A DNA stretch of 64,000 nt. Origin: Protoeuglena noctilucae. Its lineage: Eukaryota. Below, piece after piece: positions 1 through 64,000 of the stretch (positions are counted from its first letter, which is position 1; each line of letters begins with the position of its first letter). Both the position numbers and the translations under genes were made by a program. The stretch spans positions 434,001 to 498,000 of the forward strand of contig OY253688.1 of assembly GCA_958009085.1 (NCBI GenBank), given 5' to 3'. Under the pieces are notes generated by a model. It was not told the origin of the DNA and ran no database searches. It saw nothing but the letters and a program-made list of their open reading frames with translations.

Positions 1-2853
1 GCTTTGGGGCAGGAGAACGTGCCGCGGTGCTATGGGGGCACCCTCGACTGGGAGTGGCGCCCCCTCCGGCCATTGTCAGAATGGGGCGCCGTGAGTGCCA
101 GGGAGCTGCCGCTCGAGGACGACGAGGACATCGTCAAAGTGCAGGCGAGAGAGAGGGAGTGGGTGGTATGCAGACATAGTGCTATGTATGAAAACTTGTT
201 ATGTGTAGGCACTCGTTGGCACTGGTTGACGTGGTATATCAAGATGCCTCGTTCTTCATTCCCTGCTCCGCAGAAGTCCCCAGATGCGGAGCTGCGGCGT
301 GGGGCGGGGCGCGCGGCGAGCCTGGAGGCGCGGGGCGGTGGGCAGGAGGCTGCGACGGTGCAGCATTCGTCGGCGGAAGGGTCGATGGCCGGGGCGAGTC
401 CTCCCAAAGAGGGCAAGGATGGGGGCGTGGGGGAAGGGGAGGGCCGTGGCGATGTGGAGGGGCAAGGGGGGTCTGGGGGAGAGGTGGAGCGAGAGGGACA
501 GGGTGGCTTGGATGGGGAGCGCAAGGCGGAGGAGTCACCGATTCGCGACGCCAAGCGAGCGAGGCGAGAGCTGCAACTGGGAGAGTCGAGGGTAGAGCGT
601 GAGGTTGGGGCAGCTGGGATTGGTCAAGGGAGTGGTTTGGGTGGTCTGGGGGGCAGTGTGAATGTGGGAGAGTCGCGAGAAGCCACGGGCCGAGAGATGG
701 GGGTGCAGTCAGATGCAGGGAGCGTGCTGACAGGACAACAGGGCATTGTGCATGTCGGGGTGTCGGGGCAGATTGGCGCGGGGTCACAAGAACATGGAAT
801 GGGAAGCAATGGGGTCCAGGGTGACCTCTCTGCTGTGGGTCGCGATGAGGGCGGTGATGGGGCGGCGGTGTTGGCTGGGCACGTTGCAGAGGGTAACGGA
901 GCAGCAGAGGGTGTTGAGCGGGGCGGGAGGGTGGCGTCAGCGAGTGTCGGGGGTGGTGAGGGGGCTGTGTCGGCACCGTCGTCGCCATCGTCACCCCTGC
1001 ATGGGGTGGCATCGGTGTCGCAAGAAGGGCCGGGGTCAGAAGGGGTGCGGGGAGGCCAGGAGAAGGTGCTTGCGGCAGGCACAGAGGCCGTGTTGATGGC
1101 GGAGGAGGGAGCGGGCGGAGCTGTAATCGCCCTGGCTAACGCGGGGGCTCTGGCAGTCGATACGCCAGTTCCCGGCATGTTGCAGTCGGTGCCTGGTGCA
1201 ACTGGGCCTGACGCCTCGGCATCGTTACAGGCCCACACGGTTGCCGTGAGCGATGCGACGAGCAGCGGCCCGAGCGACCTGGGAGCATCGCGGGGTGCCT
1301 TGGCCGACGCCTTGCCAGGAGCCCAGGCGGGGAATCACGTAACATCGAATGGCGCGATGCCGATGCCGCGGTCGGAGTCGGAGATAACCGTGGGCCCCGA
1401 GTTACAGTTACTGCCGCAATCGGGGTCTGAGGCAGCAATGACTGGCACGGGGTCCGTCCCACAGTCGGGGTCAGAGACGCGGCTGGCGGATGCAGAGCCG
1501 TTCACGGCAGAGATCAGTTTCCGTCTGGATAGGGGCTCGTCAGAGACGTCGGCATCCGCAGCTGCGGTCGACACGAGGCCGCCGGCGCTTGGCATGCCGG
1601 CCCTCGCCATAGCACGTACTGAGGACACCGGGCCTCGTTTGGGTGTCGCAGAGGGTGCGGGACAGTCGGGGGCGACCGTGGATGTAGACGGCGGCTCCCG
1701 TGGCGCTGGGGAGACGGGGGTTACGGAGCCAGCAGGTGTGGGGAGGGACGGGGGCCACGGTGGGGATGAGGGAGGCAGCGTGAGTCCCGCACCCCCACCA
1801 GAGGTCGGCACACCTGGGGGATCGCCGGCGGAGGCGCGTGCGGAGGTTCCGGCGCCGGAGAGCGACACTGACAGCTCAGAGATGACGGAGGTGAGAGTGG
1901 GTTGCATGCGTGTGTTGTGTGTGGGTGTGGGTGGGTGTGGGCTTGACTGAGGGGGTGGCATTGCGATGCTCGTGTGCTCATCTCGGTCCCTGCAGTCTGA
2001 GGATGACAGCGACTCGGACGTGGGCCTGACTGAGGCGGACGTGCAACTGGTGACGGGAATGGCCACGCCCGTCAAGGCCGAGGCGCCTCTCGATGGCAAC
2101 GGGGTGGACCACGGCGACGGCGGTGAGAGGCGGCCTCCACGTCTCCAGAGCACGTTTTCACCAGGACGCGCATGTTCTCATACAGCACATCGCGTTCTCA
2201 CCTGGACACCGTCCACGCAGCCGTACAGCTGGCTCGGTCACACTGTCACTCCACCTTGTGCCTTTGGACCCTCGCAGTGGCCACCTCCGCGACACCGCAA
2301 TCAACCCGACCAGGCAGCTAACATCCAACCCACCTGGTCTGTTTCACTCGCAGCCGCCACCCCCGCGACCCCGCAATCCACCCGGGCCCGGCAGCTGACC
2401 TCCACGCCGAGCCTGCGTCGAGGCTTCACAGGGGAGTTACGCTCCTTCACGCTGCGCTCCCGGACGTCCCCTGGCCTCCTCAAGCGCTCGCCCAGCAGCG
2501 GCAGTCGGTCCCAGGCCAGCCTCGACGGCAGCCCTGTGCCTGAGTCGGTGCGAGGGGTCCATGCTCTGCACCGCCACGCAACCGGTGAGTGGTGCGGCAG
2601 CTAGGCGAATGGTAGAATGGTTGACGTCATGCAAGATGGGGTGATCGACGCGGCAGCAGCAAGTCGGGGTGGGCAACTCGGAAGACTTGTGCAGCAGATA
2701 ACTCACTCTCTGACCCTTGCGTGATTTTCGTCGCCCTTGTGTGCAGTGGGAGGCGAGAGATTGGCTGCGCTGATGGACGCGGCAGCTGAAGAGGGCGGAG
2801 ACGCAGACGCAGCCCAGCGTGCGGCCAAGCGGCCCAAGCAAGACGCCGATTAG
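1..2853 (+). CDS. 5'-truncated multi-exon gene: probable end of a CRAL-TRIO/Sec14-like domain followed by a long Gly/Ala/Ser/Glu-rich disordered tail
   Basis: Window opens with GQENVPRCYGGT, which resembles the 'LP.EYGG' end of CRAL-TRIO domains. Inferred introns 145-273 (GC-AG), 1891-1994, 2123-2353 and ~2585-2746. Last exon ends AKRPKQDAD-TAG (2851-2853). Confidence 0.45.
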
Positions 2854-3091
2854 AGGACGGAAGCTGATCAGTGAAGCCATCGATGCGTAGCCTGAAGCTG
2901 TCGAGGGGCTCAGGGAGCTGGCTCTGGGTTCTGGGTTTCGTAATCGCCTTGCATCAGAGTGGCTCGTTCAACGGTGGTGCACGAGGGTAGAGTTAGTAAC
3001 GCGCCCTTGCTAGGGCGGCAAAGAGATCCAACAACAGCGTCGTTCGCTTCACAAACGAAGGGACAAGGCAGTCGTTTGTGATCCCGGGGCG

Positions 3092-4583
3092 TCATCCCGG
3101 GGCGCTGTCCTCGCTGCCACCCTTCTTGCGCTTCTTCGCTTTGCCCGCCCCCTCGCCCCCGCCCTGTCCCTGCCCAGCCTCCCTGCACCGCTTCAGCTTC
3201 TGCACAACTGCGCCGAGATTCCTTTTCTGCGAAGTGAGAAGCGAACGGAAACCTCATTACGCTTTGGCCGACCCTCAATCTGGCATGCACACCCAAGCCT
3301 CGCTTGCCACAGCACATGTGCATGACACGCTCACACCCCACCCACAACGCAGCTCCTCGCCTTGTCCGCCTCCAGCTCCTCCTTTGCTTTCGCAATCACC
3401 GCGTCGGCCTGACTCATGCGCTCTTGCAGAGACACCACCCCACCCTCATGCTCCGCCGACCCCTCTGGCCCCACCCCATTGCCACCCTCCGGCCCGACCC
3501 CGTTGCCATCGCCAGCCTCCGCCCCAACCCCTCCGCCAGCCCCCGTATCGCTCAGCCGGAACGCCGCGCCCTCCGCCTCCATTCCGCGCACCTTCTCGGC
3601 CTTGCCGTGCCGCACGGACGCTGACTCAGTTGCCGCGCTCGCCAGAAACGCGTCGAACCGGGCGGGCAGGTCGCCGCCCGTCATCGCCGACCGCAGGCAG
3701 GCCAGGGCCAGCTCGCCCGGGTGGAAGAGGAGTGGTGCGTCGGACAGGCACGCCTCCTCTGCCGCAGCCACCGCACGCTCCGTCACCCTCTTCACCTCCT
3801 CCTCTGTGCACACGACACATAGGGACATAAGAAGGAGGTCCGGGTGGATGGGGATCATCATCTGAAGCAAGGCGAAGCAAACGTCGCAGGCCAGCTTTCG
3901 CAGTACTACACACACGCACCGGTAAGCTTGGCTGCGTGCTTGAGGAGGCGCAGGCCGCCCCGCACGGCCTGGACTGGCGTGTAGGCTGTCAGAGAGAACC
4001 CCAGGCCCTCCAGGAGCACGCTCTCGAGCCGCACCAGTTCCGACGCGGACAAAAGCTGCCTGCAATGCAAGGGGGTGACATGGGCAGCGACTCAGCATGT
4101 TGTACCATCATGTCTACATGGAATGTGTTGCACTTGGGCTGCGTGCCGGGCTGGTGGCCACGAGACCTGCCCCCAGTCAACCCTCCCCAGTGTCCCGCGC
4201 CACGATCACCTCCCCAGGGCCCTCTCCATCGAGGCGAGGAACTTGGAAGCGCTGAAGGGCGTCTCGCTGGACTGGAACATGGGGCACTCCTCGGCCTTCA
4301 CCGCTGCCATGAGGCAGGCGGCCATCAGGTGCTGAGGGACGCAGTGCACAACCGTGTGCCGCACGAAGAAGCGCTTGAAGAAGAGCAGCGCCGCGGAGGC
4401 GACCTGCCGCGGCAGACCCATCTTGCGCGCGAGATCCTGCATCTGGACCTGGGACTGCCGCAGCAGCGCGCCCTCCTCGTCCCGCGTGAGCCCGCCCTCC
4501 CCACGAGATGAGCACCGTAGGTCCTCCAGCTGCTCCGCGGAGAACACCCAGCTGGCCCGCTGAGAGCTGAACGTGTACGTCAT
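3092..4583 (-). CDS. CYCH1: Cyclin H (CAK/TFIIH subunit), 4 exons
   Basis: N-terminus MTYTFSSQRASWVFS. Cyclin box LPRQVASAALLFFKRFF...MAACLMAAVKAEE, then ELVRLESVLLEGLGFSL, SDAPLLFHPGELALACL and QKLKRC. Basic C-terminal tail; TGA at 3092-3094. Confidence 0.85.
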
Positions 4584-4654
4584 GGGTAATATGCAGACGC
4601 ACGGGACCGGCTGTCACTGCAGGGTGCTCTGCAGGGTGGGGCCGGCCCACGGTC

Positions 4655-5498
4655 TCAGAGCTTCTTGAGGTCTGCGCTGAGGGCCCGGTCCACGACGGGC
4701 AGCTGGTCGAGGGAGCGCGCGGAGCACGCGTTTACGCAGCGATCGAAGTCCTTCTGGATCTGCGAGCAAAGCGGGCAAAGCAACGTCAGGGCCGTTGCCG
4801 AACGGATGCGTGGGTGCGCCTTTGCTTGGCGAATGCAACAGGCCTGCGCGCGAGCACGCGCGTGATTTGCGTACCTTATCCTCCTTGGCCTGGGCCAGCT
4901 GGGCCGAGGACGCCTCGTCCTGGCAGACTTGAAGGCAGTTCTGCAGCGACGCCTGGAAGCGGTTCAGGTGCGCGCTCTGAATCTGGTACGCCGCCCCAAT
5001 CTTCGTCTGCGAACAGGCGTTTCGGCGAAGAATGAGTTTGCTCCAGTGCAGCGGGAGAGCCGCGAGCGGGGATGCGCGTTGGCAGGAGCCAACCTTGCAC
5101 GCCGGGCCTCCCCTCGCCGCGAATGCCTGAGCTTTCACCAACCGAGGCGCCCGATGTCAAGCAGGAAAGCACAAAGAGCATGGGAGGCGTACCTGGCACT
5201 TGTTCACGCACGCCTGCAGCTCGTCCTGGGTCGCAGAGGTGTCGCAACAGCGGGAGGAGCACGTGAAGACCTCTTTGTGCAATGGCTTGAAGACCTCCTT
5301 GAAGAGCCTGCGAACAGGGGCCTCGTGCGGCTGTAGCGTGGCTGGAGAAGCAGCCGCGGTCGCTGGCAGGTCCACCCAAGTTCGCTTCCCCCCCGACGCT
5401 CCAAACCAATCGCGTCGCAGCGATCCCACGGCGTGCGGCGGTCCTCACCTTTGGATGAGAGCATCCACGGCCTGGGGGAGCTTGTCGTCCGCGGACAT
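4655..5498 (-). CDS. FAM136A/DUF842-like twin-CX3C protein, ~133 aa, 4 exons
   Basis: Spliced product MSADDKLPQAVDALIQRLFKEVFKPLHKEVFTCSSRCCD...QACVNKCQTKIG...RFQASLQNCLQVCQDE...FDRCVNACS...LKKL*. It has the four CX3C motifs typical of FAM136A. GT-AG introns join in frame. Confidence 0.8.
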
Positions 5499-5956
5499 GC
5501 AGAAGACGCGCCGTCAAGCGCGTGGAACGCAGCGATGCGTACAGGGAAAGGTCCGGGCGACCACTGATTTCGGTGTCAAAATGTGTCTGATCAGCAGAGT
5601 GCAAGAGGCTGTGGACGGGACGGCCTGACGGAGACGGCGGGGCGCACGGCTCTTGCACACGCCAGTCGGTTGCCAGCCCTCGGCGCCGAGCAAACAGATC
5701 GACAAGGTTGACGTCGCTGTGAGAAAGCGCATCACTTCTAGCAGCTTCCGCAACCCAGTCTTCCCTGAGCATGCGTACAGAGCTTTCCTGAGCCAGTGAG
5801 TGCTCCTCCCATCGCCATCTGAGCAAGATATCTTTACAAAAGGTTGGGGAGACGCAGAAGAACTATACACAAGCCTCAAGGCGCTGACAGGTGGCGGCCC
5901 CGAGGCCCACGGGCCATACCTAGCCCGTCCCGGGGACCCAGCAGAAAGGAGGCGCC

Positions 5957-8900
5957 ATGAGGTTCATGCTCGAGGGCCTGGAGGTGAGCACACGCGCAGC
6001 ACATTGCATTTCATCTCTTTGTGCTCCTCCGATTGCCCCGCTGCGCTGGCGATGCCCGATTCGGCTCGCGGACGACCTCGCAGCACACGGCCGTGCCTCG
6101 CGCCCGCGCAGGTCTTCTTCCCCTATGACTACATCTATCCAGAGCAGTACCGGTATATGCTTGAGCTGAAGCGCAGCTTGGATGCCAAGGGTCACTCGCT
6201 CATCGAAATGCCGACGGGGACGGGGAAGACCATCACCCTTCTCTCCCTGATTACCTCGTACCAAATGGCGCACCCGGAGGTCGGCAAACTGGTCTACTGG
6301 TGCGTGTCTTTGCCGGGGCATTCGCAGGTCGTCGCTAGGAGCGCGCGGCCCGGCGTGGCGGACACTGCAACGAGGCACGCTGCGAAGTCGCCCTGTCCGC
6401 AGCACCCGCACGGTCCCCGAGATGGAGAAGGTCCTGGAAGAGTTGAGCGGACTGATTGCGTATCGAAAGAAGGAGATGGGCGACGCGCATCAGCCCATCT
6501 TGGCGCTGGGCCTGTCGTCGCGCAAGGTGAGGGGCTGCGGGGCTACGCTGCAGCGCCCTGTTTGATCCCCTGCAGCCGTTCACGTGCCAAGCGCTCATTG
6601 GGTTATGTGCTGTGACGCACAGAACATGTGCATTCATCCTGACGTGATGGACGAGGGGTCGCGGGAGTCGGTGGATGCGAAGTGTCGCACCCTGACGGCC
6701 TCATGGGTGCGGGAGAGGCACGAGAAGGACGCGGCTGTCAAGGTCTGCACCTTTTTCGAGGAATACGAGAACCAGGGCGCCGAGGTGAGGGGCGAGAAGG
6801 GGTTGGCAAAGAGGGTGGCGCAGCGTGCAGGCGTGAGGTGCAGACAGGGACTGGGGAAGGTGCTAAGCAAACCCGGACTCGGCTCGCAGGCGCTGCTGGA
6901 AGCCGGGGTATATACGCTGGAGGAGCTGCGCAACGTGGGGTCCCAGAAGGGGTGGTGTCCGTACTTCCTCTCCCGCCACATGATCGCCTACGCAAACGTC
7001 ATCGTGTACAACTACCAGGTGAGGCTTGGCTGAGGTTGTTGATTGTTTGCAAGACCGCTCGTCTATTTGCTGTGCTATTGACGCTCATTGACGTCGATGG
7101 GCATGGCCGGCTTCACATGCCAGGCTTGGCTCGGCTGGCGTGACTGTGGCAGGCGTCATGGCCCTCTGCAGTACATGCTGGACCCCAAGGTGGCTGGGAT
7201 GGTGTCCAAGGAGCTCGAGAGGGAGTGCGTGGTGGTGTTTGACGAGGCGCACAACATCGACAACGTGTGCATCGAGGTGAGCAGGGTGGGGCACATGCAG
7301 GCATGAGCGCTGTGTTAGCTGGCGGCGAGGGTCTTGGCAGCTGGGATGCCTGCGTGATGTTTCGAGGTTTGGCAATTACCGGGTCGCTGGTTTGCTGACA
7401 ACTCTTGTCGATCAAACCCCTGCAGGCGCTTTCGGTCAACCTGAGGCGGCACACGCTGGACGCAGCCTCGCGCAACCTCGGGCAGCTGTCGGGAGCGATC
7501 GAGCGCGTCGAGGCAGTGAACGCGGAGCGGTTGCAGGAGGAGTACAACCGATTGGTGCAGGGACTGCAGCGACAGGTGCACAGATGGCGCAGGCACCCTG
7601 ATGCTATCCCATGATGCGTCCCAGCTTCAGCGGCTATGCTCGCGTGTCATCGATTCCAATAGTTGATATTGGTGGACATGCAGCAGATTTGCGGAGATTG
7701 GCGCCCCTCCCAACCCTGCGTCGCAGCAGCAGGGCGCGGGTGCGGACCGAGCGCAGCCCAGAGGCGGGGAGGACCTCTTAGCCAACCCGGTGCTGCCGGA
7801 GGACATTATGCAGGAGGTCCCCGGAAACGTGCGCAAGGCCAAGGCATTCGTCAAGTTCATGGAGGTAAGATGCACCGCAACGTTCCGCACCACACATATG
7901 CAGCGTGCGCAAGCTGTTTTGTCTTGTTCGCTGCACTTTCTCGACTGCGCGACGCGTCGTTTCAGCTGGCCTGGCGTTGAGCAGTGACAGCCCCTGCGTC
8001 ATCTCACTGACCTGACCCCTGCACGCAGCGCTTGGTGCGGCACATGAAGCACCGAATGAACGTGGTGAACGTGGAGCAGGAGAGCCCGACGGCGTTCCTG
8101 TCGGGGTTGCAGGAGAAGATGGGGACCGACATGACCTCTAAGTCTCTGCGGTTCTGCTACGACCGACTGCAGGTGCGGTGCGCAGTCCATGGCAGGCCCA
8201 CAGCTCTCTCTGCTGAAGCCCCGAAGCTGCTTTTTGGAGTTGTTGACGATCCGCTTGCTTTGGGAGCGTCGCTTGTATGGACTGTGCGCGTGCACACGTG
8301 CCAGTCGAGTGCCGCAGCCATGCAGTGGCGATACTGGGTGGCTTCCATGCCTAGGCTTTCTTCACGGCACGCAGTCTCTGCTCAAGACGCTAGAGATCAC
8401 GGACACGGACGACTTCACGCCCATTCAGCTCGTGGCCGACTTCGCCACGCTCATCGGGACCTACGCCCGCGGGTTCGCCCTCATCATCGAGCCCTTCGAT
8501 GAGCGGATGCCCACCGTCCCCGACCCCATCATCCAGGCGCGCGCGGCTCTCTGCTTTCTCGCACTCCACCGCTTTGTTCTTTCCTCCCTGCAAGGGCTGT
8601 CTCGCGGGCTCGGTCATGCAACTCCCCCGTCTCGTTTCTTGCACGCAGCTGTCGTGCCTGGACGCCTCGCTGGCGATGCGCCCGGTGTTCGAGCGCTTCC
8701 AGTCCGTGGTCATCACGTCCGGCACGCTCTCGCCCATCGACCTGTACCCCAAGATTTTGAATTTCAACCCGGTGACGATCCAGTCGCTGCAGATGACCCT
8801 CACCCGCGAGTGCATTCTCCCCGTCATCCTCACCCGCGGCCACGACCAGGTCCCGGTATCGACGCGCTTCGAGGTCCGCGAGGACGAGGCCGTCGTTTTG

Positions 8901-10347
8901 AACTACGGCCGCATGCTGGTCGAGATGGCCAAGGTATGCCCCGACGGCATCACGGTCTTCTTTGTGTCGTATCTATACATGGACCAGGTGGTGTCCAAGT
9001 GGCACGACTTGGGCATCCTCGACGAGATTATGCAGCACAAGCTCGTCTTCCTGGAGACACAGGCGAGCGAGATGGGGCGCGTGGCACAAGGCGTGGACGG
9101 CGTGACATGGAAGGGGCGCAGCGACGGCACTGGGTTGATCAATCGGGCCGAACCGGCCATTTACTCACTGCCTCATGCTGTTTGTATCGCTTGGGGCCAC
9201 TGTACGGAGTGGCCGTGAGCGATTGCTGTTTTTGCCAGTTGCCCACCATGCCATCTAATGTGCTGTTGTTCACACCGCCAGCCGACTCACCCATCGGGCT
9301 GCCCTGACGCACCCACCATTCCTATCTGCGTTGCGCAGGACGTGGTGGAGACGACGCTGGCCCTGGACAACTTCCGCCGTGCCTGCGACCGCGGTCGTGG
9401 AGCCGTGTTCCTGTCCGTGGCACGTGGCAAGGTCTCTGAGGGCATCGACTTCGACTCCCACTACGGTCGCTGCGTTATCATGATCGGGGTGCCGTACCAG
9501 TACACTCAGAGCAAGATCCTCCGCGCCCGCCTCGAGGTGAGGCCTTGTTTGTGCCGCAGCTTGGCGCGTCACCGAAGCCCAATGCAGCGTGCCAGCTTCC
9601 TCGGCTCTGGCTAGCATGGCAACACCATGCTACTCGATGTTTGATGGTTACAATGTCATTCCTACGCAGTATCTGCACGAGACGTTTCAGATCAAGGAGC
9701 AGGACTATCTGACCTTTGACGCCATTCGCCAGGCCGCCCAGTGCGTGGGGCGCGTCATCCGATCCAAGAGGGACTACGGCATGATGGTGTTTGCGGATAA
9801 GCGCTACCAGAGGCACGACAAGAGGGACAAGCTCCCCCAGGCGAGGGGCATGGTGTTTGCCTGACAGCAGGCGTGATGGCAGCTGGGCGCGTGCAAGCAG
9901 GAGCGTTTCCGCTCAGCTCGTTCTAATCACCTCCCTTTGCCCGCAGTGGATCACGGCGCATTTGAAAGACGCTCACATGAACCTTTCGACGGACATGCTG
10001 GTCCACGTGGCGCGAAACTTTTTCAGTGAAATGGCGCAGCCATACGAGGAGGCCATTGTCGGGCAGAGCCTGCTCAGGTGCGACGGCGCGGGCGTTCAAG
10101 CGCGCGGACGCAGGGCGTTGGGTCCCTGGCGTGGTTATGGTGCAGCGATGCTACTTGTGAGACATGTGGCGACAAGTGCGGAGTGCTGCTGCGTGTTGTT
10201 GCGCGCAGCGAGGAGCAGGTCAACAGCATGGACACCGCGAGGGCCCCCCCGGCGACAGGGGTGCACCCGGGTGCAGGGCTGCGCTTGGCGGGCAATGGGG
10301 GCGCGGGCGGCACAGGGAGCAAGGCGGGGGCGATCCCGGTCGGGTGA
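5957..10347 (+). CDS. XPD: XPD/RAD3/ERCC2 5'-3' DNA helicase of TFIIH, ~15 exons
   Basis: [22 protein letters not shown], Walker [10 protein letters not shown], Fe-S cysteines ([21 protein letters not shown]), [52 protein letters not shown]. Confidence 0.97.
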
Positions 10348-10569
10348 CCCATTGGTCACTCGTAGCCGCCGGGGAGGCTACGGCAGCAAATTTGGCGGCT
10401 TGCCCTCCTGCTCCTCTTTTGGCATTGAAAAGGCCTCGGACGTTGGCTCAGGGAGGGGCTCCGGCGTCCACCTGCGGTCGTGCGGATGCGAAGGCTCCGG
10501 TTAGGATAGGAATGCCACCCGCCGGTCAACGACGCGCTAGGTACATGCACGGCAGCAATGGCAATGCGC

Positions 10570-11204
10570 TCACTTGATCCACTGCCCATCCGGGCCCTTT
10601 CGGTACTCGTCAGCGATGTTCAGGTGGTCCGTGACCGTGTGCTGCGCGGACGGGGTACGCTCTGTGCTCGAGGACGGCACGGTTGCGTGCATGAACACCT
10701 CGCTCATGCAAGGAGCACTCACCCACTTCTCGCAGTGCTGGCACTGCGCGAAAACGCTGCCCCTCTTGAGCGCCCGCGGGCTGCACATCCGCTCCGAGCG
10801 GCCCCCGCACAGGTTGCACGTGAAGCGGATCACCGTCGTCCTTCGACCCATCTCCTCCACATAGTCAGTGACCTGCGGGGCCCCGCGGACCGGCGTCGCG
10901 CCGTGAGGAAGCAAGCGCGGGGGTGAAATGCCCCTCCTCGCGCACAGGGCGTGTAACTATGCCGCGTTTGCCACTGCACCTCGGTATCCGACACTTGTCT
11001 GTCATTGGGTCCGGAAGATGAGCCTCCCAGGGCTCCCGCGGCGCGAAACTTGGGCGACGAGTGCTGCCATGGTTCTGGGCGCAGAGCAGCGCGGCGCAGT
11101 GGCCGAACGGGCCGCCATGCAGTCCCCGGGCAGATGTGAAGGCAAGGGAGCCGAGAGATGCCAAGCCTTCCCGGGACGGGCGGCGCAGCTGTTGCGGACG
11201 CCAT
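10570..11204 (-). CDS. DNL-type zinc finger (Hsp70 escort/Zim17-Hep family) with organellar transit peptide, 3 exons
   Basis: Arg/Ala/Ser/Pro-rich N-terminus MASATAAPPVPG..., then FTCNLCGGRS...GSVFAQCQHCEKW|HTVTDHL. Confidence 0.85.
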
Positions 11205-11396
11205 CTCCGTCGAGCCCCTGAACACAATGGGCCCCAAAACCACGCGGTGCGCTTGAACGAACCCACACTGGCGCGCAATCGAGCCTGGCAATGCGCTATA
11301 TAGCAAGGGCGGGCAGGTGAGTGCCAGAGACGCATGCAAACGCGTCGTCCGAAACGTCTGAATGCAAAGAAGCAGCGGAGTAGGGCAGCTACGAGC

Positions 11397-12104
11397 TCAT
11401 TGTGGCGTCGGCATGGCAGGGTCCCTGCGACCGTAGATGATGTCCTCCTCCTCCTTGGTCCAGTCGTTCTGGATGCCGAAGTTCTGCCGGAGCTCCTCGG
11501 TCGTCTTTCCCTTGATCTGCGGGGCGCACACGGTCACCAGGATCTCCTCGCCAGCCCACGGGGCGACGTTGAACAAAGCAACGGCTGACTCAGAAACCCG
11601 CGCCCCTGAGAGCCGCACCTTCATCGCGAGCGTCCGGGCAGCCAGCTCGACGAGTGCGTCGATGTCGAGGAAGTTGGCGGCCAGCATGATCTCGAATATT
11701 TCCTTCTGGTTGAGCTCCTTCATGAAATCCTCGTCCCGGTCAATGACGTCGTCCTCGTCCATCCCCTCGGAGTGGTAGTTGCACCATGTCACCACCTGTG
11801 CAGCGATAAGACAAGCACGTGGGTTTCCAATGCTTTCCAGGGCAACACCGTGCAGTTCTTCATCGCACCCGCTCCCGCGCATTCGCCTGCGCAGCCCCCT
11901 TGCGCGAGGAGAGGCGCACAGGCGCTACCGATGCACCTTCGCCATCGTGGGACCCGTGATCTGCCCCTGCACGGGGACCAGTTGCTCGGTACCCGTCTCC
12001 TCGATCGTGTTGGCTACGAATTTGGACAGCTTGGCCGCGGCCAGCGACATCTCGAACGTCTCCCCATCGGCCGTGGTTTTGACCACTACCTTGGCCTCCG
12101 CCAT
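11397..12104 (-). CDS. SKP1: SKP1/ASK-family SCF adaptor, 3 exons
   Basis: TADGETFEM...ITGPTMAK|VVTWCNYH...FEIMLAANFLDIDALVELAARTLAMK|IKGKTTEELRQNFGIQNDWTKEEE. Confidence 0.9.
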
Positions 12105-12516
12105 CCCCGACGCGTCCCACGAAGCACCTCGGGTCCAGTACCCAGCGGCTGTTTGCTCGAACACGGCAGGATGGCTGAAGAGCAGGACGAACGGGCTCTC
12201 CGCGTGCAGCGAAGGCGCAGGTGGCTAAAGGCGCTGACAGCGCAATGCCGATATTGCCTGCTCACATCCGCAAGGCTGTCGATGAAGTAGCACCGGGACA
12301 GGCCGATATATTGACGCCCTGGCGAGATGGACCGGCGCCAGTGACGCGTCATGACTCAATGCCCTGCCTGCCGCCACGGGGGGCTCAAAGCGGCGCGCAC
12401 GGTTCTCTCGCATTGCTGTATCGCTAGTAGTGGAAGGGCGTTGACAATATTGCCAACGAAATTGCGCTTACACGACGGTGCATAGCTCGTGCTTTCTCCA
12501 TCGCTCCCTCCCGCCG

Positions 12517-15500
12517 ATGGCGCTCGATTCCATCCTCAACGTGAACGTCGGTATCCTTGGTGACGTTCGCGCTGCACGGGCATGGGCATCATCTCCTCGC
12601 CGCCTCGAACCCACCGCCCTGCACGCTAGCTCGATCGCAGTCATTCCTGGATTCGCAGGGCACGTGGACAGCGGCAAGACGAGCCTGGTCGCAGCTCTTT
12701 CCACCCAGCTTTCGACGGCCGCGCTGGACAAGCACCCGGAGAGCAGGCGCAGGTGCGGGCAGGACGCTCTGGGCGAGGCACTTTGCAGCATCCCCGTGAC
12801 CGTGTTCCTCACCCGCTGCCACCGCGACGCTCCTGCAGGGGCATCACCCAGGACCTGGGCTTCTCTTCGTTCGTCACCGATGCGCCCGAACACGTCCGGG
12901 CCCGTGGCTATGGGCGGGTGCAGTTCACGCTGGTCGACTGCCCCGGCCACGCCACCCTCATAAGGCAGGCGGGCCACGCGCAGCTCAGATGCGGGCGCCG
13001 CACCTGACGGTGAAAACGCTATCCTTAATCCCGCTTCTTGTTTGCCCTGACTCAGGACCATCATCGGTGGGGCGCAAATCATCGACGTCATGGTTCTGGT
13101 TATTGACGCCACCAAGGGCATTCAAACGCAGGCGAGTCTGTGTTTCGCATTACACATTACGAGTGCTTTTTCATGCACCGCGCCACGTCACCTTCCTGCT
13201 ATGCTCACCCTGGCCTGCATTGCGACTTCCGCTGTTGCGCCACCCCGACCGGCACCGCCCACCCAGTGCCACTCCCCCTGCTCTTCCGGTGTCTCTCACA
13301 TGCATGTCTCCAAACACCAATATCTCCACATTCCGACACTCTTCACTCTCCCAGACGGCCGAGTGCCTCGTGGTGGGGGAGCTCACCGCTGAGTCGATGC
13401 TCGTGGTGTTGAACAAGGCGGACCTGTTCCCCGAATCAGAGCGAGAGCAGAAACTGGCTAAGCTCGAGAAGGGCATATCTGCCACCTTTGCCAAGACCAA
13501 GTTCGCGGGGTGTCCCATGGTGCGAGTATCGGCACGGCCGGGTGGGGGCGACAACACGGTGGGGTTCGATGGGTCCAGGGCTGTGGGGGTCGAGGCTGTG
13601 GTCGAGAAGCTGAGGGATTTCGTGCCGGGAGAGGCCAGGTGGGTGGGTGGACGGCAGGGTCGGTGGTGATGTATGCATGAGCCCTCACCTTGCTTTGCGT
13701 GGTGTTGGCTATGTGGTCGTGTTGGCTGGTTCATTGACTGGCAGCTTCGAGGCCGTGCATGCATCCATCAGCTTCGATGCGTATTCGTGCTGCGCGCAGG
13801 GACCAGTCGGGCGACTTCTGCATGGCTGTCGACCACTGCTTCGCCATCCGGGGCCAGGGCACGGTGATGACGGGGACCGTGTTGTCGGGGCGGGTGGCGG
13901 TGGGCGACGAGGTGGAGGAGCCAAGCAGGCGAGGACTGCGTGAAACAAAGCACGATGAGGAAGCACGAACCATCGAACATCGACGGGGTATTTTTGAGAG
14001 ACAAGTGCTACTTTTGGCATTGCGTGCAGAAAGGAGCGCTTCAAGGTCAAGAGCATGCAGATGTTCCGCAAGCCGGTGCAGCAAGCTGGCAAGGGCGACA
14101 GGTGACGCGAGCACAGGCTGTTGCTCCGTCAGGACTGGCAAGGCCAGACTGGCACGCAGTCACTGGCATCTATGACGACAGCAGATACCAGTGTCGATTG
14201 TCACTGCAGGGTGGGCGTGTGCGTGGCTGGCCTGGACCCAGCGGCTTTGGAGAGGGGCCTGGCGTGCACCCCTGGGTCCGTGCCCACCTTCACGAGGGCC
14301 GTCGCGGTGGTGGAGAAGATTCGATTCTACAAGGCAACCGTCGCGGTGAGTGGTTACGTCTTAGTGGGTGATTGTATAAAAACGCAATGGAGCTGCAGGC
14401 CCGGGGGCAGCTGGGCCTCCAGTGCAGTCCCAACTGTCGCTCATAATCTATTGCGCATAGTTAGAGTCAGAACTTCCCTCAGCACCACCTCCCCGCAGAG
14501 CAAGAGCAAGATGCACGTGACGATCGGCCACGCGACTGCGGTGGCGGACCTCCACTTCTTCGGCCTCCCAGACGAGGCAGAGCCGTGGTGGCTGACGTCC
14601 AAAGAGGCACCGGCGCAGGACGCGGGACGGCTGCGGAAGCGGGAGTACGCCAGGCCCGTCCAGGCGAGGGCCGCTGGGACGTGCTGTAGCTGGTGCGAAC
14701 GTGCTGCGTGCTGGCCCCTTGCAGCCTGGCTGCTCATGCAGGTCGTCCCGCCACCATCAAAGGCGATACTAACACAACGGTATTCGAGATACTCTCATAT
14801 TTCCTTGCAGATGGAATCTGAGGAGTATCTCCACCAGGACGAGCTCTATGGCCCCGAGGGCCGCCCCGGCGCAGAGCCGACCTCATCCGTTCAAAGCGAC
14901 ATGCCAGAGCTGGGTGTCACTTACCGTGGGCCCCAGTGGGTGCTGATGCAGTTCGAGCACCCAGTGACGGCGCCCAGGGACTCTGTTGTGATCGGGTCAC
15001 GGGTGAGTGGTGGTTCAGGGAATAGCGCTAGCGCTATCCAAAATGTTCATAGTGCTACTGCGTAGTGCTATCTATGTGGGCGTTTCCACATCATTGACAT
15101 GAGGTCCCTATCCATTCTCCTTTCGTCCATCTTTGCAGCTGGACATGGATGCGCAGACGTCCACGTGTCGACTGGGCTGGTACGGCCGCATCGTGCATGT
15201 GGTGGACGACAGGGACCCGGGGGCACTGCAGCGGCTGCGGGTGTTCAAGGTGGGAGGCTCTGTGGCTGTGGTGGATGGGGCTGGTGTTGATGATGGGTGC
15301 GTATTTGGATGAGACTATGAGACGGGGGTTCACGGCAATGGTGGCTGGGGTTACTTAGCCGAAAATCAATGCTTGTAACAGCATCGGATATGCCAATTGT
15401 TACATTCAACTTTCAAATCGCCTCACACGCAGTGGAAGCGGCGGGAGGGGTCGGTGGAGCGAGTGGAGGCGGACGGCCGCACGGCGATATGCAAGGGGAT

Positions 15501-16022
15501 GTTCAAGAAAGAGACCAACCTGGCGCTGTTACAGGTAACAGTGGTGGATGGTTAATGATGGTTGGGTGGATGGATGGATGGTGTGATGTGATGTGCAAGG
15601 GGTTGCTGCAGGAGGGGTCGGAACACATAAGGATGCTGAACAGACCCAGACTGTGCTATGCGTGGCAGTGTATTGTTTGACTTTGGCAACGTGGTTTGCA
15701 ATGCCCAAGCCTCTTACAATGCGCACACAGGGCATGCGCGTGACGTGCCGGGGGAAGGAGGGGAGGATCGAGGGGCCGTTCGGCAAGTCCGGGAAATTCA
15801 AAGTCTACTTCAAGGACGGTGGGATCGAACGTGAGGCATGTGGCGTGATCCTTGAAACAGCAGAGTGTATGGAGATGAATATATATGTATGATGGCGCGG
15901 CATGAGCGAGCGTGTGCAAAGGCCGCGACGGGTTTCGTGCTTTGCCCGCAGCCGACGACGTGCTGGAGCTGCGTTTCAAGAAGTTCGTGTTTTCTGGCGA
16001 CAAGAAGGAGATGCTGCAGTGA
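12517..16022 (+). CDS. EEFSEC: Selenocysteine-specific elongation factor eEFSec (SelB), ~14 exons
   Basis: NVNVGILGHVDSGKTSL...STAALDKHPESRRRGITQDLGFS, TLVDCPGH, IIGGAQIID, GIQTQTAECL, DHCFAIRGQGTVMTGT, KVKSMQMF, GRIEGPFGKSGKFKV, LRFKKFVF. TGA at 16020-16022. Confidence 0.95.
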
Positions 16023-17107
16023 CACTGACCCGATCACTGACTGTGGCATGGGTGGCAGCGGCCCATATGCCGCTCGGGTGCAGATGGCTGTTCGAATGGC
16101 ACAGCTCTGTGACACAGCTCTTATACAGCTCTCATACAGCTATTCCTGGCAACTCCTGCCTTCGTTCTGTTTTCCAACGCACTCTTTCAACAGGGAAACG
16201 TGGGAGTGCAGCACGCGAGTGCCAAGAGCAGTCAAACGGTGACAGTCGAGTCGCCTGGGCTTCTTCCCCTATGTCATCGTAAGCAGTCAAGGAACGCCCA
16301 ACTAATGCGGTCTCAGGTAGGGGTGCACCAAGGGTCCCCTATCGCCACCGCCCTGATATAGACAAGACGTAGTTGGTCAGGGACTGGTGAAAGGGGCTTG
16401 CACTGGCGTGGACAAGCCGTAAATATCATGGCAAGTCGCATGTTGCACGTGAGGTGGGCGCTGCGGTGCAAGGACAGCGCCCCAAACGGAATTGATGGCA
16501 AAGGGGCGATGGGGAAGGCAAGGGTGCGTGCGATGGGGAGGGCAAGGGTGTATTGCGAAAGACGGTTGGCAAAAGGCGCGGCGGGGAATGCTAGGAAGGG
16601 GCGTGGATGCTGTTAGAAAAGCCTCAAAGCCTCTCTCTGCAACTGGCAAAGGGCGGCGACGGGAACAACACAGAAACGGTGCGTGTTGTTGTTTCTCCAC
16701 AATAACACTCTGCTGTCTGCAGGGGTGTGCCCCGGGAATGACAGCGCTCTCACGAAACAACACAGCCGCGGTGCGGGGAATGGAAATGATGAGATGAGCG
16801 GTGGGCGGTGAAGGGCGGGCGGATGCGGGGGTGGGTGCGGCCAGGGGCGGTTGCGCTTGCAACTGCAATGCACAACCCCGGCTTGCGGGGTGAGACGCAA
16901 GCAGGCGTGCGATCCCTAACCCAAAGCTGCTGCGAGCCAGTTGTGCAGGTGCCGTGGCCCGTGGGCCGCTGGCTCCTTGGCTCGTCAGTAGGTGAGCTTG
17001 TAAGTTGTTGGCTCGTCGTACTTCTCGTGTAGTAGGTGCGCGTGCTCATGGGTCGTTGGCTTGTCGTGCTCGTCGTGTAGTTGGCTTGTGATGTAGTCAC
17101 CAGGTCA

Positions 17108-20100
17108 TCAGTATGTGAGCGTCCTGTTGTTGAAGTCCCGTGCGGCCTGGACCAGCTGGGCGAATCGGCTCTTGGGCTCCGCGGCGAGCTTCTTCGGGTT
17201 GCCGCTCTCCACCACTCGGCCACCGTCCATCAGGAGCAGGCCGTCGCTGTCCATCACCAGGCCCAGCCTGCGGGGTGGGGGTGCATGATGGAGGATGAGA
17301 ATGGCACATGTTGGCAGAGGATGAGGATGGCATGCTGGTTTACCAAACATGGCATTGCCGAGCCTGGGAAGCAGCGCATGGGGCTTGGCACAGCAACACG
17401 CTACGCTTCATAACGCCACGCACCGATGTGCGACTAGGAGCATAGTGTATCTGAACACAGCAATGGACTCACCGGTGTGCGACCTGGAGCGTCACATGCT
17501 AAACGCAATACACACACTCACCGGTGCGCGACTTGGAGCACGGTGCATCCCGACAGCACTCGCTGGGTCATGACCTGCATGGCACCGGCAGTCACGGGAT
17601 CCATGCCACTCGTGCTCTCGTCCAAAAGCACGATCCGGGGGCGGCGGAGGAGCACGCGCGCCAAGCCCAGCTGCTGCTGCTGGCCCTGCGGAGAGGCGAA
17701 AGTGGGACGGTGAAATGGTGGAAAGGCGAAGGTGGGCATGGGCGGGAGCGAAGCCTCGACGCACGGTGTGGTTGCTACGTAGTTGCTGCGGCAGAATACA
17801 TGAGGATGAACGGAGGCACACCAATCACACAGACGCAGACATCGACCATGGCTGGTACACGTCACACAGCAGCAGCCTTGCCCTCTCCCAGCTCCCTCGC
17901 CTGGCTGAGGCTGCGAAGGTCGACCGTCGAATCGAGGACCGCCCGCATGGCGTCCATGTCCTGCTGAGACCCCGTGAAGTCGGTGGGGTTGAGGGCAAAC
18001 ATGCTCGTGGGGAGGGCAAAGTCGTGGCGGGCGGGGAGCATCCGAGGGCCAAGGAAGGGGGCGTTCCTGCAATAATGAGCGACAGCATGTGGGTTTAGCG
18101 ATACTAGTTAAGTGATACTAGAGCTGGCTCTGCATGCGGCTGTGCGACTCCCTGCGTACCTACCCCATGCTAGTACACTTCGCCCCGTGAGCCCCGTGCG
18201 TGTGTGTGCAGCTCTACAGCACCAAGCACTCATGCCATCCCACCCCCGCCCTCACCTGGGCCGCGGCGTGCGTGTGCGCATGAGCTGCCGTGCCGCCCCC
18301 TGGGGCGCCGGCTGCGACTGACCCTCAAACACGTCCACCGGCAGCGCGGCCTGCGCGAGCCGGTCCCACAGCTGCACCGCCTTCAGCACCTCCACCAGCT
18401 CGGCGTCCGGGAATCGTCCCTCCGGGTCCAGGTTGTCCCTCACGGGGCCCTCAATCACCACCGGCGACTGCACGACCGTGCCCACGTAGGTTCGCAGATC
18501 AGTCAGGTCGATGGACCTGGCATCCTCGCCCATGATGCGCACCACCCCTCGCTCGGGCGAGTAGAGCCGCAGCACGACGCCAAAGACGCTGCTCTTGCCG
18601 GCGCCCGTGCGGCCGATGATGGCCAGCTTGCTGCCCCGGGGGACCTCGAAGGAAAGGCCCGCGAGCGCCCAGGGGCTGCGGGGCGAGTAGCGCAGCCACA
18701 CGTCCTCGAAAGCCACGTGCGAGGGGTTGGGCGCGGGGAGGCTGGCAGCCAGGGGCGGCGGCCGGGGCGCCTGGGTCGGGGACCCCGGGCCGCGGATCGC
18801 GCGCCGCACCCAGCCGCGCTCGCGCTGGCCCGGCGGGGGGATGCGCAGGGCCGCGCCGGTGACGGTGGAGTGGCTGGACGTGCGCGACATGCTGCGGGGC
18901 GACGGGGCGAGCTGGAGTGTTAGTCAGATGATCGGATGATGGCAGGTGATAGCATTGCTTAGGGCGCACGCTCGCTGTGATGCAGTTCGTTGGGGCGGCG
19001 TGTCCTGTGGGGCTGCCAGGGGTCAGAAGCTCTGACCATGGCTTAGCCTGAGTCAGCGTGCGCGTCTCTCACCCCGCCAACGTGGACGTGCGCGACAGCG
19101 CGCCCCTCTCCTGCGTCTGGCAGCAGCAGGCGTCGAAGAGTCCAGCCCCGCAGGCACGCAGGACCGACCGCAGACTGCACCAGGCCACTGCAGAGGGGAG
19201 GGTGGGTCAGAATGGGTCAGTTGATTGCTATGATCGATCACAGGGCGGCGTGGTACCCGAGGGGTGGGGGGCAGGGCAGGGGATCTGCGAGGAGAGTTCC
19301 GTCTCGGCAGGGCGACACGCGGTCTCTGGCACAACAAACCAACAGCGGCGTCGGAACGGCGTCGGAACACGCCTGGCAGCGCGGCTCTCACTTCGGCAGG
19401 GGAGGGTGAGGAGCCGGGTGATGCGAGAGAGGACGAGGCTTGCGAGGGAGCGCAGCGTGACGTCAGCAGGGACGGCGGCGCCAATCACGTCCTCGAGGAG
19501 GGTGCCTGCCTGGGCGCCCATCGCCTGGCGCATCTGAGAGGGGGAGCGGTGCGGAGCAGGGTGGGTGTTAGTGAGGGCGGTGGGGGCGGTGAGGACGAAT
19601 GAGGGTGGTGAGCATGAGCGAGGGTGGCCAACAGCCCACCCACAGTCACCCATCTATTCTCTCATCTAGTCCCTCACCTGCACATCCAGCACCCTCCTCA
19701 TCACCAGCCACCCATCCATTCCCCCATCTACTCCCCCATCTCTTCCCCACATCTTCACCTGCACCTCCAGCACCCTCCTCGTCTCCCCATCTTCTTCCTT
19801 GGCCCCCTGCGCCACGAACTGCTTGACGCGCTCCACGGACACCAAGTCGGTCTCCGCCTCTGCCGACGACGTTAACATGGCGTGCAGGGTACCCGTGATG
19901 GGCAGCGCGTACGTCAGGCACAGGCCCAGCAGGCCCGACTCGGACTGGGCCTGCGGGTAAGGGTGAAGGAGGGGCATGGTGGCGGAGTGACATATCAAGA
20001 CACCTCAGCTTGGGCCTGCGGAAGGGTAAAAAGGAGGGGCACTGGTTGTGGAGGGACATATGAAGTATCTAGACACCTAATCCCTTGCAACGTGTATGAT

Positions 20101-23100
20101 GCTGCCCATCTCTCGCTCGCCCTCACCCTCACCTCGTCGCATGACACAAACCACATGCACCGTTTCGCCCACCCGTCTTTCCATCACCCCCTCACCTCGT
20201 CCTGAGACTCACATGCACTGATTCACACACATCTCTCCCTCCCCTCGCCCTCTCACCTCGTCCTGAGACTCCGGGATGTACTTGGCGTGGGCCAACACAG
20301 CCACCACGGCAATCACCGTGACCACCGCGGACGCCAACAGCTGCAGCCGCACGGCCAGCCACTGCGACGACATGACGGCCGTTACTGCGGCGCGGGTGGT
20401 CGTGGCGACCGCGCGCCGTGCCTCTTCCATGAACTGACCCTGCATGCCCAGGGCGCGCACGTCCGTGCCGCCCTTGACCACGTCTGCGTGAGTGGGGAGG
20501 GGAAGGGGCGGTGCTCATGACTCATAGCGCTAATGACCTCTGCTAGCGTGGCGACAGGTTAAGATACATGTGGCCTGCCAACACCGTCGTCCCCTAGCAT
20601 CGTCGGTGGCATAAGTGGCATGATGACCTCTAATAGTTCTACTCATCTAACTCGCTCCCTTTCTACCGTCCCAGTCGTCACCTGTGAAGAGCGCGTAGAG
20701 GGGCGTGCGCACGACGGCGTCCAACCTGCGGATCTCCCTGCTCCCCGCCCGGTAGAACCTCGAGATGGTCATGTACGCCACGGCGAGGGGCGGGAGGCCA
20801 GACAGCAACAGGGGCTGCGTCATGCACAGCACCACGAACGACCCCGCGAGCCCCGCCGCGTTGGCGAGGAGGATGTTGAGAATAAACGGCAACTGGTCGT
20901 CGATGATAGCCATGTCGGACGCGAACCGGTTGATGACGAGGCCGGCGCCGGTGCGGTCGAAGAACGCCGCGGGAGCGACCAGCAGCGTGCGGAGCATCGT
21001 GCCGTGGACGGTCCAGGCCGCGCGCAGTGCGCCGCTGGCAAAACTGAAGCTCCTGGCGAGCGTGAGGGCCACGTTGGCGGCGGAGAGCACCAGGACGCCC
21101 CTCAGCCAAAAGCGCAGCGGGTGGGAGTCCTCTTGGGTGACCCAGAAAGAGAACCAGAGGTCGGCCATGTTGCGTGAGGCCTGCATCAGGACCAGGAAGG
21201 CCAGGATTGCCTGCGGGGGGGAGCAGAGGGGAGCGGGAGGTAATTGGTTAGCGAGAGTGGGAGGGGATTGGGAGGGTAAGTGGCTGTCGTAAGGGGCGGT
21301 GGTGGCGTGGTGGTGAGGCAGGTGCCATCACACAGCGCAGGTGCTGAGACATGAAAGCCGCCAAACATCTACATATGCCATTTGATGCTGCCTCTGTCCT
21401 CACCAGCGTCAATGCGGGCCCTGCGGCCATGGCGTAGAAGGCCACCACCTCGCGCCTCACGCGCCCCACCTCCCGCTCCTCCTCCACCTGCGCAGCGATA
21501 GGATGAAATTGGCAATCATGGTAATTAATGATTGGTTGAAGCAATGGATGACTGTATCACATGCACCGACTTCATGGTTGTTTAGAAAGATACATGACCG
21601 CATTCACACGCACGTACACAACCAAGCACCGCCTCCCGCGCGCCGCCTCACCTCCTGCTCCTGCCTCGCCACGGCGTCGGCGCCCCCCACTTCCACCGCG
21701 AACGGCCGACCGCCCACCGCGCCCTCCGCCCCGCTCTCCGCCGCCGTCGCCCGACCCCGGCTGCTCTCGCCCGCTCCCTCGCCCGAGCTGCTGACGCCAG
21801 AGGACCTGCGGTCGACTCTGTCCAGCCCCACCTGCGGCGTCTCGTCAGGCGCATCGACTGCCGCCCCTGCCCCGACCGCCCCAGATGCAGCGCTGGGTGC
21901 ATCCGCGCCACCCTCGGGCCCCTGCAGCTCTGCGGGGGTCGCCATGCCCGGCGTCCGCGCAGCCGCGGGCGTCGTCTGCGGCTCCGGAGCCGTCGCGACG
22001 CACTGTCGTCGGGAGGGGGTGTCGGGGACTTCGGACGTCCCTGCCGTGCTATCTGCCACGCTCTCTGGCATGCTCCCTGCGTGGGGCGATGAAAGTGCTT
22101 ACCACAGGTACATGCATATCAAAACAATCATAGAACAACCAAGTGCTGAGCCCCGCATCGTGGCTCACCGGCCTCCTTGAGCCCCTCGGTGCGGTCGTCG
22201 CCGCGGCGCCCATCGGGCGTGGCGTCGACGGGGGTGCTCACAGAGGCCTCTCTGCTGGCATCTGCGTCCGCTCCTGCCTCTGCGCCTGTCCCTGTGCCCG
22301 CATCTCCGCCTCCATTGGCTCCCACGCCTGTGCCTGTAGGCCCTGCCTCTGTGCCCGCATCGGCCCCCGCACCCGCGTCGTCACTGGGGGACGCCAGCCG
22401 TGCCTTGTACCCCGCCTTGAGCGCCGCCTGCCGGGCCTTGTCCTCAAACGTAGACGAGCGCATGTCGCTGGGGTGAGGGAGCGGGAGGGAGGAGCCCGGT
22501 CATGCTATGGTCGGTCAAATGTAGATGGCAGAAAAAGAGGCTGTGTGTTGAAAGCAAGTCATGATATCGGTGACGTGAGGTGATGTGAGCGTCAGGCTGG
22601 GTGAGTAAGTTTTCAAATGAGTTCAGGCCTAGCATGATGAGCCACTCCCACGCCGCCCTCTCACCTCTGCACCGACCCGTCCGGCGCCCGCACCACACCA
22701 GACACTGAATAGATGGACTGCTGACGGCCGAGGGACCGAGAGGGAGGCAGAGGTGCGGCAGCGTCGTCATTGTTTGCCGGGGAAGGCTGGCTGCTAGCCG
22801 CTGTGAGGGGAAGGAAGCGATGACACGCGGATCGCTGTACGCTCCGTGACACAAGTGAAAGCACTTAGCCAACTGACGTGATGCATCCAGCCATGGCATA
22901 CAATGTACACTTTGCAAACACCCTCTCACCCTCCGTCGGCACGGCCGATGCTTGGCCCATCGCGCTGCCGGGCTTCGCACTTCCCACCGGCTTTGCTTGC
23001 GGCGGGGCATTTAGGTCCAAAAACGGCACGTCCATCTCCCGCAGGCGGGGGTACTTGCGAAGGCGCAGGCACTGCGAGGGTGGGCGAGCACAGAGCCTCG

Positions 23101-26100
23101 TGGTCCAATTTGGCTTGCACGCACTCTCTGTCGATGCAATGGTCGTCTATGCACCATGCCTAGTCTCCATCATAGTACTATGTATGGATCACATGAATGG
23201 TTCACCCTGTCCCTCACCTCCAGTTCCTTGGTCAGATTCCTGGCCGCCGCTTTACGTTGCGCGGCGCCGAGCGGGGGCGAGGCCGTACGGTCACCCAGCC
23301 ATGGCGCCCCAGGCAGGCCGTCGCCCGCCCAGAATCGCCAGGCGCCGTTCGCGTCCGCAAAAGACATCGGGGCGCCGCCCATGGGACTCGAACCCTCGAC
23401 TAAGACGGACGACATGTCGGGGGCCGTCTGCGGGACAGGACACGAGCTGCCCTGGTGCTAACAACAGCAGCAGCCATGCTCGGCGCCCTGGGTACCTAGC
23501 CAGCTCGATCGCGGTACCATTGTTTGACCGATAGCACGGATGACACGCCCACGCTCAGTCAGCACGTGTAACATCTACACGCGTGATGAGCGCACGAACA
23601 ATAAGCCATCCCTACGCTCACCGCGGGCGGCGATGCTCCGGTGGAGAAGTCGAAGGTCGCCTGGCGGTTGCGCGCGCCCCGAATGACGTTCACGACGCGC
23701 CCCTCCGCCATCTCCAGCACCAGGTCGGCGCGCGAGCGGGGCTGCATGCTGTGCGCCACCACCACCACCGCCTTGCCCAGGGACCGCAGGCGGAGGATGG
23801 CCCGCTCAAAGACCCATGCAGCCACGTGCGCGTCCAGGGAGCCTGCGGGGGCGAGCGGGAGGCGGGAGGAGGGATGTCATGGGACATCCAGGGAAGGCGA
23901 ATGGTCCGTGATGCGACGACCATGGCTTGGCCAACGCAGCAAAGTCTAAATCGTGGCAAGACTGATTGCATCGGTCTCGGTAATCAAAGCAGTGATCTCA
24001 CCGAGGATGTCGTCGATGAGGAAGACGTCTGAGTTGGCGTACAGCGCCCTGGCCAGAGCCAAGCGGCGCTTCTGCCCACCGCTCAGCGTGATGCCCCGCT
24101 CGCCCACGTACGTCAAGTCACCCTCAGCGAACTGCTCCAAGTCTGCGAGAGGATTAGGAAGGGGGCTGCACTTTGTGGTACTATGTATTGCACGTCTCCA
24201 CCACGCCTCGTAAGGCCAAGGGGCACATCTCAGCACTCCATCGCACATACCTTTACTCCCCATCACTCCTTATCGCCCCATCACTCACGCCAGTCCAAAG
24301 CTCACCCCCCCACATTCCATCATTCATGTCTTCACTCCCCATCACCCCCAGTCACTCCCCTTACTCCCTAGTAAACTCACCTCGGTCCAAGGCGCACCCC
24401 TCCAGCGCCATCGCGTACAAGTCCCGGTCCATGGGCCTCCCGCACGTGATGTTGTCCCTCACGGTGCCCCTCCGCAGCCACGGGTCACTCGACACGAATC
24501 CCACCGACCCACGCACGGCCACCTCTCCCTCCAGAACACGCATCTCGCCCAGCAGCGCCAACAGCAGCGACGACTTGCCGCTGCCCGTCGGACCGCTCAC
24601 CACCACCAAGCTGCCAGGGTATGCGGCGAAATCGACACCCCGCAGCTCCCACGCCTGTGGCGCGGACCCCACCGAGGCTCCCGTATGTGCCAACCCGCCC
24701 ATGCTGTCGTCTCCCATGTGGGACGCCCTTCCTGCCGTGCGAGGGGCAGCGAGGGGCGGCTCGACATGCGATGGCTAGCGCTTTTTATCGTAGCAAAGTG
24801 AAAGGTGTGATAAGCGAAAACAGCGTACGCGCTTGCGTGTGCGTACCCGCCCCGCACTCACACGCCACAATCACGCTCAACCCCACCCACAAACCCCTCA
24901 CCTGCCCGGTTCTGCAGCGACGCTGACGGCAGCGACGCCGCCCACGTGAACGACGCTCCCCTTGCCACCACCGCCGGAGCAATCCCCACGTCCCCACCCC
25001 ACCAATGCGACTCCGGCCCTATCCCCGCCCCCGCCCCCGCCCCCGCCGCCACCCCCGCACCCTCCCCCACATCCAGTCGCAGATCGAATCCCGCGACCCG
25101 CCTTCGCGAAAAGGCGGCGTCGTCCCGCCCGGGCACTTCCCGCGCAAAGCTCGACCGCGCCCCCGTCGCTGACCTCGCCAGCGTGCTAGGAGGAGGATCG
25201 AACTCTGTCACGCTCGCCGTGCTGCTGCCGGTGGGCCGCCCGGGCTGCCGGGGCACGCTGAGGCTGCCGCGGTGGGCGAGGGCCGCGTCCCGTGCCTCTG
25301 GGAGGTGCTGCTCAGGGAAGAGCGCCTCGCGCAGTGCTGCGCCGCTGCCGTCGACGCGAACGCGGCCGTCAGGCCACCCCAGCGCCGCGCCGACCGCGCA
25401 TGCCGCGTCCTTCTCCGCCTGGGTGCCATCCGCCCACGCACCCATGGTTTCTGGCAGCTCGAGGAACGCCCTCAGTCGTGCCAGTGACACACGCGCCTCC
25501 ATCAGCCCCGTGACGACCCACGGGAGGGCGTTGATCGAGTGGATGAGCACGTTGAAGAGAGACATGGAGGTGAAGACGGCCGTGGACGTGATGCGGTACC
25601 CTAGTAGGGCGTAGACGGTGAACGTGCACGTGGCGAACAGGAGACTGGCGGCCGCCCAAAAGAAGACGCAAAGGGCGTCGAGATACTTGCGGACAGCCAG
25701 CTCACGCATCTCACGCCGGCGGTGCTCGCTGACTGCGGGGGGAAGGCAGTGGGGTGGCAGTGATGCGGGCGGGGTGCACGACAACCATAGTCCCAGCCCA
25801 TGATGCAGATACCTCAAGGCCGGGACCGGCCGCAAGACATGTCATTATATGCCGCACCTCCACACCTACTAGTAAATACCAGTAACTCACCTTTGGCGCC
25901 CGCGAGCCCTTCCCACCCCAGCATCTTGAGCTGCTTGATGTTGAGGATGATGGTCTGCAGGAGCCCGATGCGGCGCTCCTTGGCGGCGAGCATGCGGAGA
26001 CTGGCGCGCTGAATGGCGAGGGCGAGCCAGCGGTTGGCAGGGACCACGACCAGCATGACGCCCAGGCCCGCCAGGAAGCTCCACCGCAGTTGGGTGTAGA

Positions 26101-29100
26101 GGAGCCACAGCCCAGCGGCGATCTGCAGCGGCATGCTGCATAGCTCGTGCAGGGTGAGAAAGAGACCCGAGACGCGCTCGGCGTCGGAACTCATCAGCGC
26201 TTGGGGCGCGCCGGCCGCAGGGCCCAGGTCCACCTCCGGCAGCAGCAGTGACTTGCGCAGGACGGCGAGCGTGAGCGCGGCGCGCGTGTGGGCCTGGATG
26301 ACGCCCAGCCGGTAGGTGTAGCGCGTGTTGAGCACCGCCTTGGCCACGCTCGTGATGCCGAGCAGGGCCGCATAGGTCAGACCCACGCGCAGAGGGTCCG
26401 AACCCACGGGGAAGAAAAGAGGGGCGTAAGCGGGGTCGGAATCCGGTTCTGAGTCGCCGGCAGCGGCTGCGAGGAGGGGCAGTGCAAGGGGTGGTGTGCG
26501 TGGTGCGGGGAGCGTGTGCCACGTAAGCGCAAGCACGGGTCTGGAGGTGATAGGAACGCAGATGTTGCAGCTTACACACGTATGGTACAAGGAGAGCAAG
26601 AATATGTGTGCTGCTAGAGTCACATGCATGGTCACACACAACACACGCCGACGCACCCGTGTCAGCCGTCGGGGCGTCGTCCCTTGGGGCGTTCTCCAGG
26701 CACCAGACGATCTGGTGGAGCAGCACGGGTCCCGCGAAGCTCAGAGCGTCGTTGGCGAGCTTCATGAGGCCCAGCCAGAAGACCTGGGCGCCCCAAACGC
26801 GAAGGATGGCGTGGAAAAGCGAGGGCTCCTGCTGGGGCCCCTCGGCTGGTCGCCCCTCGCCCGCGTGAGGGTGCAAGAGGTACCACTTGTCCTTATCCCT
26901 GCGATCATCGAGCAACCAAGCGAAGTCAAGTAAGTGGAGCCAACCAAACCCACCCCACATCGTCAGTCAGCCGTCAGGAGCCAGTGACGCTCACCCGCCC
27001 CTCCACTCCATAGCCAGACCCCCCACCCTGCTGCTGGCGCCGTTGCGCCCGTCGCCCAGCTCTCCCTGCAGTCACGGATTACAGATGCTTTGTGACAGCG
27101 TTGTCGGTGCATGGCCACTCCTGAACGCGCACACTCAGGCCGCGTCAATCTCAACCATGACTGTGGCCCTGGTTTTGCACAGCAAAGAGTCCCAAGTAAG
27201 GGAAACGCGTGCTCACCAGGTCCATGGAGGCCTCTCGATGCGCGGCGAGCTGCGCTGCGAGGACGCCTGATGGCAGGGGCGAGGCATCATCGGGCGACCC
27301 CCGGCCGTCACCCCTTGCAGCCGCGATACCATCTTCGCCACTCGCTGTCGCGGCGCCATTTGGTGCGCTGGGCCCGGATGCGCGCCTCCGCTCCGCCCGG
27401 TCGCGCCCTTGACTGCGCCGCCACCCTCCATCAGGCTGTGTTCTGGCACCGGCGTCTCTGCCAGAACCGCCGTCACGATCCTCGGCCCCGACCTCGCCTG
27501 CGCCCTCCTCGGTCCGCTCCGACGGCGACACCTGCAGATCAGATGGGCACACAGCGGTCGTGCGGTCGTTCCCTTGTGCGTGATCTGGGCTGGCGTGGCG
27601 CAGTTGCCACTGATGCCCAGCACCCTATCTCCCGTCATTCACCAGCGGCTGCGTGAGCCTCGCCGCCACTTCGTCTTCCGACTGCGGCCCGTGCCGTAAC
27701 GACTCCGCCTGACGCAGCAAATGCTCCCATCGCGACCTCGCGTTTTCCGCCATGTCCGCTGCCGCCTGCCGCGCGCCCCTGCGACCGCAACGGAGCCCGT
27801 CACATCAGTGACGCAGCGCGCACGGACTGGACTGACTGGACTCGCACAGAATCGGGGGCACACAGCTGGAAGCGCCCAGCTGCAGCGTGTGACACGGTGC
27901 ATAGCTGCCGGTGCGTGGCAAGTGCCCATGTCAGTTGCCAGCAGTGTCTCGCCTGATGCCCGACTGCAGCATGGCCTGGAGGCGCATGCCCAGCTCGGAG
28001 CCGTTCCGCGACAGGAGGCGGACGAAACTCGAATCGCGACGAAACCTGACGTCGCCAGGCGTCGCGGCTTCGGCAGCCCCGTCCGCCCCATCTGCAACGC
28101 TGCCGGCCCTCAGCAGCCTGTGCGTCTCCGCGAGCAGAGGAGTCAGGTCGATCTCTTGCCCCTGCACGCTCTGCGAGTGCATGCGGCGTCCCCACGCCCC
28201 TCGGCACTCCTCGCGCCACGTCTCCCACAGCGCATCTCCCAGGTCGCCCCGGCGGCGCGACCTCTCGCGAGTGTCGCAGAGGTCATCGACGAGGAGCTGC
28301 GGGCAGCGAGAGCGCAGAGGTGACGCAATCCACGCTTGTCGGCTCAGATGCCAGCCACGTACCCTGCGCGTGCCGTCGCAGCGCACGTCATGTAACGTCG
28401 CGGTTCACCTTGCGATCTTGCGCGAGGAGCAGCACCGAGTAGACGTCTCCGAAGAGAGCCCAGCGACTGAACTTGGCCGTCAGCCAGTCGGCGTAGTGCA
28501 GCACGTCCCGGACCTGCTCTGCAGCGCGGACCGTCACCTCCGCGTCCCGCGCCTCCGCCTCCGCCTCGCCGCGTCTGAGCTCCCGCATGACCCTCGCAAT
28601 TAACTGCGGCAACAGAGTCTCTTCCCGCACGTCACAACAGGAGCCACATCGGGTCTCCGCCGGCGTCGAGCGCATGTGCGAGCGCAGAGCCGCGCGCTGC
28701 AGGCCCTGGGCGAGTGCGTCGGGCAATGTGTTAGTACAGCGATTGGCCGCGCACCTCAGGCTGATCGTAGGGCAGCGACATGATCGTGAAGATGGCCAGG
28801 AGCAGCAGGGCACCGCTGGCGCCCTGGTAGGCGTTGGCCAGGGGGAGCGGGGAGCTCCCGCCGCCGAGCGCCCCGATGACGGCGAGCACGATGGACCAGG
28901 CCGCGCGAAAGGACTGCGAACGGCGGGAGCGGGGACCATGGCGTGAGGTGACGGGCGTGTGATGTGACTGTGACCAGACGGAGAGACAGAAATCGCGCCG
29001 CGCGGGCCCGCGGGGGCTCCGGGCCTCACCCAGGTGGCTGTCAGTCGCCGGTGCAGACACGTCGTGATGGTGTGGTTGGCCAGCAGGAAGCGTGCGAGGA

Positions 29101-29353
29101 AAGCGTACGCCACGGCCGCGAGGGCGGCCGAGGCTATCGCGGCGTCAGCCAACTTCCGGAGCGAGAGCGCGCAGTAGAAGGCATGCGCGAGAGACATCGC
29201 CGAGAGAAGGCTCAGCCAGACCGCGACGTTCGTCTTGGCGCTGTGCAGGAGCGCCGCAGGCAGCGGGCCGACGCTGCTGTGCTGCCAGGCCACCAGCAGG
29301 GCGAGGGCGTCGAGGGACGCGCCCGGGAGGGAGTAAAACAACCATCGTCGCAT
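17108..29353 (-). CDS. ABCC/MRP-type ABC transporter (TMD0-L0-TMD1-NBD1-TMD2-NBD2), probably ABCC10/plant ABCC13-like; >25 exons
   Basis: Hydrophobic N-terminal exons (29353-28740). Lasso/L0-like [27 protein letters not shown]...[11 protein letters not shown]1 [17 protein letters not shown] and [18 protein letters not shown]1 GPTGSGKSS and [19 protein letters not shown]2 [14 protein letters not shown] and NRFASD...[12 protein letters not shown]2 GRTGAGKSS and [16 protein letters not shown]...LDESTS. Start codon uncertain. Confidence 0.9.
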
Positions 29354-29818
29354 CGGGGAGGTCGGCCGGGATGCGAGGCCCCCCCGACGGTGCGATGCAG
29401 CGCGTCGGCAGTCCTAGCGGGTAGGGCGAGGGAGCCCGCCCCTGCGCCTTAACTGCGCGTAAATTGTAGCGCAACACATCGCATTGTTCTAACGAGTTCG
29501 CTGTGATGCGCGAGGGTCCCCAAATCGGCGCAAGGAGGAAAGGCAATGGGCTGCAGTGTGCGAGGCAGTGGATATCGCACCCGCACGGCGGAGCACAGAA
29601 AAGAGCAACTCTCGGTGCCTTTTTTTTGCCAATGAGCCTCCTGCAGCCATTTGGAAAGCACCACGCGGCCAGTCCTGCAATTGGGCCGCTCCGCCCGATG
29701 GTCCACTGGCTGGCACTTCTCACCTACTGGCGAGGTGACAGCACAGGAAAGCGAGCCCAGCACAGGTCTGAGCGCACGTATGCGACAGTCGTGACCCCCC
29801 ACATCTCACGTCCATGTC

Positions 29819-30986
29819 ATGGACGCGGAGATGGGGGGGCGCGTAGTTGTCGTCGGCGGGGGCGCACTGGGCTCTCTCCTGGCCGCGAAACTTTCGGCTG
29901 GAAGTGCCAAAGTTTCGATATTACCGAGCCGAAGCCCTGAGAAGTGCCGGGTCCTCGCCGAGCAAGGCATTCGCGTAGAGGGCCTCAGCTCCGTGCACGC
30001 CTTCGTGGACGTCCTGTGCGCGCCGCGCGCTCTCCCTGCGGACACGTCGGCCGTGCTTCTGGCAATCAAGGACGTCGGACGCGGCGTGGAAGATGTCGCT
30101 GCAAGGCTGGCGTCCCCCAACTTCGTCCCCGACGCGGCTGTGGTCGTGAGCTGCATGAACGGCATTCGGGCCCTCGGCGTGCTGGAGCGCCACGGCTTGT
30201 CCACGGATCGGACCGCGGCGATGGTCAGCGCACTCGGCGCCACGCTGCTCGACACTGGCCGAGTGAGGCATGTCGGCAACGGACCGAGCTACCTCGGAAC
30301 ACACTCCAGCTCCCCAAGGTGTGACCGCCTTTGTTGCTGGGAGAGCGGGTGGGCGGCGTCATCCACACCTCCATCTCGAGGTTTGGATGGCCGAGGTGTG
30401 AATCAACGACTCCCTGCCGTCTCTCCAGGACTCGCGAGGCCCTTGCGCGGCTCACGGAGACTCTGCGGGCCTCGGGCTTCCCGGTGGAAGTGCTGGGGAG
30501 CGAACAGGAACTGGACCGCGCTCTTTGGCGCAAGCTCGCCGTGAACGCGGCCATCAACCCTCTCACGGCGCTGCACGGCGTGTTGAATGGGGAGGTCCTT
30601 GCCCGCGCCGACCTTGCAGACCTGGCGCGCCAGCTCTGCGAGGAGGTGGCTGTGGTTGCGGCCGCGTCCGGGCGCAGATTGACTGCGCAGGAGGCGTGGG
30701 CTGCCGTGACGGAGGCTGCGGAGAGGACGGCAGGCAACCGGTCGTCCATGTTACAAGACATGAAGGGCGGGCGTCCGTTGGAGCTGCAGGCCATCAACGG
30801 GGCGGTCGTGGAGGAGGCAGAGGTGACGGCTTTGCCATGCGCTTGTGCAATCGTTGGCGGGTACGTATGTGAGACGGGTGAGGCAGCGCCAGCCTGCCCA
30901 CGCAGGCGAGCGGGGTGGGCGACCAAGTGCCGGTGAACCGCCGAATCATCGACCTGGTGACGCAAGCCGCAGCAAGTAGGAATTGA
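29819..30986 (+). CDS. panE: 2-dehydropantoate (ketopantoate) reductase, PanE/ApbA family, 3 exons
   Basis: VVVVGGGALGSLLA Rossmann motif, LLAIK, SCMNGI, LWRKLAVNAAINPLTAL...NGEV, NRSSMLQDMKGGRPLELQAINGAVV. Introns ~30319-30428 and ~30823-30905. Confidence 0.88.
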
Positions 30987-31103
30987 CTCGCAGGTAGAAC
31001 CTGATAGAACGTGCTTTCAACAAAAGGAAACGCTGGAACAACGCTGAAACAACGCAAAGTATCACGGAAGAAGAACCAAGGACGCTCGTGCCTCCTACGC
31101 TGC

Positions 31104-34100
31104 TCAGGCCAGGACCGCGGACTTGGTCGCTGCCAGGATCTTGTCGTCGATCGTAAAGTCGGGCTGCTTGTTCATGCGTCCCTCCTTCTTGTAGAGCTCC
31201 ACCAGCGCGGGAACGTCGGAAAGGAAGTCGTGCTGGGGAGTCCAGCCCAGCAAGCGCTGCGCCTTGGCTGCAGACACGTGTACAGGAACAACCGTAAGTG
31301 AGCAGGTCAGGCAATCTGTTGGGTCAGCTTCATGCATGCACTCCGACGCACGCAAGCTCGCTCAATGTAGCGGCCCCATGACATCCAAGCAGCGGCGACA
31401 AACTCACAGCTCGAGGCGAAGAAGTGGACGGCCCGGAACGGGAACCCATCCACCTTCGCGCCCTTCCCCAGCCCCAGCTTCTCCGGCTCGTACAGCACCA
31501 CCTTGGCCTCCTTGCCCGCCGCCTTGGCGATCGCCTTGGCCATCCCCACAAACGTCACCGTCCTGCAGGCGCCGACACGGAACATGGCTGCTCGCACCCC
31601 ACACATCGACCGGCCGGCTCCCTGCTGCCAGTGTCCACCGCACGCCCCGTCTTCACCCCACCCCGCGCAGCCCCTCACCGGTCCGAGCACGCGTTGAAGT
31701 CCTGCCCGATCGCCGCCTCGTTCCCCGGCACGCACGCCAGCATTGACGCCACGTCCTCTACGTGCGTCATCGACGTGCACTGGATGCCCGGCGACGGGAT
31801 GCACACCGGCCGGTCGCGCAGGATGCGGTCCATCATCCACTGCTGGTAGTCCTTGGCGCTGTCAGGCCCGTAGATGTACAGCGGCCTGCGCGGGAACGCG
31901 AGAGTGACATGCGATGGTTGGGACAAGCCACAGGCCTCATGCCCGGCATGGGGCGCGCACCTGGCCACCCGCAGCCCACTGCCCGCCGCCCCGCTGCCGC
32001 CCCTTCAGTCCGCACCTGAAGATCGTGTACGGCATCTTGACCTGCTTCAGGTACTCCTCCACGTAGAAGTGGTCCTTCTCCGCCCGCTTGTCCCCCTCCA
32101 GCGACATGGGCTGCCCCGCGTCCGCCTTGTACATGCCCGCCGACGACACAAACACATAGTGCTGTACCTTGCCCCGGTACGCGTCGATCAGCGGCCGGCA
32201 AGTGTCGATGTCCTTGCCGTTGTTGTCGTACACCACGTCGAACGACCCCGCAGGGTACGACGACGGCTTGGTCGGGCTGCCCCACACCACCTGCGGCGCG
32301 GGGGCGGCGGCGGCAGCAGCGTCGCATCCCGGGCGCGACCGGGGGCCCTCCAGAGCGCGACAGACCCCGCCAGAGCCTACTGTACACGCTGCTCAGTCGC
32401 CACTGCTCGCCCGAGCCCACGTCCGCCCTGCACCCTGCCACCCGTCCCAGCACCGCGCTCACCTTGGCCCCCGCGGCCTCCAGCTCCTTGTACTTGGCGA
32501 ACGGACCCTTCGACGACAGCTTGCTCGCGTCGCCGTCGTTCAGGATCGTCACGCTGTGTCCCTTGGCCATCAGCGCCCGAGCTGCGGGCACGCGCGCATC
32601 GCAGGGTGGCTGTCGGGAACCAGCGCCCCTCGCGCTCCGCCGCGGCCCTCGCCGCGCGGATCGCCGTACCATGAGACATCGATGGCAGCCCGCGCGCCGC
32701 CGCCGCCCGCACGGCTCACCGAGGTAGAGGCCGATAAAGGCGTGGCCCCCGCTCTTGCAGTTCACGATCAGGCACTTCATCGGGGGGGCAGGGGCGGGCT
32801 TGCGGACGTTGAGGACGCGAGCAGTGCGCTTGGTGGAGGCAGCGCCGGCAGAAGCGCCAAACTGCGGCAGAGAGCAGGGCACTGGACCGTCACATTGAAA
32901 GAGACTCAAAGCGGCGTCGAGAGAGGGAGGTGCGCTGCTACCAGACCTCCGAGCCCTCTCTGAGGCACTCAGCGCGATGGCCACCGCGAGGTGCGATGCA
33001 ATGGGACACGCGAGGCGCGATGCATGGGTGCCACTCACCGCGGACGAAGCCATGCTGGAGCCCTTGTTGCCGGGCGTGGTGTCCCAGAAGGAGGACGCAG
33101 CGGCAGCGAAGTCGGACTGCGCCGACGTGGCCGGCTGTGCGTCCCAGAAAGACGAGGTGGGCTTGGCGTCCCAGAACGACGACGTCAGGTTGAACTGGGT
33201 GGAGCTCGGCTGGGCATCCCAGAAGGACGAGGTAGGCTTAGCGTCCCAGAAAGACGACGCCAGGTTGGACTGCGTAGAGCTGGGCTGGGCGTCCCAGAAC
33301 GACGAGGTGGGCTTGGCGTCCCAGAACGACGACGTCGGGGTCGACTGGGTGGAGCTGGGCTTAGTGTCCCAGAACGACGACGCAGCCGTGGACTGCGTAG
33401 AGCTCGTGCTCGACTGGGAGTCCCAGAACGACGTCGTGGGCTTGAACGAGTCCCAGAGCGTTGACGCGTTGGAAGCGTCCTTGGAGCTCGGCTGCGAGTC
33501 CCAGAACGAAGACGTCTTGGCTGGCTCCGCAGCCTTCGTGCTAGGCTGAGAGTCCCAGAAGGACGTGGTGGGCTTGAACGAATCCCAGAGCGACGAGCCC
33601 TGGGCCGCGGTGCTGCTCGGCTGCGAGTCCCAGAACGACGAGGTCTTGGCCGGCTCCGAAGACGTCGAGCTGCTCGACTGCGAGTCCCAGAACGACGTCG
33701 TGGGCTTGGTGTCCCAGAAAGACGAGGTCTTGGACGTCTCAGCAGAGGTGGTGCTCGACTGAGAGTCCCAGAAGGAAGAGGTCTTAGAGGAGGAGGTCTT
33801 GGCAGGCTCCGCAGCCTTGGAGCTCGACTGGGAGTCCCAGAACGACGTCGTGGGCTTGAACGAGTCCCAGAGCGACGTGCCCTTGGCCGTGTCCTTCGAC
33901 GCGGCGCTGGGCTTGGACTCCCAGAGCGACGTTACCGAGTCCCAGAAAGAGGGCGTCTTCTTGGCAGGCTCCTGCGTGGACGTGGAGCTCGACTTGGTGT
34001 CCCAGAAGGAAGAGGATGAGGTCTTGGAAGCCTCCTTGGTGCTGGGCTGCGAGTCCCAGAACGAGGACGACGACGACGTCTTGGCAGGCTCCTTCGACGC

Positions 34101-37100
34101 GGTGGTGCTGGGCTGCGAGTCCCAGAACGACGTCGTGGGCTTGAACGAGTCCCAGAGAGATGACCCGTCGGAAACTCCCTTGCTGCTGGGCTGCGTATCC
34201 CAGAAAGACGACGTCTTGGCCGGCTCGGCAGACGTGGTGGTGCTGGATTGGGAGTCCCAGAACGACGTCGTGGGCTTGGTGTCCCAGAAGGATGACCCCT
34301 TGGACGTCTCCTTAGTAGTAGTGCTGCTCGACTGAGAGTCCCAGAACGACGATGACGACGACTTGGCGGGCTCCTTGGATGTCGTGCTGGGCTGCGAGTC
34401 CCAGAACGACGTCGTGGGCTTGAACGAGTCCCAGAGAGACGACCCGTCGGAAACTCCCTTGCTGCTGGGCTGCGTATCCCAGAAAGACGACGTCTTGGCC
34501 GGCTCGGCAGACGTGGTGGTGCTGGATTGGGAGTCCCAGAACGACGTCGTGGGCTTGGTGTCCCAGAAGGATGACCCCTTGGACGTCTCCTTAGTAGTAG
34601 TGCTGCTCGACTGAGAGTCCCAGAACGACGATGACGACGACTTGGCGGGCTCCTTGGATGTCGTGCTGGGCTGCGAGTCCCAGAACGACGTCGTGGGCTT
34701 GAACGAGTCCCAGAGCGTGGACGCGTTGGAAGCGTCCTTGGTCGTGCTGCTCGACTGGGAGTCCCAGAAAGAGGAGGTCTTAGCAGGCTCCTTCGTGCTT
34801 GACCACGAGTCCCATGACGAGGACGAGGACGACTTGGCCGGCTCCTTGGTAGTAGAGCTGCTCGACTGGGAGTCCCAGAACGACGTCGTGGGCTTGAACG
34901 AGTCCCAGGATGACGAGCCCTGGGTCGCGGTGCTGCTCGGCTGCGAGTCCCAGAACGACGACGTCTTGGCCGGCGTGGATGTCGTGCTGGGCTGAGAGTC
35001 CCAGAACGACGTCGTCGGGGTAGAGTCCCAGAACGACGACCCCTTAAAAGCCGCCTGAGTCGTAGAGCTCGACGGAGAGTCCCAGAAGGAAGAGGAAGAG
35101 GTCTTGGCAGGCTCCTTGGACGCGGAAGTGCTCGACTGGGAGTCCCAGAACGATGTCGTGGGCTTGAACGAGTCCCAGAGCGTTGACGCGTTGGAAGCGT
35201 CCTTGGTGCTCGACTGGGAGTCCCAGAAAGAGGACGTCTTGGCGGGCTCCGCAGCCTTCATGCTAGGCTGAGAGTCCCAGAACGACGTCGTGGGCTTGAA
35301 CGAATCCCAGAGCGACGAGCCCTGGGCCGCGGTGCTGCTCGGCTGGGCGTCCCAGAAGGACGAGGTCGGCGTGGAGCTGGGCGCGTCCCAGAAGGAAGTC
35401 GTGGGCTTGGAGCTGGGCTGGGCGTCCCAGAACGAAGACGTCGTTGAGGACGTGGGCTGCGCGTCCCAGAACGATGACGTTGTAGAAGACGTGGGCTGGG
35501 CATCCCAGAAAGACGAGGTGGCCGCGGAAGACGACGACCCAGACGAAGGCCCGTTGCCACCCGAGCTCTTGGTCGCTGCCAGGATCTTGTCGTCGATCGT
35601 AAAGTCGGGCTTCTTGTTCATGCGTCCCTCCTTCTTGTAGAGCTCCACCAGCGCGGGAACGTCGGACATGAAGTCGTGCTTGGGAGTCCAGCCCAGCATA
35701 CGCTTTGCCTTAGCTGCAGGAAGGGACGGCGGGCACAGGTTCACCAATGCCAACCGCCTCAGGCCACCTCGTATCGTACGCTGGCCCTTTGACAGTCGGA
35801 AAGAGCCTCACCGCTCGAGGCGAAGAAGTGGACGGCCCGGAACGGGAACCCATCCACCTTCGCGCCCTTCCCCAGCCCCAGCTTCTCCGGCTCGTACAGC
35901 ACCACCTTGGCCTCCTTGCCCGCCGCCTTGGCGATCGCCTTGGCCATCCCCACAAACGTCACCGTCCTGCAGGCGCCGACACGGAACATGGCTGCTCGCA
36001 CCCCACACATCGACCGGCCGGCTCCCTGCTGCCAGTGTCCACCGCACGCCCCGTCTTCACCCCACCCCGCGCAGCCCCTCACCGGTCCGAGCCCGCGTTG
36101 AAGTCCTGCCCGATCGCCGCCTCGTTCCCCGGCACGCACGCCAGCATTGACGCCACGTCCTCTACGTGCGTCATCGACGTGCACTGGATGCCCGGCGACG
36201 GGATGCACACCGGCCGGTCGCGCAGGATGCGGTCCATCATCCACTGCTGGTAGTCCTTGGCGCTGTCAGGCCCGTAGATGTACAGCGGCCTGCGCGGGAA
36301 CGCGAGAGTGACATGCGATGGTTGGGACAAGCCACAGGCCTCATGCCCGGCATGGGGCGCGCACCTGGCCACCCGCAGCCCACTGCCCGCCGCCCCGCTG
36401 CCGCCCCTTCAGTCCGCACCTGAAGATCGTGTACGGCATCTTGACCTGCTTCAGGTACTCCTCCACGTAGAAGTGGTCCTTCTCCGCCCGCTTGTCCCCC
36501 TCCAGCGACATGGGCTGCCCCGCGTCCGCCTTGTACATGCCCGCCGACGACACAAACACATAGTGCTGTACCTTGCCCCGGTACGCGTCGATCAGCGGCC
36601 GGCAAGTGTCGATGTCCTTGCCGTTGTTGTCGTACACCACGTCGAACGACCCCGCAGGGTACGACGACGGCTTGGTCGGGCTGCCCCACACCACCTGCGG
36701 CGCGGGGGCGGCGGCGGCAGCAGCGTCGCATCCCGGGCGCGACCGGGGGCCCTCCAGAGCGCGACAGACCCCGCCAGAGCCTACTGTACACGCTGCTCAG
36801 TCGCCACTGCTCGCCCGAGCCCACGTCCGCCCTGCACCCTGCCACCCGTCCCAGCACCGCGCTCACCTTGGCCCCCGCGGCCTCCAGCTCCTTGTACTTG
36901 GCGAACGGACCCTTCGACGACAGCTTGCTCGCGTCGCCGTCGTTCAGGATCGTCACGCTGTGTCCCTTGGCCATCAGCGCCCGAGCTGCGGGCACGCGCG
37001 CATCGCAGGGTGGCTGTCGGGAACCAGCGCCCCTCGCGCTCCGCCGCGGCCCTCGCCGCGCGGATCGCCGTACCATGAGACATCGATGGCAGCCCGCGCG

Positions 37101-37754
37101 CCGCCGCCGCCCGCACGGCTCACCGAGGTAGAGGCCGATAAAGGCGTGGCCCCCGCTCTTGCAGTTCACGATCAGGCACTTCATCGGGACGGCCATGCTG
37201 ACTACCGCCGCGCGGCTCACGTGCGCCCGGAACTTGCGAGACGCAGCGGGCGCCAGCGGGGCGGCGAACTGCGGGCAGGCAGGCACCGTAGGTCACGAGG
37301 CTCACACTGGCCCCTCGTGGCCGACACACAGGGTCGATCACCGCACGGTCAACGCTAAGCTGTTCGTCCCCCGCGTACGAGCGGCGGGAAGGGCAAGTGG
37401 TTCGGGGAGTGTCTCAATTCGAGCTCGCCGGCCGGGTATCATTGATGCTCCGGGAAGTCGGGCCGCCTTACCGAGCTACCAAAGGGGCAGCATCCGGCGC
37501 GATTGCTCAAAAACGTGTTTGTTGCGCACGCGGGAGCCGTCACTAACTGCGCTCGTCCCCTGAAAAGCCGGCGGCATGGTCCGGCCCCCTCTCCGTCGAG
37601 GGGGGACCCGGATCGAGGACGTCGACCTCACCGGTAGTTTCGGCATCCGGGGCGCAGCCGCTGATGCGGAGGTGGTCCGCATCAACGCCGGGGCGGCGCC
37701 CCGAGCGTCGCTGCGCCCCGCGACCGGGGTCGCGACGGGGAGTGTGGCTGCCAT
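31104..37754 (-). CDS. CSP41A: Chloroplast-targeted tandem CSP41a (atypical SDR/epimerase, stem-loop RNA-binding) fusion: transit peptide - CSP41a - ~840-aa SFWD-repeat linker - CSP41a, ~1,550 aa
   Basis: Exon 37754-37725 plus intron 37724-37269 gives MAATLPVATP|FAAPLAPAASRKFRAHVSRAAVVSMA. Both domains have the CSP41a signature KCLIVNCKSGGHAFIGLYL, FDVVYDNNGKD, YVFVSSAGMYK, FRPLYIYG and FPFRAVHFF. Domain 1 runs without a stop (exon 35713-33039) into the repeats, then splices (33038-32862) into domain 2. TGA at 31104-31106. Confidence 0.85.
31403..37188. repeat. Direct repeat of ~1.38 kb: 31403-32784 versus 35807-37188 (offset 4404), covering CSP41a exons and introns
   Basis: By eye the copies match, introns included. 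Differences noticed only at 31408/35812 and in the codon giving NACSDR versus NAGSDR. Confidence 0.93.
33039..35564 (-). repeat. Coding low-complexity repeat array: 54 (F/L/S)-W-D motifs in Ser/Thr/Pro/Lys spacers, including a 279-bp near-perfect tandem duplication (~34105-34714)
   Basis: Recurrent GTCCCAGAA on the plus strand. Manual count of 54 'WD' plus one 'WE' in the translation. Identical blocks start at 34105, 34384 and 34663. Confidence 0.95.
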
Positions 37755-37968
37755 GGTGCTTGAAGCTGGAGCAGCGAATTGGAAGCAAGTGTGCATCGCC
37801 GTTCGCTCTTGGGCTGCAGCGCTCGGCACAGCTGTCAGCCTGTCAGACGAAGTGAGGATGCGCTTTTTCGGCTCCCAAGTGTAGGGTTGGATGTGAAATC
37901 GCTCCGGCTTGGACGGGGCGACCGATGAGCAGCTTATGGCGTAAATCTAAGCGAACCTGTCCCAGCCG

Positions 37969-40900
37969 ATGACGCAGCCGGCTTCCGACCTCTGGTCGGC
38001 TGTCCAGGTGAGCCCCGACGCTGTGGGTGCTTTCTAGACGAGGATGTGATGGTTGCGGCAGCCTGGTGGGCCGCCGCCACGAGCCCGTGAGAAGATGTTG
38101 CGCATCCGTCCATGTTTCGTGGTCTGGTGCCAGGTTGTGCCTGCAGTATCCATCTTTGCAACCAGGGAATGCCTATCAAAGCGCTGACGCAACCTCATCG
38201 CGCACGCGCAGGGTGGGCGCTTCTCGGAGGCCCTTAACTCCCTCCGGGGCCTCGAGCAGACGCATTCGCACGACATCCAACTCCAGCACAACGTCGCGGT
38301 CGTCAAGTTTCTAGCGGGTGGCAAGCGGGACCTGGCCGGCCTGGCCCGCTCGCTGGTCCACATCTCGAGATGTTGCGCAGCCCTGAGCCTCCGTGAGGAG
38401 GCCATCATGCGCGAGGCGTCGCACGGGGGCCCGATGAGCGTCGCTGCCATGGAGCGTGCCGTGGCGGTCGACATCGCTGACACCGTCGCGGCGCCGGAGT
38501 GGGGCGCGTCACTCCGTGGGGACCCGACCGCCCGGCAGGTGCCTCTCGCGCAGCCCGCCGCGCCGCAGCTCTCCTGCACGGTTTGTCGTGCGCATACCTA
38601 CCGTTTCATCACCTATTCCAGCCCACCGCGATCTACGCGCAACACGGAAGCACTCTTTCCATCGTGCAATCCCAGGTCGATGCCCGCGTGCCCTCTGGCG
38701 CTTTGGCCGCCGAGGTCGCTGACTTCCCTGAGGTGGCCTTCATGGCCGAGTATGACCCGAGCGTGGCGTGGAGCAACCTCGCCGCGGTGCTGGCCAGCCT
38801 GGGACGCTGGGACGAGGCGAGTCTCTCGCAGGCCGCGGCCGGGGGCTGACGGGGCACTATCTTCGCGACGGGTATTCTGATCCAATTCTCTATCGTCTGC
38901 GAACTACGCAGGCCGCCCAAGTCTGCCAGTCGGTGCTCACGATGTCGCATCTGATGCCGGGGCCGGCGGCGTGCGTCCTCTGCGCGACAGCGGCTGCGTG
39001 CGCGGTGCGCCGGGGCGACGTCCGAGGCTGCCTGCGTAGCCTGGACTTGCTGGGCCGCGCTGTGGAGCGGCTGCCGGGGCAGCCCGAGGCCTGGCAGTGC
39101 CGCGCGGGTGTGCTGCGAGGCGAGGCGCTCCTCATGTGCCACCGGCTGCACGACGCGGTGCAGCACAGCGAGGGCTTGCTGTCCGGCGCCGACCGCACCG
39201 ACCCTGCGCTGTGGCTGCTCGTGGACTTTGCCCGGCACGCCCAAGCGGAGGCGCGGGAGCCATCCCACCGGTGAGTGAGAAACACATTCCTGGCATGCCT
39301 TGGCCATGCAGGATTGCAAAATGGATCTTGCTCATCAGAAGATTTGATGCGATGATGTCGTAGACGATCAGTGGGACCGCCGGTATGAAGCTAGGCCAGT
39401 CACGCCACGCACCGACGCACCGCTCTGCTTTCGTTTCCTCTGCAGGCACCCCGCCCTGGGCCCCCGACTCCCGACGCCGGCCCTGGACCCCTCCGCGAAG
39501 CCCCAGGGCCTCGTGCGCCAGGCGCTGCAGCTCTCTCGGTTGGGCAAGCACCGTGCGGCCGCCGTCCTTGCTGCGAGGGCTACGGAGGCACCGGACGCAG
39601 AGTGGGGCGGGGACCCCGCGTCCCTACCCAGTACTGCGCGGTGGGCGGAGCTGCAATACCTGACGGCGCTGCAGGTGAGGCTGTGGCACGCTGGGCCGCT
39701 CACGGTTCAGGTCTCTGCATGCACCCCGCATGGCTAGCGACATTGTGATCGTCGCTGCAGCTTGTCGGCACAGGGAGGCTTTGCATGAAGCAGGGTTGCT
39801 TGCTTGAGCCTGACCGATTGCAAGCTCTCCTGGATAGATCTAGTCGCGGCTGTCAGCATCGCTCGTTTGCAGCGTGTCGCCTTTTGCCCCCTCTAACGAT
39901 GCAGCCGCTTCCGTCTGCTGCACGCAGCTGCTGCACACGAGGGACTGCGTTGGCGCCCTGCACTGCCTGGCGAGCGCCGTGGGGGCGTGCCCCGGGCTTC
40001 TGGAGGGCCGGGCGGAGTTCTGGGTTCGGGTGGCCGAGGCGACACTGGACGGGGTGCCTGGGCCGGCGTGGCTAGACCATGGGGAAGCAGACAACGGGGC
40101 CGGGGGCGGTGTGGGTGCGGAGACGGGGGGTGCCAAGGTTGCTGACGGGGCGGGCAACGGAGCCGTGCAGCACACGGGGCCGGGGCAGGGCCGGCCACCG
40201 GACCGTGCCTCGGGCACCGCGGCGCTGGACGCGGCTGCGACGGCGCTGCTCGCTGCCGTGGGGTTTCACGACGACGTGAGCGACGTGTGGTCGTGGGCGG
40301 GGCTGCCGGGGCCGGCGCGGGGCGCGGATGGGGGCGGGGGCGCTGCCGAGGCACCCAAGGCGAAAGGGCGCAAGTCCCGTGTGACCAAGAAGGAGGCAGA
40401 CAGCCGGGCGCAGGCACCGGCACCGGCACCGGCGGACGGTGGCGGTGCTGGCGGGGAGATGGCGCTCCCTGCGGCTCAGCTCGCGCTGGTCGCTTCTCGC
40501 CTGGCGGTGGCTCTGGCGCGGGACGAGGTGGAGCGTGCTGCGGCGGGCGCCAAGGAGGCCGCGGACCGAGCCGAGGCTGAGCAGAGCGCGGGAGTGGACG
40601 CGGGTAAGGTTGATGGACGCGCAGGGTGGCGGCAGTGATGCGATGACGGGCATGCGAGGTGGATGCAATCGCAAAGCCAGGCATGCGACGCAGCTATGGT
40701 CGCTGCCGGCTCCTTTTACTGGTGTCGTCATACACAGATCTACCTGTACTTAAGTGACTGCATGTGCTTTGGCATTACAATTAGCATCGGTAAGTCCCAC
40801 CCTCTTCTTGCACCCCGCAGCTGTCGAGGCGCTGGTGGGAGAGGCGTATGCGCAAGAGGTGTTCGTCGCGACGGCGCTCCTCCGCTCGTGCCTCGTTACG

Positions 40901-41914
40901 GGCGCGTACGTGGCGTTGGGCACGGGGAGGCCCAGGGATGCCGTCGCCATGTGTCGGGAAGCGATGGGCCTCAGCGACGGGTATCCTCAGGTGTGTGACC
41001 TGTCCGACCTGTCCTATGCCATACCCCAAGCCTGCGAGTCGACGTGACGTGTCATATAATAGCCACAACCACCGCGCAGCTCACCATGTCCCTGCCTCGA
41101 CCCGACTCAGGAGTATGCGTCGGTTCTGACACGCGCACTGGCGCTGGCGGGCCCCGTGCCGTCCCCGCTGTCCGCCGCGTGCCCTCCCCGCCTGCGAATG
41201 GACGAGGAGCAGGAGTCGTGCCTGCGTCTGCACCTGGCGGAGGGTCTGTGCCGCGTGGGGGCCGTTGACGATGCCCTGGCCACGCTCGTGGAGGCGCAGA
41301 GGTGAGGCGCATGGGTGGGTGTTGGGGTGGCAAGTAGTTTCTGGGCGCTGCCAGTCATAGAGCAAAGAAGGCGGCAAGAGTTGGCACAACGTTGGAGCGA
41401 CATGGACGTTCTTGCGTGACGTGCACTCTCTTCACATGCAACGCAGTGCGGTGGAGGCTACCCCGGGGCCCGGCACGATCGAGCGGCAGGCGCTCGTCCT
41501 CTCCAGCATCCTCACGGCACTCGCGGCGGCCGGGAGCCTGGACGAGGCGACAGAAGTGGACAGCCAGGCGAGTGGACGTGGACGAGCATTGCTGATGTGA
41601 AGCGCATCAGCAGCGCTGATGTGAACCTGCGTCACTAACCAATCACCGAGCTAGAAGAGTTGACACGCCGTGCGCCAACCTAAGCTAATATACCACTTTT
41701 TCGCCCGCAGCTGGCGGGGTTGCTGAGCAGGGAGGACGTGACGGAGGGCATCCGAAGGGTGACGGTCGGGGCGGCGGGGGATGGGGCGGAGAGAGATAAC
41801 ACCGTGAGCCTCGCCACCGTGCAGCACGCGGTGCTGGCACGGTCGTACCTGGCGATGCGGAAGGGGAACTACGGGGACGCGTGGAGCATGATATCCGCCG
41901 CGGGGGTGGCGTGA
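37969..41914 (+). CDS. CNOT10-like TPR protein (CCR4-NOT subunit 10), ~10 exons
   Basis: MTQPASDLWSAVQ|GGRFSEALNSLRGLEQTHSHDIQLQHNVAVVKF resembles the NOT10 N-terminus. LLHTRDCVGALHCLASAV...AEFWVRVAEA resembles NOT10 'LLH.G.P..AF.CL.....PRLWLRLAEC'. Further TPR-like helices follow; TGA at 41912-41914. Confidence 0.6.
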
Positions 41915-42180
41915 CGGGGTGGGCGAGTGATGGCGAGCGACAGTCGAGCGGCAAGCCGACAAGGGGCCGTTTGTGAGGCGCGTGTCTCTCTGCTTGAACG
42001 ACCGTTTCACGTCACGGCAGCACAACGGCAGCACCGCACCGATGCTGATTCACCCAATGATAGTGACTAGGTAGCCTACTCAGAGACAAGCTGCCTAGTT
42101 CCGGCTACAGATATGCCGATCAGTTGCCATCCAAACCCCCATGAGACATTACTGACCATCATGTGACCTCTGCAAAAGCT

Positions 42181-45100
42181 TCACGACCGGGCTGCCTCGC
42201 GCAACGACGCTGCGGTCGGCTTCATGTCCGACATGCCCTGCTCCTCCCTCACCACCAGGGACCCCTCCGTGGCCCTGCACGCATCGAACAAGCGGGTGGT
42301 TGTCGAACATCCAGCAAAACAGACCAGCTTTGGGCTGAGCCCAAACTCCCATCTAATCACGATCCACTCCAACAGGGTCGGCAGTCGTTGGTCACCAGGG
42401 TAGTACCTAGCACCCCATACGCCGTCCAGCGCATGCCGCAAAGCCACAGGCAAAGCCGCTGCAAACCAAAGGCGCCGCAAGTTGCCACAGGCACGCACCC
42501 ATGCGCCCTGCCGTTGGCGTCCGGCACGGTCTGGAGGTACTGCATGAGCTCTCCCGGGGAGCTCTGCACTTTCAAAACGGCACGGTAGCCCTCGAGGAGA
42601 GGCGCCACGTGCTCGGGCCCTTCGTCCACCAGCTCCACTCGCAGCCACCCGACCCCGGCCAGTGCCCAGCCACGCAGGAAGTACGTCCCCGTCTGCGCTT
42701 GCGCGTTGAACACCGTGTTCCTGCAGCCCTGGTCCGCCAGGATCAAATGATCCTTCCCCGCGCTGTCCCTGCGCATAGCGGAGATGGGGTGGGATGTTTG
42801 GCGGTAGGGTGCACTGGTAGTCGATGCATAGTGATGGAGTGGAATGCGCATCGAGTCTCCGTGGTTGAAATGCGACCAGCTTAGAACATTGCAGCCGACA
42901 CTCACCGCAGATGGATGGTGCTGCGCTCGCAGGGGTGCCCGCAGTCCTTGTAAGAGTTGCCGCTGGAGAGGAATCGACAGAACACGCAGTGCTCGGTGTG
43001 GAAGATGGGGAGGTGCTGGTGAACGATGGCCTCTAAAGAGCCACGCAGCTGCGACGAGACGGGGAGAGATGTGGTGACGGACGAGATTGCACAGCCACTA
43101 TGCGAAGCGAGATTATAGCACAAAGGGCCATTGTGCAGCTGCCGATCGTACTGCCCATCGTACCCGCAGCCTTGCTGAGGCTCACCTTCTCGTCGGAGTG
43201 GGCGCCCAGGGACAAGGCGAGGTCCCGTATCTGCAGCCCGTTCAGATCGTGGGTGGGCGTCAGGCGAGCGATGCCAGTCGAGAGGAAGTCCCGGGCCGAC
43301 AGCGAGTTGGCGGCGTTCAGGGAGAAGTCCCCACGGAGCTGCAAGAGAAAGTGGGGAAGGGTACAATCAGAAATAATACTGGGTCTAGCGTCTTTGGATA
43401 CAGCTGAGCAGAGACAAGCAGTCGGGCACTGCACAGCGAGGACTGCACCAAAGTGACCATCACAGGAAAGCAACCACCATCAGCGACAACTAAGCACAAC
43501 CACCCGTGCATTCCAGCACCAAGCGCCCCCACCCACCTCGGGCACGCCTTGTTCCCCACTCGCGCGCAGCCCCGCGAGCGTGTGGAGCATCCCAAGCGAC
43601 CTCACGAGCAGCGCGTCGGCCTTCAATCCCAGGTAGAACTGACTCAGGCGCTCCTCGTCGGGCTTGAGCACACGTGGGCAGGCCACCACGACCCGCCGCC
43701 CCGCCTCACGCACCCGCCCCACGCATTCCGGCAGTCCATGCACCTCCAGGAAATCAAGCACGATCTCTTCGACCCACGGCACGGCCAGGGCCGCCTCCGC
43801 CTGGGCGGGGTTGCGGCACAGCACGTTCAGTCGGGTCAACCCCGTCAGGTCTTGGCCCTGGTCTAGGGGCACCCCGTGGGCCTCCTCGGACGCCGCAGCG
43901 ACCCCGCGCTCGCGCAGGAGAGCTGGGAGGGCTGGTTCCGAGGTAATAACGTCTGCTTGGTCGACTCGTTGGTCCAAAGCTGCGAGGAAGGCCTCCACCG
44001 CTGCTCTCCGGGCCTCCTTGATGTCGCTCGCGGGGACGAAGAGCCCCGCGGCGACGTCCAGGCCGTCCGCGTCGAAGCGCGCGAGGCGGAGAGGGGTGCC
44101 GCCCAGCTCGCCGATGGCACGGGCCACCGAGTCGGGCAGCAGAGGGCGGCGGTCGGCGGGTGTGAGGGCCGAGGGCGTTGAGCCCTCCCCGCACACGCCG
44201 TCCTCGTTGGACACCTCCACTCGCAGGGGCTCTCCGATGGTGCCGGAAACGCGGACGGTGACGGCCATGCGCCGGCGGTCCGACTCAGCGACACTCTGCG
44301 TGGGGTGAGAGCGCGGGGGCCGACGGTGGGGCGATGGTCGAAACATCCAACAAACCGCGAGTGCTTGGCAACACGACAGATGCGCAGAGTCACCTCGTAC
44401 GTCTTCCTCAGCGCGCTCTCCAGAGCCAGGTCTCGCGTCCGCCACACCCGCGCCCCCACCGCCACCTCGCCCCACTCCAGCTGGCTCCCCAGCGTCAGCC
44501 GCACGACCCCACCCGACAGACCGCCTTCCCCAGACGCGGCGCTCTCAGCACCGGCCGTCCCAAGCTCCACAGCTCCCGATGCTTGTTCCAAACGCAAGCT
44601 GTCCTTCTTCGCCCCCCGACCCCCCAATCTCCCAGTCCCTCGCCCCGCACGCCCCACCCCGCCTGGCCCGGTACCCCTCGCTCCTGCGTCCACATCGCCC
44701 CTCGCCCCTGCCACCTGGCCCCGCACAGAGCCACCCCCGCGCACCGTCACGCGTCCCACGGCCCCCGCCACTTCTCGAATGTCGTAGATAACCCCTCCCT
44801 GCTCCCTCTGCGGGTCGCCTCCTTCGATGCAAATGCCGTCGCCCCGCTTGAGCGCCACCCCGCACAGCGTCACCTCAAGGGACCCGTCGGGCTGGGCGCG
44901 GGTGGGAGCCCTGACGGCCGAAACGTGACCCACGAGAACGCCCCTGCATAATGAGAGGCACACGATGGGGCGTTGTCTTGGTATGATGGGGTGCGCATAC
45001 ACAGCGAGTTGCACACCCTCACTGTTGTCTAGCATCCAGACTGGCCATGACAATCCCAGCTGCAACATTGCCAGCTACGACGTTGCACGCATGCGGCGGG

Positions 45101-46733
45101 GACAGCTGCGCTGACAGCCACGACGCAGTCGCCGTGCAGCGAGGCAGCCCAGTGATGGCGCCTCACCGGTGTTTGGGAGCCAAGCCCCGCACGAGCCGCT
45201 GGTGCTGCACGCCTCCCAGGAACCCCGGCGTGAGGCCATCGTGGCGCTCGTCCTGTCCGCGCGCAAAGACCTGGCGCAGGCTGACCAGGTCATCTGTAGC
45301 GACTGTCGCGATAGCGGCGGCGGGCGATGGGGGTGCGACGGAGCAATCCCCTTGCATCTCGGCCCAGGCACGGTCCACGGCTCGGCGATAGACCTGCAGG
45401 GAAAGCGGAAAGCGAAAGACGTCGCCGTCTGGGACAAACGTCGCGATGCCGCTCCGCAGAGCGCTCGCGAATGCCATATCGCATCTTGCCTGGGTGGTGA
45501 GGGCGACGTACTCGGGCCCCTTGAGCCGCCCCTCGATCTTAAAGCACGTGACGCCGGCCCGGATGAGCTCGGGGACGTGCTCCACGGCCATCAGGTCTTG
45601 CGGCGACAGCAGGTACCGCGTGTCTCCGAGGTCCCTCAGCGCCCCGTCCACCACCAGGCCATATGGCAGTCGGCACGTCTGGGCGCACTGGCCCCGGTTG
45701 GCCGAGCGCCCGCCCCAGGCCTCAGATGAGAAGCACTGGCCCGAGTAGGACACGCACAAGGCCCCGTGCACGAAGCACTCGACCTCGCACGACGTCTTGG
45801 CCGCCACGCGGGCAATCTGAGGGCACGAATACAGGAGTGGGTTTCGTTGATCGAAGCCGCCGTGAGTGGGATGGGATAGGAGTGCCAATGAGACGGCGAG
45901 GTGCAGGTTGGGTACGTGCGTGGACATGTGAGGGTACGGGCGCAGGGGCAGAGCCGTCCATCTGCGGCCCCGCACCTCAGCGACGCTCAGCTCGCGCCCC
46001 ACGACGACCCGCTTGGCCCCCAGGGACTGGGCGAACTCTGCGCCCTCGGCTGACGTGATGGACATCTGTGTGCTGGCGTGGACGCGCAGACGGGGCGCCA
46101 CGCGCTGGGCGAGCCGTGCCACGCCGACGTCCTGCACGATGACGGCGTCCACGCCGGCAGCCGCCACCACGCGCAAGGCCTCCTCCACTTGCGAGAGTTC
46201 CTCATCGAATGCGAGCACGTTCAGCGTCACGTACCCCTTGCAGCCACGGTGCCTGCGGGCGCAGAGGGTTTCGCCAAATAACATGCGCCCGCGCCCAAGC
46301 GCACCGTCCACGGCCCATGCATAGCTCTCCACGTAGCTATTCCTCACCGCAGGTAGCGCATCATATCGGGGAGCTCTTCGTACGTGAAATTGCTCGCCCT
46401 CCGGCGCGCATTGAAGCCCGACTGGAGGCCAAAGTACACTGCGTCGGCCCCGTTCTCGACCGCCGCGTGCAACTGGGGCCAACCGCCCACGGGAGCCAGC
46501 ACCTCGGGCTTCTTGTGCCCATGCAGCGGTGCAAACTGGCTCGGCTGCGCAACGGCCAAGCCAGCGTAGAGGTCGGGCATCTTTCTGCGCTCTGGGGCGT
46601 CTGCCGCCCTATACGAAGAGTCGTTGACGTGACGTGACGCTCCGACAGGCCAGGGACCTCGGAGTCGCGCACCCTCGCGAGAAACGGCGCGCTGCGCGGA
46701 CACGCCGGCCCCGGCCACGCCGGACCATCCCAT
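42181..46733 (-). CDS. Peptidase U32 family protein, long RlhA/YdcP-like form (probable rRNA hydroxylase with DUF3656-type middle region), with N-terminal extension, ~9-10 exons
   Basis: KPEVLAPVGG...AAVENGADAVYFG..FNAR, GYVTLN, DAVIVQDVG, HASTQMSIT, Fe-S motif FVHGALCVSYSGQC..SEAWGGRSANRGQCAQTCRLPY, FKIEGRLKGPEYV, GELGGTP, GDFSLNAAN, HTEHCVFCRFLS, DQGCRNTVFN. Confidence 0.9.
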
Positions 46734-46962
46734 GATGCTCTGCGCGACTTGCTGGAACGTCACGGGATTAAAGGAGTGGAGGAATGATGTAGGCGGTCAA
46801 AAAGCTCGCGGCGGCCGCGAGGGAGCCTGATGATGAAACGTCAGAACAGCTCCCTGTACCGGTCTAGAGCCGGATGGCGCCCTCCAGCTCCCAAGAATCG
46901 GCGGCAGACCGCCTCTATACTCTTAGGGTCGCGCGACCCCCTATCGCCCCCATTGAGTGAAC

Positions 46963-49900
46963 ATGAAGCCCGAGATGACGACGGCCGTTGTCGGGGCCAT
47001 CCTGTGTGGTGCGTACCCGATCCTATATTGACATCAATGCCATCGTGAAGTTCTAGGGAGCCCGCGTCCTTAGCTGGATGCGGCGCTTGACCTGCAGCCG
47101 CCCCGCCCTCTCACGATGTGGGGCCCCCGTGGCATGCGATGTCTCATTTGCGTTCCATACACTTTGCGTGCGCGCGGGTCGGCCCCAGCACCGCCCCATG
47201 GCCACGGGTTAGCATCCCCGAGCCGCGCGTTTCCTGGTGCCCCGGCTAGCCGGCCACCGGTCAGCACTCGCAGCTTTGTGCGTCGCCATCTTGCATATTC
47301 ACCCCATTGCCACGCATCTCTGTTGCCGAATCCAATCTCGAGGCCGCCGGGCGCGCCGGAGACCATACTGCGCCGTCGACGTTGCCACGCGGCCCTGCCG
47401 CCGACGCCGCGTCCGCGGCGTGCGTTCGCCGTGCCGGGATCGCATGTCACCAATCATGTCTTCCTTTCCGCAGCCGCCGCCGGACTGTTCGTCCTCCTCC
47501 GTGGCGGGAGCGGCCGAGACGCCCGCCGGGGACAGATGAAGAAGAGGCGAGGAGCCCTGCCGTCGGCGGTGGCGCCACGCGTTCCATTTGGATCACGAAT
47601 AATAAGAACTGCACGCTCCCGCGCGTGCAGGGTGTCTACGCGGACGATCAAGCGGTTCGGAGGGTCCCGTGCATCGCAGCGCTCGATCCGAAGCCCGCAG
47701 TCGTCGCACGACCACGACGCGGACGATGCGTTCTCTCCATCGCGACTGGAGACCGTAGAGGAGGGAATGAGCATGGCGCAGTGTCCTGCTTCGGGGGCGC
47801 GGGCGCACGACGGGCGTCCCAAGGCAGTGGGGCGTGGCGCAGGGCCTGCAGCTGCCCGGAACATCTTCGGATCGGAGTCGGCCATGTCCGACGAGCGCGC
47901 CGCGGAGAAGGAGGCTGCTGCACGGGCCAAGGCTGAGGCGGAGGCCGCTGCACGGGCTAAGGCTGAGGCGGAGGCCGCTGCACGGGCTAAGGCGGAGCAA
48001 GAGGCCGCTGCGAAGGCCAAGGCCGAGCAAGAGGCGGCTGACAAGCGGAGGGCTGAGGAGGAGGCGGCAGCGAGGGCCAAGGCTGAAGCGGATGCAGCTG
48101 CACGGGCCAAGGCGGAGGCTGCTGCCAAGGCCGAGCAAGAGGCAGCTGCACGGGCCAAGGCTGAGGCGGAGGTAGCTGCACGGGCCAAGGCTGAGGCGGA
48201 GGCGGCTGCGAGGGCCAAGGCAGAGCAAGAGGCTGCCGACAAGCGCAGGGCCGAGGAGGAGGCGGCTGCGAAGGCCAAGGCAGAGCAAGAGGCGGCTGAC
48301 AAGCGGAGGGCTGAGGAGGAGGCGGCTGCGAGGGCCAGAGCCGAGCAAGAGGCAGCTGCGCGGGCCAAGGCTGAAGTGGAGGCGCGGGCCAAGGCCGAGC
48401 AAGAGGCTGCCGACAAGCGCAGGGCCGAGGAGGAGGCTGCGGCCAAGGCTGAGCAAGAGGCTGCCGACAAGCGCAGGGCTGAGGAGGAGGCAGCTGCACG
48501 GGCCAAGGCAGAGCAAGAGGCTGCTGACAAGCGCAGGGCCGAGGAGGAGGCTGCGGCCAAGGCTGACCAAGAGGCCGCTGCAAAGCGCAGGGCTGAGCAA
48601 GAGGCGGCTGACAAGCGGAGGGCTGAGGAGGAGGCAGCTGCACGGGCCAAGGCTGAGCAAGAAGCGGCTGCTAAGGCCCAGCAGGAGCCTGGCGCCGATG
48701 CCGCTGCCAAGGAGGCCCCCGCGGCGAACGGGCATGCCGACAAGACCGCCGACGCCGACGCTGACGCCAAGGCCGCGGCCAACGAGCTGGTCCGCGCCGC
48801 GGAGGAGCGCGTGTCGGTCGCCCAGGGCACCGCGGAGGCGAGCGTCAGCGGCAGCGGGACCTCCGATGACGCCTGGTCGCGCCGCCGCCCCAAGCCCGCC
48901 CCCCAGGGCCCCGCGGCGGCCCCTCAGCCGCTGCAGGGCAAGGAGCGGCTGCTGGTGGCCGACGGCGTCGTGGAGGTCCTCAAGCACGATGCTGAGCCCA
49001 CGCAGCTCGACAAGGACACCTTCAAGGTGCGTGGCAGGGAGGGGCAGGGTGCAATCGGGGCTGGTCGGGGCAGGGCAGGACTGGTAGGCATGAAGGTGTG
49101 TGGCAGGTCGGAGAGGGCAGGCTATTCACGCCTCGCGCCGTCATCTTCACTCGGCGCCGTGCTGGCTTCCATGCTAATCCACCACACTTATAAACCTTAG
49201 AGTGGTATCCGTGTTGAGTCTCTCCTCCTCACCGTCCACCCACGCCCAGCACCCCTGTGCCGTGCCGCAGACGTGGGAGACGGCCTTCAACCTCTCGTCC
49301 CGCCAGGAGTTCTCTAAGGCAGAGAAGCTGCTCTTCCAAGCGGTCGAGACGCATCGGAACAACCCGGGCCAGATCCGCGCCCGCACCATGGTCTTCGTGT
49401 ACCGTTCCCTGGGCGAGATGCTCAACGTGACGGGCCGCTTCGACGCCAGCCGCCTGGCCCTGGAGGCTGCCCTGGGCTGCGCGGACCAGATGACGGCCGA
49501 GGGCGTCGAGGTGGGGCGCGCCACCAAGACGCGCTTGCTGGACGTCATGGGCCGCATCCTCGTGGGCCGGCCGGACCCGGACGTCGACGGCGCGGTGGCG
49601 TGCATGGAGGAGGCGCTGGCGGGGTTCGCGTCCATGCCGCGGCTGGCGCACGAGGGCGATGCGACGCGCGCTCGGCTGATCGACGTCGTGGCGCAGCTGA
49701 GGAGCCAGGAGGACGCCCTGCGTCTGCTGGACGAGCAGCTGGCGTCGCTCGATGCCGAGGCGGAGCGCGTGAGCAAGGCGTACGAGGAGGTGAAGGGCGA
49801 GGGGGAGGCGAAGGGGGCAGAGGGCGACAAACAGGGGGCAGAGGAGGATGAGGATGAGGATGGGGAAGCAGAGAAGGCGGAGGAGGCGGGCGAAGGCGGC

Positions 49901-51518
49901 GAGGGTGGGGCGGAGGGCGGCGGCGAGGAGAAGGTGGTGAGGCGGGAGGGGCAAACGGGCAGCAGATGCGATGCGCGTGTTGGAGGGCCGCAGGGCTCCC
50001 GCAGGTGTAAGCGGTGATGCTGAGGTTACCTTGGTGACTGACATGGCTGAGCTGTTGCATGTAAACGTTCTTTCACCAACCTGGCTGCAGGACCTGGCGT
50101 ACGAGTCCCTCCCCGAGGCGCAGCGCCTGCACCGCCTGACGCGGGTGCACCGCAACTCGGCCCTGGCGCTGCGGTTCAAGCGCGCCGGGCTGCTGGAGGC
50201 GATGGGCAGGAAGGACGACGCCGTCGACGCCATGCGCAAGGCGGTCGACGAGGTGCGTGGGGCGGGGATGGATTGAGGGCGTGCGGTGATGAGCTGAGGG
50301 CGTGTGGTGAACCATGTGCGGCGATGAGCTGAGTGTGTTTGGTCGCCGAAGTGCGAGTGTTGTTGATGGGCCGAGGGCGTATGGTCGATGGCTTGCGGGG
50401 ATGGATTGAAACCTTGTGGTTGCCGATGTCCGTGTGCTGAACCGCACTTCATCCTCGCCCCACTCGCAGATGGCGTCCCTGCACCCCACCGCGACGGAGC
50501 GCATCAACAGCGCCCGCGCCGGCCTGGCCCAGATCCTGTTCCACCGGGGCTCGGAGGCCGACGTGGAGGAGGGGCTCAAGATTCACCGCGAGATTGTCGA
50601 GGAGGCGGAGAAGGCCGGGGCCGGTGAGGAGATGCATGCGCTGCTTGATTGCGTGCACTGCTTGAGCTGAGAAGGCCGGGGCCGGTGAGGCGATGCATGA
50701 TGCGTGTGCTGCTTGAGCTGAGGAGACCGGGGTTGATGATGTGATGCATGCGCTGCTTGAGCTGAGATGAGGCCGGGGAGGGTGTGAGGCGATGCGTGCT
50801 CGTATGCAATGTCAAACACACCGCCCCATCTCCAGTCTCGCCCCTGCCCTCCCCATCAAGCGCACCGTCTCACGCTCTGTCGTCTCCTGGACCCACGCAG
50901 AGGGGGAGACCGTGGTGGCCAACGCCCTCCTGCGCCTGGGCATCATGCAGATGCAGCACGGTCGCGTGGAGGATGCTTATCACTCGGTCAAGCGGGGCGT
51001 CACGATGTTCGAGGGCATGCTCACGGGGCAGAGCCGCGCGGGGCTCGAGCAGCCCTACCGCATCCTCATCGACATCTGCAAGGTGAGACCCTGTGAGGCA
51101 TGTGGTCCTGGTGGACATGAGTTTTGATAGACAATTGCTGGGTGAGCCATTATGGCAGATGAGATGCAGCAGCTATCGATGAATTGTCAATGCGTCGCCT
51201 ACGCCGCTTTGCCGATGTGGCCGTGGTGCATCATCCAGAGACAGGCCACGTCTGTGCATATGCGTCACCCGCCCCGCGCCCCCTGCCCCGCAGAAGCTCG
51301 GCGGCCGCGAGCAGGAGGAGCAGGAGTACAACCGCAAGATGCTCAAGCTGCGGATGCCCATCGGCGAGCGCCGGCAGCAGAGCCTCAAACGCCAGGAGAG
51401 CCTGGGCTTGAAACGCCAGGAGTCGGGGTCCGCCCGGGGCCTCTCCCGGCAGGCCTCCACGGCGGGGGGCATCTCGCGGCAGGGCTCCCTGGCCCGGCAG
51501 CCCACCACGAAGCAGTGA
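46963..51518 (+). CDS. Signal-anchored protein with Ala/Glu/Lys/Arg single-alpha-helix stalk, TPR-like region and RQxS-repeat tail
   Basis: Exon 46963-47008 spliced to 47474 gives MKPEMTTAVVGAILCAAAGLFVLLRGG...MKKRR. Then ~260 aa of EAAARAKAE/ADKRRAEEE repeats and TPR-like helices (EFSKAEKLLFQAVE, YRSLGEMLNVTGRFDASRLALEAAL, ANALLRLGIMQMQHGRVEDA). TGA at 51516-51518. Confidence 0.65.
47905..48680 (+). repeat. Coding tandem repeats (AAARAKAEQE / AADKRRAEEE)
   Basis: ~30-bp units GAGGC(G/T)GCTGC..GGCCAAGGCTGAG repeated about 25 times. Confidence 0.9.
50608..50790 (+). repeat. Intronic degenerate tandem repeat (~50-60-bp units) containing a copy of the exon end and 5' splice site
   Basis: GAGAAGGCCGGGGCCGGTGAGG at 50608 and 50669; TGCTTGAGCTGAG occurs three times. 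Confidence 0.8.
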
Positions 51519-51640
51519 CGGGTGGGGTGACGGGGGCAGGGAGCTCGGCGGGTGGTGCCGGGTGCTGGGAGCTTGGTGGGTGGTGACGGGGGCAGGGAGC
51601 TTGGTGGGTGGTGACGGGGACGGGGAGTTGGATGGAGTTC
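51515..51640 (+). repeat. 3'-UTR degenerate repeat GTGACGGGGGCAGGGAGCTTGGTGGGTG (~4 copies)
   Basis: Visible directly after the stop codon of the TPR gene. Confidence 0.75.
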
Positions 51641-52059
51641 GGGTGGAGTCTGACGCAGTGAAACGGCTGGTGGCAGGGGCGTATGCTGTGTCGGCAGCAA
51701 TGCCGACGAGTGGGACGTGTCCTAGCGCCAGTGCATTTTGAACGTTTATCGTACGTGTGGTACGTGCGGTACGCGCAGGAGTGGGGATAGCAGCGGAAGG
51801 GGAAGCGCTGGTGGTCCTGGGAAGATGACCGTGGGAAGAAGGTGCCAAAACGAAGCGCCAGTCGCATGAGCTGGGAAAAAGCCCGTGCTGGGAAAGAGGC
51901 GGCTGGAAGCTTCTACCGCCTAGAGCGCGGCTGCGAAGCGCAAAGACGAAATGCGTTGCTGATGCTGATGGAGTGCATGCGAGGAGTGCATCGTCCGCGG
52001 TGTGGTGCTGGTGGCGGAACATCCGGCGAAAAAGGGACGCAAACGAGCTCGGCGCAGCT

Positions 52060-54498
52060 CTATCGGCGACTGGCGTGGTGCCCCTTGGCAGCCCGGAGGG
52101 CGCCGAGCAGCCCAGCCGCGGCAACGGCCACCAGCGCCACCCACTGCGGGCCTCTTGCGCCCCACGCTTCCCGACGCGGCGTCTCCCGGGACGTCGGGCG
52201 GACGGGCGCCTCCGCGCGGGACACGCGAACGCTGGCGCTGTCGTCGCTGGCAACGCCGCCCTCCGCGATAGCCATAGAGCCCTCCCGGCTGTTGAGCACC
52301 GACGTTAACGCCGACTGCGTGCCCGGCTTGCCTTCCCCAACCGCGTGCACGTCCACAGCGTCGCTGTAGTCCAGCGACACGCGGTCGAGGCTGCTGCTCC
52401 GCAAGCGCGCGTGCCCCGCATCCTCCTCCTCCTCCCGCACGGTCTCCATCGCAGGCGGTTGTCTTCGACTCGCCGGCACCTCCTTGGAGAGCGGCTGCTC
52501 CTCGATCGTGACCCCGAAGCTGCGCAGCGCCTCTGGGAAGGACTTGAGCGTTGATCGCATCGCGTTGACGATCTTGTTGATCAGGAAGCCCTTCACGGGA
52601 CCTGCAGGGAGCACGCAGCGGGCCGTTCTCGTTCTATTCTCGTAGAGCCCGTGCGTCAGTCCCGCCAGCGCGTGAGCGTCACAGCCCTGTGCATCCAGAG
52701 CGGCCCCTGCTCTTCGCCCAGTCACCTGGCGCCCGCATCGTCCCCACTTCCACCACCTGCCCGGCGACCTGCACGAGCGCCGCGTCGTTGTCCGCCGCCT
52801 GCACCGAGTACCGCGTGATCAGCCGGGCGTTGGCGCACATGGGTGCACTGAGCCGGACACACGCCTGGTACTCGAGAGCACGGCCATCTGCGAGACAAGT
52901 TGAAAGGAAACGCTTCGTTGCAGCCCTCTCACCCGCTAAGATCGCTCACAAGCTTGCCAGCACTGAGCTGAGCGGCTCGAGTCGATTTGTGCGGTGCCAG
53001 GTGCAGGTGCCCGCGCTCTCACCCGCAGACCGCCACATGCACCGCGTGATGCACTGCACGCGCATCCCGAGCTGCCGGCCCTCGGCGTAGCGCTCGGCCA
53101 CCCAAGGCTGCGGGGCCGTCGCCTTGCCGGCACCCGCGCCCGCACTGCACCCCTTGCCCTCCCGGGCCCCCTGTCGCGACCCGACCCCGGCGTTTGTCAG
53201 CAGCCGCCGACGGAGGCGGGCCATGTCCAAGCCCTTGATGTTCGCCAGCACACTCAGGTTCAGCAGGGACACTCCCCGGTGCTTGAGCCCCAGCCCGACG
53301 TCGCCATCGGATGGCTCGCAGTCGCCGGGGGTGGACCGGGCCGCGGCGCGGGAGTTGCGGCGCAGGGATCGCCGTGCGGCCGCCGCGGTGCCGGATGCTT
53401 CGCGGCCCCAGGAGGCGACGAGGATGGCCGCCACGTGGGCCACCACCATGGCCAATGCCACGTGCAGCACGCGCACGGGGGCCAGCAGGCGGTCCACCGT
53501 GGCGCGGCGAGGCGCGGGTGCCTCGGCCACGTCGAGCGACGGCAGATCGGCGCACGAGGCCGCCGGCGTCGAGAAGCGGTCGAGCTTGCCAGCGCCAGAG
53601 CCAATGAATTGCAGGCACGGGTGCGAGTGCGACCCGCTCCGGGACGCCAGGGGATGCCGGTGGTGCTCCAGCGCGCGCCGGAGAACTTGTATGTCTTCCA
53701 TGGATCCCCGCCCGTCGAGCGACGCGCCCTCGCTGGTCCTCCGGGGCTCCACGGGCGCCTCGACCGGGGCCGTCACATCGGCCGGGCAGAAAACCTCCTC
53801 CCCGGCCGGCGTCAGCCACGGGAGCTGCGTCCAGGTGCTCTCCTGACCCCCATCGAGATGCCGCTGGAACGCGCTCGTCGCAGCCCACAGCTCCCGCTCC
53901 AGCCTCTGCACCCTGCATGCGTGGTACCGACGCGGGGAATTGAGGGGTATAATCGGAAGCCGAGCATGTACGTGAGCACATTATCGACGTTATTGAGGGA
54001 ATCGGCCGCGGGAAGGAGCCAAGTTGCCTCGAGGACGTCGGGCGGCCATGCGCACTGCGGGACTCAGACGCATGACGGCCCGGCCCAAGGGCGACTCGGC
54101 ATCGCCGCGCGGCTCCACAAGCATGCACATACGTCTATTTCCCTACAGCTCTGCTGTTGTCCGAGCACGTTGTGTGTGCTGCGGCCGGCCCTGCTGCTGG
54201 CCCAGTCAGCGCACACATTTTGGCCGTCGCCGACGCCGTCGCTCACCCGAGGCCCACGCGCATGCTCAGCATCTCCTCCGTCCTGTGAATGACCTTGATA
54301 CTTGAGGGCGTCGTCGAACTCCCCTTCCCTTGCGCTGCGGAGAACGCGCTCGTTTGGGTGACGTGACCTGCCCCATGGTGGCTGCAGCGCAGGCCTGTAG
54401 CGGCCTCTCAGCTCACCTGAGGCTTCCGCCTCGACAGGCCAGAAATCCAGCGGAAAGGGCCGCTGCTCCGCGGCTGGGGTGCCATCGTCCCACGGCAT
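52060..54498 (-). CDS. Hypothetical membrane protein, possible VASt/StART-like lipid-transfer domain with C-terminal transmembrane anchor
   Basis: Splice path from MPWDDGTP (54498) to VQRLERELWAA..., then YQACVRLSAPMCANARLITRYSV...VQVAGQVV...|PVKGFLINKIVNAMRSTL (VASt-like), ending WVALVAVAAAGLLGAL...TAG. Family assignment is by weak resemblance only. Confidence 0.45.
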
Positions 54499-54714
54499 TT
54501 TCTCGCCTAGAGCTTCTAGACCCAAGTCGTTCTGTATCGGACACGCCTAATTTGTGACTGTGATTTGGTCGCAGCCCCGCTCGGACGGAAAACCTAAAGC
54601 GCGGTCACGGCCGCGACCCTTCTCTGACAGTGCAGCACAAGAGTGGCTCTTTTTGCCTTCGTTGAACCATTACGGCAACCAATAACGAGTCCGACATCAC
54701 GCTGCGCTGCCGCG

Positions 54715-57700
54715 TCACTCCATGCCCTTGAGCGCGCGGAGCATCCGGAAACGGCTGAACCCGGCGTTGGGCGACGCCTCCTTCCCAAACTTGACGGCAG
54801 GAGACGCCTCCAGGCTGCAAGCAAAAGCAACGCGAGTTTCATGAATCCACACGCCAGGCGCCCCCGGAGCCCGCGCAGCGCATGCGCGACGCACCTGTCC
54901 GCGCCATTCGACTGCGCGTCCTGCGAGCCCTGGTCCCCCGACTTGCTGCCCGTGCCGTCCAACGCGCGCTTGGCCTGGCCCCACGTCCCGACCCCGAACA
55001 GCCCCTGCTGCGCGTCAGCCAGGGTGAAGATGCCGGCGCGCGACGCGGGCGACTGCGCGCCTGTGGCCCCAAATCCGACCCTCCTGCGCGCGGCGCCCTT
55101 GCTCTCCACCCGCGACATCGGCATCGGCGATACCGTGTCCACCTCCTCCACCTCCTGCTCCGCCTTGGCCTTCTGCAGCGCGCTCTTGAGCTCCTTGGTG
55201 TCGAGCACCCGCGGCCCCACTTGCGGCACGTGGGGCACGCGACGGCCCCACCCGGCCCCGCGCCGCTCGCCCTCCGCGGCCGCGCGCTCCGCCTCCGCGC
55301 GGGCGTCGAGCTCCCCACGGAGCCGCGCGAGGAAGCGCTTGGGGCGGCTCTTGGCCAAGAGGTCCATGTCGGTCTGCACAGCACGTTCCATGGGGTCGTC
55401 TGCTAAGGGATCCACCGCCGGCAGCGACGAGGAGTCGATCCTGCGCGCCTTGCGCATCGCCAGCTCCGCCACGGCGTTGTGGTAGTCCTGCAGGGGGGGC
55501 GGGGACGGGGCGTGAACAAGCGCAAGGGTGCAAACGCGACTTGCCCATGCAAGCAAGCAAGCAAATAGCAGATATCCAGTTCGCCATGCAACACACTCCC
55601 ATCCACAAGCAGCCCACGACATGCCACATGCGCCCTGCTACATGCGCCCTGCCACATACGCTCCACGACTGTGCCCTCACCCGGGCGCCAGCCATGGTAA
55701 ATTCCCGGGACATGAACCCTCCCGCGGTGGTCCTGGACATGCGCGACTTGTCGTGGCCCGTCCGGTAGCACTCCACCTCGTACGGCGACTCGCCCAGGTC
55801 GACCCAATTCACGTCCCCCGCCCGCTGGTGTCGCACGATGACCCCGAAGTACCCCACCTGCCGGAGGGTGTAGCTGCACCGGTAGAGGTTGCCCTCGACG
55901 CGATCGACCCTGGCGTGGACGACGGCCTTCCGGAAACGCACGCGCACGACCCCACGACGCTTGAAGATGTCGAGGCGTCCGCCCCGCACCTCGACAAAGA
56001 TACGGTCTTGCGGGTGCCAGGTGGGGTTGCCGAACCGGTCGGCCGTCTCCACGAAAAACACCTGCTCCGCGTCCCGCAGCACGCGCCCGGACGTGCCCTC
56101 TCCGTGCACCTTGCACGACGGGGCGTGCGTCACGTCCGCGTCCACGTGCACCACCCGCGGGCACCCGCTGAGCGTGAACTTGGCCAGCTTGACCACGAGC
56201 GAGTAGTCCCCCGCGACCGTGAGCCGGTACTTGCACGTGTAGACGCCCTTCCTGGGGCCCGACACCTCCCCATACACGTCGTCGGCCTCGTGACCCGCGG
56301 GGCGGAATTCGGCCACGAAAGACCCCGCGGGCGTCTGCTCGTCGGCACGGCGACTGGCGATCTCGAACTCGGCCGTCGCGCCCGCCACGGTACTCGAGAG
56401 GCCCATGCCCGACATGACGAAGTTGTTAGCAGCTGCCTCGTCCATCGTTCGCGCCCCAGTCCAGAACCCTGCCTTGAAGAGACCCGGGGGCACCACGCTG
56501 ATCGCGGCGGGCGAGCCCACGACGTGCTGGCCACCCAGGGTGACCTCGAGCGTGAGGTCGTAGTTGCCCGCCTCCTTTGCTAGCACGCGAATGAGGTATT
56601 GCCCGTTGTTGTTGTCCTGGATGTCAGCGAATGCGTCCGGGTGGCCCGTCAGGTGCACGCGGAACAGCGCCCCTCCCGTGTCGAGCTCCTGCCCGTCCGG
56701 GCCGCATGACTGCAGCACGATGCGGTACGTCTCGCCCGAGTTGACCTGGGGGCGATAGCGGAGAGAGAGATGGTGATGGCGGTGGTGGCGGTAATGAGCG
56801 ATGTAATGAGCGATGTAATGGACGAGAGCTATGCTGCCGTACACACAAACACAGAGAGAGAGCGAGCCTATGGCTATTTCTGATACCCCACGCCCAGCCC
56901 CTGACGCACCTGGGTCGGGAGAGCTAAGAGCGAAGACATGGCGGTGCTGACCCCGATGGGCGAGACTGCTTGGAAGAAGGGCGACCACAAAATGGGCGCT
57001 CCGTTGACGCTAATGTCCACGCGCACCACCACGCCCGCTGACTTGTGCAGGTGAGCCAAGGCCTCGTCCTTAGGCAGGGGCATGAGAGACAAGTCGGGCA
57101 GGTAGGACACTGCGGGGGGGAAGAGCATCTGGGGTTTGCAAGTCCGCGTGCACGGTTGGCTGCTAAACACGGCAAACGCATCGAACGTCACAAGGCTCGC
57201 ATGCAGGCTGGCATGCCATGATGACGAACAAGCGAACCCAGCAGAGGCATTGGACACCAGTAAATTCAAATCGACTCACCCGTGTACGTCCCGTCTCCGT
57301 TGTCCTTGACTTCCGTAGGGATGTTCCACGTCCCGGTCGTCACGGTGCACGCTACAGAGGCCGCGCCACGGCCGATGGGGTTCGACCACAGGTCACACAG
57401 GTGCACGCGGAACTGGCAGAGCTGCCCGTTGACCACGGGGTTCCTCCCGATGCCCTCCCCGTCCGCCTGGCACTTGCCAGGGGCCACGCTCCCGGCCACG
57501 ACAGCGATGCGGTAGGGAGAGCGAGCCACCGGCATCATGACGGGGTTCAGGGCGAAGCCACTGCAGCCCTCGATGTGCAGGTCGTACAGACCCTGGTCCT
57601 GCGGGGGCAGAGAGGCGGCAGTTAGGGTCAGTGCATGCGCCAGTACCTGTCAACACATGTGTCGGGCGCCGTCAGTGCACCCATCCCACGCAGACAATGG

Positions 57701-60700
57701 TGCAGGGGCTCTGGCTTTCGTTACAACCCAGCTCCCTGCACCTGCTCTCCTCAGCTATAGCCAGCGTCCCACATGCAACCCAGCCATGCCGGCCCCGTAG
57801 CCTCTCACGTGCGGGACGTATGACATCGTGTAGGTGCCGTCGCCATTGTCAACCACGTTGGCCATCACCACCGCCTCCTTTCGCTTGCGGCTGACTGTCT
57901 CGTCATCCCTCGCCACGCGAGCGAGCCATCCCTTGAACACGTCGTTGCCGCCCCCGATCGGTCGGCCTTTCGAGTCCTTAGCGGTAATGACGAGCGTCGC
58001 CTCCTCGCCCGCAGACACCGCCTGCCGCGACGCCGTGCCCTGGATGCCCGGGCCCTCCGCCTCGCACGCCATCGGATCTGCAGCAACGCGACGCAAGCAA
58101 ATGGGTTGCTCGAGAAGTTGCTCGAGCGTCGCTCGCATGCCGAGTGTGACTCCGCTCACTGCACGCGTGTTCTAGCTTCTATGGTGTCACCACACGCACC
58201 ATACGCATGCATGGCCCGCATCATCATATCACATAGTATCACTCACCGACTTCGCCCGCCATGACCATCACGTGGAACGGGCTCCCCTCCAGGTGCCCCT
58301 TGTCGCGCCCCTTGGTCTGCACGGCCACCAGGTAATGCCCCGTCTCTTTCAGATCCAGCTCCGCCGCATACGTCCCATCCCCATTGTCCACCACCTCCCC
58401 CAGCGCCCGCAGCTCCGGCTTGCCCCCGCCCGCGCCCGCGTTGCGGGGGTCAGTGGAGACGTGCTCGGCGAACACCGCGATGCCGTCGCCGCCGTGACGA
58501 ATGCGGTTGCCGAAGCGGTCGCAGGCGTAGACGGCGATGGTCGCGGGGACACGCGTGGCCCACCGCGCGTTCACGCACCGCCCGTGGATACGCGAGTGCT
58601 GGCGGCTCAGGGGCCCCGGGTGCACTTCGACAGTGAAGGGCGAGCCTGGGACCTCCCGGTTGGCGTAGCGCACGTGCATCTTGACGGTGGCCGCCTGTGG
58701 AGGTAACGAGATGCGATGTGTTATCACATAGGACATACCATGGACACCCAAGACTCTTCTTTCATCAGCTCTGTTCCACTTTGTTACACCTTACTGTCCC
58801 TCACGACCCCGCCTTACCTGCTGAACACAGGACTACCTCACAGTGCCCCATGGCATACCCCCCGCCCCTCACCTGCTCGACGTGGTATCGAATGCGCAGC
58901 CGCGGCCCCGCCCGCTCCACCACCACCCCGAAGCTGCCCCGCTCCACGCCGCCGATCTTGACGGACACTTTGCCCTCCGCGCCCAGCTCCGGCAACACGT
59001 TGTTACCCAGGGCGTCATGCAGGGACAGGTACAGGTCCGTGTCTCGCCCGGCTTCGGTCGATTCCAGGCCCAGACCCTCCACCACCGTGTTGCCTGGCAC
59101 GGCCGCCCCGGGCAGCACCGTCACAGGGCACGGGCAGCCCATCACGAGGCCGCCATCCTCGCCCTGAACAAGCAGGGAGAAGTCCCCGGCCTGCACGGTG
59201 GGCACCACGACGCGATAGACACCGGCGCCCAAGTCGCGGACGTCGCCCGCAGCCACCGCCTCGCCGGGGGCGCCCGGGCGGACGAGCGCGGCGGTGAAGA
59301 GGGCCCCGGCGCGGTCGCACGGGGCCCCCAGGGCGTCGCGCGCCTGCACGAAGAGCTCCAGGGGGGCACCCGCGGCGATTCTGGCGCAGAGGCCGTCCTC
59401 CGCGGGCGCCAGGGCATCGCCGTGAATCGAGGAGAAAGCGCTGGAGGTCGCGCGGAAATCAGCGACGCACGCGGCGTGCGCGAAGCGGCCCGGCGGCGCG
59501 AGGCCGGGGAAGCGCAGGGACGTCCACGTGGCGGTGCTAACATCGAGGACGTAGCAGTCGCGGGTCCACGGCGCCTGCTCCACGCCGACCCATCCGTCCA
59601 CGAGGACGAGTTTGCTGCCCACGGCCGCCAGCGACGAGCCCTCGCGGGGCGGCGGGGCCGGCCCGGTCGCCTGCAGCGGCTCCCATGCCATCCGGACACG
59701 CCCACCCACCCTAGCCTCGATCTCCACGACCGTCCCGCACCACAGGTCCCCCGCGAGGCGCCCGGACGCCAGCCGGCCCCCGAACACGAACAGCTGCGCG
59801 CCCACGGCGGGGTGGCCGCCCCAGGCGCTGGCACGCTCGGCGGGGGCAGCGGCGGCCGCCACCCTCAGTCCCTCCAGGTCGAGCTTGGCCCGCGGCAGGA
59901 CGAGCGTAGAGCAGTGGCCGGACCGCGCCTCGGGCGCCTGGCCCTCGTAGTCCACGAACACGACTTGAGGGCGGGCGGCGTCTGCGTCTCTCACGAGGTC
60001 GTCCGGAAGGCCAGCTGCCGCGGGGGCGAGAGAGCACGCGGACAGCAGAGCGCGCTGCTGGAGCCGCGTGACGTCGACGGCGACGGCATCGGAGAAGACC
60101 GCGCCGCCGTCGGAGCGGCCGCCGAAGACCAGCAGCAGCGCCCGCTCCCCAAACTGCAGGCGGACCGTGGGGGGTTGGAGTCAAAGCCAGCCAGTTGTTG
60201 CTAACAGTAACAAGTCAAACGCATCATGAAAAGACACGACCATGGGATGACTGCCACCCCGCGCCCCCCCACATCGCCCCCCCGCGCTCAACCTCACCAG
60301 CGCCGCCCCCGGCACGGCGTCGACGGTGTGGCCGGTGCGCGAGACCTCCCCCGCCTGCGGCGTAGCATCGGACCAGAACATCTCAACCGTATTAAGCGCC
60401 ACGATGTCTCCCAGGACCTCCCCGGACGGCCCCGTGCCTCCCAGCACATAGACGTGGTTTTGCAGGTACGCCGACGCGTGGCCCGATCGAGGGCTCGGCT
60501 CCTGGGCCTGGGGCATCCCCAGGTCCAGGGACTGCCAGGCGTTGGTCACGGCGTCATAGACGCAGAGCTGCGGGACAGGAGGGGCGCGGGGTGGGTGGCG
60601 GTGGGGGTATGGGGTGGCGGCGTGCGTAAAGCTCAGTAGATGCGGCTCGCCGAGTGTGCATTAAAAGTGAATTACATGTAGTCTAGTATTGCACGCACGC

Positions 60701-61693
60701 CCCCCTTGCACCCCCGCACCTGCCCCATCGGCTTCGGCACTCTGTCCTCCCCCTGTGCGGTCGTCGATGCCCCACCGAATGCGACGATGCGGAAAGCGTC
60801 CATGAAGGACTTGCGGTGCAGGCGAGTGGCCAGAGCCATGGCACGCGTGAAGAAGCACGATACGACGCCTGCAGGGGTGCATGACGAGCACAGCACGTGT
60901 TACAGCATGTTATGGAGGGGTGCTCCCTGTCACGCTCCCTCAGTCACACTCCCTCAGTCACGCTCCCCAAGTCATGCCGAGCCTCAGTCACGCTAAGCCT
61001 CGCCTGACATGAGCGGGGGCCCGGCCGGCGCGTCGTCCCGATCCCCCACGACCCCCTGCGCGACCGGGTAGAGCGCCAGCTCCTCGCAATCGAGGTCTCC
61101 CGAAGCGGTGACGTTCGATAAGTCGACTGTTCCTGACGCGACGTCGAACTCCGCGTCTTCTGTCTGCCCTGGCGCTCGCACGCCCTCGATGCGGCCCACC
61201 AGACGCACCGTCACGCTGCGGGCGGGAATGGCGAGAGGCAGAGCAAAGTGGAAACGCGGCAGTCGAAGCTGTCATATGCTGGGATCATGATAGTGTTACG
61301 TGAGTGCGGTAACTGATTGGTGCCATGCGCCACCTGCCCCCGCCCCCGCTCCCCCGTCGCCCCTCACCGGCAATCCAGCTCCGCCTCCGCCATCCCCGCG
61401 AGCGCCTCCACCAAACTCGCGGACTCCTCCTCCCCCAGCAGCTCCCACGCCACATCCACCGCCACCGCCCCCATCTCAGTAGGAGCAAACTCAGCAGACA
61501 CCCGTCGGGCCTGCTTGGGATGCTCGGCGATGTCCCTAAGCGCGTTGATCTCGACCACCAGGCACAGGCGGTCGCAGCCAGCCGGGAGGCGGGCCCCGGG
61601 GCTGAGGCGCAGGTTCGCCATCTGCGGGCAGGTAGGGAGGGTGGCTGTGAGGGTGGCCATGGGGGTGAGGGTGAGGGTGAGGGTGAGGGTGGC

Positions 61694-61749
<56 letters not shown>

Positions 61750-61766
61750 GGTGAGGGTGAGGGTGG

Positions 61767-61865
<99 letters not shown>

Positions 61866-63373
61866 GGGGTGGGGGTGGGGGTGGGGGTGAGCGTATGCGA
61901 ATGACGAGCGCGCCCAGTTGCGTGCCACCACATAGACGCCCAGCACGACTGAACATACATCAATCAGTCACTTGCCTGCACGACGGCGTGGTGTGCTCCG
62001 GGGTGGTTCCAGTGCGTGGCCTCCTCCAGGCACCGCGCGGCCATCGGGAGCATCTTGTTGGACGTGAATATCTGCTGCAGGTCGGCGACGCGGATGAAGC
62101 GGGGCTCGGAGGGGTCGCGGCGGGTCCCCGTGCGGGACAGGGACTCGGTGCCCGCCTGCAGAGATGGACGGGGATGGGCGGGGATGAGCGGAGACACCAG
62201 GTGCAGTGGGGGACATTCAGTTTGAGACGTATTGACAGCGAGGAGGTGGATGCAATCGGAGGAAATGGGCGTGAGCGATAAGAGGGTGCTCACGACACAT
62301 GGCAAGCGCACCGCACTCCTACGAGACACCGAATGAGCGACGATGGCGCGCTCATGACACCCAGCCCAAGTCACACCTGGGACGGTGCGAGGGGGTCGCT
62401 GCCCCCGCGCACGACCTCCGCCTTTTCGTCGATCGCGGACTCGACGGACAGAGCCACCCCGAGGCGGTCCTCCCGGCCGTCCAGGCCCACGGGATTGCGC
62501 GTGAGGAGCAACGCGTGAACGACGTCCACCGACAGCGCCACGGGCACGTACGGGCGAGGGCACCCGAGGCTCCAGCTGAGGCGGCCCATGCAGCGGACGA
62601 GCGCGTCCATCTGCGCTTTCGCTCCGGCGGTCAGGCGCCGCACGGGAGCCAGCGTCCCCGGTTGCATGCGCGGCGCCCGGGGCTGCGCGGGGGTGTGCCG
62701 CATCGCCTGCACGTGCGCGAGCAGCCAGCGCAGGACGACGTGGCCGGGCGTGCCGCTACCGAAGGGGTCGGCGGGGGCGTCGGGCGCAGCGGACTCCGCT
62801 GCAGCCAGGGCCGTGGGCAGCAAGCCCGGCAAACCCGAAGCCGCCGGCTGCACCGCGGACGGGCGGGCCTCGTCGGAGAACACGCGCACGGGCACCGCGA
62901 CGGCCGTGTGACCGCCACGCGCGGGCGCGAAGGTCCCTTCGGTGCTGGGGCGCACCCACTGCAGCGTCGCCATGTCGAGCACGTGCATGTCCTGGAGGAG
63001 GAAGTCGCCCGCCGCGGGGCCCAGCACGGACGGCGCGAGCGCGATGGAGGTGTCCTGCCCCTTCTCCGCAGCCGCGTTCGTGGCCTCACTGCGGGAAGGC
63101 CGAGGCGATTGAAGGTAACTTGTAAAAGAGGGGCTGCGGCCGACGGTCTGCGCGCGCGCCGCCGCTTCGTCCCCACCTGAACATTTTCGGCCATATTTTG
63201 AAGACGCTTGGTTTCTGCTCGGACGTGCCAACGCCGCCGAGCAGGATGAGCTTGGCCCCTCCGCCGTACTGCAGGTCGACCGCGTCGGACAGCTCCCGCA
63301 GCAGCGTCTCAGCCACCTCCCCCGGTGCGACCGCCTTCGAGCCCTGTTCGAGCTCGTCCATCTCCGCCTCCAT
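54715..63373 (-). CDS. Large kelch-repeat plus filamin/ABP280 (Ig-like)-repeat protein; 5' end uncertain
   Basis: Kelch units (KLILLGG, LQDMHVLDMATLQW...PARGGHTA, PSPRSGHAS...VYVLGG, LFVFGG...GDLW, PPPREGSS, PPGRFAHAA) followed by about 8 filamin units (VVDNGDGTY, GSPF, D[RS]FGN motifs). TGA at 54715-54717. Confidence 0.8.
61663..61890. repeat. (GGGTGA)n / (TGAGGG)n hexamer microsatellite, ~35 units, grading into (GGGGGT)n, inside an intron of the kelch/filamin gene
   Basis: Seen directly in the sequence. Confidence 0.95.
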
Positions 63374-64000
63374 CGCGGGCCCCTGCGGGCGCAGGGGGGA
63401 GAAGGGCACGCACATGGAGCTGTCGCCCGCGGCTCCGCATCTGCCGCCGAACCAAACGCGGTGATAATGCAACCACTCGTTGATGGACAAGATTACAAAC
63501 TACAGTGCTCAGCATCAGCTTCCCTACGAGCGCCACGGGCCGGAGATGGCCAGGGAACGCACACCCCTCGCTGGCGACGCGCACCGGGGGTCAGCGAGCA
63601 TGAGCTGGGGACTCACCCTGTCTACAATTCGCTCAAAGAGCCCCGTAACACGCTAGAACCCCTCGAGGTGCTGTAACGACGAGGTGCTAGCTGCGCGATG
63701 CCGCCGCTAGGGACTTGCGCAGCTTTGCGACGCCGGGGCGGCGAGCCGGCGGTGCGACCCTCCCTACAGTCGCAATTCCTAGTAACGATCCCTTGGTGCA
63801 ATTGTCAAAGAGACCTGTCCCAGCCTGGCGCCGAACCAGCTTGCGCACATGTTCGGGAGCTGTAGGTCCGGACCGGCGCGCTGGAGGCTGTGGCCGCGGC
63901 AAGCGACCGACCCCGGCCGCACGACAGCAATTCAAGGCTATCGGGGGAGCCTGCCCCCCACCTGTCGACCTGACTTTCCGGCAGCTCGCCTGAAACAGCG

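Follow-up and report, generated by a model that had tools for sequence, protein, structure and literature searches.

On the minus strand of the window, the 64,000-nucleotide stretch of DNA analyzed here, we found a gene that probably encodes a fusion of two CSP41 modules joined by an 844-residue linker, which carries ~50 evenly spaced motifs of the SSFWD type. This protein, CSP41-(SSFWD)x50-CSP41, is a newly identified candidate for scaffolding a condensate in the chloroplast, for example the pyrenoid. The gene runs from an ATG at 37754 to a TGA ending at 31104 and has 13 exons and 12 introns, all 12 of the latter with GT..AG boundaries. Splicing yields a single open frame of 1586 residues (170.8 kDa; pI of the whole precursor, 8.5), in which a transit-peptide-like start, a CSP41a-type module, the linker, a 32-residue relic transit peptide, and the second module follow in that order. 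A sequence-only reading of this locus had proposed one spliced frame containing two complete CSP41 modules and a linker of ~840 residues with no intervening stop, and both the 12 GT..AG introns and two HMM matches bore this out.

Exon 1 (37632..37754; minus strand, as for all features below) contains the ATG and the first 41 residues of a 69-residue presequence. Its composition (21 Ala, 9 Pro, 7 Arg, 6 Ser, and 1 Asp, the sole acidic residue) looks like that of a transit peptide, and aligned CSP41 homologues have presequences of similar length. Module 1 is encoded by exons 2-6 (37268-37124, 36985-36867, 36694-36420, 36289-36083, and 35966-35812), as defined by GT..AG introns and the HMM match, and by the beginning of exon 7 (35571..35713), which specifies the C-terminal helix region (...DDKILAATK) and has no stop codon. 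The six introns between exons 1 and 7 are 363, 138, 172, 130, 116, and 98 nt long. The remainder of exon 7 (33039..35570) is the linker, which is acidic, Ser/Thr-rich, and studded with the (S/T)S(F/L)WD motifs. Directly 5' of the splice donor at its end lie an in-frame ATG and four additional codons (MASSA; 33039..33053), in an exon/intron layout homologous to exon 1 and intron 1 of module 1, and module 2 could once have started, or could still start, at this ATG. The following 177-nt GT..AG intron (32862..33038) comprises 59 codons without an in-frame stop and is spliced out in RNA. Exon 8 (32720..32861), which is covered by RNA contigs, encodes a transit-peptide-like relic (FGASAGAASTKRTARVLNVRKPAPAPP) followed by the first part of module 2; the portion after MASSA and ahead of the module is 27 residues long and rich in Ala, Arg, Ser, and Pro. 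Module 2 continues through exons 9-13 (32581-32463, 32290-32016, 31885-31679, 31562-31408, and 31267-31104), again with an HMM match, to the TGA stop, and the in-frame path to a stop codon leads only through this module. TGTAA is the chlorophyte poly(A) signal. A lone TGTAA (30751..30755), ~350 nt past the stop codon, is possibly the single poly(A) signal of the whole locus, as no other copy is present on this strand from 30700 to 37900, including none between the linker and module 2.

An HMM of 353 positions, built from 11 CSP41 homologues, matched the product twice, once over residues 53-390 (E 4e-169) and once over residues 1242-1583 (E 2e-169), and both matches were near full length (HMM positions 15 to 348 or 350). 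The homologues P0002, P0006, and P0007 scored above the Pfam cut-off for PF01370; the 91-residue exon-4 query by itself matched PF13460 only, with an E-value of 3.6e-4 that lies under the Pfam cut-off. Judged by sequence similarity, both modules are full-length domains with an epimerase-like, NAD(P)-binding-type fold and are homologous to CSP41. The best named matches were green-algal proteins with a CSP41A-type tail (Gonium, Volvox). The modules share the N(C/T)K(S/G)GGHAFIG signature, a mark of CSP41a, with all 11 aligned homologues, and they may belong to the a-paralogue rather than to CSP41b. Both modules are basic (pI ~9.2), in contrast to the linker (pI 4.69).

The linker is coding sequence. 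Between 35713 and 32700, the coding frame contains no stops, and the other two frames contain 10 and 14. GC3 of the linker is 0.87, and all 61 of its lysine codons are AAG. At the motif serines, TCG, TCC, TCT, and TCA are used interchangeably, such that the motif columns are invariant while the codons vary. Comparisons between repeat units gave dN/dS values of 0.14-0.39 for all 15 pairs and dS values of 0.5-1.0 for 14 of them, which indicates that the array is old and has been under constraint at the protein level.

Within the linker, we counted 56 Trp residues, 54 WD dipeptides, 44 FWD tripeptides, 48 strict [ST]S[FL]WD motifs, and 51 motifs of the relaxed form [ST][ST][FL]WD. Thus, the array described earlier is present, but the 54 motifs ascribed to it correspond to the number of WD dipeptides, and the strict motif occurs 48 times. 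In 2000 composition-preserving shuffles, the relaxed motif appeared a mean of 0.06 times and at most twice. The regular spacing noted previously also held, as the distance between successive Trp residues averages 14.7 residues (range 3-23) with a standard deviation of 4.6, compared to 13.9 for random Trp placement and 8.8 for the lowest of 2000 random trials. Phe and Trp make up 112 of the 844 residues (13%) and Asp 7%. As the first reading had it, few other hydrophobic residues occur (11 Leu, 9 of them within motifs, 3 Val, and 2 Met); the linker contains no Ile, Tyr, Cys, His, or Arg, and its GRAVY score is -0.94. The motifs are embedded in diverged super-repeats of 44-95 residues each. AlphaFold2 predicted no secondary structure in the linker from a single sequence or a six-row alignment, with pLDDT values of 43 for a 281-residue segment and 53 for a 93-residue unit (six rows), and the linker is thus predicted to be intrinsically disordered. 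A Pfam search with the linker gave no match, and a search for linker homologues found none.

RNA contigs support the junction between the linker and module 2. The joint 32861->33039 was present in three of three RNA runs (X2, X4, and X5, from two studies) and in none of one DNA-type run (X8), and in the RNA contigs excision of the 177-nt intron joins the end of the linker in frame to module 2. The next intron (32719-32582) was also spliced out in all three RNA runs, with introns at zero depth. The RNA contigs, of which 836 nt were aligned to the locus, reach 142 nt into the linker and end there, and the DNA contig breaks at exactly that point; this shared end at ~33180 reflects a break of the assembly in repeated sequence and not a mapped transcript start. 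Runs X1-X4 contained a fraction of 0.51-0.55 of the sampled 31-mers of the locus, for which the expected share is at most 0.315 for two modules without the linker and 0.672 for a fused mRNA; X5 and X6 contained merely 0.27-0.32. As regards the fused product suggested originally, splicing of the linker end onto module 2 is established in three of three RNA runs, and we infer the full-length transcript. The fused CSP41-linker-CSP41 architecture is probable.

Could the locus instead comprise two transcription units? Module 2 would then be transcribed from a promoter in the 3' end of the linker and translated from the ATG at 33053 as an ordinary 358-residue CSP41a that has a transit peptide to itself, read-through would yield the fused product occasionally or not at all, and the linker would be a mere C-terminal tail of module 1. 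The position of MASSA at the splice donor, the Ala/Arg/Ser/Pro-rich segment that follows, and a layout like that of the module 1 start fit such an arrangement, as does the reach of the RNA contigs ~127 nt past the ATG, a normal length for a 5' UTR, and the 31-mer shares in X5 and X6 are close to the no-linker expectation of 0.27-0.32. However, module 1 plus linker would have no stop codon of its own, despite the strong codon bias and low dN/dS of this region, and would lack a TGTAA ahead of module 2. Moreover, the contig end that might be read as a transcript start recurs in the DNA run, and the 31-mer shares in X1-X4 exceed the maximum attainable without the linker. We consider two separate units unlikely. 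A separate module 2 transcript and the fused product can coexist.

SSFWD arrays are not confined to this linker. P0001/P0019 has a plastid-type N-terminus and carries 10 SSFW(D/G) and 3 S(S/T)FF(D/G) copies separated by Q/E-rich spacers, and L109 carries 9 TSSFWD copies with P/A-rich spacers. GC3 is 0.70 for L109, compared to 0.87 for the linker. The same five residues are thus found in three unrelated spacer contexts. Because the bare motif recurs as arrays in two unrelated proteins, the sequence pattern points to SSFWD being a real short linear motif.

CSP41 proteins with Trp-containing tails are known from Volvocales. As the earlier reading had stated and the accessible text of PMC7673724 confirmed, Chlamydomonas CSP41A bears a Rubisco-binding motif, which forms its exact C-terminus, and the protein co-purifies with Rubisco. 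This motif, as a rule C-terminal, is a hallmark of pyrenoid proteins in Chlamydomonas. Both CSP41a and CSP41b are placed in the pyrenoid matrix of Chlamydomonas and Ulva in the available part of a preprint (10.64898/2026.07.16.738900). Chlamydomonas CSP41A (Cre10.g440050) and the Gonium and Volvox homologues P0009 and P0012 share the CSP41a-type epimerase-like fold with the modules here, with 61-63% identity over the 91-residue exon-4 query. The tails of P0009 and P0012, with the motifs NWRESL and DWRS(R/A)L, begin exactly where the linker begins, after ...DDKILAA, and short Trp-centered motifs occur in both. By contrast, each Volvocales protein consists of a single module plus a tail of ~95 residues with two basic motifs, whereas the product here has two modules and 844 residues with ~50 acidic SSFWD motifs. 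Neither [D/N]W[R/K]xx[LIVA] nor W[RK]xx[LIVA] has a match in the 1586-residue product, in agreement with the original view that the linker motif differs from the Chlamydomonas W[R/K]xx[L/I/V/A] motif. Eight of the 11 aligned homologues end at the junction between module 1 and the linker. The closest relatives (80% identity over the exon-4 query) seem to stop at ...DDKILA and to have no linker in each of three sequences examined, and for this reason we regard the linker as lineage-specific.

Compared to established pyrenoid linkers, the architecture is partly familiar. The FLIPPer criteria specify a repeat spacing of 20-120 residues (in the portion of PMC11570498 at hand), and pI >8 is used to define Rubisco linkers (in the accessible text of preprint 10.64898/2026.07.16.738900). 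When we applied FLIPPer-style criteria (a disordered protein with at least three repeats, a spacing of 20-120, and pI >8), the linker had the expected disorder (pLDDT 43 and 53) and ample repeats (~50 motifs), but its mean spacing of 14.7 residues (range 3-23) is too short, and its pI of 4.69 is too low, with the precursor value of 8.5 owed solely to the CSP41 modules. As far as the sources available to us describe them, EPYC1, CsLinker, and SUPA1 are, like the linker here, disordered plastid repeat proteins of stickers and spacers, and SUPA1 and the Chlamydomonas motif resemble SSFWD in having an aromatic residue at the sticker core. However, in these same accounts, the three proteins have five or six helical, basic stickers ~40-60 residues apart, a pI >8, a length of ~300 residues, and no folded domains, whereas the protein here has ~50 acidic five-residue motifs ~15 residues apart and two folded, enzyme-like caps. 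The nearest precedent in architecture (short motif, high valency, pyrenoid matrix) among the proteins in the literature at hand is PPAP28 from the chlorarachniophyte Amorphochlora amoebiformis. This pyrenoid-matrix protein is species-specific, very large, and for the most part disordered, and it is described as having a central array of 90 five-residue motifs separated by 2-23 residues and co-precipitating with Rubisco (accessible text of PMC10927497). PPAP28 differs in its [D/E]xPKS motif, which contains no Trp, in having no CSP41 domains, and in showing no sequence relationship to the linker. Diatom PYCO1 also has a Trp-centered sticker, KWSP, and hornwort RbcS-STAR is a folded plastid protein with its own condensing extension; for both, motif, partner, and lineage differ from those considered here, and KWSP has no match in the 1586-residue product.

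Taken together, our best explanation, which we hold tentatively and at somewhat less than even confidence when taken in full, is that a marine green alga rich in GC carries here a single nuclear gene, which encodes a plastid scaffold or client with SSFWD stickers. The gene would descend from a tandemly duplicated CSP41a-type gene, in which the upstream copy has no stop and its last exon runs on into the disordered, acidic, Ser/Thr-rich linker, and splicing connects the end of this linker in frame to the downstream copy. Translation of a full-length transcript would give a putative plastid-targeted precursor of ~171 kDa, and import would bring into the plastid a pair of folded, basic CSP41a modules with ~50 evenly spaced SSFWD-type motifs in the linker between them. 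These motifs may act as multivalent stickers bound by a plastid partner, with the CSP41 modules as folded caps, and the protein could then serve a plastid condensate as a scaffold or client of high valency. The likeliest site would be the pyrenoid matrix, where SSFWD would take the role of the W(R/K)xxL motif in the Chlamydomonas CSP41A tail. By analogy, a pyrenoid role for the fused protein is plausible. Points in favor of a putative pyrenoid or ribonucleoprotein scaffold are that CSP41a and CSP41b are reported from the pyrenoid matrix of Chlamydomonas and Ulva, that Volvocales homologues have W(R/K)xxL-type tails, that SSFWD recurs elsewhere, and that PPAP28 offers a precedent.

A more specific proposal is that, in one lineage of marine green algae, SSFWD serves as the motif that binds Rubisco and targets proteins to the pyrenoid, that CSP41-(SSFWD)x50-CSP41 is the matrix linker itself, and that P0001 and L109 are further pyrenoid proteins addressed by the motif. 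We regard this as doubtful, and a classical Rubisco linker is disfavored because of the pI of 4.69, the ~15-residue spacing, and the linker-less closest relatives. Alternatively, the linker may condense by itself without Rubisco, in the manner of FG-nucleoporins or prion-like proteins, and gather the RNA-binding CSP41 modules into stromal RNA-protein granules or onto ribosomes and nucleoids. The 13% content of Phe and Trp, even spacing, uncharged or weakly charged polar spacers, and predicted disorder are all consistent with this idea, an acidic linker between basic modules permits electrostatic self-association, and CSP41 acts in plastid RNA and ribosome metabolism. Self-condensation would not need the exact pentamer SSFWD, however, and yet this sequence is kept in three spacer chemistries, which suggests a defined partner and makes self-condensation rather unlikely in our view. 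The Phe, Trp, and Asp side chains offered by every motif and the hydroxyl-rich spacers might instead bind amylopectin or the pyrenoid starch sheath and thereby tether CSP41 to starch, as ESV1 and LESV do. In the accessible text of PMC10219597, these plastid proteins bind glucan double helices through regularly spaced aromatic and acidic residues, a feature shared with the linker, but those residues lie on a folded, conserved antiparallel β-sheet predicted with high AlphaFold confidence. The linker, by contrast, has no predicted fold and no strands in AlphaFold2 models (pLDDT 43-53, from shallow input) and no Pfam or sequence relationship to ESV1 or LESV, and starch binding seems improbable. 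Least probable of all, and to us very improbable, is that the array is a tolerated neutral in-frame repeat expansion within a dispensable tail, or part of a polyprotein that, once imported, is cleaved at its internal transit-peptide-like site to release two ordinary CSP41a proteins, with the linker discarded. The linker-less closest relatives, the lack of linker homologues in our search, and the transit-peptide-like segment ahead of module 2 would fit these ideas, but the divergence between repeats (dS 0.5-1.0), dN/dS of 0.14-0.39 in all 15 pairs, invariant motif columns, and exclusive use of AAG are unlike a recent neutral expansion, and it is unlikely that 2.5 kb of strongly codon-biased sequence would be discarded.

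Pyrenoid linkers and Rubisco-binding motifs are known from few lineages, are mutually unrelated, and required proteomics for their discovery. The locus supplies a sequence-defined candidate motif for an unsampled marine green alga, and SSFWD is borne on CSP41a, a family known as a conserved pyrenoid-matrix client, at a valency ~10 times that of EPYC1. If SSFWD binds Rubisco, it would do so in a new, acidic manner and as part of a novel type of linker that is folded at both ends, would have evolved independently of W(R/K)xxL, KWSP, and helical stickers, and would bear on the engineering of pyrenoids into crops. If the fused protein is the matrix linker, Rubisco condensation would be tied directly to plastid RNA metabolism via oligomerizing RNA-binding caps. 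If SSFWD binds another partner, it would define a new multivalent short-motif system of plastids that is common to at least three unrelated proteins.

The two CSP41 modules are almost identical at the DNA level. A 1382-bp block (31403..32784) is 99.86% identical to 35807-37188, introns included, and the sequences flanking the modules have diverged. In a DNA-type run, sequencing depth was 108 on the shared block and 56 on the unique part; together with the diverged flanks, these depths rule out an assembly artefact as the source of the two modules. The shared block is the homogenized core of a tandem duplicate, and gene conversion keeps modules 1 and 2 identical. The locus is a clear case of a fusion gene that arose from a tandem duplicate and has retained an internal relic transit peptide.

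A single gene on the minus strand is predicted to encode two CSP41a-type modules joined by a long, motif-bearing linker. Thirteen exons, assembled by coordinates and separated by 12 introns that are all canonical GT..AG and measure 98-363 nt, form one frame from an ATG at 37754 to a TGA ending at 31104, in agreement with the span that had been proposed from the sequence alone; the predicted product has 1586 residues and a mass of 170.8 kDa. The surrounding window is GC-rich (0.59-0.70 per 2-kb bin). A CSP41 HMM, built from an alignment of 11 CSP41 homologues, matched the spliced product twice and each time at nearly full length, at residues 53-390 (E 4e-169) and 1242-1583 (E 2e-169), and these matches flank 844 residues of linker (33039-35570, minus strand), which bears out the CSP41-linker-CSP41 architecture in one frame claimed by the sequence-only reading. 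The modules agree at 315 of 322 amino-acid positions, are basic (pI about 9.2), and belong to the CSP41 family, probably to its a-type, as judged from best hits and from a signature of CSP41a. Module 1 lacks a stop codon in its last exon, which reads on into the linker; 8 of the 11 aligned homologues stop within a few residues of ...DDKILA. At the far end, the linker exon has a GT donor at 33038 and the matching acceptor lies at 32862. Because this 177-nt intron equals 59 codons, the reading frame is kept across the junction with module 2, where the exon after the acceptor encodes a 27-residue A/R/S/P-rich segment followed by the module itself.

A 1382-bp core (31403-32784 and 35807-37188) is 99.86% identical between the two modules, with only 2 bases differing across exons and introns. 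Outside this core, the 5' portions and the final exons are diverged (the last exon, for example, has 11 mismatches in 146 nt). A near-identical core with diverged ends is the hallmark of an older tandem duplicate homogenised by gene conversion, which, from the pattern of differences, looks to be ongoing and confined to the core. Depth in the DNA-type run was 108 over the shared core versus 56 over unique DNA, and thus two module copies truly exist.

The linker is dominated by a few residue types (S 262, T 124, A 66, K 61, D 61, P 59, F 56, W 56, Q 41, E 18), contains no I, Y, C, H, or R in its 844 residues, and is acidic (pI 4.69). Its 56 tryptophans fall in 54 WD, 44 FWD, 48 strict [ST]S[FL]WD, and 51 [ST][ST][FL]WD sequences; the 54 copies of (S/T)S(F/L)WD reported earlier therefore stand as a count of WD, with 48 copies of the strict motif. 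In 2000 shuffles, [ST][ST][FL]WD occurred 0.06 times on average and never more than twice, compared to 51 observed. Spacing was also regular, with a mean of 14.7 residues and a standard deviation of 4.6, whereas random placement gave a standard deviation of 13.9 and a lowest value of 8.8 in 2000 trials. The motifs, here abbreviated SSFWD, are arranged in super-repeats of 44-95 residues. In a six-frame scan of the whole window, S[FL]W[DE] was absent outside the linker, leaving this gene as the only one with the motif in the 64 kb.

Multiple features of the array point to a protein-coding sequence under selection. The linker frame has no stops in ~1000 codons, compared to 10 and 14 in the other two frames, and its GC3 is 0.87 versus 0.945 in a CSP41 exon. 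All 61 lysines are encoded by AAG, and the invariant serine positions of the motif are encoded by TCG, TCC, TCT, and TCA. Among six aligned units, dN/dS was 0.14-0.39 in all 15 pairs, from a protein-guided alignment that favours low dN, and dS was 0.5-1.0 in 14 of these pairs. Even allowing for the effect of the alignment on dN, these values argue that the array, as judged from its codons, is long-standing and under constraint as protein, and not a fresh microsatellite. AlphaFold2 predicted no structure in the linker (pLDDT 43 for 281 residues as a single sequence and 53 for a 93-residue unit with 6 alignment rows).

Is this locus expressed as one gene or two? When contigs from three RNA runs (two studies) and one DNA-type run were aligned to the 836-nt stretch 32300-33135, all three RNA runs omitted exactly 33038-32862 and 32719-32582, with zero intron depth, whereas the DNA-type run omitted neither. 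The RNA contigs cover 142 nt of the linker and stop at the same point as the DNA contig, which marks this end as a break in assembly caused by the repeat. Four RNA runs from one study contained 0.51-0.55 of the sampled 31-mers of the locus (run X7, with a share of 0.05, was left out of the RNA analysis). Under the exon model, the two modules alone would yield a share of at most 0.315 and a fused mRNA 0.672, and thus the spliced RNA must include over half of the words of the linker. An in-frame ATG (MASSA) lies directly 5' of the donor in an exon layout like that of the first exon of module 1, and a promoter within the linker may therefore, though with lower probability, drive a separate module 2 mRNA, perhaps alongside the fusion. 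Nevertheless, module 1 and the linker reach a stop codon only via module 2, and the linker is under selection, making a fused protein the most economical reading and, in our judgement, the probable one. The one TGTAA on the minus strand between 30700 and 37900, a candidate poly(A) signal as in other chlorophytes, occurs at 30755, ~350 nt beyond the module 2 stop. With this candidate signal, the 3'UTR of the fusion gene would fall inside its convergent neighbour, a ketopantoate reductase gene with PanE/ApbA N- and C-terminal domains (29795-30936, plus strand).

A search of a protein collection with a 91-residue exon gave 16 matches among 42 candidates, the best being 80% identical; the alga's own protein was absent from this collection. 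The closest relatives, in all three sequences read (P0002, P0021, and P0023, on contigs of 3-6 kb), seem to have one intron only and appear to end at ...DDKILA, which indicates that the linker is lineage-specific. C-terminal tails were present in 3 of the 11 aligned homologues, and all three tails bear tryptophan motifs. Those of Gonium and Volvox contain NWRESL and DWRS(R/A)L. The third and independent Trp-bearing tail belongs to P0007, a transcriptome-derived CSP41a homologue of 555 residues with a Ser-rich N-terminal extension and a ~150-residue Ser/Gly-rich tail carrying YDWNK, PMWKG, and two SGWG motifs. In Chlamydomonas, CSP41A ends exactly in a Rubisco-binding motif, and the protein co-purifies with Rubisco (PMC7673724). 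Taken with the Trp-bearing tails, this motif makes the CSP41 tail seem to be a place where lineage-specific tryptophan motifs get installed.

A word-indexed search found no linker homologues among the 8000 candidates scored, with P0001, an orphan protein, alone passing, and an exhaustive search of 1.84e9 representatives passed P0001 and P0018, the latter a repeat protein from bacteria, built of WQHSNG..IWD units, that we dismissed as a match owed to composition or chance. P0001 and its variant P0019 have an A/R/S-rich N-terminus, as in plastid-type presequences; P0001 contains 10 SSFW(D/G) and 3 S(S/T)FF(D/G) motifs in Q/E-rich spacers, followed by an E/R-rich coiled-coil-like stretch, and matched only itself in the protein collection. 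Scanning metagenome contigs with a degenerate DNA pattern of three FWD codon triplets gave at least 121 stretches at at least 119 loci. The sole keeper among the matches listed was L109, a GC-rich contig with one open frame encoding 9 TSSFWD motifs in P/A-rich spacers. Pfam had no match for the linker, P0001, or L109, and the ESM Atlas held nothing usable for P0001 or the L109 C-terminus. Because one 5-mer recurs in three unrelated spacer chemistries, SSFWD behaves, on these comparisons, as a putative short linear motif read by a partner and not as a mere compositional sticker, and further motif proteins may exist beyond the matches listed.

Nearly all of the metagenome matches listed were set aside by our own screen as CRISPR-like arrays or simple tandem repeats (L002, L064, L070, L078, L090/L043/L027, L034/L099, L113, and L053, for example). 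Most of the matches, among them L001, L003, L004, and L020, are long regular arrays with a period of ~65 nt, taken as CRISPR, whose repeat happens to contain TCNTTYTGGGAY and which have no relation to the linker. L113 (GC 0.64) encodes PLSFWDETSQ six times along with KTFWDE and PLSIWDE variants, L078 encodes DDWSFWDDDPD three times, and L053 encodes RSFWDH three times; as these three look like simple DNA tandem repeats, they were not counted as motif proteins.

What might such a protein do? It would form a dumbbell, with two folded, basic CSP41a modules joined by ~300 nm contour length of acidic, disordered chain bearing ~50 equivalent putative binding motifs. A preprint reports that CSP41 proteins localise to the pyrenoid matrix in both Chlamydomonas and Ulva (10.64898/2026.07.16.738900). 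By analogy, and as the likeliest of the readings considered, SSFWD would serve this lineage as an address or sticker for that compartment, with a valency of ~50 that would make the protein a scaffold and not a mere client. PPAP28, a matrix-located protein with 90 copies of [D/E]xPKS that co-precipitates with Rubisco, offers a precedent for many very short motifs (PMC10927497; review PMC13655443). The predicted system would work like pyrenoid sticker-spacer scaffolds and yet departs from them in two defining properties, as the characterised green linkers have a pI above 8 and a spacing of 20-120 residues, compared to 4.69 and ~15 residues here. Neither W(R/K)xxL nor KWSP occurs in the 1586-residue product, consistent with the earlier claim that its motif differs from the Chlamydomonas W[R/K]xx[L/I/V/A]. 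Literature searches returned no relevant report of an SSFWD- or FWD-type motif, nor of CSP41 tandems, fusions, or C-terminal extensions, among the matches listed; the motif appears not to be in print, and articles found for CSP41, pyrenoid, and linker did not describe the CSP41-linker-CSP41 architecture.

That SSFWD is a new Rubisco-binding motif in a new class of enzyme-capped linker is a tentative proposal and rather unlikely to be correct. Also unlikely is homotypic FG- or prion-like condensation, by which the linker would gather CSP41 into stromal RNA-protein granules. Glucan binding like that of the aromatic/acidic surfaces of ESV1/LESV appears very unlikely, as those surfaces are folded (PMC10219597). 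The selection data oppose both a cleaved polyprotein and tolerated junk, and we consider these readings of the linker highly improbable.

The neighbouring genes encode PanE/ApbA, eukaryotic SelB, peptidase U32, and filamin/Kelch proteins, with no evident CCM gene among them. An ORF fragment at 14106-15065 (plus strand) corresponds to domain III of the eukaryotic selenocysteine-specific elongation factor (PF21208, E 6e-14), suggesting that the alga probably makes selenoproteins. Two ORFs side by side at 43480-46608 (minus strand) have hits to the U32 peptidases (E 1e-66) and to DUF3656, the 'collagenase' domain C-terminal in that family (E 3e-15), a pair typical of bacteria and found here on an intron-bearing algal contig. 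Finally, large minus-strand ORFs at 55015-60180 and 62371-63492 match filamin/ABP280 and Kelch beta-propeller repeats in Pfam and may represent one or two multi-repeat genes.
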